Shown here one piece after another: positions 1 through 64,000 of a stretch of DNA of 64,000 nucleotides. The notes below the pieces were generated by a model. The model saw nothing but the letters and a program-made list of their open reading frames with translations, had not been told where the DNA came from and did not search any database. The translations under genes and the position numbers were made by a program. This DNA comes from an uncultured Acidobacteriaceae bacterium (GTDB lineage: Bacteria; Acidobacteriota; Terriglobia; Terriglobales; Acidobacteriaceae), in NCBI GenBank assembly GCA_964407505.1, contig CAYOVU010000162.1:27247-91246 (forward strand), written 5' to 3'. How positions within the stretch are numbered: the first letter of the stretch is position 1; every line of letters starts with the position of its first letter.

Positions 1-318
1 TTTCGCACCGACACCAGTACCTTCAACTATGCGCAGCAGCTTATTGATTTAGCGTCATATCGTACCCTCGATCACGCTGCGAGAGTACATGTCCCCGTCC
101 TTATTATTGGCTGCGAATATGATCAGGTGGCTGCGGCAGCAAAGTCGAAAGTAGTAGCTAGGCTATTTACTACTAGCCGGCACGTGGAATTGCCGGGAGC
201 TACTCATTACTCGTTCTATGATCGGTCCGAGCAAGTAGCTGGGATTATAAAATGTTTTTTTAAAGAATCACAAGCCATTGCGTGTCGCAAAGATGCCGCA
301 GTTGGTGTTGGACAATAA
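1..318 (+). CDS. alpha/beta-fold hydrolase, C-terminal fragment (5' end outside the window)
   Basis: Frame 1 is open from the window edge to TAA at 316-318. The translation '...VHVPVLIIGCEYD...HVELPGATHYSFYD' looks like the C-terminal strand plus catalytic-His region of alpha/beta hydrolases. Confidence 0.5.
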   Translation, partial: FRTDTSTFNYAQQLIDLASYRTLDHAARVHVPVLIIGCEYDQVAAAAKSKVVARLFTTSRHVELPGATHYSFYDRSEQVAGIIKCFFKESQAIACRKDAAVGVGQ

Positions 319-376
319 GTTGTCTGCGAAGTTGACCTACTTGCTGTTAATCGACGATATACTAGTTGCGAATGTC

Positions 377-3300
377 CTACGGCCCAGCAATCGGCCGTGC
401 CAGCCGCTTAATAGGCGCAACTGCTTTGGCGGCAGGTGAGTGTGAAACGAGGTCGCTCAGTTGTGCAATCGTCGAAGCTGTGAATAACTGGCTCAGCGGC
501 AGCGCCACTCCTAATTCGTCAGTGATTCGCGCAATCACCTGTGTGGCCAGCAGCGAATGGCCGCCGATCCGGAAGAAGTCATCGTGGATTCCTATACGAT
601 CCAGTCCCAATGTCTGCTCCCAAATGGTAACTAGCTTTTGTTCAATCGCATTGCGCGGTGCCACATATGCTGGTTTTTCAGCCAACGTGTCAAGCTGACA
701 AGCGAGAACCTTGAGTGCCTTCTGGTGCACCAATCCATCTGAATCTCGGGGAATGTTTTCGACGCGATCAAATTTCTGAGGTACCATCAACTCCGGCAAC
801 CGCTCTCGCAGCCATGCCTGGGCAGCTTCAACGTTGAAGTCTTCACTTTCAGCTACAACAACGAAAGCTCTGACATCGCTGCTTAAAACCAGAACAGCCG
901 CATCCAGGATTCCTTCATAGCCCTGCAACGCACACTCAATTTCGCCTGCCTCCACGCGTACACCTGAGACCCAGCCTCGTCTGTCGCGGCGTCCACAAAA
1001 TTGCAGGCTGCCGTCGGCACGTCGCCAACCGAATTCGCCACTTCGGTAGATGTTGATGTCATTTACTTTTGCATCGCGCTCTGCCAGAAACACCGTCTTC
1101 GTGTTCTCCAGCAGATCATGGTCGCCGAATCCCAGACACTTTCCACCAATATAAAGTTCACCCACGATATTTTGCGGTAACGGCTGCCTCTGGTCATCCA
1201 GCAACCACAAGCACGTCTCCCCAGCAAGATAATCAGCGATTGTGGTGTTTTCCTCGGCCAACGAATAAAGCGCCCAGCAGCCGAATGTTTCGTTGTTTCC
1301 GCGAGATCGGTAGACCTTGTTCAAAACTTCCGGCATCAGATTCTGCTTCAGTTGCTCCAAATCAATTCCCTGATCGTCGGAAAAGATGATCGTTCTTACT
1401 GTCTTAAGCCCCCAATTGAACTCTCTGGCCAAACTTACCAAGTCATCGGCCTGAGGGTGCAGTACAGTCACCTTTTCGTCGCGCAGTATCGACGCTAGTT
1501 CGCGAGGGGTATATTCGTTGCCCAGATCGACGAGCGTCGTTCCGATTGCAAGGCGCCGCAGCAGTTCTGGAATTGCGCCATCCTCCCCTGGGAGTTTCAC
1601 GCTCAGGCCGACGCGGTCGGTCTCCTGAATTGCCACCGTACCCTCAAAAAACCTTGGCAACAGCGCGCTGTATGGAACAGCAACGCCCTTCGGCTTTCCC
1701 GAGGGATCCGACTGGTACAACACAACAGCTTCGCCAGTCTCGACGATGTTGCACTCATCAGTTGCTGCCTGCGCGAGGGGCGCTGAATCGTTCGCCACAC
1801 CTGCAAAAATAACGCGTACTCCGGTTTGCCGCACACGCTCGCTACTCCCCGCGTCCGTAATTGCCCACTCTGCACCCGCATCTTTGAATATGAATTGCAT
1901 GCGGGCGACTGGCTCTTCAACATCAACTGGCACGGCAACCGCACCTGCTTTAAATATTCCGAGGAGTGCGACGACCCCTTCAATTGCATTGCTCACGCAG
2001 ATACCTATCCGTGCGCCGGCTGCAATGCCGTGCGTACGCAGAACTTTTGCCAGTTGCTGCGCCCGTTGCTCCAAGTCGGCATAAGAAAGCCTCTGGCCGT
2101 TGCTGATAATTGCCATTTTTGTCTCAACGCGCGCGTGCCCCACCAGTCGACTTAGGAATCCTTCATCAGTTTCCGCTGTGGATAGAGACGCAGACCAACC
2201 CACGCCTAGCTTGTCCATCTCCGCTTCCGGAATCATGCGCGCCTCGGCAATAGGCCTGTCCGGCTCAGCCATAAGCCTCCGGATTAGAAATGTGAAGCGA
2301 TCGGCGAACCGGATGATGGTAGCTTGATCAAAAAGCTCGCTACTGTATTCGAAACTTGCTTTCACCACATCTCGAGATTCGGTCACAGCAAAAGTGAGTT
2401 CGAATTTTGCCGTATCACTGTCTACATCCGTTAGGTGGAGGTTCGCTGAACCGAGTTGCAAATCCAGCATAAATTCATTCTGATGCGAATACATGGTTTG
2501 AAAAAACGGGGTTCGGCCAAGATTGCGTTGAGGTGAAAGCTCCTCAACGAGCTTCTCGAAAGGCAAATCTTGATGGGCATAGGCATCAAGCGTGGTTTCT
2601 CTTGCTTCCTTGAGCAATTGGCGGAAGGTGACGCCGTCGGTAAACCTTGCTTTCATCACCATCGTGTTGACAAAGAATCCGATCAAGCTCTGGGTCTCGG
2701 TGCGCGTGCGTCCAGCGATAGGCGATCCGATGAGAATCTCTCTTTGTCCAGTGTGGCGGAATAGGAGAGCCTGAAAACCCGCCAATAAGACCATAAATAA
2801 GGTGGCGCCCTGCTCCTGCCCAAACTGCCGTAAGGCTCTTGTAAGACTTGCCTCGAGGTCGAAGTAGTATCGTGCGCCCCGGTTGCTTGAGGCTTGGCGG
2901 TGTGGGCGGTCGGTAACTAAATCCAATTCTGTTTGCACTCCATCGAGCTGGCGTTTCCAATAGTCGAGATGGAATTGCAGAGATTCGCCGCTGAGATGCT
3001 CCTGCTGCCAGGCTGTGTAGTCCACGTACTGGATAGGCAGTTCAGGAAGTGGCGAGGGCTTGCCCTGAGTGAATGCGTTGTACAGTGCGGCAAGTTCTCG
3101 CACCAGGACTCCAACCGACCAGCCGTCAGAAATAATATGGTGCATGGTCAGCACTAGCTGATGGTGCTGTTCTGCCAAACGCATCAGCGTAACCCTAAGC
3201 AAAGGTCCGCGACGGAGATCAAAGGGCTTCTTCGCCTCGTCACGCGAGATTTCGTCCGCTTTAGCCTGGCGTTCCTGTTCGGGAATCGACTGCAGATCGA

Positions 3301-3604
3301 GAAATTGCAGCGCCAGCGTCGCCTCTGAGTCGACGACCTGCTGCGGTTCCCCCTGATTGGCATCGAAACGAGTGCGCAACGATTCATGGCGTCGCACAAT
3401 TTCCTGCAAGCCTTTCTCCAGCGCATCTACATTGATCGGGCCCTTTATCTCCACTGCCCCGGGCACGCTATAAGTAGCATCGCTGGGCGTCAATTGGTCG
3501 AGAAACCATAAACGCCGCTGGGCAAAGGACGCAGGAAAAACAAAAACCTTTTGCGGATTAACTTGCTCGGCATCAATCTGGTTCAGAGCAGGAGTTGACG
3601 TCAT
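377..3604 (-). CDS. non-ribosomal peptide synthetase, single C-A-T module with no TE domain
   Basis: 1075-aa ORF. Condensation motif HHIISDG at 3122-3142. AMP-binding-like central region (GELYIGG, GRRDRRGWVSGVRVEAGEIE). Carrier-protein motif FFRIGGHSLLATQV near the C-terminus. Confidence 0.9.
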   Translation of the reverse strand: MTSTPALNQIDAEQVNPQKVFVFPASFAQRRLWFLDQLTPSDATYSVPGAVEIKGPINVDALEKGLQEIVRRHESLRTRFDANQGEPQQVVDSEATLALQFLDLQSIPEQERQAKADEISRDEAKKPFDLRRGPLLRVTLMRLAEQHHQLVLTMHHIISDGWSVGVLVRELAALYNAFTQGKPSPLPELPIQYVDYTAWQQEHLSGESLQFHLDYWKRQLDGVQTELDLVTDRPHRQASSNRGARYYFDLEASLTRALRQFGQEQGATLFMVLLAGFQALLFRHTGQREILIGSPIAGRTRTETQSLIGFFVNTMVMKARFTDGVTFRQLLKEARETTLDAYAHQDLPFEKLVEELSPQRNLGRTPFFQTMYSHQNEFMLDLQLGSANLHLTDVDSDTAKFELTFAVTESRDVVKASFEYSSELFDQATIIRFADRFTFLIRRLMAEPDRPIAEARMIPEAEMDKLGVGWSASLSTAETDEGFLSRLVGHARVETKMAIISNGQRLSYADLEQRAQQLAKVLRTHGIAAGARIGICVSNAIEGVVALLGIFKAGAVAVPVDVEEPVARMQFIFKDAGAEWAITDAGSSERVRQTGVRVIFAGVANDSAPLAQAATDECNIVETGEAVVLYQSDPSGKPKGVAVPYSALLPRFFEGTVAIQETDRVGLSVKLPGEDGAIPELLRRLAIGTTLVDLGNEYTPRELASILRDEKVTVLHPQADDLVSLAREFNWGLKTVRTIIFSDDQGIDLEQLKQNLMPEVLNKVYRSRGNNETFGCWALYSLAEENTTIADYLAGETCLWLLDDQRQPLPQNIVGELYIGGKCLGFGDHDLLENTKTVFLAERDAKVNDINIYRSGEFGWRRADGSLQFCGRRDRRGWVSGVRVEAGEIECALQGYEGILDAAVLVLSSDVRAFVVVAESEDFNVEAAQAWLRERLPELMVPQKFDRVENIPRDSDGLVHQKALKVLACQLDTLAEKPAYVAPRNAIEQKLVTIWEQTLGLDRIGIHDDFFRIGGHSLLATQVIARITDELGVALPLSQLFTASTIAQLSDLVSHSPAAKAVAPIKRLARPIAGP

Positions 3605-4203
3605 AACCTATCCTTGGATACGCCATCGTTTCTCTACGCGTATTTGTAGTAGTTAAGAGTAAGAGCCGCACTTACGCTTTACTTGATATAACTCGGATAC
3701 CTCACAAGTCGAGGTCCGGAGGATAGAACGGTAAAAATAACTGCCTTTGTTTGGCATCAGTCCCCAATAAATATAGGGATCCAGCCAAACATTTATTTTA
3801 ATTAACCTAACTGCCGGGGGAACAGTCTGCGTGGCCCAGAGACAAAAACTCCCCACTCAACCAATCGGGACCGTCTGCACGTTACGACTCTAAAGCATGC
3901 ACGTTAAGTTGTTTGTCCGATTCGCGTGCCGAACGTCCGAGTTAGAGCTGGTTGCAACGAGGCGTCTATTATAGGTACAAGCGCTAAACGTAGATCCATT
4001 CGCGCAAGTCTGTTACGAAATCCGAACATTTATGTAATGAAGAAGGCGGCATTGATCTAAGTATTTATCCAACAGCCTATTCATTGGAAATATCGTGATA
4101 GTGCACGTTCTGTTTACGATTGATGTGTAACTATGGGTTTAGAAGCTGGATGATCGGAAGGATTTCTAATTAATTCGGTTGCAAATTGCGCAAGTGTATA
4201 GTT

Positions 4204-4244
4204 GTTGGGTACTGTCTTAACACTGTGTTAAGACAGTACCCAAC
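4204..4244 (-). terminator. 18-bp perfect stem-loop just downstream of the dcp stop codon
   Basis: GTTGGGTACTGTCTTAAC / loop ACTGT / GTTAAGACAGTACCCAAC. It lies 16 nt beyond the dcp stop at 4260-4262. No clear U-tract on either strand. Confidence 0.45.
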
Positions 4245-4259
4245 TCTTGCCTGTCACCT

Positions 4260-6431
4260 TTATTTTGCCGGGGATTCATCCAAGCCACGATACTTCAACA
4301 TCGCCTTCGAATTTGGCAGCACCCCGCGCCACGCCTCGTACATCTTGGCGAGGTCCTCCGTATTGCCGCGGGATAGAACCATCTTGCGGAAGCGATCACC
4401 ATTGGCACGGCTGAGTTCCCCATGTTCATTGAACCACTCGTAGGCATCGTCGGCGAGCATCTGAGTCCAGAGATAAGCGTAGTAACCTGCGCTGTAACCT
4501 CCTTGCCAGATGTGGCTGAAAAATGTGGATCGATAACGAGGCGGGACGTAACTTACATTCAGGTGAGTCTTGTCGAGCGCCTGCTTTTCGAACTCATCCG
4601 GATTCTGGAGCGGAGCCTGCGGAGTGAGGAAATGCCACTGCATATCGAGTTCGGCTGCGGCAAGCAGTTCGGTCATGTCGTAACCTTTGTTGAAAGTGGC
4701 GGCTTTCCTGATCCGCGCGGCGAGTTCCTCCGGCATAAGAGCGCCGGTCTTGTAGTGCCTTACGTAATGGGCAAAGATCGATGGATAAAGGGCCCAGTGT
4801 TCGTTGAACTGCGAAGGAAATTCTACGAAGTCACGAGCGGTCGAGGTTCCGGCCAGAGTGGGGTATTTGGCATTGGAGAACATGCCGTGCAATGCATGTC
4901 CAAACTCGTGGAACATCGTAACCACGTCCGTGAAACTGATCAGGGCAGGCTCGCCTTCGGCGGGCTTAGGCAGGTTAGCGACGTTGTAGACGACGGGAGT
5001 GTTTCCAAGTAAGCGGGACTGGCCTACGAATTCCGACATCCAGGCGCCGCCGTTCTTGTTGTCGCGTTTGAAGTAGTCGCAATAGAAAATTGCCAGGTGC
5101 TTCCCGTCCGCGTCAAACACCTCGTAGACACGCACGTCCGGTTGGTAGACAGGGATATCATGCCGCTCTTTGAATGTGATGCCATAAAGCTGAGTGGCAG
5201 CGTAGAAGACGCCATTCTGCAATACATTGTTCAGCTCGAAGTAGGGTTTCACCTCGGCATCATCTAAATCGTAGCGGGCTTTACGAACCTGATCGGCGTA
5301 AAAGTTCCAATCCCACGGCTGGAGTTGGAAGCCACCTTTCTGCGCGTCGATGATATCCTGAATGTCCTTGGCTTCATGAGCCGCTTTTTCGGTGGCGGCA
5401 GGAACGATAGCATCCATGAACCGCAAAGCCGCTTCAGGTGTTTTCGCCATCTGATCTTCAAGCTTCCATGCGGCGAAACTCGGAAAGCCGAGCAATTTTG
5501 CTTTTTGGGCGCGAAGCTGCGCGAGATGAGCGATGGTATCGCGAGTGTCGTTGGCGTCGCCGCGTTCGGTGCGGTTCCAAGAGTGCTCGAAGATCGCCTG
5601 CCGGGTAGCACGGTCGCTGAGCGAAACGAGGTCGGGCTGCTGAGTAGTATTTTGAAGTGGAATGACAAACCCTTCGACTTGGCGGCTCTTGGCGGCTTGC
5701 GTGGCGGCAGCAATGCGAGCCTCGGAGAATCCGGCAAGGGCGGCTTTATCGGTCGTGCTGTAGGCGCCCTGCTTGGAAGCGGCGAGAATTTTATTGGTAT
5801 AGGTGTTTGAAAGTGCAGAGATCTCTTCGTTAAGTCTTCGGAGTTCAGTCTTGTCGGCTTCGGAAAGATTGGCTCCGGCATGCACGAAATTGTCGTAGTA
5901 GCGCTCCACCAGACGGAGAGATTCGGCGTCAAGTCTTAGCGCAGCGCGCTGTTTGTAAATGGCAGCTACGCGAGCGAAAAGTTTCGTGTTGAGAAAAATG
6001 AAGTCGTGGTGAGCGGCAAGTTTAGGGGCTTCAAGAGTCTTCACCTTCTGAAGAGTGTCATTCGTATTCGCCCCAGTGATTCCGTCAAATACCGTCATGA
6101 CGCGATCAAGCAGCTGGCCCGTCTTCTCCATGGCCACGATCGTGTTGTCGAAGGTGGGAGGGGCAGAATTGTCGGCGATTGCCTGTACTTCGGCCTGTTG
6201 CACGGCCATGCCGGCCTCGATGGCGGGCTGAAAGTCTTCGTCCTTTATCTTGTCGAATGGCGGAGCATGAAAAGGCAGCGTGCTGGGCGAAAAAAATGGG
6301 TTGGAAGGACCAAAATCCGCGGCTGCGGCGAGCGCAGGATTGGCGGAGGGAATCGCGATAGCTCCGGTTACGATCATAATATTCAAGAATAACAGGGTAA
6401 TGTTCGAGGCGTTAAATCGGGTGAGGGTCAT
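4260..6431 (-). CDS. dcp: peptidyl-dipeptidase Dcp (M3 family zinc metallopeptidase), exported
   Basis: 723 aa. HEFGHALH zinc motif. N-terminal hydrophobic signal (IVTGAIAIPSANPALA). Overall M3 Dcp-like sequence. Confidence 0.9.
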   Translation of the reverse strand: MTLTRFNASNITLLFLNIMIVTGAIAIPSANPALAAAADFGPSNPFFSPSTLPFHAPPFDKIKDEDFQPAIEAGMAVQQAEVQAIADNSAPPTFDNTIVAMEKTGQLLDRVMTVFDGITGANTNDTLQKVKTLEAPKLAAHHDFIFLNTKLFARVAAIYKQRAALRLDAESLRLVERYYDNFVHAGANLSEADKTELRRLNEEISALSNTYTNKILAASKQGAYSTTDKAALAGFSEARIAAATQAAKSRQVEGFVIPLQNTTQQPDLVSLSDRATRQAIFEHSWNRTERGDANDTRDTIAHLAQLRAQKAKLLGFPSFAAWKLEDQMAKTPEAALRFMDAIVPAATEKAAHEAKDIQDIIDAQKGGFQLQPWDWNFYADQVRKARYDLDDAEVKPYFELNNVLQNGVFYAATQLYGITFKERHDIPVYQPDVRVYEVFDADGKHLAIFYCDYFKRDNKNGGAWMSEFVGQSRLLGNTPVVYNVANLPKPAEGEPALISFTDVVTMFHEFGHALHGMFSNAKYPTLAGTSTARDFVEFPSQFNEHWALYPSIFAHYVRHYKTGALMPEELAARIRKAATFNKGYDMTELLAAAELDMQWHFLTPQAPLQNPDEFEKQALDKTHLNVSYVPPRYRSTFFSHIWQGGYSAGYYAYLWTQMLADDAYEWFNEHGELSRANGDRFRKMVLSRGNTEDLAKMYEAWRGVLPNSKAMLKYRGLDESPAK

Positions 6432-6545
6432 ATATTAGAAGTTCCTTGGCGGCTCGACTGCAACAATCCGCCGGTTATGAAAGCACGTTGGAGAGCCATC
6501 GGACGCTCTGTTTGCGCCGGAAGGATCGAAATGTTTGCGTTCGAA

Positions 6546-7457
6546 TCAGGCAATGTCCCGATATGCTGGGCGCTGCATGACTCGGCGCACACTGTCCAGG
6601 AAAGAGAAGACAGCGGCGGCCCGTTCGTTCTTGCGCCATGCCATGTAAAGTTCGATTTTGACCTCAGGCTCACTCAGCCGGATCGACACCAGATCGACAC
6701 CGGGAACCGAATGATTAGCGTTCGCTCCAACTCCCAGCAGAATCGCCTTGCCCGCCGCGACCATCAGCGCGCCGGCTTCTTCATCCTCGACATGGGTTAC
6801 GGTAAGATGTGACCTCAAGCCTTGCCTGCTGTACAGCCCCAATATTTTGTCGTACAGCCAACTGGAGAAACTACGGTCAAAAATGATCGACGTCTCGCCG
6901 GCAATGTCTTTCGCTCTCAAAAATCTGCGTTTTGCCAGGCGGTGCATGGCTGGAAGGACGACGACAAACTCCTCTTCGAACAGCAATTCACAATCCAGGT
7001 GAGCGTGGTCGATGGGGGGACGGAAAAAGCCAATGTCAATTTCTCCGTTTCGCAGCGCCTCATTTTGCAGGCTGGAGCAGAGGTCCTTGCGCTGCACGTC
7101 CAATGCGGGGAAGCGCTTACAGTGCTCCGCTACGGCCGCGCTGAGCACGCCTCCCAGACGGGAGGGAATGCCAATCTTAATGGTGCCGCATTCTCCTTCA
7201 TGAGCGTGGCGAGCCGCTTCCATTGCATGTCCGGCCTGCGCCACAAGCTTTCTCGCTTCTTCGAGAAAGACGCGGCCCTCCTTAGTCAAGGCCACGCCCC
7301 TTTTATTGCGCAGAAAGAGGGCAACACCAAGGTCCTCTTCCAGTTGTCGGATCTGGCGGCTGAGGGGCGGTTGCGCGATGTGCAGTTGCTGCGCTGCTCT
7401 GCTGAAGTTGAGGCACTCAGCAACCGCTATGAAGTACCGAACATGACGGAGTTCCAC
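6546..7457 (-). CDS. LysR-family transcriptional regulator
   Basis: The N-terminus (M)ELRHVRYFIAVAECLNFSRAAQQLHIAQPPLSRQIRQLE is a typical LysR wHTH. The GTG at 7457 yields the canonical MELRH start. The ORF track extends to a TTG at 7466. Confidence 0.9.
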   Translation of the reverse strand: MELRHVRYFIAVAECLNFSRAAQQLHIAQPPLSRQIRQLEEDLGVALFLRNKRGVALTKEGRVFLEEARKLVAQAGHAMEAARHAHEGECGTIKIGIPSRLGGVLSAAVAEHCKRFPALDVQRKDLCSSLQNEALRNGEIDIGFFRPPIDHAHLDCELLFEEEFVVVLPAMHRLAKRRFLRAKDIAGETSIIFDRSFSSWLYDKILGLYSRQGLRSHLTVTHVEDEEAGALMVAAGKAILLGVGANANHSVPGVDLVSIRLSEPEVKIELYMAWRKNERAAAVFSFLDSVRRVMQRPAYRDIA

Positions 7458-7470
7458 GGCGAGCAATTCT

Positions 7471-7485
7471 ATACCCTTTGGGTAT
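7471..7485. promoter_or_regulatory. candidate LysR box (T-N11-A palindrome)
   Basis: Perfect palindrome ATACCC-TTT-GGGTAT, which contains T-N11-A. It lies 14 nt upstream of the LysR start, in the divergent region toward DUF485/actP. Confidence 0.4.
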
Positions 7486-7711
7486 GCTTCCGAACTTCTT
7501 TTCCACTCGACGAACCATAAGCAGAGATTCCGTAAAACAAAACACCCTCACAGCTCGACTCCTACTGCCAGCCTCGGGCGACCCCGATGAGTCGTTGTAA
7601 AGATCAGTAGCGTTCATACCTCTTGAGTATCGTTGTCAAACGAAAAAGGTAAAAGCATATGAAGCGTGGGATGCGAAGAAGACGTGTACAATCCCTGAGC
7701 GCCAGACCCAT

Positions 7712-8065
7712 ATGAATCCTGCGGAGGAGTCCAATTCGAGCCGCCTGCCGAACAAAGCAGACTGGACTCGCATTGCGAACAGCGCGCAATTTCGGCAACT
7801 GCTTGCCGTCAAGAGATCTTTCATTCTTCCGGTTTTCGTTTTCTTTCTTGCATATTATTTGCTGCTTCCCGTGCTTGTCGGCTACGCACCACGACTGATG
7901 TCTACCCGGGTTGTCGGAACCGTGACCGTGGCGTACCTGTTTGCGCTCTCTCAGTTTGTCGTGGGATGGACCATCGCATGGTTGTACCTGAGGGCTTCCT
8001 CCAGATTCGATAAGCTCGTCCAAGATTTACTAGAGCACGAGGGCCACATCAGAGGAGAAAGATAA
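7712..8065 (+). CDS. DUF485 (YjcH-like) small membrane protein
   Basis: 117 aa with two hydrophobic helices. It abuts an SSF acetate-type symporter (stop TAA 8063-8065, next start 8066), which is the classic yjcH-actP arrangement. Confidence 0.8.
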   Translation: MNPAEESNSSRLPNKADWTRIANSAQFRQLLAVKRSFILPVFVFFLAYYLLLPVLVGYAPRLMSTRVVGTVTVAYLFALSQFVVGWTIAWLYLRASSRFDKLVQDLLEHEGHIRGER

Positions 8066-9670
8066 TTGCCCGCATCTCTGGTTGTTTTCTTTCTGTTTGT
8101 CGCCGCAACGTTAGGAATTACCATTTGGGCTGCGAGGCACTCTCACGGAGCCAGTGCATACTTCGCTGCTGGACGGCAGATCACCGCATGGCAAAACGGA
8201 TTTGCCATCGCGGGAGACTTCATGAGCGGGGCGGCATTTCTCGGCATCGTCGGACTTATTTCGCTGCAAGGCTTTGATGGTTTTCTTTACTCCGTCGGCG
8301 GAATCATCGCCTATGTGACGGTTCTATTACTGATCGCCGAACCGCTGCGCAATGCCGGTAAGTACACCATGGGCGATGTGCTTGCATACCGTTTCCGGCC
8401 GCGACCGGTGCGGGCGCTGGCCGCTCTAAGTACGCTGACTATTATTACCGGGTACATGATCGCGCAGATGATTAGCGCCGGTGCGCTGGTGAACTTGCTG
8501 CTTGCGGGCTCGGGGATTAGCTATAACACAGCGGTCACCGGATTTGGCGTTCTGATGATGATTTACGTCGTCTTTGGTGGGATGCTGGCGACAACTTGGG
8601 TTCAAATCGTTAAGGCTGCGCTGTTGTCGAGTTGCATGGTGGTGATTGTCGTATTGGTGCTGGCGCATTTTGATTTCAATCTCGGCAAGTTTTTTTCCGC
8701 GGCCAGTCGTGTGACTTATCACCAGCAGGGGCAATTGGTAGTTATGGATTTCCTTCGGCCCGGTTTGCGCTACAAACCTCCGCACGGACCCCTCGACCTG
8801 ATTTCACTGGGACTCGCCTTGCTTTTCGGAACGGCTGGGCTGCCTCATATCCTGATGCGCTTCTACACCGTTCCCGATGCCAAAACCGCGCGTGAGAGTG
8901 TTGTATGGGCGATGGTCCTCATCGGAAGCTTCTTTGTGATGACCTCGGTGGTTGGGCTCGGCGCGGCTTCCATCGTCGGGCCGGACTACATAGTTGCTCA
9001 TGGCGGCACCAACATGGGAGGGCCGCTGCTGGCGCGATCACTGGGAGGCGAACTTCTTCTGGCTGTGGTGTCAGCGGTTGCCTTCGCAACAATTTTGGCG
9101 GTGGTTGCAGGATTAACCATCAGCGCCTCGACTTCTTTTGCTCACGATTTCTGGGTCAACGTCATTCATCGCGGTGTCGAACGCAGATCAGGCGAAACTG
9201 TGCTGGTAGCGCGGATTGCCGCACTCGGCGTTGGAGTGATGTCGATACTAATTGCAATTGTTCTGGGTCCCGCGGCGAACGCAGGCATTCTTGCAACTCT
9301 GGCCATGGCCGTGGCAGCCTCCGCTAATTTTCCGGTTATCCTGCTTTCGATTTTCTGGCGACGATTTAACACCGCGGGGGCGGTTGCCGGTTTATCTGTG
9401 GGATTGCTGGCCTCAATTGGTCTCATCTTGATCAGCCCAACATTTATGGGGATCGATGCTCCGGAGGCCGCAACGGCGGCTCGTCATCTGATTCAGGCAC
9501 AAGCGTGGTTTCCACTGGAAAACCCCGGACTTCTTAGTGTGCCTCTCGGTTTTGTGAGTGCGATCATCGGAACGCTATTAAGCCGTGAACCCGGTTCCGA
9601 ATCAAAATTCAACGAACTGCTGGTTCGCGCGAATACGGGTCTGGGAGCAGAACAGTCTGTGGCAAACTGA
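8066..9670 (+). CDS. actP: cation/acetate symporter, ActP-like (sodium:solute symporter family)
   Basis: 534-aa polytopic membrane protein. SSF-like sequence (GRQITAWQNGFAIAGDFMSGAAFLG). Paired with DUF485. TTG start. Confidence 0.8.
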   Translation: MPASLVVFFLFVAATLGITIWAARHSHGASAYFAAGRQITAWQNGFAIAGDFMSGAAFLGIVGLISLQGFDGFLYSVGGIIAYVTVLLLIAEPLRNAGKYTMGDVLAYRFRPRPVRALAALSTLTIITGYMIAQMISAGALVNLLLAGSGISYNTAVTGFGVLMMIYVVFGGMLATTWVQIVKAALLSSCMVVIVVLVLAHFDFNLGKFFSAASRVTYHQQGQLVVMDFLRPGLRYKPPHGPLDLISLGLALLFGTAGLPHILMRFYTVPDAKTARESVVWAMVLIGSFFVMTSVVGLGAASIVGPDYIVAHGGTNMGGPLLARSLGGELLLAVVSAVAFATILAVVAGLTISASTSFAHDFWVNVIHRGVERRSGETVLVARIAALGVGVMSILIAIVLGPAANAGILATLAMAVAASANFPVILLSIFWRRFNTAGAVAGLSVGLLASIGLILISPTFMGIDAPEAATAARHLIQAQAWFPLENPGLLSVPLGFVSAIIGTLLSREPGSESKFNELLVRANTGLGAEQSVAN

Positions 9671-9683
9671 ACCAAGTCTGTCC

Positions 9684-11303
9684 TCAGCGATACTTTGGCG
9701 GGTTCACCGACTGATCCATTCCCATACACTTTTGCCCGCCCTTTGCCACCTTCACACGAATGAGTCGCGGACTGTTTGCCGCAAATGCTTCTGTCAGGGC
9801 AGCCTCGAGATCTCCGGGTCGATCGACTTGCCGTGCCGTCATGCCATAGCCCTGAGCTATTTTAACAATGTCGATGTCAGGAATATCCATCCCCGGGACA
9901 TTTCGCGCGACCTGGGTAAAATCGCAGAATCCCTTGAGGGCTGAATAGTCTGAATTTTGCAGTACGATCGTAACTACCGGAACATTCTGCTGCACTGTAG
10001 TCCACAGCGCTTGAATCGAATATTGTATGGAGCCATCTCCAATTGGGCAGACCACCCGCCGATCCGGATGAGCTAACTGCAAGCCCGTTGCAAGGGGTAA
10101 TCCAAATCCCAAAATACCGCTTGGTACGGAATAATACGACTCTGGCTCATCCAGCATGAGATGGTGATCAAGGTCTCCCTTCGAGGACGGGCATTCTTCT
10201 GAGATCACCACACTTTTGGGCATCACTTTATTCAACATGCTGAATAGGTAAGCAGGCGTGATGGGGTCTTCCGGCGCAGGCTCAGGAGGTGCAGTGCGTT
10301 TGATTGTCGCGTTAGATGTTCGTGGCTTCGCATGATCACGAATGTATTCAGCCGCTATTTTGACGTTTCCGACGATACTGCTGCCGGTTAATGCGGCGGC
10401 GGCTCGCTCGGGCGAGTTCGTGAACTGAAACAGCTTTGTCCCCGGCTTAACTGGATTTCCCGGGACGTACGAGTAATAAAGAAAAACAGGAGCCCCCAAC
10501 ACAACCACCATGTCATACGCGGAGAGCTGATCGGCTAGTGGTTGCTGTGCAGGAAGCAGGCCGCCGCGAAAAAGGCGGTGCGTGCGCGGGAACGTCCAAC
10601 GCGGAGGAATGGGATTCTGATACACGTCCGCGTCCATGTGCTCCGCTAGAGCGATCACTGCGTTCCACGCTCCGTCTTCCTCGATTTCAGCGCCGGCCAC
10701 GATGGCTGGATTCGCGCTTGAGTCCAGCGCCCGAACCACTTCGTCCAGCGCAGAGGGATCAGGCATGACGGTCTTCGTTACCTTGCGCACCGATAGCGGC
10801 GAACAGGGTTGCATCCAGTCATCCATTGGAATGGAAATGAAGACCGGTCCCATGGGCGGCTGCATCGCAAGAAAATATCCCCGAGCTATTGCAGCAGGCA
10901 CATCTTGCGCGCGGAGTGGCTCGTAAGCCCATTTGACATAGGGCTTCACCACGTCCACGGCCCGGCTGACCAAAAATGGTTCCGCCAGCACATGGCGGCG
11001 ATCCTGTTGTCCTGTTGTCACCACCAGCGGAGCATGACAATAGTGGGCATCGATGAGCGCTGAGAGTCCATTGCCCACGCTGGCAATGGAATGCAAATTC
11101 ACGAACGCAGCTTCTCGCCGGCCGATGGCATAGCCGATCGCCATACCTGCGGCAACGCGTTCGTGCAGCGCGAGGACATATTTGAAATCGGCTGGCATGT
11201 CGCGCAAGAACGGTAATTCGGTGGATCCAGGATTCCCGAATATCGTCGTCATCCCCAAATCGCGCAGGACCTGATAGGTAACATCTCTTACCGTGCTTAC
11301 CAT
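9684..11303 (-). CDS. mdlC: thiamine-diphosphate-dependent decarboxylase, benzoylformate-decarboxylase-like
   Basis: 539 aa. From memory, it is colinear with Pseudomonas putida MdlC (TIFGNPGSTELPFL, VFISIPMDDW, GDGSIQYSIQALWT ThDP motif). The substrate is not established. Confidence 0.7.
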   Translation of the reverse strand: MVSTVRDVTYQVLRDLGMTTIFGNPGSTELPFLRDMPADFKYVLALHERVAAGMAIGYAIGRREAAFVNLHSIASVGNGLSALIDAHYCHAPLVVTTGQQDRRHVLAEPFLVSRAVDVVKPYVKWAYEPLRAQDVPAAIARGYFLAMQPPMGPVFISIPMDDWMQPCSPLSVRKVTKTVMPDPSALDEVVRALDSSANPAIVAGAEIEEDGAWNAVIALAEHMDADVYQNPIPPRWTFPRTHRLFRGGLLPAQQPLADQLSAYDMVVVLGAPVFLYYSYVPGNPVKPGTKLFQFTNSPERAAAALTGSSIVGNVKIAAEYIRDHAKPRTSNATIKRTAPPEPAPEDPITPAYLFSMLNKVMPKSVVISEECPSSKGDLDHHLMLDEPESYYSVPSGILGFGLPLATGLQLAHPDRRVVCPIGDGSIQYSIQALWTTVQQNVPVVTIVLQNSDYSALKGFCDFTQVARNVPGMDIPDIDIVKIAQGYGMTARQVDRPGDLEAALTEAFAANSPRLIRVKVAKGGQKCMGMDQSVNPPKYR

Positions 11304-11447
11304 GTGTTCGCCGTCGCCCTATGACATATCAGTCCGACGCGGAAGTTATATCACTACATCTCAAGGCAGAGTTAGCGAGTCGATTTGCCGCAAGAGTTGA
11401 AGTGGCCATCGCTCGAGTCTGAAAACCGTTTGCTATGATGCAGCGGC

Positions 11448-12677
11448 ATGAATTCCTCGAAGCGTTACGAGCGCACGCTGGTTGCAATTCTGTTCTTCAC
11501 CTGGGGTACGGTTTTTCTTGATCGCATGTCGCCCCTTTATCTTGCGCCTTATTTCGCTCCGGAATTCCACCTGAGCCACGCACAGATCGGTACGCTGGCT
11601 TCGGTGTTGGCCATTACGTGGGCGGCTTCCACGTTTTTCTTTGGCGCACTGTCGGATCACGTGGGCCGCAAACGAGTGCTGATTCCTGCTGTATTTATTT
11701 TCTCGATACTTTCCTGGATGACGGGACTGGCACACAGCTTTCATCAACTGTTGTGGATTCGAGGTTTGATGGGCCTGGCGGAAGGACCAACATGGTCGAT
11801 CATGACAGCCTTGATCGAAGAATCATCAGCGGTGCAGCGGCGCGGGCGAAACATCGGATTTGTGGTGAGCGCTGCCGCGCTCGTAGGCTTGGCAGCAGCA
11901 CCCGTGCTAACCACTCAGGTGGCGGCGCGTTGGGGATGGCGTTCCGCATTTTTCCTCGCCGGCGTTCCTGGTTTCTTGATGGGAGCGTTGATCTGGAAAT
12001 TTGTGAAAGAGCCGGCTCATAAGGAAAACGAGAGCCATGAAAAACCGACGTTGCGGGATTATGTTTCCCTCTTGCATTATCGCAACATGTGGCTCTGCTG
12101 CCTGGGAGCAACTGGTTTCATGTCTTGGCTGTTCGCGCTGAATGTGTTCGCTCCGCTCTACATCACGGAGGTCGCGCACCAGCCTGCGACTACAGCTGGC
12201 CTGTTGCTGGGAGCCACCGGGCTGGGCAGTTTTTTCCTTGGTTTTCTATTGCCCTCACTCTCTGATCGAATCGGCCGCAAGCCGGTTCTTCTGGTCTCAG
12301 CTGCACTGTCCGCCCTTATTCCTCTCGCGTTCTTGGTTCCTGTTCTATATGTATATCCGTTCCTGCTGGCGGCCATTGTATTCGTCACAAATTCGGGCCA
12401 GGGCATGGCGAGCCTTCTCATGGTGCTGGTTCCGACGGAGAGCGTTCCGCCTCAGTTCCGCGCTACCTCGATCGGTCTTGCCACTCTCGTTGGCGAAATC
12501 TTTGGCGCCACGGCGGCTCCAATCGTTGTGGGCAATCTCGCGGAAAAATATGGCCTGTCGTTAAGCATGTGGATGGCGGCGCTCGGGAGCGCAGTCGTGT
12601 TTGTCGTCGCCCTGTTCCTTCGGAAGACTGACCAACGTCCGGAATCGACTGACGGCTCGCCGCGGTTTTCTCAATAA
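11448..12677 (+). CDS. MFS transporter
   Basis: 409 aa with about 12 hydrophobic segments. MFS motif-A-like GALSDHVGRKRV and LSDRIGRKPV. Confidence 0.85.
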   Translation: MNSSKRYERTLVAILFFTWGTVFLDRMSPLYLAPYFAPEFHLSHAQIGTLASVLAITWAASTFFFGALSDHVGRKRVLIPAVFIFSILSWMTGLAHSFHQLLWIRGLMGLAEGPTWSIMTALIEESSAVQRRGRNIGFVVSAAALVGLAAAPVLTTQVAARWGWRSAFFLAGVPGFLMGALIWKFVKEPAHKENESHEKPTLRDYVSLLHYRNMWLCCLGATGFMSWLFALNVFAPLYITEVAHQPATTAGLLLGATGLGSFFLGFLLPSLSDRIGRKPVLLVSAALSALIPLAFLVPVLYVYPFLLAAIVFVTNSGQGMASLLMVLVPTESVPPQFRATSIGLATLVGEIFGATAAPIVVGNLAEKYGLSLSMWMAALGSAVVFVVALFLRKTDQRPESTDGSPRFSQ

Positions 12678-12931
12678 GGCTGGGTTGAGGCAGGACTTAG
12701 AAGCTCTGCCAGCAGGCACCTCCACCGGCGCGGAGCTGCTGCTATACCCATTTGGTATGACCATCCTACCAAAGATGTATTGGACAGTTTTTTCCTTTCA
12801 AACGATGCTCACGATCCATAGTGGCGTTCCAGTTTGGGCGCATTTCTGTCTAATCGAAGCTAGCCGTTGTTCAGGCTAAGCTGCGAGTGGGTAAACTGGT
12901 TCTCGGAGAATATGCAAGCTCGCAGGCAACA

Positions 12932-12964
12932 GCGTAGCTCTTGGGCTACGCAGTTTTGCTTTTG
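12932..12964 (+). terminator. Rho-independent terminator-like hairpin with a T-rich tail
   Basis: GCGTAGC-TCTTGG-GCTACGC followed by AGTTTTGCTTTTG. It lies between the MFS gene and the TonB-dependent receptor start. Confidence 0.35.
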
Positions 12965-13020
12965 TGGTGCTGCCTGTTGTTGCTCGTGATAGGTCAACCA
13001 AGCTTGAAGAGGGAAAAGTC

Positions 13021-16000
13021 ATGAGGCAGCGTTCCATGTTGAACGTTTGGTTGGTGGTGGTAACGGCGGTCTGTCTGGTTCCTCACGCATTAGGGCAAGC
13101 CACTCTTAGCTTCGCTCAGTTAAACGGCACCGTACAGGATACCAGCGGCCGGATCGTCGTCGGAGCCTCGGTTAGTGCGCGCAACCTCGGCACCAATCAA
13201 AGCTACGCAGCCACTACGAACAGCTCGGGCTACTACGTAGTACCCAATCTCCCTCCGGGACAATACGAGCTTACTGTGCAGGCGACGGGCTTCGGCAAGT
13301 CCGTGGAGACTGGTTTCACTTTGACGGTCGGTCAGACCGCGACGCTCGACGTAACTTTGAAAGTCGCGGGCGTCGGCGAATTGGTCACGGTAACGACTGA
13401 GGCGCCGCCAGTGGAAACCAGCCGCACCGAAATCAGCCAGGTGATCGACGCGCCGCAGATTCAATCCCTACCAGTAAACGGCCGGCAATTCGTGGATTTC
13501 GCGTTGCTCACACCAGGTGTCGCGACAGGCAGAACCAGCATTCAATCCACCTTCACCGAGCCGGATATCACCCGCATTTCCTTCGGTGGCATGCGCGACT
13601 TGAGTAATGCCGTCACCGTCGACGGCGCAGACTACATCGACGAAGGCACAGGTTCGCAGCGGGCCACTCCGTCGCAGGAAGCTGTAAGTGAATTCCGAGT
13701 CGTGAACAACAGCTTCGGAGCCGAGTATGGGCGCGCGCTGGGCGGAATCGTCAACGTGGTTACCAAGTCAGGTACGAATGACCTACATGGTTCGCTATAC
13801 GGTTATCTTGGCAACAAGGCTGCTAACTCGCGCTCTCTTCTGCAAACCGCACAATACGATCAGTATCGCCGGGGCCAGTTCGGAGGCACGTTGGGTGGGC
13901 CGATCCAGAAGGATAGGACTTTCTTCTTCGCCAATTACGAGGGGCAGAGGCTCGGAGAATCGCCGACTTATCCGAGTACGTTGATCGGTAATTTGGCCGT
14001 ATTTGATGCGGCGAAGATCGCCCTGGGCCTGCCGCCGGAGAATTTGAACACCCTGAAGACGCTGGATAACGATAACGGATTCGCCCGCTTCGACGAACAA
14101 ATCAACATGAACAACCGGCTCACCATTCACTACGGAGTGATCGACGCCCGCGATATGAACGTGCTGGTCGGAGATACGCTTGACGGCGGCGGAATCGGTG
14201 CGCCCAGCGATGGACATAACACCTTCCTGCGCGATCAGTCTCTGGTCGGCACTGTAAATACGCTGGTCAAACCGAATGTGGTCAATACGTTTCTCGTGCA
14301 GTACGCGAGGCGCCACTATAACTTCCCCGCGACCACCGGCCAGCCGAATCTCGACTTGCCCAACGAGCTTTCGTTCGGTCACAACTTCGGCACTTTCGAC
14401 GCCCTCGATGAAAGCCGGCAACAGATTTCGGACAGCATTGCGTGGATCAAAGGCACTCACTACTTGAAGGCTGGCATCGACGCGAACTTCATCCAGAATT
14501 TCGTGATCTGGCCCGGCTTCACGCCCATGCGCATTGTCTTGCCGGGCGATAACTGCCTGGTGGATTTTGCCAACTATGTGAATCCGACGGCCGATGTTCC
14601 CGGCGTACCCGGCCCGCCATGCCCCACAGGATCGGCTCCGCCAAGCGGACCGGGCCCGAATCCAAACGATCCTCTCAACGGCGTACCGATCGTTTTCTGG
14701 GGGGCTCCGCTAGGCACCGGCCCGGTTGTCGCGGGCAGTTTGCCTCCAGTGATTCCCACTACTTTTCAAAATGCCTACGTTGATCCTCAGGACTTCTCGT
14801 TCAACCTCAACCACAGCTATTTCGGACTGTACTTTCAGGACCAATGGCGGCTCAATCCCAAACTAACCTTCAACTATGGCTTACGTTGGGATGAGGAACT
14901 TGGACTGTCACAGATTGTCAATCCTGACCACCGCGGGTTTCAGCCGCGTATGGGATTGGCATATTCTCCGGGCAAGCATACGGTGATTCGCGCGGGGTAT
15001 GGGGTCTTCGACGATCACTACAACATGACATTTTTCTTCGTCACCTACCCGCAACGCGAAGTAGTGATTCCAAACGCGGCGCAGCCTTGGGTAAGGCAAG
15101 GGAACTCGACAGCAACCTGGGCGCTGAACCAACTCAGCTTCGATGCTCCTAACCCGGGTAACCCCTGCGCCGGGCCGGGTTCGGCTTGTCCTTTGCCCTA
15201 TCCCGATGGATCAACTGTACCGACTCCGTCGCAGGCGGCAAAGACTCTCCTCTTAACCGGCCAGACTCCGCCCAACTTCAATACTGGCCCGGGTCCCGGC
15301 CAGGATCCAAACTTGCCACCCGGCGGCAGCTTTGTCACCAACAGCGGCGGCGGCATTGACCGTAATATGCGGCTGGCTTACTCCCAGCAGGCAAGTCTGC
15401 AGTTGGATCAGGAGATCGGCAAAGGATTAGTTCTGAGTGTTGGCTATTTGTTCCTCCGCGCACACAAGCAGATCCGGCCGGAGAACCTGAACGTTTGCCC
15501 CTCCGCTGGACTAGCCAATGACGCTACGTTCTGTCCTCCAGCTTCAGCGATTCCGGGTCCACCCATTACTCCGACCGGTCCTTTCCCCGGTAACAAGACA
15601 TTCGACGGGAAGGATGCGTTTAGCGGAGTTTTATATAACAACGCGGGCCTCATGTACTTCCTTGACGGATCCGGAAACGCGGAATATGACGGCGGTACAG
15701 TTTCGGTCACCGACAAGTTGGGACAGTATTTGCGCTTCAACGCGAACTACACCTACTCGCATACCCGCGACGACGGCACGTTCACGACTTTTGTGAGTAC
15801 TCCGCAAGACCTCTACAATCGCGCTCTGGAACGCGCCAATTCAGTGCAGGATATTCGCCACCGATTTGTGGGGAACTTTACCGCCGACACGCCGCAGAGC
15901 AGCTTCCTGCGAAACTTTGAGTTCAGTATGATTGCCTCCCTGCAGACGCCGAGGCCTTTCACCATGTTCGTCGGCAACGACATCAACGGCGACACTAACC

Positions 16001-16413
16001 CCGTGACCGACCGCGTCGGCTGGTCGCCGCGCAACGCATATTACGGCGATCACTTTTATGATTTTGATCTTCGTGCGTCGCACTCCTTCAAGTTCGGTGA
16101 ACATAGACAGCTTCTATTAGCCTTCGACGCCTTTGATGTGTTCAATCGCCAGAACATTAATGAGGTGACTTCGGTCTACGGTGGCGGGACACCGGATTTC
16201 TGCGGCGGCACCAACGCCCTTAACGGGCCGGTGCCAAAACACTACAACGATGCCGCCTCGCTTGCTATTCAACGCGGGCAGGTAAGCTGTCCGGCAGAGA
16301 TTACCTCGCTTGGTCCTGTAGCGACGGCCCCGGCGCCGAGTGCATTGTTCGGTACGCCAAGGACTATGTTCAACCCGCGTCAACTACAGATTTCAGCTAA
16401 ATGGACTTTTTAA
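13021..16413 (+). CDS. TonB-dependent receptor with N-terminal carboxypeptidase-regulatory-like domain
   Basis: Signal peptide MRQRSMLNVWLVVVTAVCLVPHALGQ. CarboxypepD_reg-like segment (GTVQDTSGRIVVGASVSARN...GYYVVPNLPPGQYELTV). Large beta-barrel-like remainder ending in KWTF (terminal Phe). The ATG at 13021 is preferred over the track start at 12964. Confidence 0.85.
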   Translation: MRQRSMLNVWLVVVTAVCLVPHALGQATLSFAQLNGTVQDTSGRIVVGASVSARNLGTNQSYAATTNSSGYYVVPNLPPGQYELTVQATGFGKSVETGFTLTVGQTATLDVTLKVAGVGELVTVTTEAPPVETSRTEISQVIDAPQIQSLPVNGRQFVDFALLTPGVATGRTSIQSTFTEPDITRISFGGMRDLSNAVTVDGADYIDEGTGSQRATPSQEAVSEFRVVNNSFGAEYGRALGGIVNVVTKSGTNDLHGSLYGYLGNKAANSRSLLQTAQYDQYRRGQFGGTLGGPIQKDRTFFFANYEGQRLGESPTYPSTLIGNLAVFDAAKIALGLPPENLNTLKTLDNDNGFARFDEQINMNNRLTIHYGVIDARDMNVLVGDTLDGGGIGAPSDGHNTFLRDQSLVGTVNTLVKPNVVNTFLVQYARRHYNFPATTGQPNLDLPNELSFGHNFGTFDALDESRQQISDSIAWIKGTHYLKAGIDANFIQNFVIWPGFTPMRIVLPGDNCLVDFANYVNPTADVPGVPGPPCPTGSAPPSGPGPNPNDPLNGVPIVFWGAPLGTGPVVAGSLPPVIPTTFQNAYVDPQDFSFNLNHSYFGLYFQDQWRLNPKLTFNYGLRWDEELGLSQIVNPDHRGFQPRMGLAYSPGKHTVIRAGYGVFDDHYNMTFFFVTYPQREVVIPNAAQPWVRQGNSTATWALNQLSFDAPNPGNPCAGPGSACPLPYPDGSTVPTPSQAAKTLLLTGQTPPNFNTGPGPGQDPNLPPGGSFVTNSGGGIDRNMRLAYSQQASLQLDQEIGKGLVLSVGYLFLRAHKQIRPENLNVCPSAGLANDATFCPPASAIPGPPITPTGPFPGNKTFDGKDAFSGVLYNNAGLMYFLDGSGNAEYDGGTVSVTDKLGQYLRFNANYTYSHTRDDGTFTTFVSTPQDLYNRALERANSVQDIRHRFVGNFTADTPQSSFLRNFEFSMIASLQTPRPFTMFVGNDINGDTNPVTDRVGWSPRNAYYGDHFYDFDLRASHSFKFGEHRQLLLAFDAFDVFNRQNINEVTSVYGGGTPDFCGGTNALNGPVPKHYNDAASLAIQRGQVSCPAEITSLGPVATAPAPSALFGTPRTMFNPRQLQISAKWTF

Positions 16414-16622
16414 GGAAGAGACGCTTTACAGGTGAGACGGTTCTTTTTCAGGGGTCATAAGTCCTGACTGCTCGGTCCTTCATTTGAGGAATTTCCCGTT
16501 ATCCCTACAACGGCAATTCTCAAAAATCGCCTCTAGCAGCGAAAATAGTCAAACTTTCAGGAAAAGCGTGGTGTCCTAATTAGAGCAATAATAGACAAGC
16601 GAAGAAATGCGCTAACGCGAGG

Positions 16623-17297
16623 TCACGCTCGATCCCGGCAAATACTGTTGATGTCTTGGTTCTCAAGAACGGACTTAAGAAAGCCCCGCTTGGCGACGTT
16701 CAGCATTGCGCGGCCTAAGCATTCCGTCGTTGTCACGTACTTCGGGAAAAGCAACTTCCATACTGGATAGAGGGGCCCCATTATTGCGTAAACCGCTCTG
16801 TACCATTTCGTCTTTGTCCTGACCCCGTGGAGTGGCTGGATAAAACCAAGACTGAACATGTATACAGCCTTGAACGGTATCTGCAACAGCGTGTTTTCTA
16901 TCTTGCCTTTTACCCGCGCCCACATCATGCGGCCGCGCTCGGTACTATCAGTGCCCGCGCCCGACACGTAAATAAACGTCATCGTTGGGTTGGGCTTGGC
17001 TAAGGTTCTAGCCACGGAAATCGTGAGATCGTATGTCACGCGTCGATACGCCTCCTCATTCATCCCTGCTGCGGAGACGCCGAGGCAGAAAAAGCATGTA
17101 TTGTAGCCCGACAGGCTACCTTGAATTGCGGAGAGATCAGAAAGGTTGTTGTGTACGATTTAGTGCAGTTTCTCGTGCTGCTGTCCAATGGCATTGCGCC
17201 CAATTGCGAGGACGGTTTCAACCTCGGGATCAAGCAGGCAATCGCGCAGGACGCACTGCCCGACCATCCCCGTCGCCCCGAGAAGAATCACCTTCAC
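16623..17297 (-). pseudogene. NAD(P)H-binding (atypical SDR/epimerase-like) gene interrupted by one in-frame TAA
   Basis: The minus strand from GTG 17297 reads VKVILLGATGMVGQCVLRDCLLDPEVETVLAIGRNAIGQQHEKLH-TAA(17160-17162)-IVHNNLSDLSAIQGSLSGYNTCFFCLGVSAAGMNEEAYRRV. It continues in the same frame into the 146-aa track ORF 16623..17063. Rossmann GxxGxxG motif is present. Confidence 0.7.
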
Positions 17298-17359
17298 GTA
17301 TGACCGCTTTTCAACTCAATCTTGCATGGCTGAAATTGAAGGGAAAGAGCTCGTAACCC

Positions 17360-18475
17360 TTACTCGAACTGAAGCATTACAATCTCGGGATTCGATCCCA
17401 GCCGCAGCGGCGGTCCCCAGGTTCCTGCTCCACTCGAAGTGAAAACCTGCATCTTCCCGATCCGGCTTAAGCCATAAACAAACTGCCGGTAGATCCGCCG
17501 CGCCATCCAACTCCAAGGCAAGAATTGGCCAAGGTGCGTATGCCCGGACAGCTGCAGGGAAACGCCAGCGGCCTCCGCAATCTCCGGATGGTCAGGCGCA
17601 TGCGTCAACAGAATGCTCGCGCGGTCGCGATCCAAGCCGATGTTATGCAGCACAGACGCAAGCTGCCCGTTCTGTGTCGCATTCCGGTACGGAACGCCAA
17701 TGATCTGCAAACCGTCCACTTCCACCTTCTCATTGCTGAGCACGCGCACTCCGGCCGCCGCAATGGCATTCAGATATTTGCTGTCGTCTCCAAATTGCTC
17801 ATGATTTCCCGCGACGAAATACACACCCTGAGGCGCCACGAGTTCGCTCAATGGCTCTGCTGCTCGCCGCGCGTCGATGGCCGTCCCATCATACAAATCA
17901 CCAGCAACAAAAATCGCGTCTGGCTCTTCCCTCAAAGTCTTCGCAACCAAGCGCCGCAGAAAACTGCCATTTCGCACGTGTCCCAGGTGCACATCGCTGA
18001 TCAGCGCCGCTCTTCGCCCGCGCCACGCGGCGGGCAAGTTCGCGAGCCGCACCGTCGTTCGGGTGATCCGCGTCCAGCCTGCGTTGAAAACCCCGTAGAG
18101 TCCGGCCATGGCCGCAGCACCGAACAGCAATTCCACGGTCCGATGGAAGTTCATGTTCAGCCCGGTCAGCCGCGCAACTCCGAAAATAATCCAGGAGGAA
18201 ACCGCAGCGAGAAAGAGAAAGCTCACCAGACCCATCCAAACCGCAGCAGCCCTGTAAAACGCGCGCAGAGCAGCATTTGTATAGCGAAAGGCAAGTAGCG
18301 AAGCGGCAACAAAACTTACCGACAAAAAACCGAGGATGAGTTTGATCCAGAACGCGCCGGGGTTTTCGCTCCCTGCGGGGGGAAAGGTCCACGTCTTATA
18401 GAGGAGATAATGGGTCAAGAAAAGAACGGACTGAATCACTGCGATGAAACCGATTAAGTCTTTTCGTACACGCAT
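17360..18475 (-). CDS. membrane-anchored metallophosphoesterase
   Basis: 371 aa. N-terminal TM helices followed by calcineurin-like motifs ISDVHLG, GDLYDG, GNHE and GHTH. Confidence 0.85.
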   Translation of the reverse strand: MRVRKDLIGFIAVIQSVLFLTHYLLYKTWTFPPAGSENPGAFWIKLILGFLSVSFVAASLLAFRYTNAALRAFYRAAAVWMGLVSFLFLAAVSSWIIFGVARLTGLNMNFHRTVELLFGAAAMAGLYGVFNAGWTRITRTTVRLANLPAAWRGRRAALISDVHLGHVRNGSFLRRLVAKTLREEPDAIFVAGDLYDGTAIDARRAAEPLSELVAPQGVYFVAGNHEQFGDDSKYLNAIAAAGVRVLSNEKVEVDGLQIIGVPYRNATQNGQLASVLHNIGLDRDRASILLTHAPDHPEIAEAAGVSLQLSGHTHLGQFLPWSWMARRIYRQFVYGLSRIGKMQVFTSSGAGTWGPPLRLGSNPEIVMLQFE

Positions 18476-18568
18476 GGTGTATTAGACTCCCCAACCCGCC
18501 ATGTTCACTGCTCTCGCTTTAAGTATACCTCATAGTCGTTTTTGGTATACTTAGTACCGTTAGATAGT

Positions 18569-19198
18569 ATGCCAGTGAAAAAGGTTCAGAAAAAAAGCGC
18601 AGGCACCGGAGAGCGTGGTTCGGCCAAGCCTAATGCCATCGTGTTGGCGGGACTAAAGCTGTTCACCCAATACGGATATCGCAAGACTTCCATTGATGAT
18701 ATTGCCAACGCGGCACAGGTGGCCAAGCGCACGGTATACCTGCACTTTGAGAACAAAGCGGCGGTCTTTCTGGCAATTCTTGAATATCTCGGCGACCAGG
18801 TCCGACAGCGATGCGCTGCCGCCGAGGGCGCGGGCGGCACGGCTGTCGACCGGCTGACTGGGTTACTCGATGCCTACTTTGGAATGGCGTTTGAGCTATT
18901 CAGCAAATCTGAGCACATACCGGAACTGCAGGAGACTTTCTCAATGCTGGCGCGGGCGAAGGTGGGCGACTTGAATGCGGAATACGAAGAGCGTCTCGCG
19001 AGATTTTTGCGATCGCTCCTGAAAACGGGCGCGATTGGAGGGACTCCACAGGGGCTCACTGTGGAACAGATCGTCCACATCTTGGTGCGGGCGGCAGAGG
19101 GGGCCAAACACGACCCAGAAGTACAGGGTGATCGCAGGGCACTTGAGCGGCGGCTGCGGGAGCTGGCGATACTTGCCGTTGCCGCGATGAAAAAGTAA
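18569..19198 (+). CDS. TetR/AcrR-family transcriptional regulator
   Basis: TetR_N HTH: AIVLAGLKLFTQYGYRKTSIDDIANAAQVAKRTVYLHFENK. Start is either the ATG at 18569 or the track start at 18542. Confidence 0.85.
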   Translation: MPVKKVQKKSAGTGERGSAKPNAIVLAGLKLFTQYGYRKTSIDDIANAAQVAKRTVYLHFENKAAVFLAILEYLGDQVRQRCAAAEGAGGTAVDRLTGLLDAYFGMAFELFSKSEHIPELQETFSMLARAKVGDLNAEYEERLARFLRSLLKTGAIGGTPQGLTVEQIVHILVRAAEGAKHDPEVQGDRRALERRLRELAILAVAAMKK

Positions 19199-19563
19199 TT
19201 CGATGAGAAGGACTGGCACCGCCCAGTTCAGTAATAGCAGGCTCCGGCTGCTGCTCGACACCGGGCAGATCACCGAGACGGACTACGATGCACAGCGGAT
19301 GGAGGTCTGAGAAATTCTCAACTTTGTTTAGTGCTCCTCGCTTTCAAAAAGTGTCTGCTTGGATTGCTTCCGCCATCCTAACTTATCTTATGAACGTTTT
19401 GAATGCACGTTATCGTTTCTTTGAAGCATAACTTTACGATTCCTTTATCGCTGACATACAGATTCTTTATGACCTGTCTGCTAGCTTCGGGCACAGGGCG
19501 TGAACTCCAAAGCTAATCGAAAGATTCGACTCTCCTGAGCACGTCCTGGCGGAGGGTAGTGCA

Positions 19564-22500
19564 GTGACTAAAGCAGTCGTCAATCCAAGGATCGTGCATT
19601 CAGGCATCGCGGCGGCGATGATCGTTCTATGGCTTGTAGGGAGCAGTGTGCCCGTCAGCGCGCAGTCTACCTTTGGTAGTGTCGTCGGCGTGGTTCAGGA
19701 CAAGACACAGGCGGTTGTGCTAGGCGCAACAGTTACGATACGTCGTTTGGAAGACAACAGCACACGTTCTACCACGTCCGACCAGAACGGATCATTCGAG
19801 TTTCTGAACCTGAAGCCGGGGACCTATGCCCTTTCGGCTCAAGCCGATGGTTTCGCCGAATTCCAAGTTCCATCCGCCGACCTAACTTCGAGGCAGACGC
19901 TAAGGATCGATATCACGCTCGGGATTAAGAGCCAATCGCAGAGCGTGGAGGTCGCTGACACTGTTGCCGTGATTAATACGGAGAATGCGATGATCAGTGA
20001 CTCCAGGGACAACCAGCAGATCACTCAACTTCCGCTGAACAATCGCGCCACCACAACGAGCCCGCTGGCAGCGCTTTCACTTTCGCCAAACGTGCAACAA
20101 GACAGCTCGGGAAATATCGCGCTAGATGGCGCGAGTTCGGCGATGGTGAACTTTTCTGTCGACGGTATTTCCACTGCTAACGTAAGGCAGAACGGTGCGC
20201 TACAAGACGCTTACCCATCGCAAGAGGGGATCTCTGCCGTGAGCGTAACGTCGTTTAACAACAGCGCAGAGTTTTCGCAGGTCGGCGATGTTACTTTCAC
20301 CACCAAGAGCGGCACCAGTCAGTATCACGGCAGCCTGTTTGAGTATCTGCAAAATGATGCGCTCGACGCTGACCCCTATGGATTCAATGGCAAGTCGCCA
20401 AAACACTTCAACACCTTTGGCGGATCACTCGGCGGTCCACTGAGCATTTCCCATCTTTACAACGGGAAGGACAAAACATTCTTCTTTTTCGACTACGAGG
20501 GAAATCGCCGCTCCACCGCGGTTGCCCAGCAATTTCTCGTTCCTACGCAGGCGGAGCGAAACGGCGACTTAACTGCGATCGATGGCCCGGTGATTTCAAA
20601 CATCAATCCAACCGCCACAGCGCTTTTAACCTACTACCCGCTGCCTAATGTCACTGGCCAGTCGAACTACAATTACGAGAATTTCCAATCCACCCCCGCA
20701 CGCACTGACGGAGCTGACCTGCGCATCGACCACACGATCAATTTGAAGCAATCAGTTTACGCGCGCTTCAGCCGCAAGAACATCACCGAGGACTATGCCA
20801 ACCCGCTGTTACCGAATGACTCTGACAGTGTGCATAATCGCAGTCTGCTCGTCTCGCATACCTGGGCACTCACGCCTCGTCTGCTGAATGAATTCCGGTT
20901 CGGTTTTACAAATGTGACGACCAGCGTTGGTTTCCCGATCGAAGGCGCGAGTGCGCTCTCACAACTCGATCTGGCCGGCGTAAATATCAGCCAGCATCCC
21001 ACCACGCATGCTTTTCCTACGTTCAACTTCAGTGCCGGAACCGGATTTACGCCCATAGGCCGCGACAAGACCGGAGTGACACAGTCGAAGACAATCCAGT
21101 TCACCGACAATCTGAGTTGGACGCGAGGCAAGCACACCCTAAAGATGGGCTTGGATGCGCGAAGGGTGAGGTATTTCGATCTGGAGAGTTTTGCCCCCGT
21201 GTTTAACTCTGACGATTTCGGTGATTACATTTTCCAGGGTACATTCACTGGCAATGCCTTCGGCGACTTTCTCGAAGGAACACCGACGTCTCTGTTCTTT
21301 GCCGTGTCGAGTCCGGACGTGGGCGGAACCGCGTGGCAATACGGCGTGTTCGGGCAAGACGAATACCAGGTCAATAGCCATATAACGCTGAACTATGGCC
21401 TGCGCTGGCAGATCCTGCCGGGCTTTCACGAAGACGGCGGCAATCTGGCGAACTTCGACCAGAGAAACAATTCGATTGTCGTCCCCGACGAGCTGCTGGC
21501 GTATCTGCAGCAACAAAATATAGTGCCGTCCAACCTGGCATTCCAACAGTCGTTCAACGCCTGCAACCTGGATAATACCGCCTTGCCCTGCACGAATTAC
21601 GTTACTGCCAGCCAGGCCCACTTGCCGCAGTCGCTGCGCAACGTTTATATGCGGAACTTCCAGCCGCGGGTATCAATTGCGTGGCGCCCGTTCAACGACA
21701 CCAAAACTGTGATTCGCGCGGGGTTCGGCATCTTTACGATGACCAATCTTGGCCCGCTGTCCTTCAACAACAGCGGCAACCCGACATCCGCGCTGCACAC
21801 TTATACCAACAGTGGAACAACAGCAGTGCCTCTCATTCGGTTCCCCAATACGGCGCCACCCACGGTAGGCGTGCAGTACGGTGGAGGCGGTCTCGATCAG
21901 GGCGTTGATCCGAACTACCGTGATCCGCAAGCCAATCAGTGGAATCTCACCGTTGAGCGTCAACTTGGAAATAACGACAGCCTGCGTGTCAGTTACGTCG
22001 GCATGCACAGTTACCGGCTAAGCATCACCGAAGACCTCAACCAAATCCCGGCGAGTACCACGCCATATCAGGCTACCGCCACCAGTCCCTATGTCGATCC
22101 GCGAGCGCCTTACCACAACTGGTTCACCCTCTATAGCACTTTCAATGCCGGCGAGGCCAACTACAATGCGCTTCAAGTCGAGGAGAACCACAAGATGTCT
22201 CACGGGCTGTACTTCAGTGCGAACTACACGCTGGCGAAAAACCTTGCCAACAATCAAGGCGATACTCCAACTGCTTATGCGGGCGAAGTCAATTACGGAA
22301 TTCCCATCGCCAACCGCTTCGATGTCCACAGTGATTACGGCAACGTCGAAGGGACGCGTCGTAATCGTTTCCTTCTCACCGGTCTTTACCAGTTGCCCGT
22401 CGGCGAAGGCCGTACTTTCCTGAACACCGGTGGTTGGAGGAACGCAGTGCTGGGCGGTTGGGAGCTCACTACCATAACGTTGCTTGAAACTGGCCCTTGG

Positions 22501-22929
22501 CTTACGCCAAGCATCAGCGACTCCTTCGATCAGTCCAATACGGACGTCGTCAACCGTGGCGCTTTCTTGCGTCCCGACCAGGTCTCGACGAATTTCTACC
22601 AGGGTCAGTCGCGCGCGCAATACTTCAATCTCGCCGCATTCTCGCCCACTCCTGCCGGTGCTGGACGCTTCGGCAACGCCGGGGTTGGTATCCTGCAGGG
22701 CCCCGGCACAATCGCGGCCAGCCTCGGCCTCGCCAAAGTCTTCCGCGTTACCGAGGAAGTTAGAATGCGCTTCGAGTCCACGTTTACCAACGTGCTCAAC
22801 CATACAAACTTCGCTCCCCCGGCAACGCAGATCGATGTTCCGTCGACCTTTGGCGTTCTGAGCGCTCCGCAGACGGCAGAAAACGCGGGAAATCGCACCG
22901 GTCAACTCGCCTTGCGAATCGAATTCTAG
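19564..22929 (+). CDS. TonB-dependent receptor with carboxypeptidase-regulatory-like domain
   Basis: GTG start preceded by GGAGGG. Signal peptide ending VSAQ. CarboxypepD_reg-like GVVQDKTQAVVLGATVTIRR...GSFEFLNLKPGTYALS. Ends LRIEF (terminal Phe). Confidence 0.85.
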   Translation: MTKAVVNPRIVHSGIAAAMIVLWLVGSSVPVSAQSTFGSVVGVVQDKTQAVVLGATVTIRRLEDNSTRSTTSDQNGSFEFLNLKPGTYALSAQADGFAEFQVPSADLTSRQTLRIDITLGIKSQSQSVEVADTVAVINTENAMISDSRDNQQITQLPLNNRATTTSPLAALSLSPNVQQDSSGNIALDGASSAMVNFSVDGISTANVRQNGALQDAYPSQEGISAVSVTSFNNSAEFSQVGDVTFTTKSGTSQYHGSLFEYLQNDALDADPYGFNGKSPKHFNTFGGSLGGPLSISHLYNGKDKTFFFFDYEGNRRSTAVAQQFLVPTQAERNGDLTAIDGPVISNINPTATALLTYYPLPNVTGQSNYNYENFQSTPARTDGADLRIDHTINLKQSVYARFSRKNITEDYANPLLPNDSDSVHNRSLLVSHTWALTPRLLNEFRFGFTNVTTSVGFPIEGASALSQLDLAGVNISQHPTTHAFPTFNFSAGTGFTPIGRDKTGVTQSKTIQFTDNLSWTRGKHTLKMGLDARRVRYFDLESFAPVFNSDDFGDYIFQGTFTGNAFGDFLEGTPTSLFFAVSSPDVGGTAWQYGVFGQDEYQVNSHITLNYGLRWQILPGFHEDGGNLANFDQRNNSIVVPDELLAYLQQQNIVPSNLAFQQSFNACNLDNTALPCTNYVTASQAHLPQSLRNVYMRNFQPRVSIAWRPFNDTKTVIRAGFGIFTMTNLGPLSFNNSGNPTSALHTYTNSGTTAVPLIRFPNTAPPTVGVQYGGGGLDQGVDPNYRDPQANQWNLTVERQLGNNDSLRVSYVGMHSYRLSITEDLNQIPASTTPYQATATSPYVDPRAPYHNWFTLYSTFNAGEANYNALQVEENHKMSHGLYFSANYTLAKNLANNQGDTPTAYAGEVNYGIPIANRFDVHSDYGNVEGTRRNRFLLTGLYQLPVGEGRTFLNTGGWRNAVLGGWELTTITLLETGPWLTPSISDSFDQSNTDVVNRGAFLRPDQVSTNFYQGQSRAQYFNLAAFSPTPAGAGRFGNAGVGILQGPGTIAASLGLAKVFRVTEEVRMRFESTFTNVLNHTNFAPPATQIDVPSTFGVLSAPQTAENAGNRTGQLALRIEF

Positions 22930-23048
22930 GGTGCAACCAGTCAACTGGCGCACACGGATCGAGTTTTATATGTAAGCGGTCCTAGCGGCGGATCGCCTGA
23001 AAGCGGCATGAATAGCCGATCCCGACGAGGTACTCCACCGCAGTGAGA

Positions 23049-25871
23049 CTATTTTTTGCGTGTGTTCAGCTTGTCGAGTGCGCGTTTCAATTCTTCAAGC
23101 TTCTGTCCAGCCTCGCCGAGCTTTCCTTCCGCTGTCAGGCGCTGGTAGTCGGCAAGGTTTTTGGCGGCTTCGGCGATGAGCGCGTTGAGATCCGCTGCGG
23201 ACTGGGGCGACGCGGCGGATGCCGGTGCACCTCGCTCCGGTTCCGCCGGTACTGCGACGGCAGTCAGCGACGAGACCGCTCCCCCCAAAAGGGCCGTCAT
23301 CGCCGATTCGAAGGTTGGCCCGTACGCGAGCCGATCTTGCAGCGCAAGCACCACCAGACGCAACTCGGGCATCGGACTCCGCTCGGCCTGCAGGTAAATC
23401 GGTTCCGCATACAAGAGCGCGCGTCCGGTTGGAATTACCAGCAATGCCCCGCGCCGCACGTGCGAACCTTGTTGATTCCACAGCGTCAATTGTCCGGAAA
23501 GCTGCGCATTCTGATCAATTCGTGCCTCGATTTGCAGCGGTCCATCGACCAGCTTAGTCTTCGGAAAGTTGTAGACCACCGACGTACCATATTGTGAGCC
23601 GTCGCTGCGGCCGGCAATCCAGCCAATCAGATTATTCCGGTTAGCCGGCGTGAAAGGCAGAATCTCGACGAACTCCTCGCCGGTTTCGCCCGGCAGTTTC
23701 ATCAGCACAAAGTTCGGCTGCATTGCCTGCGTTACTTGCTGACCGGCCTCGCCCATGCCAACTTCGGTGGCGACGGTCCACAGATCCTCACGGTTGTAGA
23801 ACGCTGCTGGGTCCGTCATGTGATACAGACCGTAGACTTCCGCCTGCAACTTGAGCAACAACTCGGGGTAACGCACGTGTTTGCGCAGTCCTGGCGGCAT
23901 CATGGCCGCATCCTTGAACAGAGTCGGAAAGATGCGGCGGTAGGCTGTGACGATCGGATCATCCGTATCGAACACGTAGAACGTGGTTGTACCGTCGTAG
24001 GCGTCGACGACCACCTTAACGCTGTTGCGCATGTAGTTGATGGAATTGTTATCCAGACGATAGTGGGTCGAGTACGGATAGCTGTCTGAAACCGTGAACG
24101 CATCCATAATCCAGGACAGACGGCCATCGTCGCCGAGCACGATGTAGGCATCTGGATCGAACGTGAGAAACGGCGCTAACGCCGATACGCGATCGCGTAT
24201 GTTGCGCCGCATCAGCAGCCGGCTATCCTTGTTCACATCATCGCTGAACGGTAGCTTCGCGAGATCGCTTTGATCGAGCGCGATGATCATGCGGCGCAAG
24301 AAGCCGCCAAGTGCGATGCCACCGTTGCCTTCGTATGAAGTGAGGTTGTTAGACGCGCCCTGCGGGTAGTTAAATTCCTGCTGCCGGGTCTTCACGTAAA
24401 CGTCAGTGTTCGTCAACTCGCCGAAATAGATCTCCGGACGCTTCACCACTAAGCTACGCACCGTGCTCTGGACCGGCATATTGCTCAAGATCAGCGTGGG
24501 CAGCCCTTCCGCTGTGAACCCATTGACCGGGTTCATCGTGAGGCCGTAGCCGTGAGTGTAGATCAGTTTCTCGTTAATCCAGTTGCGGCTGCTCTCGGGA
24601 AGCTTATCCACGTTCAACTCGCGGGGCGCGAGCATCACCTCGCGAGTCGTACCGTCGATTTCATAGCGATCAATGTCGATGTCGGGGAAGTCGTAGTAGG
24701 TACGGATTTCCTGAATCTGGCGCAGCGTGTCCTGCAGTGCATGCCAGTCCCACAGCCGGATATTCTGAAGCGTAGCCTGATTGTTGGCCGGGTCGGCAGC
24801 CTCGACGGTCGTCTCAGCGGGAAACTCGCGCTGCGTGACTTGGCTCAACCCATAGGCCTGCCGCGTCAGTTCGGTGTTGTAGACAATGTAGGGCTTCTCG
24901 CGAACCAGTTCATTCGGTTTGACGATAAAGCTGCTGACGTACCACGCGACTCCTTGAACGGCGACATAACAGACGGCAGCCGGTAGGATCGCCGCGACCA
25001 GCCAGCGCCCGCGTGGCATTCGGGCGGCATTGACGGCTGCAATCACCGCGCCAAGAGCGAGCGCTACGCAGACGACGAGCATCCCGGTTAGGGTGACGTG
25101 CGCGTCCGTATAGGTCACACCCCCGAAGATCGTATGGTCGTCGAACAATCGCTCGAACCGGCCGATATACAGACGCATCGCGAGGATCAGCAACAGAAAC
25201 GCAAACGTGATCGACAGCCCGCGCCAAGGTAATGGGACGGAGCGGCTGAGACGCCCCGCGAGTACACGGCTGCCGCCCGTGATGAGGACGAAGAAGACGG
25301 CGAGTAGACAGCCAATCACAGTTAGCGAAAGCAGCCAAGCGGCAATGAGCTGCCACGCGGGCAGGGTGAACAGAAAGAAGTTCAGCGGCTCGCCAAAAAT
25401 CGGGTCTATGACGCCACCGGTGGGGCGGGGCGCGTACCAAAAGAGCGCGAGCGTTGGCCACTCCGCCATCATGCCGGCGCCGGTTGCAGCCGCAATGGCG
25501 AGCGACAAGCCGAGCGCAAAGAGGCGCAGGACGGGCTCAATCGGAAACTTCACCGGTCGTCCGCCGATTAGAATCGTGTGACCGGTCGGCAAATCGGAGA
25601 GATGTGCCCGCTTCAGAGTTAGGAACGACCCGTACAGAATGAGGAATGTAGCCGCTGCAAAAAGCGCGAAGACTCCCCACTGAAGACTCAGGGTTTTCCA
25701 GAACACGTCCCCGTAGCCGAGCGACCTGAACCAGAGCAGATCCACGTAATTCGACAACGCGGTCCGGCTGCCAAAGAAGATGACGGCAAGAACCGCTAAA
25801 ATGAGAACGAGCCGACGGCGGTGGCGAGGCCGCGCTGCGGGCGTCCGCGGCCAGTCAATGGACTCGGGCAT
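23049..25871 (-). CDS. UPF0182-family large membrane protein
   Basis: 940 aa. N-terminal third has multiple TM helices and the motif YVDLLWFRSLGYGDVFW. Large soluble C-terminal part. The architecture is typical of UPF0182. Confidence 0.8.
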   Translation of the reverse strand: MPESIDWPRTPAARPRHRRRLVLILAVLAVIFFGSRTALSNYVDLLWFRSLGYGDVFWKTLSLQWGVFALFAAATFLILYGSFLTLKRAHLSDLPTGHTILIGGRPVKFPIEPVLRLFALGLSLAIAAATGAGMMAEWPTLALFWYAPRPTGGVIDPIFGEPLNFFLFTLPAWQLIAAWLLSLTVIGCLLAVFFVLITGGSRVLAGRLSRSVPLPWRGLSITFAFLLLILAMRLYIGRFERLFDDHTIFGGVTYTDAHVTLTGMLVVCVALALGAVIAAVNAARMPRGRWLVAAILPAAVCYVAVQGVAWYVSSFIVKPNELVREKPYIVYNTELTRQAYGLSQVTQREFPAETTVEAADPANNQATLQNIRLWDWHALQDTLRQIQEIRTYYDFPDIDIDRYEIDGTTREVMLAPRELNVDKLPESSRNWINEKLIYTHGYGLTMNPVNGFTAEGLPTLILSNMPVQSTVRSLVVKRPEIYFGELTNTDVYVKTRQQEFNYPQGASNNLTSYEGNGGIALGGFLRRMIIALDQSDLAKLPFSDDVNKDSRLLMRRNIRDRVSALAPFLTFDPDAYIVLGDDGRLSWIMDAFTVSDSYPYSTHYRLDNNSINYMRNSVKVVVDAYDGTTTFYVFDTDDPIVTAYRRIFPTLFKDAAMMPPGLRKHVRYPELLLKLQAEVYGLYHMTDPAAFYNREDLWTVATEVGMGEAGQQVTQAMQPNFVLMKLPGETGEEFVEILPFTPANRNNLIGWIAGRSDGSQYGTSVVYNFPKTKLVDGPLQIEARIDQNAQLSGQLTLWNQQGSHVRRGALLVIPTGRALLYAEPIYLQAERSPMPELRLVVLALQDRLAYGPTFESAMTALLGGAVSSLTAVAVPAEPERGAPASAASPQSAADLNALIAEAAKNLADYQRLTAEGKLGEAGQKLEELKRALDKLNTRKK

Positions 25872-25988
25872 TGCTCCACTCCGTTCTCGTTAACCTCATA
25901 TAGTTATCCGCATAATACTCCCTCCGTTTTTCGCAATCTGCCTCATCGCTTGACTTTCGCCCCCACCGTTGCTTGTTTCAGTGCGTTT

Positions 25989-26180
25989 TCACGCGGCGCG
26001 AGTCACTGGTTTTCGCCGCTCCGGTAGTTCGACTGTCGAGTCTTCGCCAGGGCTGAGGCGCAACCGCACCCAATAACCGCTCGATAGAGTCTCGCGTTCC
26101 TTCCACAGCGCCACCAGGAATCGCACATAAAATGCAATACCAGCCGTGCACAGCACCGTCATTACGGTCTTGAGGAACAT
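25989..26180 (-). CDS. small single-pass membrane protein (hypothetical)
   Basis: 63 aa. One hydrophobic helix (TVMTVLCTAGIAFYVRFLVAL). Strong SD GGAGGG 6 nt before the ATG. It lies 117 nt upstream of UPF0182 on the same strand. Confidence 0.4.
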   Translation of the reverse strand: MFLKTVMTVLCTAGIAFYVRFLVALWKERETLSSGYWVRLRLSPGEDSTVELPERRKPVTRAA

Positions 26181-26280
26181 GCAGGACCCTCCGGGCTCGG
26201 GTCATAGTGCAGGGATGTTGCTTGGAATCACTCAACCCGATCAATTAAGCGCGACAATTCGTAAATGTCGAATAAAGAAA

Positions 26281-26790
26281 TCATAATTTGTTCGTAAAGG
26301 TGCACACTCCAGGACTTAGGAAGTGCGTGGGTAATCTCTTGGTTACACGGCCTTTCAGAGCGAAGGTGACAATGGTCGGTGGGATTGAAACGAACGTTTA
26401 CGCGGCCCAGAACCGGTCTTAGAGGAGATTAATGTCCCCGCCTGCCCGTCAGAATCACAATCTTGTTCTCTCGATCCTGGGCGATCAGCCGCGTCAGTCT
26501 TCCATGCGGAAACATCCCGGAGTGCGTGAGCACGAGCAAGCGCGGAATATGGGGACATCCATGATAAGTAAAAGCCAAGCTGCCGCTTTGGCGGCTACGC
26601 TGGATCGCACGCCGTTCGTCAACTTATCCACCCGACACCCGCTTCTAGATCTCAATCTTCTAAGCGTCAGGAGACCTCCATCTCTTGACTTTTACTTATC
26701 ATGGATGTCCCCGGTTTTCCGTTGAAAGTCAGACCCCGCTCTTCGTCCGAGCATGCGGCATGACATCTTGAGAGGGTAAAAATCTAAGCG
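26281..26790 (-). pseudogene. decayed enoyl-CoA hydratase (crotonase) paralog remnant
   Basis: Minus-strand translations give ...SDEERGLTFNGKP, then ...THSGMFPHGRLTRLIAQDRENKIVILTG, then (after a frameshift) AGGD, then ...PPTIVTFALKGR. These are colinear with RDDEGVLVAEVHTNGGP / SHTEFVDGFYRISQDRANKIVILTGAGGEF / PVIAAIEGRA of the intact gene at 27904..28707. A hand DNA alignment of the QDRxNKIVILTG region gave 34/45 identities. Stops and frameshifts are present. Confidence 0.45.
26551..26712. mobile_element. 162-bp element with perfect 24-bp terminal inverted repeats (MITE-like)
   Basis: GGGGACATCCATGATAAGTAAAAG at 26551-26574. Its exact reverse complement is at 26689-26712. The interior is 114 bp with no coding capacity for a transposase. 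It sits inside the crotonase remnant. Confidence 0.5.
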
Positions 26791-26796
26791 CGAACG

Positions 26797-27612
26797 TTAC
26801 TTGTCGAGCCACTCATCAAGGTCTGCCACGCGGTCAAACTCCCAAATTTCTTTGTCCCTTTCGGTTTTCTCAACGTCACTGATGGCGTCTCGTTCGGCAG
26901 CACTCAACACGCCTTTGTCAACTAGCTTGTCAAGCAAAGAACGAAGCCCGACGAGACTGATGGCGACACTATCTTCGATGTTGCTGAATTGGGGTTGGAA
27001 GAAACCGCGAGAAGCTGGCTCATCGTATGCTTTATCAACTAACAACAGATTCATTCGGTACCTGTCATCTTTCTTTGACCAGACCATCTGTCCAAAACGC
27101 ATTTCTCGTGGCGTGTCATTGACGCCTTTTCGCACCACCTGAAAATAAGGCTTCAGTTTTCGAGTTTTGCTTTCCTGTACTTCAGTGAGTTCGACTCTAG
27201 CTTCGATCGTCAATCTACCCTTATTATCGAACTCCTCGCTGTACTTGTAAGGCGTGTATTCGGAACCCGCAATCACCAGTTTTGAAATCTTGATATCTTC
27301 CACTTCGAACAACTCCCACGAAAAAGTTGTTTCGGGCGCGCCTTCACGGTAGCTGTTTGAATGCTGCCCGATTTTCCAACGCCGTTCTTTGCTGGGGTTG
27401 TCAGCATCGGTCTGCACAAATTGCTCGGAGTTGATGAAATCTTCAACGGCGACCGTATCATCGTCGTTCTCGCTCTCAAAACGAACTTGCAATCGGATGA
27501 GTTCTTTACCGGTTGATTGTGATGCGAGAACTTCTCGCTCCAAGAGTTCAGCCGTGATTGGAAGCTCTCCCGCTTTCAACTGAACAAGAGGAAAATTGCT
27601 GGTCGATGCCAT
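26797..27612 (-). CDS. hypothetical protein, 271 aa, acidic, no recognisable motif
   Basis: Clean ORF with AAGGAG upstream. Visibly A/T-richer than neighbours. No TM segment or signal peptide. Confidence 0.6.
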   Translation of the reverse strand: MASTSNFPLVQLKAGELPITAELLEREVLASQSTGKELIRLQVRFESENDDDTVAVEDFINSEQFVQTDADNPSKERRWKIGQHSNSYREGAPETTFSWELFEVEDIKISKLVIAGSEYTPYKYSEEFDNKGRLTIEARVELTEVQESKTRKLKPYFQVVRKGVNDTPREMRFGQMVWSKKDDRYRMNLLLVDKAYDEPASRGFFQPQFSNIEDSVAISLVGLRSLLDKLVDKGVLSAAERDAISDVEKTERDKEIWEFDRVADLDEWLDK

Positions 27613-27689
27613 AAAAGTAAGAACTCCTTACTCTCATTTTATCGCGAGCAGGGGGCGGGTGGCCCAGGCTTCTGATCTCGGTGGCGTCA

Positions 27690-27851
27690 CCACAGAGCGG
27701 GTGCCCTGTCCTTCGCGCACTTTGCGAAGGGCGGGAGTCGGAAATGCCGCGCCAAGCGGGTTTGATCACGCCGCCACAACAAATCAAAATGGCGCGGGCA
27801 GCATCGCCACCCACCCTTGCAAAAAACGCAAGGATGGGGCACCCTCTGTGG
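27690..27851. repeat. REPIN-like doublet: two inverted copies of a ~45-nt REP-like unit
   Basis: Unit A (27690-27737, inverted) versus unit B (27808-27851) gave 37/44 aligned positions identical by hand. Each unit has its own internal hairpin (CCTTCGC..GCGAAGG and CCTTGC..GCAAGG). Confidence 0.6.
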
Positions 27852-27903
27852 GAATGCTGCACACAAACATCGTTAAAAGTTGCCACCCGCCTTTCGGTGC
27901 GCT

Positions 27904-28707
27904 TTATGCGACTTTCCCTTTCTGAGCAACAGGCTCACTCTTGGATTGCATTGATTTGACGAGAGCGGCTGCCGAGGCTCCTTCGAGCGACAGTCCATAG
28001 CCGACCTCCCGGACAATGCGCTCTTTCAACGGTTGAATGAAATGTACGCGCGTATTGCGGCGGGTCACTTCGGGGGCCTTCAAGTACAACTTGGCCAATT
28101 CCCGTGCCCGGCTGAGCGCCTTGCCATTCGGCACAACTTCGGCAACCACTCCCCATTCATATGCGGTACGCGCTGTTAACGGCTGTGGATTCAGCAGAAA
28201 CGCCTCCGCTCGTCCTGCTCCAGCGCGATAACTCCAGGTGGTAAAAATTCCATCGCCGGGCGCAACACCCTGGGAGAAGTGGGCCACATCCTCGAAAGTC
28301 GCGCCATCTGCCGCCACAATTACACTGGCAAGCAGCGCGTAGTCTGAATGCACGTGGGCACGTCCCTCGATTGCCGCGATGACTGGGACGCGTATGTTGG
28401 TTATGTTTTCCAAAGCCTGAACACCTTCATCGTGAACCTGGCTCCAAACGCCGGGATCGGCGGCGTTGCCGAACGAGGACCAATCAACATCAGTAATGAA
28501 CTCCCCACCAGCGCCCGTAAGGATTACGATCTTGTTCGCGCGATCCTGCGAAATCCGGTAGAACCCATCGACAAATTCCGTGTGAGACTGCGCGGTCATA
28601 ATGCACGGCCCACCGTTGGTGTGGACTTCAGCAACCAGCACGCCTTCGTCATCTCGTGTCAGCTTTAGGTTGTGATAAGCATTGAAGTAGTCACTCTGAA
28701 ATTGCAT
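27904..28707 (-). CDS. enoyl-CoA hydratase/isomerase (crotonase) family protein
   Basis: 267 aa. Crotonase-type motifs IVILTGAGGEF and PVIAAIEGRAHV. Confidence 0.8.
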   Translation of the reverse strand: MQFQSDYFNAYHNLKLTRDDEGVLVAEVHTNGGPCIMTAQSHTEFVDGFYRISQDRANKIVILTGAGGEFITDVDWSSFGNAADPGVWSQVHDEGVQALENITNIRVPVIAAIEGRAHVHSDYALLASVIVAADGATFEDVAHFSQGVAPGDGIFTTWSYRAGAGRAEAFLLNPQPLTARTAYEWGVVAEVVPNGKALSRARELAKLYLKAPEVTRRNTRVHFIQPLKERIVREVGYGLSLEGASAAALVKSMQSKSEPVAQKGKVA

Positions 28708-28770
28708 CGTATTCTCCTTATATCTGTATTGCCCTAACTGCGTTGTTTATTGCGAGGTCAGCACATTGCC

Positions 28771-29529
28771 TCAGGTGGCCACAACGAGACCGCCTGCGGC
28801 ACGAATGACCTCGCCGGTGATCCAGGCTGATTCGTCTGACGCCAGGAACACCGCCAGCGGGGCGATATCCGTGACGCGACCGAGGCGTCCGAGCGGCGTC
28901 TTCCCAGCCAGAACGGCACCAGCACCACCCTCAAAGGTTCCCGCGGCTACATTGCCTTCGGTTTCTGTATGACCGGGAGCGATGGCATTGACGCGTATCT
29001 TGCGCGGGGCAAGCTCGAGCGCCAATCCCTTGGTCAGCGTTTCGATGGCGCCTTTCGTGGAAGCGTACAGCAGGGCTCCCGCCACCGGATGCGAGCCGAC
29101 GATAGAGCTGAGGTTGATGATGCTCCCGCCGTCGGCCCCGAACCGCTTGATCGCCTCCTGCACGGTGAAAATCGCCCCGAGAACGTTGACGTTGAAGTGG
29201 AGGTGAAAGCTCTCTTCGGTGATCTCCGCGAAGGCGCCGAAGCGGAATACTCCAGCGTTGTTGACCAAAACGTCCAGTCTTCCGAAGGCGGAATCCACCT
29301 TGTCGAACAGTCGTGCGACATCTGCGGCCTTGGACACATCCGCCCCGACCGCGATCGCCTTGCCCCCGCTGTCGGTGATCGCCTGAGCGACGCGCTCGGC
29401 GCCTTCCCGGTCGGAGGAATAATTCACGCACACGCGCGCGCCCTCAGCTCCCAAGGCCGTTGCAATCCCACCGCCTATGCCTTTGGACGCGCCCGTCACG
29501 ATCGCCACTTTATTAAATAGTCTGCTCAT
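28771..29529 (-). CDS. SDR-family oxidoreductase (3-oxoacyl-ACP-reductase-like)
   Basis: TGASKGIGG cofactor motif, NNAG, and catalytic YASTK. The ATG at 29529 (MSRLFNKVAIVTG) is preferred over the track start at 29613. Confidence 0.9.
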   Translation of the reverse strand: MSRLFNKVAIVTGASKGIGGGIATALGAEGARVCVNYSSDREGAERVAQAITDSGGKAIAVGADVSKAADVARLFDKVDSAFGRLDVLVNNAGVFRFGAFAEITEESFHLHFNVNVLGAIFTVQEAIKRFGADGGSIINLSSIVGSHPVAGALLYASTKGAIETLTKGLALELAPRKIRVNAIAPGHTETEGNVAAGTFEGGAGAVLAGKTPLGRLGRVTDIAPLAVFLASDESAWITGEVIRAAGGLVVAT

Positions 29530-29872
29530 ATTCACCGTTGTCCTTGATCTGACTCCCCGTACCCCGAACATCCATCGCTGTGAATTGCGCCTCGCGCGTG
29601 TGATGTCGATCAACGAAGATCCTCACAACGACCATATCTATATCTATAAATTTATAATCTATATAAGTCGCCATTGCTTGACTTGAGGTTCGGCTCAACT
29701 TTAACTAAGGGTACTCTTCTCAGTTAGTTCCGCTTTTCGTAACAAAGTTCTCAGAATATTCTTAAAAAGTGCTTGACGGATTTCTGCGACGTGTTACCAT
29801 CCGTCGCGAATTAAACCTATTGGTATCCGTCGCCGAGTTCAAGACTCGCAAGACACAGCAGAAGCGCATCCA

Positions 29873-29900
29873 TTGACTTACTAACTAGCTGTAGTAACAT
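29873..29900 (+). promoter_or_regulatory. candidate sigma70-type promoter of the pentapeptide operon
   Basis: TTGACT - 16 nt - TAACAT, about 85 nt upstream of the ATG at 29986, within an A/T-rich divergent intergenic region. Confidence 0.25.
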
Positions 29901-29985
29901 CTCACGGGCCCCGGTACATCCATAGCTATTGCAGAGGCCTCCGTTGCCGCTCTGCGGCATCGCGGAGCCGTTGATAGGCGGCACA

Positions 29986-32439
29986 ATGTCAACCCAGTTT
30001 GGACAGTTCGGGAGAGTTGTCGGGTGCGGGCCCGGCCTTAGGCTCCCGTTGGCTAACCGCTTCTTGTTTCTCATGATTGGCATGGTGGCGCTGGCTTCTA
30101 CGTGCCCTGCCAGAGCCAAGACCGTGCCAGCCTGCGCAGTCAATACCGGCACTGGGCACAACTACGCCGGGCAGGATCTGACCAACCATAACTTTAGCGC
30201 GGATCCCGCCGGATCGCTGATAGGCGCCAACTTCACCGGCGCAAAGCTCAGCGGGGCCATCTTCACCGGCCAGGATCTAACCAATGCGAAATTCCAGGGA
30301 GCCAACCTCGGACCGGCGAAGGGTCCCGTCGACTTCAGCAACGCCACGCTGACAAATACCTGTTTCATCGGCGCAACAATGGATGAAACGGATTTCTCTT
30401 ACGCCGTCATCACCTGCGCCGACTTCACCGAGACATCGCTGATCAAAGCAACGTTCGGGCCGGTCCAGAACATCGTGATGGGGACCGGCTGCCGCACGCG
30501 GTTCAACGGTGCGACGCTGGATGTGCGGCTGATCGGCAACGATTTCAACGGCAAGAGCAACTGGAGCAAGACCGACTTCACCGCGGCCAACTTCCAGAAC
30601 TTGACGCCGACGTCGTTCAGTCTCGTCGGTAAGGACATCACCGGCGCGAAACTGGGCCAGACCAATTTCACCGGCATCGACATGACCGGAGCCAACCTCA
30701 CGAATGTTGACTTCACCCTCACCACCCTGATCAAGGCGAAGCTGGATCGCACGGCGATCAACGGCGCTCATTTTTATAATGCGCAAGCGGGGTCCGCGAC
30801 ATTCATCTGCGCCCAAGCGTTTGGCAATTCAGGCGGACAGAAACTTCCCAATGGCACCTCGTGCCCGACCACGCCGACCTCGATCAATCCAACAACCAAC
30901 ACCAACTTTACCTTCGCGGCGTTGAAGGGCGCGGATTTTACCGGCGCTACCCTGGATCACGCGCAGCTCGTGGCGGCGAACCTGACAAGCGCCCATTTCG
31001 ATGGCGCGAGCCTCGTCCAGGCGTCTTTGCAATCGCAAAACGGACAAACTGGGCCGGCGATCGTACAATTTGCAACCTTCAGTAACGCCAAGCTCAACAA
31101 CGCTCTTGTGTCCGGGGTTGATTTTTCGGGCGCGACCCTGACCAACGCGATTTTCGACAACACGCTTCTTTCCGGCACGCTGTTCGCGAACGCCACGATG
31201 CCGGGCGCTAGTTTTCAGTCTTCGACCTTGCAATCTGTAAATTTCAGCGACGCCATCCTTCAATCGGCGAAATTCAACGACGCGAAGATTCAGGCTCCAT
31301 CAACCGGCCCTGGGTCCGGAGCGAATTTCTCGTGTAGCCAGTTGGGTGGCGCCGACTTTACTAACGCGAGCATCGCCGCCACTAATTTCAGCAACGCCGT
31401 CATGCCTGCGGCAGATGCTTGCTGCAAGGTAGAGGGTGGCGGAGCCCCGTGGTGCGGCAACATCGACGCGACCCAACAAACCTATGGACCGGTAACTTTC
31501 CCGGTCATCAACTCGGGCATTATCGTCACTTGCCCGAACGGCTCAACTGGGCAATGCACCGGAGCGCAATGGCAACTCTCGCCCAACTGGCAGACCACAA
31601 GTTGCAACAAGAACGGCGTATCGCAACAGATGTGGTCCAAGCCGAATTGTGGCGGCAAGCCAACCGACATCGTCAAGTTTAAGGACCCGAATCTAAAAGC
31701 CTGCATCCTCGCGACGCTGCCTGGCCAGACCGAAGTGTATCTAACAACGGCGCAACAGATCAGCCAGGTCAACTGTCCGGGCCGACAGATCGCCGATATA
31801 GGCGGCCTGGAGAATTTCATCTCGCTAACAAAGCTGGACCTGCGATCTAACGCCCTGACGATCTTCACGCTGGCCATCACAGCCGGAGGCAAACCGGCGC
31901 CGTCGCAACTGCAAACCCTGAGTCTGGACAACAACCAGTTGACCACGCTCGACCTGACGGCCCATCCCGCGCTGGTTTCCTTGAGCGTCTCGAATAATCG
32001 ACTCGGCGGCACGATTACCCTAAACGCTAATACATACCTACTGATACTGGACGCTTCGCACAATCGTTTGTCGACGGTCAACCTGCCGATTCAAAGCAAT
32101 CTGAGTTTCGTGGACCTTTCCTACAATCTGTTGACCAACGTCCTCAATCAGTTCTCCCCCAATCTGAATGCTTTGCAGGCGTTGAGCTATCTGGATCTGT
32201 CTCACAATGTCTTGACCACCATCGGTTCGATCCAGACCATCGCGTATGACAACAATTCCGACAGTTCCGCCAATTTGAAATCTTTGTTCCTGGCTTGCAA
32301 TCCGAAATTCCAATGCGGCGATCTGGGTGTCTATGACGGCACCCGTTATCCGGCCGCGTCGTCCAGCCAGTGCTCGGCTTACAACACCGTGACGGGAAAA
32401 TGGACCCCGTTAAGTACGCCGCAGTGCGCGCCCAACTGA
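29986..32439 (+). CDS. exported pentapeptide-repeat / leucine-rich-repeat fusion protein
   Basis: Signal-like RFLFLMIGMVALASTCPARA. About 400 aa of A(D/N)LxX-type pentapeptide repeats (ANFTGAKLSGAIFTGQDLTNAKFQGANLG...). Cys-rich linker. About 7 LRRs (LTKLDLRSNALT, LQTLSLDNNQLTTLDL, LSYLDLSHNVLTTI). Cys-containing C-terminal cap. Confidence 0.8.
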   Translation: MSTQFGQFGRVVGCGPGLRLPLANRFLFLMIGMVALASTCPARAKTVPACAVNTGTGHNYAGQDLTNHNFSADPAGSLIGANFTGAKLSGAIFTGQDLTNAKFQGANLGPAKGPVDFSNATLTNTCFIGATMDETDFSYAVITCADFTETSLIKATFGPVQNIVMGTGCRTRFNGATLDVRLIGNDFNGKSNWSKTDFTAANFQNLTPTSFSLVGKDITGAKLGQTNFTGIDMTGANLTNVDFTLTTLIKAKLDRTAINGAHFYNAQAGSATFICAQAFGNSGGQKLPNGTSCPTTPTSINPTTNTNFTFAALKGADFTGATLDHAQLVAANLTSAHFDGASLVQASLQSQNGQTGPAIVQFATFSNAKLNNALVSGVDFSGATLTNAIFDNTLLSGTLFANATMPGASFQSSTLQSVNFSDAILQSAKFNDAKIQAPSTGPGSGANFSCSQLGGADFTNASIAATNFSNAVMPAADACCKVEGGGAPWCGNIDATQQTYGPVTFPVINSGIIVTCPNGSTGQCTGAQWQLSPNWQTTSCNKNGVSQQMWSKPNCGGKPTDIVKFKDPNLKACILATLPGQTEVYLTTAQQISQVNCPGRQIADIGGLENFISLTKLDLRSNALTIFTLAITAGGKPAPSQLQTLSLDNNQLTTLDLTAHPALVSLSVSNNRLGGTITLNANTYLLILDASHNRLSTVNLPIQSNLSFVDLSYNLLTNVLNQFSPNLNALQALSYLDLSHNVLTTIGSIQTIAYDNNSDSSANLKSLFLACNPKFQCGDLGVYDGTRYPAASSSQCSAYNTVTGKWTPLSTPQCAPN

Positions 32440-32477
32440 ACCATTCACCACGCGTCATTTACGAAGGGAGATTAGTC

Positions 32478-35400
32478 ATGCCGCAATCAAACGCAGGAAT
32501 GCTTCAAACCCATTTTCACGCCGATTTATCGGATGGACACCCTGGTGAGGATTACTGGGTCTCAGTCGCCGGCAAGCGCTATCCGCTGGTGCCGCATACT
32601 CCGGAAACACTCAGCGCCGCCCACGCGCGCTCACCAAGGCTGAAGGCTGGCCGCACTAATTCGGTGCTGACCCATCGCACAGCACAGCCGATTTCGTTGC
32701 CGTCGAATACGGTGATCCGGGTGCATCTGCGGCATACCATGCGCGGCTTCCCCAACGCGAAAAGCGAGACCGGCATCGGCCTCTCCGCGCTGTACATTCC
32801 ACCGTCGGACACCCATCTGTCCGCAATGACCGCTGACTCTATCTTCGACGCGCACCCGATCGACTATGTCTCGACTGCGCAGAATTTCATCTATCACCAC
32901 CCGGAAATCATCAATAAAGATAAAGTGGTCGCCGGCATCGTCGTCGACGAGTTCATGGTGGGCGATCCCAATATCGCCCTGGCAATCAATAACGTCGCGA
33001 CCCTCATGCGCAGCATGGGTCCGGCTACCGAGAGTGGCGGATGGGCCAAACTGGAACCATTCACGCCGCCCGATAATCCCGGCTCCGGCTTCGACGGAAA
33101 GAAAACCTACTACCACCAGACTGTCAGCGAGCAGGTCCAAAGCGCGTCGCTCGCGCCGTTGACGCCGTTGATGATCCGGGTGAAGAACGATGCCCGGTTG
33201 AAAGGCAAACTATGGACGGTCTCGGAGGGCTCGAGCGTGGTCTCCACCACCGCGCAAGCGCCGTCTCCTGCCGCGCGGGCGGCCGAGGCTCCAGATGCCT
33301 GGAACGCCGCTATCGCCAATACCGGCGCCCACGGCCTGACCACGAAGGTCACGATTGCGGACGCGAGCAAGCAGCAAATCCAGATCGATATGGAGAATTC
33401 CTATATCCGCTATCTCTGCGGCTATATCCGGTTCTACGACGCGAACAACAACGTGCTGTCGTTGCCCAATTGGAAAGCCGACGACGCGGGCATCGTGCAT
33501 GACATCGTCGCCGATATCGGCCTGCAGTACGACGAGACACGTTTCCTGGGAATGCTCTCGCCCATGAATAATTTCATGGCCATCCCCTTCGGGCCGCCCG
33601 GCGCGTTGTCTGCAAAGGTCACATTTCCACCGAGCGCCGTGCGTGCCGATGTATTGGGATCGGGCATCGGAACCGGCGCCAATCCTTGGCCGAAGACGCC
33701 CGCTCTTGGTGGTACGCTTACCGGCGTTTTCAACCTCGGCGTGCCCGCCTTTATGCTGGGCTTCGGCACGGCGGCACAGTCCTATAAGCCGCTTTACGAC
33801 ATCATCGAGGAGCTTACAGCCACCAAGGGCTTCATTGCCGCGGCGATTGCTGCTGGTCTTGGGTTCCTGGGCTATGTCATCGGTTCGTCCGCAGTCGATC
33901 AGAAGATGAACTGGAGCGGTTTCACCACTATGGTGGGCTTCCTGTTTAACAGGCTCTGCCTCAAAGGGCTGTTGTATGTCGAATCGATCGTCGCGGCCGA
34001 AGAAGTGGCCGACGAAATCCCATTCGCCGGCTGGCTCATGCTGGCGATCAACATCTGCACCGGCGTCGCGCAAATGGCCGAAACCATCATCGAGGTCGCG
34101 ACCTCGGACTGGAATATCACCAACAGTATCGCGACGACCATCACCACTCGTGTAACGGTCCATCCGGACCCGCGCAGCAAGTCTTTCCCGCAGGGGCCAG
34201 CCGGGACTCCGCGCAGTCTTGTGGTCAAGATGATCTATCAGGATCAGGCCCGTCCCACCGTGCAGCAAACGCTGCCGATCCCGGAAGGATCCACTGCAAC
34301 CACATACACCATCGCGTTCGCCAAAAACACGCTGGGCGGCAACGTGAAGCTAGAGGCGGATTTCTATGTCGGCACATGGCTCGCCGGTAAAGCCACCACC
34401 GGTGTGCAGCCCAATGACCGGCTCCACGTCGACGAAGTCACGATGTATCTGGTGGAGTTCCCCGTCCCGCTGACTGCGGACTCCAAATATACTCACGCCC
34501 GCATCCTGACTTACCAGAACAATGCTTATGCCTGGATGGACACAAAGACTGCGCCGACCGAAACCATCGCCAGCCGGAACGCCAGCCCGACGGGCAATGC
34601 GCTGGGCGACTGGACCGGCCTCGCACTCAGTCAGCGCTCCGGCATGTTGGGCCCGTCCTGGCAGGCCGCAGGCATGGGAATTCCGGACTGCGCCACCGGC
34701 GCTACGGGGCAGCTTTACGCCTTCATGAACTTCAACATCCCCGGAACGCCGATGGCCGGCACGCAGTTCCCAAACTGCGGCTTCGTCGGACAATCCCGGC
34801 TGATCTATGATCCGTATCCGCCGAAGTTCCTCATGGGACCGAACGGCTGGGTGCTGGACCCGAACGGGCATCCGGTTCCCGATCCCAAGGACTCAACGCT
34901 GGGTAACTATTACGTCGATCCGCGCTCGGCTAATCTTCCCTATGATCAGGGCGGCGGCTTCCATCTGCGCCAGATCAAGTTGGACGGCACTACGCCCCTC
35001 AACATGGCCAGCGTCCAACCCAGTTTCGGACGCTTCGCATATTTCCCTGACTCGGTCTGTTTGCATCCCTCCGGTCTAGTGATCGGAGTCAGCGCCTCGT
35101 TCAAGAAGCTACAAATCGTGAAACTGGCGGGAGGTGCGGGCAAGGCAGACACCGACATTGTCCTGGGCGAGATCGGCGCCGGACCGGCCACCGATCCCAC
35201 TCGACCAGGTCTGATGTTCCACCCGGTTGCCGTCGCCTGCGCCTATGACGGAACCATCATCGTGCTGGAAGATACCAAGTTCTCTACCGGCCAGCAGATA
35301 ACCACGATATCCCGGCTGTCGGCCTATGACCTGCAAATGAAACCAGTCAACCGTTTCTTCGACGCGCAGGGTAAGCCCAGTCCATGGCTGTATCTGGCGA

Positions 35401-35747
35401 ATCCAGCGGATAACTACTATCTGGATATGACTACGGTCGGCGACGAGCAGATGACCTATATCTACGTGCTTTATTACACGGGATCGGGAGCTGCGCCGTC
35501 GGACTATAACATGGCAATCTACACCTATGGCAAAACGGCTCCGAAGACGAATCCGCTCGTGACCACAAACCAGATCGCGGCTGCCAGACTTGCCGTCGAC
35601 ATGTGGCATTCCGCCTATACGTTGAATTTCGCCATGGTTACAGACGGCAGCGGAAAGATCGCTGGCCCGAAAAACGCAACGACCGGACCAGCCGGGCGGA
35701 CCGTACCCTCGGTCAGCATGTGGCTGCCGCCCATTCCTGGTAAGTAA
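32478..35747 (+). CDS. large hypothetical protein (1089 aa) with a central hydrophobic helix cluster
   Basis: ATG at 32478 preceded by GGGAG. No signal peptide. Four hydrophobic segments are encoded at about 33708-34112. No family motif recognised. Confidence 0.75.
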   Translation: MPQSNAGMLQTHFHADLSDGHPGEDYWVSVAGKRYPLVPHTPETLSAAHARSPRLKAGRTNSVLTHRTAQPISLPSNTVIRVHLRHTMRGFPNAKSETGIGLSALYIPPSDTHLSAMTADSIFDAHPIDYVSTAQNFIYHHPEIINKDKVVAGIVVDEFMVGDPNIALAINNVATLMRSMGPATESGGWAKLEPFTPPDNPGSGFDGKKTYYHQTVSEQVQSASLAPLTPLMIRVKNDARLKGKLWTVSEGSSVVSTTAQAPSPAARAAEAPDAWNAAIANTGAHGLTTKVTIADASKQQIQIDMENSYIRYLCGYIRFYDANNNVLSLPNWKADDAGIVHDIVADIGLQYDETRFLGMLSPMNNFMAIPFGPPGALSAKVTFPPSAVRADVLGSGIGTGANPWPKTPALGGTLTGVFNLGVPAFMLGFGTAAQSYKPLYDIIEELTATKGFIAAAIAAGLGFLGYVIGSSAVDQKMNWSGFTTMVGFLFNRLCLKGLLYVESIVAAEEVADEIPFAGWLMLAINICTGVAQMAETIIEVATSDWNITNSIATTITTRVTVHPDPRSKSFPQGPAGTPRSLVVKMIYQDQARPTVQQTLPIPEGSTATTYTIAFAKNTLGGNVKLEADFYVGTWLAGKATTGVQPNDRLHVDEVTMYLVEFPVPLTADSKYTHARILTYQNNAYAWMDTKTAPTETIASRNASPTGNALGDWTGLALSQRSGMLGPSWQAAGMGIPDCATGATGQLYAFMNFNIPGTPMAGTQFPNCGFVGQSRLIYDPYPPKFLMGPNGWVLDPNGHPVPDPKDSTLGNYYVDPRSANLPYDQGGGFHLRQIKLDGTTPLNMASVQPSFGRFAYFPDSVCLHPSGLVIGVSASFKKLQIVKLAGGAGKADTDIVLGEIGAGPATDPTRPGLMFHPVAVACAYDGTIIVLEDTKFSTGQQITTISRLSAYDLQMKPVNRFFDAQGKPSPWLYLANPADNYYLDMTTVGDEQMTYIYVLYYTGSGAAPSDYNMAIYTYGKTAPKTNPLVTTNQIAAARLAVDMWHSAYTLNFAMVTDGSGKIAGPKNATTGPAGRTVPSVSMWLPPIPGK

Positions 35748-35800
35748 TTGGCTGATCCGGGCGCTCATTTAGTAGAGACCACATTCGTGGAGGATCTGCG

Positions 35801-37879
35801 ATGAAAGCTGCACATGTCTTCGTGACCGGCGTTGCCTTACTGTTCATTTCGCTTCTGATCCAGGCTCAAGAGCCACCTCAACCGCAGGCGCCCGAGCAGT
35901 TATCGACACCTACTCCGGCAGCGATCGTGGGAGCTGAGTCGCTCTCCTGCGCTTATTGCGACCTTCGCGGGAAGGACCTGGCGGGGAAGAATCTGAAAGA
36001 CGCCAATCTGATCGGCAGCGACCTGCGGGAGGCGAAACTAGCTGGCGCTACGCTGGACGGAGCCATTCTGGTCGAGGCGAATCTGGCGGGTGCGGATCTG
36101 ACTGGCGCCAGCCTAGGCGCGACATCCAAGGGCCCCGCCGACTTGACGCGTGCAAACCTGGATGCAGCCAATTTCAGCCATGCCGTGCTGACCGGCGCCC
36201 AGCTGGTGTTCGCCGACCTCGAAGGAACCGACTTCCAAGGCGCCGACCTGACTGGTGCGGTCCTGGGGCCGCATCCGGACATTGGCACCAGCGGCGGACG
36301 GCGTACTTCGTTTCACGGCACCCGCATGGATCGGCGCTGGGCCGAAGCCGTTGCGGCGGCGGATATGCAAGGGGTGATTTGGAACAAGTCGAAAGCGAAA
36401 CGAAACGCGCCGCTAACTGCTGGAGTCACGTGCGGTGGTTCCAACGTTTCGGGCATCAAGAACCCAGTCTACGTCTCCTCGAGCCAGGGAACCGACAACT
36501 CTAACTGCGGCTCGAGTCCCACCACGGCGTGTAAGTCTTTGGTCTATGCGCTGACCCGCTGCACCTCCGGCAGCTGCAACGTGCTGGCGATGTACGATCA
36601 ATTCGTTCTGCCCGCGACATTGGTATTCGACAGTCGCATCACTCCGGCTGGCGCACAGCTCTACGGCGGCTGCCTCGCCTCGGGGCCGACTGACGGGTTG
36701 ACATCGGAGATTATGGCGCCACCGGGCGGCGCGCCAGCGGTGAGCGTCGCCGGAGTGAAGCCCGTGGTTGTGCAGAATTTCAAGATCCTCGGATCGGCTG
36801 CAACCGCGGGCAAAGGCACACCGGCGGTGACTGCGCAGATCACGCAAACGTCGCAGGTCACCGTCACCAACGGCCTGATCGTTGGAGGCACAGGTGGAAC
36901 TGGCGCCATTGGAAACAGCCAGGGTCCCGGCACAAAGGGCGGATCGGCGAACCAGAAGACCGGAGGAACAAATCCAAGCTGCACGTTGAGCAATGGCGGG
37001 AGTGGCTCCGGCGAGATGAATGTGGATAACCATTACACGAGTTGCAGCTGGCCCTGCACTAGCCCAGGCTGCTGGGGGGTAACTGGAGGTCCTGGAAGTG
37101 TCGGCTCGGGAGGAGCCGGCGGAAAGTGGGGGGAGCCAAAGGGGGTGATGTGCCCGCCTTGGACCCCGAATGACGGCAACGGCGGAGGAGGGGGATCGAA
37201 CGCTCGCTGCGGCACCGGGGGTGTGGCCTCAACCAACATTCAAGGCAGCTTTAATGGAGAAACTTGGATTCCTGGTGTGGGAGGTACAGGGTCAGTCGGC
37301 GGAAACGGCTCTGGCGGCGGCGGTGGCGGTGCGGGCGGAGCCATGTGCGGTAACTGCCTTCTTGTCCCGTGGGGATATTCGGGTTCAAGCGGAGGCGGAG
37401 GCGGCGCTGGCGGCTGCGGTGGACAGCCGGCAACGGGTGGGCAGCAGGGTGGTGCGTCTTTTGTGCTCGTGGCTACCGGCGGATCTGTACTTACGCTAAA
37501 TCAGTCTCGCGTAGTTGCCGGGCGTAGCGGCGATGGCGGTCCGGGTGGCGTCGGTGGCAATGGCGGTGCGGCTGGCAGTCATGCCACCGGTTCGGGTAGC
37601 AGCGGCTATGGATACCATGGCGGCAAAGGAGGCGACGGTGCTGATGGAGGAATCGGGGGTGGTGGGGGCGGTGGCTCCGGCGGCAATGCGGGACCGTCCG
37701 CGGCGGTTGCGTTGGTCAGCGGCGCGAAAGTCGACGGAACTGGCATTGTTTATTACAAGGGCAGTTCGGGCAGTTTCGGCGGCGGCGGAGCTGGTGGCAC
37801 GAGCGTCGTCTGCCCCTCAGGGCCTAGTGGGAATTCAGGCGTGCTCGGCAGCGTGGCTGAAACCTTGAGCTATCCTTAG
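35801..37879 (+). CDS. exported pentapeptide-repeat protein with beta-helix-cap-like segment and glycine-rich C-terminal half
   Basis: SD GGAGGA. Signal peptide VALLFISLLIQAQE. Pentapeptide repeats (ANLIGSDLREAKLAGATLDGAILVEANLAGADLTGASLG). VYVSSSQGTDNSNCGSSPTTACKSLVYAL resembles the N-cap of right-handed beta-helix (DUF1565-like) proteins. The last ~330 aa are dominated by GGxGG runs. Confidence 0.8.
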   Translation: MKAAHVFVTGVALLFISLLIQAQEPPQPQAPEQLSTPTPAAIVGAESLSCAYCDLRGKDLAGKNLKDANLIGSDLREAKLAGATLDGAILVEANLAGADLTGASLGATSKGPADLTRANLDAANFSHAVLTGAQLVFADLEGTDFQGADLTGAVLGPHPDIGTSGGRRTSFHGTRMDRRWAEAVAAADMQGVIWNKSKAKRNAPLTAGVTCGGSNVSGIKNPVYVSSSQGTDNSNCGSSPTTACKSLVYALTRCTSGSCNVLAMYDQFVLPATLVFDSRITPAGAQLYGGCLASGPTDGLTSEIMAPPGGAPAVSVAGVKPVVVQNFKILGSAATAGKGTPAVTAQITQTSQVTVTNGLIVGGTGGTGAIGNSQGPGTKGGSANQKTGGTNPSCTLSNGGSGSGEMNVDNHYTSCSWPCTSPGCWGVTGGPGSVGSGGAGGKWGEPKGVMCPPWTPNDGNGGGGGSNARCGTGGVASTNIQGSFNGETWIPGVGGTGSVGGNGSGGGGGGAGGAMCGNCLLVPWGYSGSSGGGGGAGGCGGQPATGGQQGGASFVLVATGGSVLTLNQSRVVAGRSGDGGPGGVGGNGGAAGSHATGSGSSGYGYHGGKGGDGADGGIGGGGGGGSGGNAGPSAAVALVSGAKVDGTGIVYYKGSSGSFGGGGAGGTSVVCPSGPSGNSGVLGSVAETLSYP

Positions 37880-38160
37880 CGAAACGGTACAAGTACGGCG
37901 CCTATTAAGACCGCTTCAGACATCTGCTCCACGCGCTCGATGAAAAGTATCTGCACTGTAACAATCGCCTGAGCGACGCTGGAGAGTGTGTACTCATTTT
38001 CTGACGCCTGCGTTTGCGTTGTCCGTTGCACGGAAGCCAACCAGAAGAGCGGAGCCAATAAAACATAAGGACAGCGCAATTCCTTCGCGGTCGTTTAGCA
38101 TCTTCATCTCCCTCACCTGCACAGAATCCATTCTGATCAAAGCAGTAGGGCAGGCCGTAA

Positions 38161-39618
38161 CTAGTCGTGCGATGCTGAGGGCTTTCCCGGCCCCAGCAAC
38201 GCATGGCCCGGCAACGCATCTGGCACGATCTTTCCTTCGTCGACAACTACGGTTCCCCCCACCACCAAATAGCGCACGCCCACACTTGGCTCCATGGGCT
38301 TCGCGAACGTGGAGCGGTCGGTGATCGTTCCAGCATCGAACACAACGATGTCGGCATCGGCACCCTCCTGCAATCTGCCTTTTTGCCGGGCTGCGGGAGT
38401 CGAACGCTCCAGTACCTCCGCCGACATGAGACTCATCTTTCGCAGCGCGTCCATCAGCGAAATCGTTCCCTTTTCGCGCACGTATTGGGCGAGCACACGC
38501 GAGTAGGTTCCGGCGTTGCGGGGATGACCTTCGACCCCATCGCTAGCGATCATCACCAGTGGGTGAGGGATGACTTTGTCCACGACTTCCTGCGTATTGG
38601 CGAAAATCAGCACATAGTGCGTCGTGCCTGCGTTGTGAAGTTCTTCGAAACGTTCCTTGGTGAGATGCTCGCCGGTGTCGGGAAGCACGAGGTCGCCGTA
38701 GCCGATGCCCAGCTCTTGCTGCCAGCCTGGATTGAAAAGCGCCGAGTTTATCGCGGTCATTCCCGCGATGTAGGGATAGGCTTCAGTAGTCACATCCAGG
38801 CCGCGGGCACGCGCTCCTTCGACCATGGAGAGGCACTCCAAAGCGTCGCGCAGGCAAGTGCTGTTGATGTGCACGATGTGCAACGAAGCGCCGGTGATGG
38901 CGGCCGCTCCAATCACTTCGCTGGTCGCCTCAATGGAGGAGCCGGGCTCGACGCGGCCCGCACTGCGCATGTGCGTGTAGACCGGTAGCCGACGCTCGGC
39001 GGCGAGACGGAACATGTCAATCACCTCCAGCCGTGTTGCTCCGGGCGTGTACTGTATCCCCATCCCGACGGCCAATCCGCCAGCATCAAGCTCTGTGCGC
39101 AGGCGCTGCAGTATTCGCTCGATTTGCTCTGGCGTCGCCGGCTGATCGGTTGCAGGGCCGCTCTTGGGCAGGATGTCCCCGGGCGGCAGCGGTGCTCCGA
39201 ACACCAGAGCTCGCGCCGCGGCGTGGCTGGCGGAAGTGCCATAGTGGATCAGGGAGTGGCCTTCTTTGGCTTTTAAGAATTGGGCAACGTCGGGTGCACC
39301 GATTTCCAGTTCCAGCGCGGTGGTTACACCGTCCAGCGCCTTCGCGCGCTGGCTGGCTAGATCCTGGCCATGCTGGTGCAGATCAATAAATCCCGGAGCG
39401 ACGATCAGCCCGCTAGACGGAATCACCCGGCGTCCGCTCAGGGGTTCGGACGAGATGCGGACAATCTTTCCGTTGCGGACACCGACGTTGCGCACGGCGT
39501 CCAAGCCAGTCTCGGGATCCATGACGCGCCCACCTTCGAGCACGAAATCGAACTGCTGAGCTGACGCAATGGTGGTTGATAAGGCCAGAAGAACGAGAGA
39601 GAATACCAGCTTGCGCAT
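38161..39618 (-). CDS. N-acyl-D-amino-acid deacylase (D-aminoacylase) family amidohydrolase, exported
   Basis: 485 aa. Signal peptide LLALSTTIASAQ. Metal-binding GFIDLHQHG (HxH). Overall amidohydrolase_3-like sequence. Confidence 0.75.
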   Translation of the reverse strand: MRKLVFSLVLLALSTTIASAQQFDFVLEGGRVMDPETGLDAVRNVGVRNGKIVRISSEPLSGRRVIPSSGLIVAPGFIDLHQHGQDLASQRAKALDGVTTALELEIGAPDVAQFLKAKEGHSLIHYGTSASHAAARALVFGAPLPPGDILPKSGPATDQPATPEQIERILQRLRTELDAGGLAVGMGIQYTPGATRLEVIDMFRLAAERRLPVYTHMRSAGRVEPGSSIEATSEVIGAAAITGASLHIVHINSTCLRDALECLSMVEGARARGLDVTTEAYPYIAGMTAINSALFNPGWQQELGIGYGDLVLPDTGEHLTKERFEELHNAGTTHYVLIFANTQEVVDKVIPHPLVMIASDGVEGHPRNAGTYSRVLAQYVREKGTISLMDALRKMSLMSAEVLERSTPAARQKGRLQEGADADIVVFDAGTITDRSTFAKPMEPSVGVRYLVVGGTVVVDEGKIVPDALPGHALLGPGKPSASHD

Positions 39619-39687
39619 GTTTGTTCCGCGTTTGGAGTAGCGAATGATATCAGCATGAAGCCCAGTTTTGCCGTGCTCGCCATCGCG

Positions 39688-40734
39688 TCAGCTGCGCGGA
39701 CGTGCTGTGGATCTGCGCATCACTAACTCAGGTTCGATGGCAATTTCCGCAACGTACTTCATGTGCCCCTCGATTCGGTCGAGCAATGTACGCGCCGCAA
39801 TCTCCCCCATTTTTTTCATCGGCTGTCTTACCGTCGTGAGCGGCGGACTGATGTAGGCAGAGTTCTGGATGTCATCGAAGCCCACCACCGACAAATCGTC
39901 GGGCACACGCAGGCCGGCTTCCAAAAAAGCGTGGATGGAACCAATCGCAGAAATGTCATTGTAGGCAAACAGGGCGGTAAAAGGCTGCTTACGCGCCAGC
40001 AATTGCCTGGCAAAGGGGTAGCCAAGATTCGGTGTAGGATCATCTCCTTCGAGCTGCACAATCAATTCTGGCCGCATGCCAATGCCCAGTTCTGCAGCGA
40101 CTTCGCAGATCGCGTTCCAGCGGTCGCCCGAATCTGCGCTTAGCGGTGAACCTTTCATGAACGCGATTTTTTCGTGTCCCAGGTCGGTCAGATGCTTCAG
40201 CGCGAGCCATGCGGCATGGCGGTGATCCAGAACCACATTGGTTACGCCTTTGATCCGGCGATGGCCAGCAACCGCTACGGTCGGGAGAGGAGGTTGTTCG
40301 GTCAACAACGTGTCCACTGTGATAAACCCTTCAACTCCGCGCTCCAGAAGCATCGTCGAGTACGTTGCGAGCAATGTCTTGTCGTGGCGGTGAGCCACTG
40401 TAAGAAAGAAAAAACCTTGCTCTCGAAGATACCGTTCCATCCCGCTAATGACGACAGAGCCGTACGCATCGCCGACTTCCGCCACGATCACTCCAATCGT
40501 GTAAGTCCGCTTGACGCGAAGAGAGCGGGCAAAAAAATTGGGCCGATAGTTGAGGTCGCGTGCTGCCGCCAAAATTCTGTTTTTTGTACGCTCCGGAACC
40601 GAATGCGAAGCTGAGGAGTTGTTCAGAACGGCCGAAACGGTGCTGGCAGTGAGCCCGACGCTTTCTGCGACAGACCGCAGCGTCACAGCCGGCTTGGCGC
40701 TTCGATCAGCCTTCCTTTTGTTATGAACTGTCAT
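39688..40734 (-). CDS. LacI-family transcriptional regulator
   Basis: N-terminal HTH VTLRSVAESVGLTASTVSAVLNN followed by a periplasmic-binding-protein-like effector domain. Confidence 0.9.
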   Translation of the reverse strand: MTVHNKRKADRSAKPAVTLRSVAESVGLTASTVSAVLNNSSASHSVPERTKNRILAAARDLNYRPNFFARSLRVKRTYTIGVIVAEVGDAYGSVVISGMERYLREQGFFFLTVAHRHDKTLLATYSTMLLERGVEGFITVDTLLTEQPPLPTVAVAGHRRIKGVTNVVLDHRHAAWLALKHLTDLGHEKIAFMKGSPLSADSGDRWNAICEVAAELGIGMRPELIVQLEGDDPTPNLGYPFARQLLARKQPFTALFAYNDISAIGSIHAFLEAGLRVPDDLSVVGFDDIQNSAYISPPLTTVRQPMKKMGEIAARTLLDRIEGHMKYVAEIAIEPELVMRRSTARPRS

Positions 40735-40867
40735 TGCGCAAATTCGCGGACTTCGCGCCGGCCGTGCGTCGCCGCGGGGGTTCGATTCTCCCTGCGTCCG
40801 ACTCCCGGATTGTATCTCACTGCGAGCGGCGGCCGGACGGCAGAGCCGATATCACCGCGTCCTCAAG

Positions 40868-40879
40868 AATATCGATATT
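40868..40879. promoter_or_regulatory. candidate LacI-type operator
   Basis: Perfect 12-bp palindrome AATATCGATATT with a central CG. It lies in the divergent lacI / TonB-receptor intergenic region, 6 nt upstream of a TTGACA hexamer. Confidence 0.3.
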
Positions 40880-41100
40880 TTTGTCTTGACAACGAAAGGC
40901 GTTTGGGGCTAAACCTTTCGTGCAGAGTGGAATAGTACAGAAGTACTAGCTGAAAGGCCAGTAAAAGAACGATATTCTTAATCGCCTTCGCATCTCAGGC
41001 GATTTTTGGCAGGAATGGCGTACGGCTGGGGAAATCTGATCTTGCTATGTCAAAAACCCGTCTCTGTGGACGGGACCAACTTCTAGCGTGGGGGAACTCC

Positions 41101-44100
41101 ATGATGAGATTCATTCGCTGGTCGCTCGCCTTGTGTCTTCTGCTGTTCGTGTCAGCATCAGCATTTTCACAAAGTAGAAACACCGGCGAGATTCGCGGCA
41201 CGGTGTCGGCTGGGGGAGCCGTGGTGCCAGGTGTAACCGTCACGCTCACCAATAGAGACACGGGGGAAACGAAGGATTTCGTCACCAACAAAGACGGCAT
41301 CTACGACACGGTTTCGACGCCGGCGGGAAACTACACCATCAGCTTTACGGCCAAGGGATTCAAGAAGCTGGTGCGCGGTCCTATCCCGCTGCAGGTGGAC
41401 GTGATCACTGAGGACGCCGCTCTGGAAGTTGGCTCGATAACGGAAACGGTGACGGTGGAAGCCGAAGGCGCGCCGCTTGTCGAGACCGAAACCGGCCAGC
41501 AGGGTTCCATTATGGAATTCAAAACCATTTCAGAACTGCCCCAGTCGGGGGGCGGGATCACCGGCGCAGACTGGGCTTCTTTCAACATCTATCTGCCGGG
41601 CGCTGGAGGCACTACGAACGGGCGGACCTCGCAGGCCGGGGGTGCCTGGAATGCCGGCGACGCGGTTTCCATCAACGGCAACCTGCCGAACTTCGGCAAC
41701 TTCCTTCAGGACGGGGCCAGCACCTTACTGCCGGCGAGCTACAACAACGACGATGAGATCTTCGAGAGCATTCAGGAGGTTCAGATCAACACCTCTTCCT
41801 TCTCGGCGCAATACGGCATGGGCGGCGTCATGTTCAACCAGATCAGCAAGAGTGGAACCAACGGTTGGCATGGGTCCGGTTATGAGTTTTTCTCGCAGAG
41901 CTTTCTAAATGCCAACACTTATTTCAACAATCAGCAGCCTAAGTTGATTACAAACGCCCTGAACCCCACGGGCCCGGAAATTCCTAACCCTGCGGCGCAA
42001 GTGCCGTATTTGCGGTACGACCAGTTTGGCGCCTCCATCGGTGGGCCTATTATCAAGAACAAACTCTTTTTCTTCTTCGACATAGACAGGATCGTCAATA
42101 ACACCGTGGTGAACAACGGGATTAACGACTTTGCCACCGTTCCTACGGCCGCTATGGAGAAGGGTGATTTTACCGGCATGTACCCCATTTATGACCCGCT
42201 CACCACAACCGGGTCGGGGGCGACATTGAGCCGGACGCAGTTCCCCAATAACATGATCCCGGCGAACCGGATCGACCCCGTGGCGGCGGCCATTATGGCT
42301 TCCAAGTATGGCTGGCCCACCGCAGCGCAAGGGACAGGAACATGCGCGGCCCCTCCGGACCAGAACGACTGCACAAGTAACTACTACAACGCGCCTAAAA
42401 CTCCCGCCCCGGTTCACCGATATTTTGGGCGGTTGGACTACGACCTGAGCGCGAAGCACCGCATCATGTTCTCAATCAGCCAGAAGGATAACCCCGGGGT
42501 CGACAACGGCCTGTTCCCCTGCCCGCTGAATTGCGGTAGCGGGGACGTGGACGGTTGGAACACGCAGGTCACCGAAACGTGGACGATCAGTCCGACGATC
42601 GTCAACGAAATCCGGATGGGTTATACCAAGCAAGGCAACTGGTTCCAATCCCAGTCCCTCGGGTTGAACCCCGCAACGGCATTCGGCCTGCAAGGTACCC
42701 ATTTTAACCAATTCCCCTTCATTGGCAACTCAAGCATTTATGGTCAATTCGGCGGCCCGGATAACGTAAGCGTCTTGTCGCCCGCCACGGACGCCATTTA
42801 CATCGAGAACTCGTTTGACCCCTCCGAAATGGTGACGCTAGTCAAGGGCAAGCACGTTCTGCATTTTGGGATTGAGGTGTTGATGGCCGAGGGCAACACC
42901 ACGGCCTGGGGCTCCAACAGCGCCGGCAACTACGGTTTCACCGGACAATACACCGCAGGCACAACCTGCACGCCGGCAAACGGAACAACGCCAGCAACCT
43001 GTACGCTGAATACCGGAACCTCGGGCTCGGGCTTCGCGGATTTCCTGCTCGGCAACATCCAGTCCTGGTCCGCGCAGAACGAGAACGCGACCGGAATGCG
43101 GCTGAAGAGCCCGCAGGCCTTCGCTCAGGACGACTGGAAGATCAAGCCCAATCTCACCCTCAACCTCGGCTTGCGCTGGGAGGGGAACACGGGCATGAGC
43201 GAGCAATCGAATCGCCTTGGCGATTTCGACCAGAATCTCATCAATACCGTCGGCCCCTTCGCAGGCACCCCGGGCTCGATATGGATTGCCCCTCAGGATA
43301 ACCGAACGACCTTGCAGAAGCCGGTTTGGAACATCTTCCTCCCTCGGGTAGGCTTCGCCTGGTCGGCCAGGGACAACACCGTCATACGAGGCGGTATAGG
43401 GTTCTTTGCCTATAACTACAGCATGGATCTCTATGGTGGTGAGGGCGGTGGGCAAATGGGTTTCGGCAATACCTCTCAGGGCAACATCAGCGACCCTCTC
43501 AGTGCCGCCGGGGACACGGGCTGGATTTCCGGCACCGGCAACACTACCCCGCTCTATTTAAGCTCGAGCGCTGCGATGATGGCCAAAGCCCTGCCTTACG
43601 TTCAGGGCTCGAAGAACCCGGCGTCCTACACCACCAATCCCGTCTTTAGTCCACCTTACGAACCCTATAACATCAGGCCGGGAGAGATCTGGGAATGGAA
43701 CCTCTCCATTGAGCGCCAGTTCGCCAGGGACTTTGCGGTGTCGGCCGCTTACGTCGGCAGTCACGGGGCGAATCTGCAATACGTCACCGACCTGAACCAA
43801 ATCACCAACCCGGCCCTGCTGGCCTCGAACGATATATCGGCCTGCAACGGGGCAACACCCGCAACACCCACATCAGCATCCGCGAACGCCCCCATCCAAC
43901 CTTGCGCGCGCCCCTATCCGGCGTTTGGAAGCCTTTCCGGCTCAAACTTCAACAGCATCTCCAACTACAATTCGTTGCAACTCGACGTGCGGAAGCGTTA
44001 TACCCGAGGGCTGACCTTCGATGTCAACTATGCCTGGTCGCATTTCCTGGATGACCAGGACTCGGCCGGATGGGGCAGCACGGCCGGGGCTCAGGCTTGG

Positions 44101-44748
44101 CAAATCGGAAACAATCCCTCCGCTAACTACGGCAACTCGAACTTCGACATCCCGCAAGCGCTCAAAGGGACTGCGGTATACGAACTGCCGTTTGGCATAG
44201 GCAAGCCCTATATGAACCAGAATGCTATCACTGACGCTGTGCTTGGCGGGTGGAGCCTCTCGGGGACGCTTATCTACCAGAGCGGCACTCCGTTCACGGT
44301 GCAGGACAAGGGTGATAACGACTATTCGCAGGCCGGCACTGCGTATGCCAACCCCATTCCAGGTGTGAACCCCTTTTCAGGCACCTGCACCATTAACGGC
44401 GTGGCTGTACCCACACACACAGTGACCTGCTGGTTCAACCCGGCAGCCTTTGAGACCCCAGCCGAGCAGGGCAACGGGGCGTTCGGGTATGGACGCAGAA
44501 ACACGCTCTTCGGGCCAAAACTGTCTGATATTAACCTGTCTCTGGCGAAGACCTGGCATTACAAGGAACGAGCCGGGCTCACACTTCGCGCAGACTTCGT
44601 TAACGTCATGAACCATCCGAGCTTCTCACTACCGGACACTGGCGGACCTAACGGCAATCCTGACGTGAGTAGTTCGGGCGCGGCCACTATCACGCAACTC
44701 GCGAACGGGCCACGTACGATCCAACTGGGCGCGCGGCTATCCTTCTAA
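41101..44748 (+). CDS. TonB-dependent receptor with carboxypeptidase-regulatory-like domain
   Basis: Signal peptide MMRFIRWSLALCLLLFVSASAFSQ. CarboxypepD_reg-like GTVSAGGAVVPGVTVTLTNRDTGETKDFVTNKDGIYDTVSTPAGNYTISF. Ends ARLSF. Confidence 0.85.
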   Translation: MMRFIRWSLALCLLLFVSASAFSQSRNTGEIRGTVSAGGAVVPGVTVTLTNRDTGETKDFVTNKDGIYDTVSTPAGNYTISFTAKGFKKLVRGPIPLQVDVITEDAALEVGSITETVTVEAEGAPLVETETGQQGSIMEFKTISELPQSGGGITGADWASFNIYLPGAGGTTNGRTSQAGGAWNAGDAVSINGNLPNFGNFLQDGASTLLPASYNNDDEIFESIQEVQINTSSFSAQYGMGGVMFNQISKSGTNGWHGSGYEFFSQSFLNANTYFNNQQPKLITNALNPTGPEIPNPAAQVPYLRYDQFGASIGGPIIKNKLFFFFDIDRIVNNTVVNNGINDFATVPTAAMEKGDFTGMYPIYDPLTTTGSGATLSRTQFPNNMIPANRIDPVAAAIMASKYGWPTAAQGTGTCAAPPDQNDCTSNYYNAPKTPAPVHRYFGRLDYDLSAKHRIMFSISQKDNPGVDNGLFPCPLNCGSGDVDGWNTQVTETWTISPTIVNEIRMGYTKQGNWFQSQSLGLNPATAFGLQGTHFNQFPFIGNSSIYGQFGGPDNVSVLSPATDAIYIENSFDPSEMVTLVKGKHVLHFGIEVLMAEGNTTAWGSNSAGNYGFTGQYTAGTTCTPANGTTPATCTLNTGTSGSGFADFLLGNIQSWSAQNENATGMRLKSPQAFAQDDWKIKPNLTLNLGLRWEGNTGMSEQSNRLGDFDQNLINTVGPFAGTPGSIWIAPQDNRTTLQKPVWNIFLPRVGFAWSARDNTVIRGGIGFFAYNYSMDLYGGEGGGQMGFGNTSQGNISDPLSAAGDTGWISGTGNTTPLYLSSSAAMMAKALPYVQGSKNPASYTTNPVFSPPYEPYNIRPGEIWEWNLSIERQFARDFAVSAAYVGSHGANLQYVTDLNQITNPALLASNDISACNGATPATPTSASANAPIQPCARPYPAFGSLSGSNFNSISNYNSLQLDVRKRYTRGLTFDVNYAWSHFLDDQDSAGWGSTAGAQAWQIGNNPSANYGNSNFDIPQALKGTAVYELPFGIGKPYMNQNAITDAVLGGWSLSGTLIYQSGTPFTVQDKGDNDYSQAGTAYANPIPGVNPFSGTCTINGVAVPTHTVTCWFNPAAFETPAEQGNGAFGYGRRNTLFGPKLSDINLSLAKTWHYKERAGLTLRADFVNVMNHPSFSLPDTGGPNGNPDVSSSGAATITQLANGPRTIQLGARLSF

Positions 44749-44768
44749 CGGCGCTCGCGTAACCAAGA

Positions 44769-44792
44769 AGGACGGCGGCATGCCGCCGTCCT
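44769..44792 (+). terminator. GC-rich palindromic hairpin after the TonB-receptor stop
   Basis: AGGACGGCGG-CATG-CCGCCGTCCT, 21 nt after the stop at 44748. No U-tract. Confidence 0.4.
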
Positions 44793-44846
44793 CAGCTCTA
44801 CGCGGGAAGAACGAGAGATACGTCTTGTCCGCCGTACAATCGGGAC

Positions 44847-46043
44847 ATGAGGACAAAACAGGTCGTGGCCTTGTTCTGGGTGGTTCTCTGTCTGGAGTTG
44901 CTGTCTGTTTCTCAATCTAGCCCCAGCCGCCAGCAACAGATCGAATCACACAACCGCAAGGCTGCAGAATATCTGAAAGAGAACAGACCCGATCTGGCGA
45001 TACTGGAATTTAGAGCCATTGTTGCCCTCGATCCGAATAACGTGGATGCCCGTGGCAACCTGGGCACGCTGCTGTTCTTCCAGGGAGACCATACGAATGC
45101 GATTCCACAGCTCCGCGCTGCGCTGAAACTGCGACCTACCTTGTGGAAGACGCAATCTCTTCTGGGCATCGCTGAGAAACGCACGGGCGACATCATCCGG
45201 GCTCGCGGCGACTTGGAAAAAGCGTTTCCAAACGTGCAGGAAGAGAAGATTCGGATCGAGACTGGGATGGAGCTGATCGAAATCGACTCCGGGACGGGCG
45301 ATCTGGATAAGGCTGCGGTCATCGTGAATGATCTTCGAAAGCTCGAGCCCACAAATGAGGCTGTTCTCTACACCGCGTACCGAATCTATTCCGATCTTGC
45401 CAATGAGTCGCTGCTGAGCTTGTCCGTGGTGGACCCGAATTCTGCCCGAATGCAACAGGCGATGGCGCACGAACTGGCGAAGCGGGGGAATACGGCGGAA
45501 GCGATCGAGCACTATCGGGCCGCACTCAAAATCGACCCGCGCCTTCCGGGACTCCATTTCGAACTTGCTGATATGCTCGGCACTTTGTCAACTGCCGAGG
45601 GCCGGAAAGAGGCCGAAAGCGAGTACAGAGCGGCCTTGCAGGCCAATCCTTTAGACGAGCAAGCGGAATGCAAGCTCGGCGATATCGCTCTTCAGAGAGA
45701 CGACTTGAAGGAAGCGAATGAACATTACACTCGCGCCCTGCAGTTGCAGCCGAACGATCCAGAAGCCAGCATTGGCATGGCAAAGGTTCTTATGACGATG
45801 GATCAACCGCAAAAAGCTGAGCAGCTTCTACAGCATGCTCTCCAGCTCGATCCAACCAGTGCTGTGGCTCACTTCCGTCTGAGCACCGTATACCGGCAAA
45901 CAGGACGCACCGCTGAGGCCAAACACGAATTAGAGGAATACCAAAAATACAAACAGATGAAGGACAAACTCCGCGAGATTTATCACGACTTGCATCAGCA
46001 GCAAGGCACCGACGAAAACGATGTAGCGAATCCAAAGAAATAG
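44847..46043 (+). CDS. exported tetratricopeptide-repeat (TPR) protein
   Basis: 398 aa. N-terminal hydrophobic signal. Repeated 34-aa TPR units (AIEHYRAALKIDPRLPGLHFELADML, ANEHYTRALQLQPNDPEASIGMAKVL, etc.). Confidence 0.85.
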   Translation: MRTKQVVALFWVVLCLELLSVSQSSPSRQQQIESHNRKAAEYLKENRPDLAILEFRAIVALDPNNVDARGNLGTLLFFQGDHTNAIPQLRAALKLRPTLWKTQSLLGIAEKRTGDIIRARGDLEKAFPNVQEEKIRIETGMELIEIDSGTGDLDKAAVIVNDLRKLEPTNEAVLYTAYRIYSDLANESLLSLSVVDPNSARMQQAMAHELAKRGNTAEAIEHYRAALKIDPRLPGLHFELADMLGTLSTAEGRKEAESEYRAALQANPLDEQAECKLGDIALQRDDLKEANEHYTRALQLQPNDPEASIGMAKVLMTMDQPQKAEQLLQHALQLDPTSAVAHFRLSTVYRQTGRTAEAKHELEEYQKYKQMKDKLREIYHDLHQQQGTDENDVANPKK

Positions 46044-46989
46044 TCAAGAGAAACGAGGTCGTTGGACGACACCAGCAATCTCAGGATTGCTTTGTCTCAG
46101 AGAACATCACGATTATGAAGACACTTCTTGCGGCTTCGATATTGTCATCGGTTGTTCCACTGATTGCTGTTCTTACTATCCCGGCCGCCCCGGGGATCCC
46201 AAAGTAATTTATCTGACGCAGGATAATTTCCTGTGAATTCGGCGATGGGGTAGGACTTCGTTGGGAGAAACCCAGAAACGCTATCACGAACGGAGTCTAG
46301 CTGCAAAAGTTTTCGTGTACGGATACGAACAAATAGATAGTGCTTTCTCGGTTAATCGCAGGCTCGAGCAATAGCTTTTATCGACGAGGGTTTGGAATCC
46401 AAAGGGATATCCCAAGAGAGCCAAGAACACTAAAACGTTTCTGGTCGAAGCTCTGAACGAGAAAATCGTAGCCAACGAAATGAAGAGCGTATAGCAATCA
46501 CAAGAAATGCAAGCGGGCATGAGCACGTTCCAATAGGGTGGCTGACAGTGGCACCGTTCGTTATCTCTTTGCCTGAATCAGTAACCGCACGCAAACAGTT
46601 GACGGAGATTTTCCAAACGATTACGAGCGTGTCTCGCTAAACGGGAAGCTGCGGGTTCCTGCGAACGGCTTACGCTCCTTTGAGCTTCGCTTGCGGCATG
46701 GTTTTGGGATTCGTTCCTCGTTCTCCCTGTAACTCTGTTTGTATATTTATGGAGGAATGATCTCATCACCTGAATCCCTCTCTTACTTCAGCCGAAACCG
46801 ACCGGAACAAACAACGCTATGCCATAAACGGAAAGCCAATTCTCACGATCGGTCCCCCGCGCGGCGTTCCCCTTCCTCCTCACCCTGCGAAAGCAACTTC
46901 TCATTCAAAGTTGAAATACTCTCTACTTAGATTATTTCCGACAAGAAACGTTTGAGCAGGGAAGCGCACTATCCTGCATGGAGTAAGGC

Positions 46990-64000: not shown

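What the first reader, a model, noticed from the sequence alone, without database searches (positions are those of the whole stretch)
29986..37879. Three-gene operon of unknown function: two exported pentapeptide-repeat proteins bracketing a 1089-aa membrane-interacting protein
The genes are co-directional, with gaps of only 38 and 53 nt, and each has its own SD. The two outer proteins both have Sec-type signal peptides and long pentapeptide-repeat (right-handed quadrilateral beta-helix) regions. These are fused to different partners: LRRs in one, and a beta-helix cap plus Gly-rich tail in the other. The central protein has no signal peptide and no motif I can assign. I know of no characterised system with this composition. 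Upstream is an A/T-rich region with several TTGAC-type hexamers. Candidate roles include a surface or secreted effector, an adhesion apparatus, or a novel toxin or defence module.
Basis: partly seen in the sequence, partly recalled or inferred. Interest (0 to 1): 0.75.

Follow-up and report, generated by a model that had tools for sequence, protein, structure and literature searches.

The report
Conserved pentapeptide-repeat/membrane-protein gene trio
Three neighbouring genes in this soil acidobacterium (two exported rod-shaped repeat proteins around a 1089-residue protein from a large, unnamed family) stay together in at least four bacterial phyla, so they are very probably one uncharacterised cell-envelope machine.

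Summary
The three + strand genes sit at the stated coordinates:
- A: 29986-32439, 817 aa.
- B: 32478-35747, 1089 aa.
- C: 35801-37879, 692 aa.

The gaps are 38 and 53 nt. A and C have Sec-type signal peptides and pentapeptide repeats (PRP). A also has LRRs, and C has a Gly-rich tail. B has no signal peptide and no Pfam, NCBIfam, PADLOC or PHROG match.

A, B and C homologues are adjacent in every one of the 36 related loci with enough flank, across Acidobacteriota, Alpha- and Gammaproteobacteria, Bacteroidota and Chloroflexota. The order is A-B-C or A-C-B, the surrounding genes are unrelated, and there is no fourth conserved gene.

B belongs to a large unannotated superfamily: 1103 representatives at 50% identity. 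Its predicted layout, in order:
- a new-fold N-domain with three invariant histidines;
- a beta-sandwich;
- a hydrophobic helical module;
- a second beta-sandwich;
- an NHL-type propeller.

B-like proteins were next to a PRP gene in 8 of 8 distant loci and fused to PRPs in two proteins.

Best model, which is inferred: B is an inner-membrane anchor whose periplasmic propeller half docks the two disulfide-rich PRP rods. The biochemical function is unknown, and a toxin-like reading is not excluded.

The parts
29620..29985 (+). A/T-rich intergenic leader upstream of gene A, with sigma-70-like hexamer pairs at 29773-29800 and 29873-29900
   Evidence: Sequence read. The promoter scan found these sites but no excess over shuffles, so promoter function is inferred only.
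29986..32439 (+). Gene A, 817 aa. In order: Sec-type signal peptide (aa 1-44), long pentapeptide-repeat beta-helix (about aa 55-478), Cys-rich linker with a CPNG cap motif (aa 479-600), leucine-rich repeats with a Cys-capped C-terminus (aa 600-817).
   Evidence: Pfam Pentapeptide 4.2e-45 and LRR_4 1.1e-9. Hydropathy. Orthologues in 30+ loci carry signal peptides. 15 conserved Cys.
32478..35747 (+). Gene B, 1089 aa: founding member here of a large unannotated superfamily, with no signal peptide
   Evidence: No hit in Pfam, NCBIfam, PADLOC or PHROGs. 55 clusters at 90% identity. 1103 representatives in the exhaustive search. AF2 pLDDT 79.6.
32478..33692 (+). B N-terminal region (aa 1-405): an alpha/beta domain (aa 1-250) with superfamily-invariant H40, T65-H66, H141 and W189, followed by a beta-sandwich (aa 285-400)
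   Evidence: AF2 models. No PDB fold match below E 0.04. No Pfam match even at E 10. Invariant residues.
33693..34112 (+). B hydrophobic helical module (aa 406-545): helices H1 (409-432), H2 (450-472), amphipathic H3 (479-505) and H4 (515-541)
   Evidence: Hydropathy. AF2 predicts helices with pLDDT below 50. Three charge-free 19-mers in 28 of 47 family members. Charge distribution.
34113..35747 (+). B C-terminal half (aa 546-1089): beta-sandwich (546-700), then a six-bladed NHL-type beta-propeller (about 700-1089) with the conserved C-terminal strand EPSVSxWxP
   Evidence: AF2 pLDDT 85-95. Foldseek matches to TRIM2/TRIM3/Brat NHL domains and BtuG, E 2.5e-6 to 1e-3, target TM about 0.5. This is the point where PRPs are fused in P0151 and P0154.
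35801..37879 (+). Gene C, 692 aa. In order: Sec-type signal peptide (aa 1-22), CxxC motif plus short pentapeptide-repeat beta-helix (about aa 50-160), Cys-rich middle region, Gly-rich C-terminal domain (period-3 Gly).
   Evidence: Pfam Pentapeptide 9.7e-23. Hydropathy, 23% Gly and 18 Cys. 11 conserved Cys. Gly autocorrelation. Homologues of the C-terminal domain are nearly all C orthologues.

Best explanation
The three genes encode one hetero-oligomeric cell-envelope complex, maintained and transferred as a self-contained cassette.

Shown:
- The trio is co-inherited across phyla, with no other conserved neighbour.
- B-like proteins throughout a very large superfamily are encoded next to, or fused at their C-terminus to, a pentapeptide-repeat (PRP) protein.
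- In the distant subfamilies examined, the export status of B and of its PRP partner match.
- A and C are Sec-signal-bearing and rich in conserved cysteines.
- B has no signal peptide, but it has a hydrophobic helical module that is more transmembrane-like in this subfamily than elsewhere.

Inferred:
- The PRP beta-helix is a direct binding partner of the C-terminal (beta-sandwich and NHL propeller) half of B.
- In the trio subfamily, B is a polytopic inner-membrane protein with H1, H2 and H4 spanning, N-in and C-out. This would leave the three-histidine N-domain in the cytoplasm and present the propeller half in the periplasm.
- There the two rigid, disulfide-stapled PRP rods dock. A would be roughly 100 A long if about 420 residues form about 21 coils.
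- The rods carry the distal binding modules, namely A's LRR and C's Gly-rich domain, toward the peptidoglycan or outer membrane.
- The three invariant histidines suggest a metal site, so the N-domain is the likely catalytic or signalling end.

The substrate or ligand and the physiological output are not known.
For: Synteny:
- A-B-C is found in Methylocystis bryophila and Thioalkalivibrio paradoxus with different flanks.
- 34 genome loci from four or more phyla all have A and C beside B wherever there is enough flank. The order is A-B-C or A-C-B, and A-B-C-C' in Pseudomonas agarici and Lysobacter.
- Clustering of all flanking ORFs finds only the B family and the PRP family recurring.

Deep B-PRP link:
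- 8 of 8 distant B-like loci have an adjacent PRP gene.
- Two proteins fuse a B-like region to C-terminal PRPs: P0154 and P0151.

Matched export:
- Tat or Sec lipoprotein B-likes pair with lipoprotein PRPs (L005, L041, L045).
- Signal-less B-likes pair with signal-less PRPs (L006, L042, L044, L046, L047).

The trio family is the only mixed case. Its B carries three charge-free TM-length helices in 28 of 47 members, against a mode of one elsewhere.

A and C are extracytoplasmic:
- Signal peptides are present in 30+ orthologues.
- 15 and 11 conserved Cys respectively.
- No T9SS C-terminal domain in the Bacteroidota copies.

B architecture comes from AF2 and Foldseek.

Precedent for an exported, Cys-pair-flanked PRP acting in the envelope: Caulobacter YjbI (PMC12864828).
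Against: - No direct evidence of physical interaction or of B's topology.
- The positive-inside analysis is ambiguous and, if anything, does not favour N-in: K+R is low before H1 and after H4 and higher in loop 1 and H3.
- In the Tat-lipoprotein relatives the homologous N-domain is exported. N-in therefore puts that domain in the opposite compartment in this subfamily, which is unusual.
- The hydrophobic helices are only moderately hydrophobic (Kyte-Doolittle 1.4-1.9), and the helix count depends on the threshold.
- AF2 confidence is below 50 in this module.
- The metal site is inferred from conservation alone.
- The structure of C's C-terminal half was not predicted.
Confidence: 0.4

Rival explanations
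1. B is a membrane-inserting toxin or effector. Its layout resembles AB toxins: an N-terminal activity domain, a hydrophobic helical translocation or pore module, and a beta-sandwich plus propeller for receptor binding. It would leave the cell by an unidentified route. The periplasmic PRP proteins A and C would be immunity, decoy or chaperone factors, matching the pattern of signal-less periplasm-acting effectors paired with Sec-exported immunity proteins.
For: - Signal-less B sits beside Sec-exported partners.
- The helical module contains one hydrophobic helix that is universally charge-free even in exported, lipid-anchored relatives. This fits a buried insertion helix rather than a constitutive TM segment.
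- Some relatives are fused to, or adjacent to, BPI/LBP/CETP-type lipid-binding domains: P0147 and L042.
- TULIP proteins accompany toxin genes elsewhere (PMC7020563, title and abstract only).
- The distribution across phyla is patchy, as expected for horizontal transfer.
- A Tc toxin locus lies 9 kb away in this window, but it is not linked to the trio in other genomes.
Against: - No homology to any toxin family in Pfam, NCBIfam or PDB.
- No secretion system, lysis gene or small immunity-like ORF is conserved nearby.
- Partners of 700-800 aa with multiple domains would be atypical immunity proteins.
- Fusion of toxin and immunity in one chain (P0151, P0154) would be odd.
- The hosts are mostly free-living, non-pathogenic bacteria.
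Confidence: 0.2
2. The cassette is a cell-surface adhesion or binding apparatus. A and C would be displayed outside the outer membrane as adhesins through their LRR and Gly-rich beta-solenoid, with B as their anchor or exporter.
For: - LRR and Gly-rich or beta-helical modules are typical ligand-binding parts of adhesins.
- A and C are exported and disulfide-rich.
- The characterised secreted PRP YjbI sits at the outer-membrane surface.
Against: - A and C have no autotransporter or TPS barrel, no T1SS signals and no sortase or PEP-CTERM signals.
- The Bacteroidota orthologues have no T9SS C-terminal domain.
- B has helices rather than a beta-barrel, so it cannot be an outer-membrane exporter.
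- Relatives exist in which both B and the PRP partner lack signal peptides and are presumably cytoplasmic, for example in Nocardia.
Confidence: 0.15
3. The cassette is an anti-phage or other conflict (abortive-infection) module. PRP, LRR and propeller repeats would sense an invader, and B's hydrophobic helices would disrupt the membrane.
For: - It is a self-contained cassette, sporadically distributed, in variable genomic contexts.
- Repeat sensors combined with a membrane-active module is a common defence logic.
- Distant signal-less relatives lie near AbiEii-, DpdA- and Imm53-like genes. These Pfam hits are weak or single observations.
- There is a weak PRP-region similarity to the Hailong effector HalA.
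Against: - No PADLOC hit for A, B or C.
- No relatives on viral contigs.
- In the trio the putative sensors are Sec-exported, disulfide-rich periplasmic proteins, which is the wrong compartment for sensing intracellular phage components.
- The flanks in the window, Methylocystis and Thioalkalivibrio are housekeeping genes rather than defence islands.
- The HalA scores (15-21 bits) are far below the cutoff of 250.
Confidence: 0.08
4. The three genes are functionally unrelated neighbours, with ordinary stand-alone pentapeptide-repeat proteins happening to flank a hypothetical protein.
For: Pentapeptide-repeat proteins are abundant, and many are orphan genes. No experiment links the three genes.
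Against: - Adjacency is kept in 36 loci across at least four phyla despite different flanks and a permuted order.
- Only these families recur around B.
- Fusions of B-like proteins with PRPs exist.
- 8 of 8 distant contexts also pair a B-like gene with a PRP gene.
Confidence: 0.02

Closest known systems
YjbI-type secreted pentapeptide-repeat protein of Caulobacter crescentus (CCNA_01968/PerA; PMC12864828)
   Same: Both are Sec-exported pentapeptide-repeat quadrilateral beta-helices with conserved cysteine pairs at the ends of the helix, acting in the Gram-negative envelope. C starts its mature part with CxxC directly before the repeats, and A with a conserved Cys. JGI labels many C orthologues 'uncharacterized protein YjbI with pentapeptide repeats'. 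That is a generic COG label.
   Different: As the paper describes it, YjbI is a quadrilateral beta-helix with a charged C-terminal tail that enters the outer membrane. The paper describes no LRR, no Gly-rich domain and no B-like partner. A and C are 3-4 times larger by my recollection of YjbI's size, have multiple domains, and are always encoded with B. Orthology to YjbI was not tested.
Pentapeptide-repeat modules inside envelope machines or membrane proteins: Legionella DotG/IcmE (T4BSS core) and cyanobacterial HglK (from my own knowledge)
   Same: In both cases a PRP beta-helix serves as a rigid structural element associated with a membrane-embedded or periplasm-spanning assembly.
   Different: The NCBIfam DotG model scores only 27.9 bits against a cutoff of 750. 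No type IV secretion genes are nearby. In those systems the PRP and the membrane anchor are one polypeptide; here they are separate genes, except in the fused relatives P0151 and P0154.
NHL-repeat six-bladed beta-propellers (TRIM2/TRIM3/Brat NHL domains; Bacteroides surface lipoprotein BtuG)
   Same: The predicted fold of B residues about 700-1089 matches these (Foldseek E 2.5e-6 to 1e-3, target TM 0.44-0.54). Faint Pfam NHL hits occur in distant B-like proteins.
   Different: Sequence identity is 8-12%. Pfam NHL is not detected in the window's B. The other 700 residues of B have no counterpart in these proteins.
Qnr/MfpA/AlbG cytoplasmic pentapeptide-repeat DNA mimics
   Same: They share the pentapeptide-repeat fold family (Pfam PF00805).
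   Different: Scores are far below the family cutoffs, for example Qnr 48.5 against 240 and MfpA 35.7 against 360. A and C have signal peptides and many conserved cysteines, so they are extracytoplasmic and cannot act on gyrase.
Modular AB-type toxins and their accessory proteins, such as botulinum neurotoxin with OrfX/P47 TULIP proteins, where BoNT/A binds the pentapeptide-repeat luminal domain of SV2 (from my own knowledge plus the title and abstract of PMC7020563)
   Same: The resemblance is thematic only. There is an order of activity domain, hydrophobic helical module and beta-rich binding domains in one roughly 1100-aa chain. Some relatives associate with BPI/TULIP-like lipid-binding proteins. 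There is also a protein-PRP partnership.
   Different: No sequence or fold homology was detected. There is no HExxH motif. In this system the PRP is encoded by the producer itself.

Membership tests
Pentapeptide repeat proteins (Pfam PF00805 clan) | Tandem A(D/N)LXX pentapeptides scoring above the Pfam gathering threshold | tested here: met
   A scores 151.3 bits and C 79.8 bits against a cutoff of 20.2. B has no match.
Leucine-rich repeat proteins | LRR motifs above the Pfam threshold | tested here: met
   A matches LRR_4 at 38.7 bits (cutoff 27) over aa 641-673. LRR_8 and LRR_1 score below their cutoffs. The Lxx(L)xLxxN pattern is conserved over aa 600-770.
Qnr/MfpA quinolone-resistance PRPs | Score above the NCBIfam equivalog cutoffs; cytoplasmic, about 200 aa, no signal peptide | tested here: not met
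   Best scores are 48.5 against 240 (Qnr) and 35.7 against 360 (MfpA). A and C carry signal peptides and are 692-817 aa.
T3SS effectors PipB/PipB2/SopA; T4BSS DotG/IcmE | Score above the NCBIfam cutoffs; a secretion-system locus in the genomic context | tested here: not met
   Scores are 73.6 against 354, 67 against 274, 32 against 326 and 27.9 against 750. No secretion-system genes appear in the flanks.
YjbI-type secreted PRP | Secretion signal, two Cys pairs flanking the beta-helix, and a charged C-terminal tail needed for outer-membrane insertion (PMC12864828) | tested here: inconclusive
   The signal peptide and an N-terminal Cys pair are present in C, and conserved Cys flank the repeats in A. 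Instead of a charged C-terminal tail there are large LRR or Gly-rich domains. Direct sequence comparison with YjbI was not done.
NHL-repeat beta-propeller | Six-bladed propeller fold with the NHL sequence repeat | tested here: inconclusive
   A fold match was found (Foldseek E 2.5e-6, target TM 0.50). Pfam NHL is not detected in the window's B and is only faint (E about 0.009) in distant relatives.
Known anti-phage defence systems (PADLOC-DB v2) | A match to any defence-protein HMM | tested here: not met
   No hits for A, B or C at E 0.1 or better. No relatives on viral contigs.
Tc (ABC) toxin components | Pfam VRP1/ABC_toxin_N (TcA), or SpvB/TcdB_mid/RHS (TcB/TcC) | tested here: not met
   A, B and C have none of these domains. 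True Tc genes do exist in the window at 46990-63702, but they are absent next to the trio in other genomes.
T9SS cargo (Bacteroidota surface or secreted proteins) | A C-terminal Por secretion-tail domain (type A or B CTD) | tested here: not met
   Chitinophaga and Niastella A and C orthologues show no CTD model among the NCBIfam hits.
Polytopic inner-membrane protein (proposed class for B) | Experimentally or algorithmically supported transmembrane helices with a defined topology | tested here: inconclusive
   Three charge-free 19-residue hydrophobic windows (H1, H2, H4) occur in 28 of 47 family members. Hydrophobicity is moderate, the positive-inside signal is ambiguous and AF2 confidence is low. 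No DeepTMHMM or TMHMM was available.

The most novel reading that the evidence does not exclude
The trio would be one branch of a previously unrecognised, very widespread two-component principle. A roughly 1100-residue 'three-histidine domain, hydrophobic helices, NHL propeller' protein would work obligatorily with a pentapeptide-repeat beta-helix partner. The superfamily has at least 1100 clusters at 50% identity and no Pfam, NCBIfam or PDB relative for the first 700 or so residues. It would exist in cytoplasmic, lipoprotein and, as here, trans-inner-membrane versions. This would give pentapeptide-repeat proteins, whose function is unknown for the vast majority, a general role as dedicated protein-docking rods of a new membrane-active metalloprotein machine.
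Probability: 0.45. Interest if true: 0.8.

Novelty: categorically new. Interest (0 to 1): 0.68.

Why it matters
Pentapeptide-repeat proteins number in the tens of thousands. A 2021 review counted nearly 39,000 (PMC8145042 abstract). Beyond the gyrase-protecting Qnr/MfpA group and a few cases such as YjbI, their functions are unknown.

This locus shows a strict, phylum-spanning genomic marriage between PRPs and a large protein superfamily that has no name, no domain model and, for its N-terminal half, no known fold. The link is supported by Rosetta-stone fusions.

That gives a concrete, testable hypothesis for what many PRPs do: they bind this partner. It also defines a new protein family of more than a thousand sequence clusters for structural and functional study. 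Culturable hosts include Chitinophaga, Niastella, Lysobacter, Pseudomonas agarici, Methylocystis bryophila and Roseobacter-group strains, which makes genetics feasible.

If B turns out to be a membrane-active metalloprotein, the system may matter for envelope biology or for interbacterial antagonism in soils and peat.

Tried and rejected
- Family libraries for B (Pfam, NCBIfam, PADLOC, PHROGs): no hits.
- Pfam on 23 N-domain homologues at E up to 10: only scattered chance hits, plus TAT_signal in P0054.
- A profile of 48 B homologues against PDB sequences at E up to 10: nothing.
- Foldseek of the full B model against PDB: only the propeller matches. The low-TM hit to a T4 baseplate chain (5iv5_BJ, TM 0.13-0.14) was rejected as meaningless.
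- Foldseek of the full B model against viral BFVD: only propeller-type or low-TM matches.
- Foldseek of the separately modelled N-domain against PDB: best E 0.048, to small beta-sandwich modules. The pMMO/AMO PmoB hits had probability 0.06 or less and were rejected.
- C's C-terminal half against PDB sequences: nothing.
- Model coordinates are not exposed, so clustering of the invariant histidines and pairing of the cysteines could not be checked.
- A crude TM count with a Kyte-Doolittle threshold did not separate the exported and signal-less classes. A charge-free-window count did separate the trio family.
- Positive-inside analysis: ambiguous.
- Search for a fourth conserved gene: none.
- Viral contigs: no relatives.
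- tRNA or Rfam elements, as signs of an integrated element or riboswitch: none.
- Terminators and promoters: at chance level.
- Literature searches for the gene combination: no paper on this system.
- BLASTP of A's cap region against distant PRP partners: only weak similarity, E 5e-4 in a single comparison, around the (V/I)CPN-x-x-G-x-C motif. This suggests, but does not prove, that A is the ancestral partner type.


Full report
**1. The observation**

The window holds three co-directional + strand ORFs at the stated coordinates:
- A: 29986-32439, 817 aa.
- B: 32478-35747, 1089 aa.
- C: 35801-37879, 692 aa.

The gaps are 38 and 53 nt. B and C have strong Shine-Dalgarno sequences (AAGGGAG and GGAGGA), while that of A is weak.

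Pfam finds multiple pentapeptide-repeat (PRP) models in A plus LRR_4 above threshold. In C it finds PRP models at the N-terminus only. C is 23% glycine, with a period-3 Gly pattern in its C-terminal half.

A and C start with hydrophobic Sec-type leaders ending in AXA motifs (ARA and IQA). This was judged from hydropathy and by eye, since no SignalP tool was available.

B has no N-terminal signal and no hit in Pfam, NCBIfam, PADLOC or PHROGs. It has a hydrophobic stretch at residues 409-541.

The A/T-rich upstream region with TTGAC hexamers exists. Promoter-like sites there are no more frequent than in shuffled sequence. No tRNA or Rfam element is present.

**2. The trio is a conserved unit**

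B has 55 cluster-level homologues of about 1090 aa, all 'hypothetical'. In Methylocystis bryophila (Alphaproteobacteria) and Thioalkalivibrio paradoxus (Gammaproteobacteria), the same three genes occur in the same order with entirely different neighbours.

A scan of one genome per species returned 34 loci. They come from:
- Acidobacteriota. Acidobacteriaceae and Ca. Sulfotelmatobacter MAGs are 96-97% identical to the window. Bryobacteraceae, Blastocatellia and Pyrinomonadaceae are also represented.
- Alphaproteobacteria: Azospirillum and several Roseobacter-group genera.
- Gammaproteobacteria: Pseudomonas agarici, Lysobacter, Thiodictyon, Methylococcales and Marinicellaceae.
- Bacteroidota: Chitinophaga, Niastella and Saprospiraceae.
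- Chloroflexota: Caldilineaceae.

tblastn finds A and C homologues beside B in every locus with enough flank. The order is A-B-C in most loci. It is A-C-B in Bacteroidota and in Tritonibacter and Phycobacter, and A-B-C-C' in P. agarici and Lysobacter.

Clustering all flanking ORFs shows that only the B family (35 loci) and the PRP family (34 loci, 67 proteins) recur. There is no fourth conserved gene.

That condition is clearly not met.

**3. What B is**

AlphaFold2 with 48 homologues gives a confident model (pLDDT 79.6). Its parts, in order:
- An alpha/beta N-domain, aa 1-250.
- A beta-sandwich, aa 285-400.
- A six-helix hydrophobic module, aa 409-542, with pLDDT below 50.
- A second beta-sandwich, aa 546-700.
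- A beta-propeller, aa 700-1089.

Foldseek matches the propeller to NHL domains (TRIM2/TRIM3, Brat) and to BtuG-type surface lipoproteins, with E 2.5e-6 and target TM about 0.5. The separately modelled N-terminal 405 residues have no PDB match better than E 0.048 and no Pfam similarity even at E 10. A profile search against PDB sequences is empty.

An exhaustive profile search finds 1103 representative proteins (50% clusters) at E 1e-3 or better, and 543 at 1e-30. B therefore belongs to a very large family that has no domain model. All members that carry names are 'hypothetical', including copies in Nocardia and Spirosoma.

Residues conserved in at least 89% of a 116-sequence superfamily alignment include H40, T65-H66, H141, W189, N307 and R311. 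Three near-invariant histidines in a well-predicted domain suggest a metal site.

**4. The B-PRP link is ancient**

Eight distant B-like loci were examined: P0054, P0055, P0077, P0105, P0116, P0089, P0100 and P0125. All have a PRP gene directly adjacent.

Two long proteins, P0154 (2398 aa) and P0151 (1834 aa), carry the B-like region followed by pentapeptide repeats in the same chain. Fusions of this kind argue for direct physical cooperation and place the PRP next to the propeller end of B.

Some relatives add a BPI/LBP/CETP-type lipid-binding module. It is fused in P0147 and is a separate gene in L042. This hints at membrane or lipid chemistry.

**5. Compartment logic**

Roughly a quarter of the distant representatives have Tat or Sec signals, usually with a lipobox. 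Pfam TAT_signal also recognises the signal in P0054.

The three exported cases examined (L005, L041, L045) each have a PRP partner with a lipoprotein signal peptide. The five signal-less cases (L006, L042, L044, L046, L047) each have a signal-less partner. One of these partners carries a GNAT domain, and one system is from Nocardia.

The trio family is the only mixed arrangement. B is signal-less in about 50 clusters. A and C have signal peptides in 30+ orthologues and 15 and 11 conserved cysteines respectively. The Bacteroidota copies have no T9SS C-terminal domain, so A and C probably stay in the periplasm.

In the trio family, the hydrophobic module of B contains three charge-free TM-length windows (H1, H2, H4) in 28 of 47 members. 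Elsewhere in the superfamily the mode is one.

The simplest reconciliation is that trio-type B is an inner-membrane protein with its C-terminal half in the periplasm, where it meets A and C.

Three caveats apply:
- The positive-inside signal is ambiguous.
- The helices are only moderately hydrophobic.
- N-in would place the N-domain in the opposite compartment from its Tat-exported homologues.

**6. Mechanism proposed (confidence 0.4)**

I propose an envelope complex in which B anchors the assembly in the inner membrane. In this model:
- The periplasmic beta-sandwich and propeller of B bind the PRP beta-helices.
- A and C act as rigid, disulfide-stapled rods.
- A's LRR and C's Gly-rich domain are carried outward as the distal binding modules.
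- The three-histidine N-domain is the catalytic or signalling end.

Rival explanations, with my estimates:
- A membrane-inserting toxin with periplasmic immunity or chaperone PRPs: 0.2.
- A surface adhesin apparatus: 0.15. No outer-membrane export signals were found.
- An anti-phage module: 0.08. There are no PADLOC hits and no viral relatives, and the putative sensors sit in the wrong compartment.
- Unrelated neighbours: 0.02. This is effectively refuted.

**7. Comparison with known systems**

A and C are bona fide PRP proteins, and A is also an LRR protein. They fail the cutoffs for Qnr, MfpA, PipB, PipB2, SopA and DotG by wide margins.

The nearest characterised analogue of an exported PRP is Caulobacter YjbI. 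It is a secreted, Cys-pair-flanked beta-helix at the outer membrane that modulates envelope stress signalling (PMC12864828). The paper describes no B-like partner and none of the extra domains.

For B, only the propeller has a known fold class. No paper describing this gene combination was found.

**8. Verdict**

The feature is real and non-random, and it is an uncharacterised system. The interesting part is not just the trio. It is the discovery that a large, unnamed superfamily is obligatorily partnered with pentapeptide-repeat proteins.

The function remains unknown, and the topology and interaction model is inferred. Interest is 0.68. I file the composition as categorically new relative to described systems. 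It may later be assigned to a broader class, such as envelope sensor or toxin.

Noticed in passing
window 46990-54885 (+) and 55300-63702 (+): Two giant ORFs form a Tc (ABC) toxin-complex locus. The 2631-aa protein has SpvB (8.6e-110), TcdB_toxin_midN/midC and FG-GAP domains, so it looks like a TcB/TcC-type protein. The 2800-aa protein has VRP1, ABC_toxin_N (6.6e-42) and a neuraminidase-like domain, so it looks TcA-like. The locus lies about 9 kb downstream of the trio and is not linked to the trio in other genomes.
   Followed up: partly
window 377-3604 (-): A non-ribosomal peptide synthetase module (Condensation, AMP-binding, PP-binding) at the left edge of the window. It is possibly part of a larger NRPS cluster that runs off the window.
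   Followed up: no
window 12964-16413 (+), 19564-22929 (+), 41047-44748 (+): Three paralogous large outer-membrane proteins with CarboxypepD_reg plus OMP_b-brl_4 (TonB-dependent-receptor-like) architecture lie within 32 kb. From my own knowledge, this architecture is common in Acidobacteriota.
   Followed up: no
window 26797-27612 (-): A 271-aa ORF has a sub-threshold match to the eukaryotic CARD (caspase recruitment) domain: E 6.8e-4, 20 bits against a cutoff of 23.9. This may be chance or a bacterial Death-like fold domain.
   Followed up: no
P0116, P0118, P0119, P0127, P0130, P0147, P0154 (distant B-like proteins; e.g. L044 4812-8921): Long variants (1300-2400 aa) carry multiple copies of an unannotated repeat of about 45 residues, pattern 'LDxGxxSxxLxxAFxxxGxxLSxxAxV', inserted within or after the propeller. 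The same motif appears in the PRP partner in L044. No Pfam model matches it.
   Followed up: no
L042 11211-15158; L044 2820-4622; L046 3695-5233; L047 3802-4392: In signal-less branches of the superfamily, the PRP partner begins with a conserved 'F(L/I)GKW...' N-terminal domain that looks beta-trefoil- or fascin-like by eye. It can end in a GNAT acetyltransferase (L042). A separate BPI/LBP/CETP-like gene sits between the B-like gene and the PRP gene. This looks like a cytoplasmic three-part version of the system.
   Followed up: partly
L041 4558-7923 and L006 6078-10043 / 10001-12676: Some distant loci appear to hold two tandem B-like paralogues, or a split B-like gene, next to the PRP gene. 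L041 has an upstream 1121-aa gene with no Pfam hit. L006 gives several partial B hits.
   Followed up: no
L010 (NZ_VCCH02000018.1): The record titled 'Mycobacterium sp. KBS0706' carries a full trio whose B is 68% identical to the acidobacterial B and whose A and C have Sec signals. This is unexpected for a mycobacterium and suggests a misnamed or contaminated assembly.
   Followed up: no

Follow-up and report, generated by a model that had tools for sequence, protein, structure and literature searches.

A conserved 1089-residue protein with a marginally hydrophobic helical module and its pentapeptide-repeat partners constitute a previously undescribed three-gene cassette

The 64,000-nucleotide stretch of DNA analysed here (the window), from an uncultured Acidobacteriaceae bacterium, contains a previously undescribed cassette of three genes, A, B and C, whose most conserved member is the large central protein B. 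Judged from gene neighbourhoods and gene fusions, the linkage of B to pentapeptide-repeat proteins (PRPs), which here lie on both sides of it, is obligate; the first-pass annotation missed this linkage, which is the main clue to B. Our leading reading, held tentatively and with somewhat less than even confidence, is that B interacts with membranes outside the cytoplasm as the core subunit of a new B-plus-PRP module, working either as an envelope factor or, like a toxin, by inserting into membranes; it would then be neither an enzyme of a known kind nor a protein that spans the inner membrane four times. A literature search found no description of the B family or of the cassette, which comprises the following genes:

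29983..32439, + strand: gene A, a secreted protein with pentapeptide repeats plus an LRR region (Pfam Pentapeptide, PF00805, 2.3e-45; LRR_4, 1.2e-9)
32478..35747, + strand: gene B, a 1089-aa protein, with its stop codon at 35745-35747
35801..37879, + strand: gene C, a secreted pentapeptide-repeat protein of 692 aa (Pfam Pentapeptide, PF00805, 9.7e-23)

Translation of the B ORF gives 1089 aa with zero internal stops. By two sequence signals, a GGGAG ribosome-binding motif ahead of the ATG and the FHADLSD motif that is the shared starting point of B homologues, the ORF is real and begins at the ATG at 32478. An alternative in-frame GTG upstream, at 32370, was rejected: it overlaps gene A and the added stretch encodes nothing signal-like. 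Gene A, about 818 aa counted from the ATG at 29983 (its ORF is open from a TTG at 29929), has an N-terminal signal-like segment (...FLFLMIGMVALASTCPARA), and gene C has a signal peptide (MKAAHVFVTGVALLFISLLIQAQE). Both A and C contain at least 8 tandem pentapeptide repeats, as identified by the Pfam Pentapeptide models and by PDB PRP matches. In C a CxxC motif, conserved across C orthologues, stands immediately ahead of the repeats; its PDB sequence matches are confined to residues 42-187, and its C-terminal half is Gly-rich and without a known homologue. Sec or lipoprotein signal peptides were present in all examined A and C orthologues.

The three genes probably form one operon (29983-37879). 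A promoter and terminator scan gave promoter-like sites at two positions ahead of A, and neither intergenic gap has a terminator-like site on the + strand; overall, such sites are no commoner than in shuffled sequence. With a GC content of 0.55-0.63, not distinct from its flanks, the cassette shows no signature of horizontal transfer.

The first-pass annotation had proposed delimiting the family and its phyletic spread; this yielded 1103 clusters at 50% identity for B, and the cassette in at least five bacterial phyla. Among 34 genome loci, from Acidobacteriota, Alpha- and Gammaproteobacteria, Bacteroidota and Chloroflexota, A, B and C lie on the same strand wherever there is enough flanking DNA, while the outer flanks vary from genome to genome. 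The gene order in the window clade is A-B-C or A-C-B, extended to A-B-C-C in Pseudomonas agarici and Lysobacter. In a distant clade (~25-28% identity) a single PRP, itself a lipoprotein, follows B, which there is a Tat lipoprotein, and two relatives, P0151 and P0154, are B-PRP fusions. A plasmid search returned a single distant match, on the Xenorhabdus bovienii CS03 megaplasmid, where a PRP lies three genes downstream of the B homologue. No relatives of B were found on viral contigs, and PADLOC gave zero matches for A, B and C that would link them to defence. Within the cassette B is the most conserved protein and C the least: in close relatives B is 96% identical, as against 79-89%, and in more distant cassettes 47-69%, as against 37-63%. 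Substitutions between orthologues that are 96-97% identical are evenly spread, with no hypervariable patch.

We derived the domain layout of B from two AlphaFold2 models, one of the full-length protein and one of residues 1-705 that unmasks the N-terminal half:

32478..33692, + strand: residues 1-405, mixed alpha/beta N-terminal domain (pLDDT mostly 80-92)
33693..34112, + strand: residues 406-545, helical hydrophobic module, Gly/Ala-rich, 140 aa (pLDDT <50, hydropathy, alignment)
34113..34577, + strand: residues 546-700, beta-sandwich domain of ~155 aa (secondary structure of the two models)
34578..35744, + strand: residues 701-1089, six-bladed NHL-type beta-propeller of ~390 aa (Foldseek; pLDDT mostly 85-95)

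The large soluble domains that had been proposed to flank a hydrophobic cluster are thus confidently modelled, with pLDDT of 80-95. The AlphaFold2 model divides the N-terminal domain into sub-domains 1-245 and 275-404, with a disordered linker at ~248-272 between them. The first-pass annotation had also described the C-terminal ~450 aa as propeller-like. Foldseek identified a six-bladed propeller, which is limited to ~390 aa, the preceding beta-sandwich not having been separated from it. The best propeller matches were the NHL domains of TRIM2 and TRIM3 (E 2.5e-6 to 2.2e-5; TRIM2 2.5e-6, prob 1.00), followed by Brat, BtuG and strictosidine synthase. The NHL sequence signature gave no Pfam match in the window protein and sub-threshold ones (E ~0.009) in P0151 and P0154, the NHL-like motif being clearer in relatives than in window B. 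Conservation of the propeller is second only to that of helix 4 of the hydrophobic module; being highly conserved rather than diversifying, it argues against a classic receptor-binding toxin domain.

Apart from the propeller, B resembles little that has been described. Searches of Pfam (E <=0.1), NCBIfam, PADLOC and PHROGs gave zero matches, and those against PDB sequences, with the single sequence and with a 48-sequence profile, gave none other than one at chance level (E 0.084). No confident transporter or enzyme family emerged from these databases. Foldseek with the full model returned only propellers besides a T4 baseplate chain, whose 632-column alignment we discounted (TM-score 0.13-0.14), and with the 1-705 model it found nothing in PDB and BFVD at E <=1e-3. 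The beta-sandwich shows a weak likeness (E 2e-3 to 1e-2) to pilotins and to domain 4 of cholesterol-dependent cytolysins (CDCs); the CDC similarity is local, covering ~135 residues that probably correspond to the sandwich (E ~2e-3, prob ~0.7). No MACPF/CDC pore-forming domain was detected in B by Pfam or Foldseek. The proposal that B has the layout of a translocation or pore-forming toxin therefore survives in part: an exported protein with a membrane-insertion module could have this layout, but there is no homology or fold match to translocation or pore-forming domains.

The hydrophobic module comprises four helices:

33708..33776, + strand: helix 1, residues 411-433, GGTLTGVFNLGVPAFMLGFGTAA (rough dGapp ~+4.9 kcal/mol)
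33825..33893, + strand: helix 2, residues 450-472 (Kyte-Doolittle 1.93, rough dGapp ~+1.1 kcal/mol)
33912..33980, + strand: helix 3, residues 479-501, amphipathic and weakly hydrophobic (rough dGapp ~+6.3 kcal/mol)
34017..34097, + strand: helix 4, residues 514-540, IPFAGW...AQMAETIIEV (conservation, alignment)

The four hydrophobic segments originally singled out do cluster in the middle of the protein and map to nucleotides 33708-34091. Kyte-Doolittle profiles of B (19-aa windows) show four peaks of at least 1.5, three of them within residues 446-538 and the fourth in a propeller strand (residues 912-930). Since the cluster is kept in every one of the 186 aligned full-length family members, it is not there by chance. 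Conservation across 135 representatives sharing <=50% identity is uneven along the module. Helices 1 and 4 are some of the best-conserved elements in the family: in helix 1, T415 and P423 are each kept in 99% of representatives, P515 and G518 of helix 4 in 96% and 85%, and helix 4 is the most conserved segment of B (2.10 bits per column). Helices 2 and 3 are the least conserved of the module; helix 2 is the most hydrophobic in the window protein yet poorly conserved family-wide, and W479 and E502, around helix 3, are conserved inside the window clade.

On a Hessa scale without position dependence, and with calibration helices serving as a rough yardstick only, the four helices have rough dGapp values of +1.1, +3.9, +4.9 and +6.3 kcal/mol; B thus lacks several translocon-grade segments (dGapp near or below 0 to +2), helix 2 alone coming close. 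On the same rough scale the helix medians of the window clade lie at 2.7-8.4 kcal/mol and those of the Tat clade at 2.0-9.1, and the family mean is less than one segment per protein under +3. The clearly non-membrane-grade helix differs from clade to clade: helix 2 in the Tat clade (median +9.1) and helix 3 in the window clade (median +8.4).

Evidence on the compartment is divided between clades. By a crude rule that wrongly takes in the long fusion proteins P0147 and P0152, 46 of the 186 full-length members (about a quarter) carry N-terminal signals, 32 of them Tat and 14 Sec-like or lipoprotein. The Tat calls are backed by Pfam TAT_signal matches, and lipoboxes occur in both B and its PRP in the Tat clade; in one A-B-C cassette the B orthologue has a cleavable-looking Sec signal. 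In window B and its clade no export signal can be recognised at the N-terminus, a T9SS-type C-terminal domain is absent, and so are the twin-arginine motif, hydrophobic region and lipobox of the Tat lipoproteins found among distant members. Export signals are also absent from the B-PRP fusions and from the Xenorhabdus PRP. Lacking a signal, B of the window clade might stay inside or be only partly translocated. Tat-dependent 'hitch-hiking' of a signal-less B on A or C was considered and rejected, as neither has a consistent twin-arginine motif.

In the reading we tentatively prefer, B and one or two secreted PRPs (here A and C) would act outside the cytoplasm as one module. The helical module would be not a set of four ordinary transmembrane anchors but a conserved, marginally hydrophobic Gly/Ala-rich element whose functional pieces would be helix 1 (T415, P423) and helix 4 (PFAGW), and it may contact or insert into a bilayer from outside, either the outer membrane of the producer or a target membrane. 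The beta-sandwich and propeller would bind a partner or ligand that is itself conserved, A and C, as solenoid proteins that evolve faster, could be exposed or specificity subunits, and the three proteins may form a physical complex. As to the final effect, a membrane lesion or toxin, on the one hand, and maintenance of the outer membrane, on the other, seem about equally likely; the lack of an immunity-like gene makes an antibacterial toxin less likely.

The most serious rival, which we consider unlikely, is that B is soluble, whether in the periplasm, at the surface or in the cytoplasm, with a helical module that forms a hydrophobic-ligand pocket or is buried as an oligomerisation core; B would then function in ligand binding or catalysis, without membrane insertion. 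The marginal hydrophobicity of the helices agrees with it, as does the Tat export of 32 relatives, for the Tat route carries folded, often cofactor-bearing proteins. In the N-terminal domain, H40, T65/H66, H141, N307 and R311 are conserved among the 135 representatives; the three histidines, kept in 87-96% of them, could make up a putative metal site (H40, H66, H141) that would fit such export, whereas distant relatives do not keep H14 and H83. An LBP/BPI/CETP lipid-binding domain is fused to one relative, and enzymes and ligand binders are common among NHL and strictosidine-synthase-like propellers; no enzyme family or fold, however, was matched by B. Burial of the helices in the core of a soluble fold, the outcome named at the outset as contradicting a membrane role, was not what AlphaFold2 produced: both models pack the helices against the soluble domains without confidence, with pLDDT below 50 at residues 425-434 and 462-535 of the full model and 428-521 of the 1-705 model. 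Such low values could also stem from a shallow alignment or from the oligomeric state rather than from membrane insertion.

An ordinary polytopic inner-membrane protein appears improbable. Here four anchors would leave the N-terminal domain and the sandwich and propeller in the cytoplasm (or, with three spans, the C-terminal half in the periplasm), and B would be an anchor or sensor for periplasmic A and C. Such a protein would account for a window-clade B without a signal peptide beside exported A and C, for a helix 2 that is close to membrane-grade, and for the low pLDDT, which some membrane segments likewise show. The remaining three helices, at +3.9 to +6.3 kcal/mol, and the family mean speak against it, and the loops between the helices are neutral or acidic, without the clear positive excess of a positive-inside bias. 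Moreover, in homologues that carry Tat or Sec signals and lipoboxes the same N-terminal domain would end up across the membrane from where this topology puts it, and helices 1 and 4 are conserved far beyond the needs of simple anchors.

A divergent Lipocone-type four-helix domain, enzymatic on lipid head groups or lipid-linked carriers and with the propeller and PRPs as ligand-binding accessories, is highly improbable. Lipocone proteins have a four-helix core, membrane-embedded in some families and soluble in others, are often fused to beta-propellers or other ligand-binding domains, and in one Bacteroidota system are operon-linked to a pentapeptide-repeat protein (PMC12419801). Their defining His (H2), Glu (H3) and Asp (H4) are absent from B, in which the conserved residues are T415, P423 and P515-G518, and B has no Pfam match at E <=0.1 although Pfam includes several models related to Lipocone (DUF2279, DUF2238 and DUF4056). 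We dismissed membership on this pattern, there being no conserved His in the second helix or Asp in the fourth, and helices 2 and 3 being the least conserved. That the cassette serves as an accessory to the Tc (ABC) toxin locus 11 kb downstream, which shares the window, is scarcely credible, since domains of the VRP1, ABC_toxin_N, SpvB, TcdB_mid or RHS kind, which do occur in the unrelated genes at 46990-63702, are absent from A, B and C (Pfam), several unrelated genes, some on the opposite strand, intervene, and no Tc toxin genes were called in the 10-kb flanks of four cassettes (Methylocystis, Thioalkalivibrio and two metagenome contigs):

46990-54885: TcB/TcC-type gene
55300-63702: TcA-type gene

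Returning to the membrane-interacting B-plus-PRP module, a bolder version of it is possible, if doubtful: B and its secreted PRPs would represent a multi-component machine of a new class that acts on membranes, whether by remodelling the outer membrane as a complex or as a toxin that forms pores or lesions; a conserved helix-1/helix-4 hairpin would insert into a bilayer, and the PRP solenoids would provide delivery or specificity. PRPs are abundant and the roles of the secreted ones mostly unknown; the cassette supplies them with an obligate, highly conserved partner and, if the proposal is right, would give a large group of secreted PRPs a first mechanistic role. The N-terminal half of B would then be a new protein fold, and the conserved, marginally hydrophobic module may be a new way to engage membranes. 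The family has ~1100 clusters without a Pfam model, and ~700 residues of B are without a detectable structural relative. A toxin would found a new toxin family, and an envelope factor would bear on outer-membrane biology in several phyla. Cultured carriers include Methylocystis bryophila, Thioalkalivibrio paradoxus, Pseudomonas agarici, Lysobacter, Chitinophaga, Niastella and several roseobacters.

Among known systems, the diphtheria toxin T domain, colicin pore domains and Cry toxin domain I have marginally hydrophobic Gly/Ala-rich helices inside water-soluble exported proteins, beside beta-rich binding domains, and these insertion helices are too weakly hydrophobic to serve as stop-transfer anchors. 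While such a domain is soluble, amphipathic helices cover its hydrophobic helical hairpin, which inserts when triggered. B has no sequence or fold match to any of the three. Its module is central between two large conserved domains, with no cargo or catalytic domain, and B differs further in its obligate PRP partners and in a propeller that is conserved, not variable. The NHL propellers (TRIM2/3, Brat, BtuG surface lipoproteins, strictosidine synthase) match the fold of residues ~700-1089 (E 2.5e-6 to 1e-3, target-normalised TM-score ~0.4-0.5) at only 8-12% identity, and in B a novel N-terminal half is attached to the propeller. Tc toxins likewise are multi-gene sets of large secreted proteins that combine a beta-propeller with a hydrophobic translocation element, but A, B and C are without TcA, TcB, TcC or RHS domains and are unrelated in size and architecture. 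With the Lipocone domain B shares four hydrophobic helices, without the His/Glu/Asp pocket residues and without profile matches.

The closest parallel for the partners is YjbI of Caulobacter, described as a Sec-exported PRP in which cysteine pairs flank the beta-helix and which acts at the outer membrane/LPS layer (PMC12864828). A and C are larger, at 690-840 aa, and have an extra LRR region (A) or Gly-rich domain (C), and the abstract and section headings of the YjbI paper mention no B-like partner for it (PMC12864828). The conserved CxxC directly before the repeats of C orthologues is a feature of the type seen there, and with YjbI there is already one example of a secreted PRP whose site of action is the outer membrane (PMC12864828).

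The reading frame of gene B proved uninterrupted over 1089 codons, as the first-pass annotation had it, and a GGGAG ribosome-binding motif precedes its ATG. The gene lies between two genes for pentapeptide-repeat proteins (PRPs), A and C, with which it forms a cassette:

About 29983-32439, forward strand: gene A, pentapeptide repeats and an LRR region (Pfam)
32478-35747, forward strand: gene B, 1089 codons
35801-37879, forward strand: gene C, pentapeptide repeats and a Gly-rich C-terminal half

Database searches with B returned no known family: there was no match in Pfam-A at E ≤ 0.1, none in NCBIfam, PADLOC or PHROGs, and none among PDB sequences by single sequence or by a 48-sequence profile. 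B nevertheless belongs to a large family. A word-indexed search gave 55 relatives, among them proteins of Methylocystis bryophila and Thioalkalivibrio paradoxus; almost all are about 1090 aa long, and all those with a source annotation are named "hypothetical protein". When 1.84 billion cluster representatives were searched with a profile, 1103 clusters matched at E ≤ 1e-3 (543 at E ≤ 1e-30). A genome scan placed the window among Acidobacteriaceae/Candidatus Sulfotelmatobacter MAGs (96-97% identity) and found orthologues in Alphaproteobacteria (Azospirillum, Roseovarius, Tritonibacter, Phycobacter), Gammaproteobacteria (Pseudomonas agarici, Lysobacter, Methylococcales, Thiodictyon), Bacteroidota (Chitinophaga, Niastella, Saprospiraceae), Chloroflexota and a record named Mycobacterium sp. 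KBS0706. No relative turned up on viral contigs, and the sole plasmid match, to the megaplasmid of Xenorhabdus bovienii CS03, is distant.

An AlphaFold2 model of full-length B, built on 48 sequences (mean pLDDT 79.6, pTM 0.66), was confident in the following regions around the helical module (residues 406-545):

Residues 1-245 and 275-405: mixed alpha/beta
Residues 546-700: beta-sandwich
Residues 701-1089: all-beta, six-bladed NHL-type propeller

The propeller-like C-terminus proposed earlier was recovered, and Foldseek against the PDB identified it as NHL-type, with matches to TRIM2/3 NHL (E 2.5e-6 to 2.2e-5) as well as Brat, BtuG and strictosidine synthase. The pLDDT fell below 50 at residues 425-434 and 462-535, that is, over most of the helical module, and did so again at residues 428-521 in a second model of residues 1-705 made to expose the non-propeller part. 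This sub-model had no match in the PDB or BFVD at E ≤ 1e-3, so the ~400-aa N-terminal domain and the helical module are without a detectable structural relative there; its best matches, to cholesterol-dependent cytolysin domain 4 and pilotin beta-sandwiches, were weak and local (~135 residues).

Three histidines of the N-terminal domain are conserved in 87-96% of family representatives:

Window nt ~32595-32900: H40, T65/H66 and H140/H141 of B

Together with the Tat export of some relatives, they could mark a candidate metal site. A rival reading, which we regard as unlikely, is that B is soluble, keeps its helical core buried and acts as a binder or enzyme, with H40/H66/H141 perhaps forming a metal site.

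The four hydrophobic segments of the first-pass annotation are present as quoted (residues 411-433, 450-472, 479-501 and 514-538; nt 33708-34091), but their hydrophobicity is only moderate. In 19-residue windows, Kyte-Doolittle values of at least 1.5 occur in just four stretches of B, three of them at 446-538 and one at 912-930, the last being a beta-strand. On the Hessa scale, used position-independently, the best 19-residue windows of helices H1-H4 score +4.9, +1.1, +6.3 and +3.9 kcal/mol. Median values are 3.9, 2.7, 8.4 and 3.9 in the window clade (the clade of the window protein) and 2.0, 9.1, 4.0 and 4.8 in the Tat clade (distant relatives with twin-arginine signals), so the helix that is clearly not membrane-grade differs between the two. 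Segments below +3 average less than one per family protein, the loops show no clear positive-charge excess, and Gly and Ala make up 25% of the module. At 2.10 bits per column, H4 surpasses every other segment of the family in conservation, and H1 is also well conserved (1.80 bits), H2 and H3 being the least conserved (0.9-1.1 bits); T415, P423 and P515 are kept in 96-99% of 135 representatives. Such conservation of H1 and H4, combined with marginal hydrophobicity, is not the behaviour of a simple anchor, and we consider a conventional four-pass inner-membrane protein improbable. Rather, the H1/H4 pair suggests a specific conserved function compatible with Sec or Tat passage. A divergent Lipocone domain is very improbable and was rejected, since B lacks the His/Glu/Asp pattern that defines such domains.

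In Methylocystis, Thioalkalivibrio and two long metagenome contigs, B is likewise accompanied by A and C, amid unrelated outer neighbours. Of 34 genome loci, all those with enough flank carry A, B and C on a single strand. Most have the order A-B-C; Bacteroidota and several roseobacters (Tritonibacter, Phycobacter, Pseudophaeobacter) have A-C-B, and P. agarici and Lysobacter have A-B-C-C. The genes flanking the cassette in the window lie on the opposite strand and are of housekeeping type (SDR, enoyl-CoA hydratase, amidohydrolase, LacI), and the GC content of the cassette shows no anomaly. Two promoter-like sites lie upstream of A, and no terminator-like site was found on the forward strand in either intergenic gap. 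This pattern fits a single A-B-C operon, but the scan's site counts did not exceed those of shuffled sequence.

The three proteins evolve at different rates. Sequence identity between near-identical genomes is 96-97% for B, 92-94% for A and 79-89% for C; in cassettes further removed it is 47-69% for B and 37-63% for C. The fastest-evolving part of the cassette is the C-terminal two-thirds of C (residues ~200-692), in which Gly is extremely abundant (for example in the run GGGGGAGG) and for which no Pfam or PDB sequence match was obtained. Since B has changed least and its substitutions are evenly distributed with no variable patch, it resembles a conserved machine, and A and C resemble subunits that are more exposed or carry the specificity.

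Export signals were compared across the family. Both A and C of the window start with signal-peptide-like sequences, and Sec or lipoprotein signals were found in all A and C orthologues examined. Among 186 full-length B family members, about a quarter (46) were classed as carrying an N-terminal signal: 32 twin-arginine, backed by precomputed Pfam TAT_signal matches, and 14 Sec-like or lipoprotein. The rule used is crude: P0147 and P0152, both long fusion proteins, are miscalled among the 14. The B orthologue of one A-B-C cassette (L046) starts, downstream of a strong Shine-Dalgarno sequence, with a Sec signal that looks cleavable. In the Tat clade, 25-28% identical to window B, the cassette comprises B followed by one PRP of 650-850 aa, with lipoboxes in both proteins (e.g. 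B ...LAGCGSDD, PRP ...LVAACGGGG). Two further relatives, P0151 and P0154, are direct B-PRP fusions, and P0147 carries an N-terminal LBP/BPI/CETP lipid-binding domain. The Tat-clade pairs, the fusions and the signal-bearing relatives indicate that the B-PRP partnership is ancient; judging by the signal sequences, it would operate outside the cytoplasm in the relatives that carry them.

A Cys-/Pro-rich C-terminal motif (e.g. GPFPPQPPCVPS..FCYENC) is common to Tat-clade PRPs (L043-L045, L006) and to the PRP part of the P0154 fusion. A similar motif occurs in the Xenorhabdus PRP; it is absent from A and C of the window. The distant Xenorhabdus group adjoins a type I polyketide synthase and an IS6 transposase:

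X. bovienii CS03 megaplasmid NZ_FO818638, 159388-175470: 1482-aa B homologue, 419-aa protein without assignment, 217-aa collagen-like protein, 823-aa PRP without signal peptide

The most economical reading, which we put forward tentatively, is an extracytoplasmic module in which the helical module of B would contact or insert into a membrane, its beta-sandwich and propeller would hold a conserved ligand or partner, and B would act with one or two secreted PRP solenoids. The main weakness of this model is that window-clade B has no recognisable export signal, whereas A and C do; signals are likewise missing from the B-PRP fusions and the PRP of Xenorhabdus. Signal-less B either takes an unrecognised export route or belongs to a part of the family that works differently.

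We regard a toxin-like effect and an envelope function of the extracytoplasmic module as about equally likely. The former is favoured by the patchy distribution across phyla, which suggests horizontal spread, the LRR region of protein A, the copy on the Xenorhabdus megaplasmid, the fusion to a BPI-like domain and a layout reminiscent of pore-forming toxins; the latter by the lipoboxes on both B and PRP in the Tat clade, the very high conservation of B and its propeller, and the precedent of YjbI, a secreted PRP that acts at the Caulobacter outer membrane (PMC12864828).

The window also contains the following features:

377-3604, reverse strand: single NRPS module, 1075 aa (Condensation, AMP-binding, PP-binding)
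12964-16413, 19564-22929 and 41047-44748, all forward strand: three large outer-membrane proteins, CarboxypepD_reg + OMP_b-brl_4 (TonB-dependent-receptor-like)
26797-27612, reverse strand: 271-aa ORF, sole Pfam match a sub-threshold CARD
46990-54885, forward strand: TcB/TcC-type gene, 2631 aa (SpvB 8.6e-110, TcdB_toxin_midN and midC)
55300-63702, forward strand: TcA-type gene, 2800 aa (VRP1, ABC_toxin_N 6.6e-42, Neuraminidase-like)

The outer-membrane protein architecture is typical of Acidobacteriota, and the CARD match (E 6.8e-4; 20 bits, cutoff 23.9) is probably due to chance. About 11 kb separate the cassette from the Tc (ABC) toxin locus downstream. None of the genes called in the 10-kb flanks of four other annotated cassettes is a Tc gene, and a role of the cassette as a Tc-toxin accessory is scarcely credible.

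Full-text searches of the literature turned up no account of the B family or the cassette. The propeller, PRP and LRR regions have known folds; for the N-terminal domain and helical module of B and for the B-PRP system, there is no counterpart in the libraries and literature searched.
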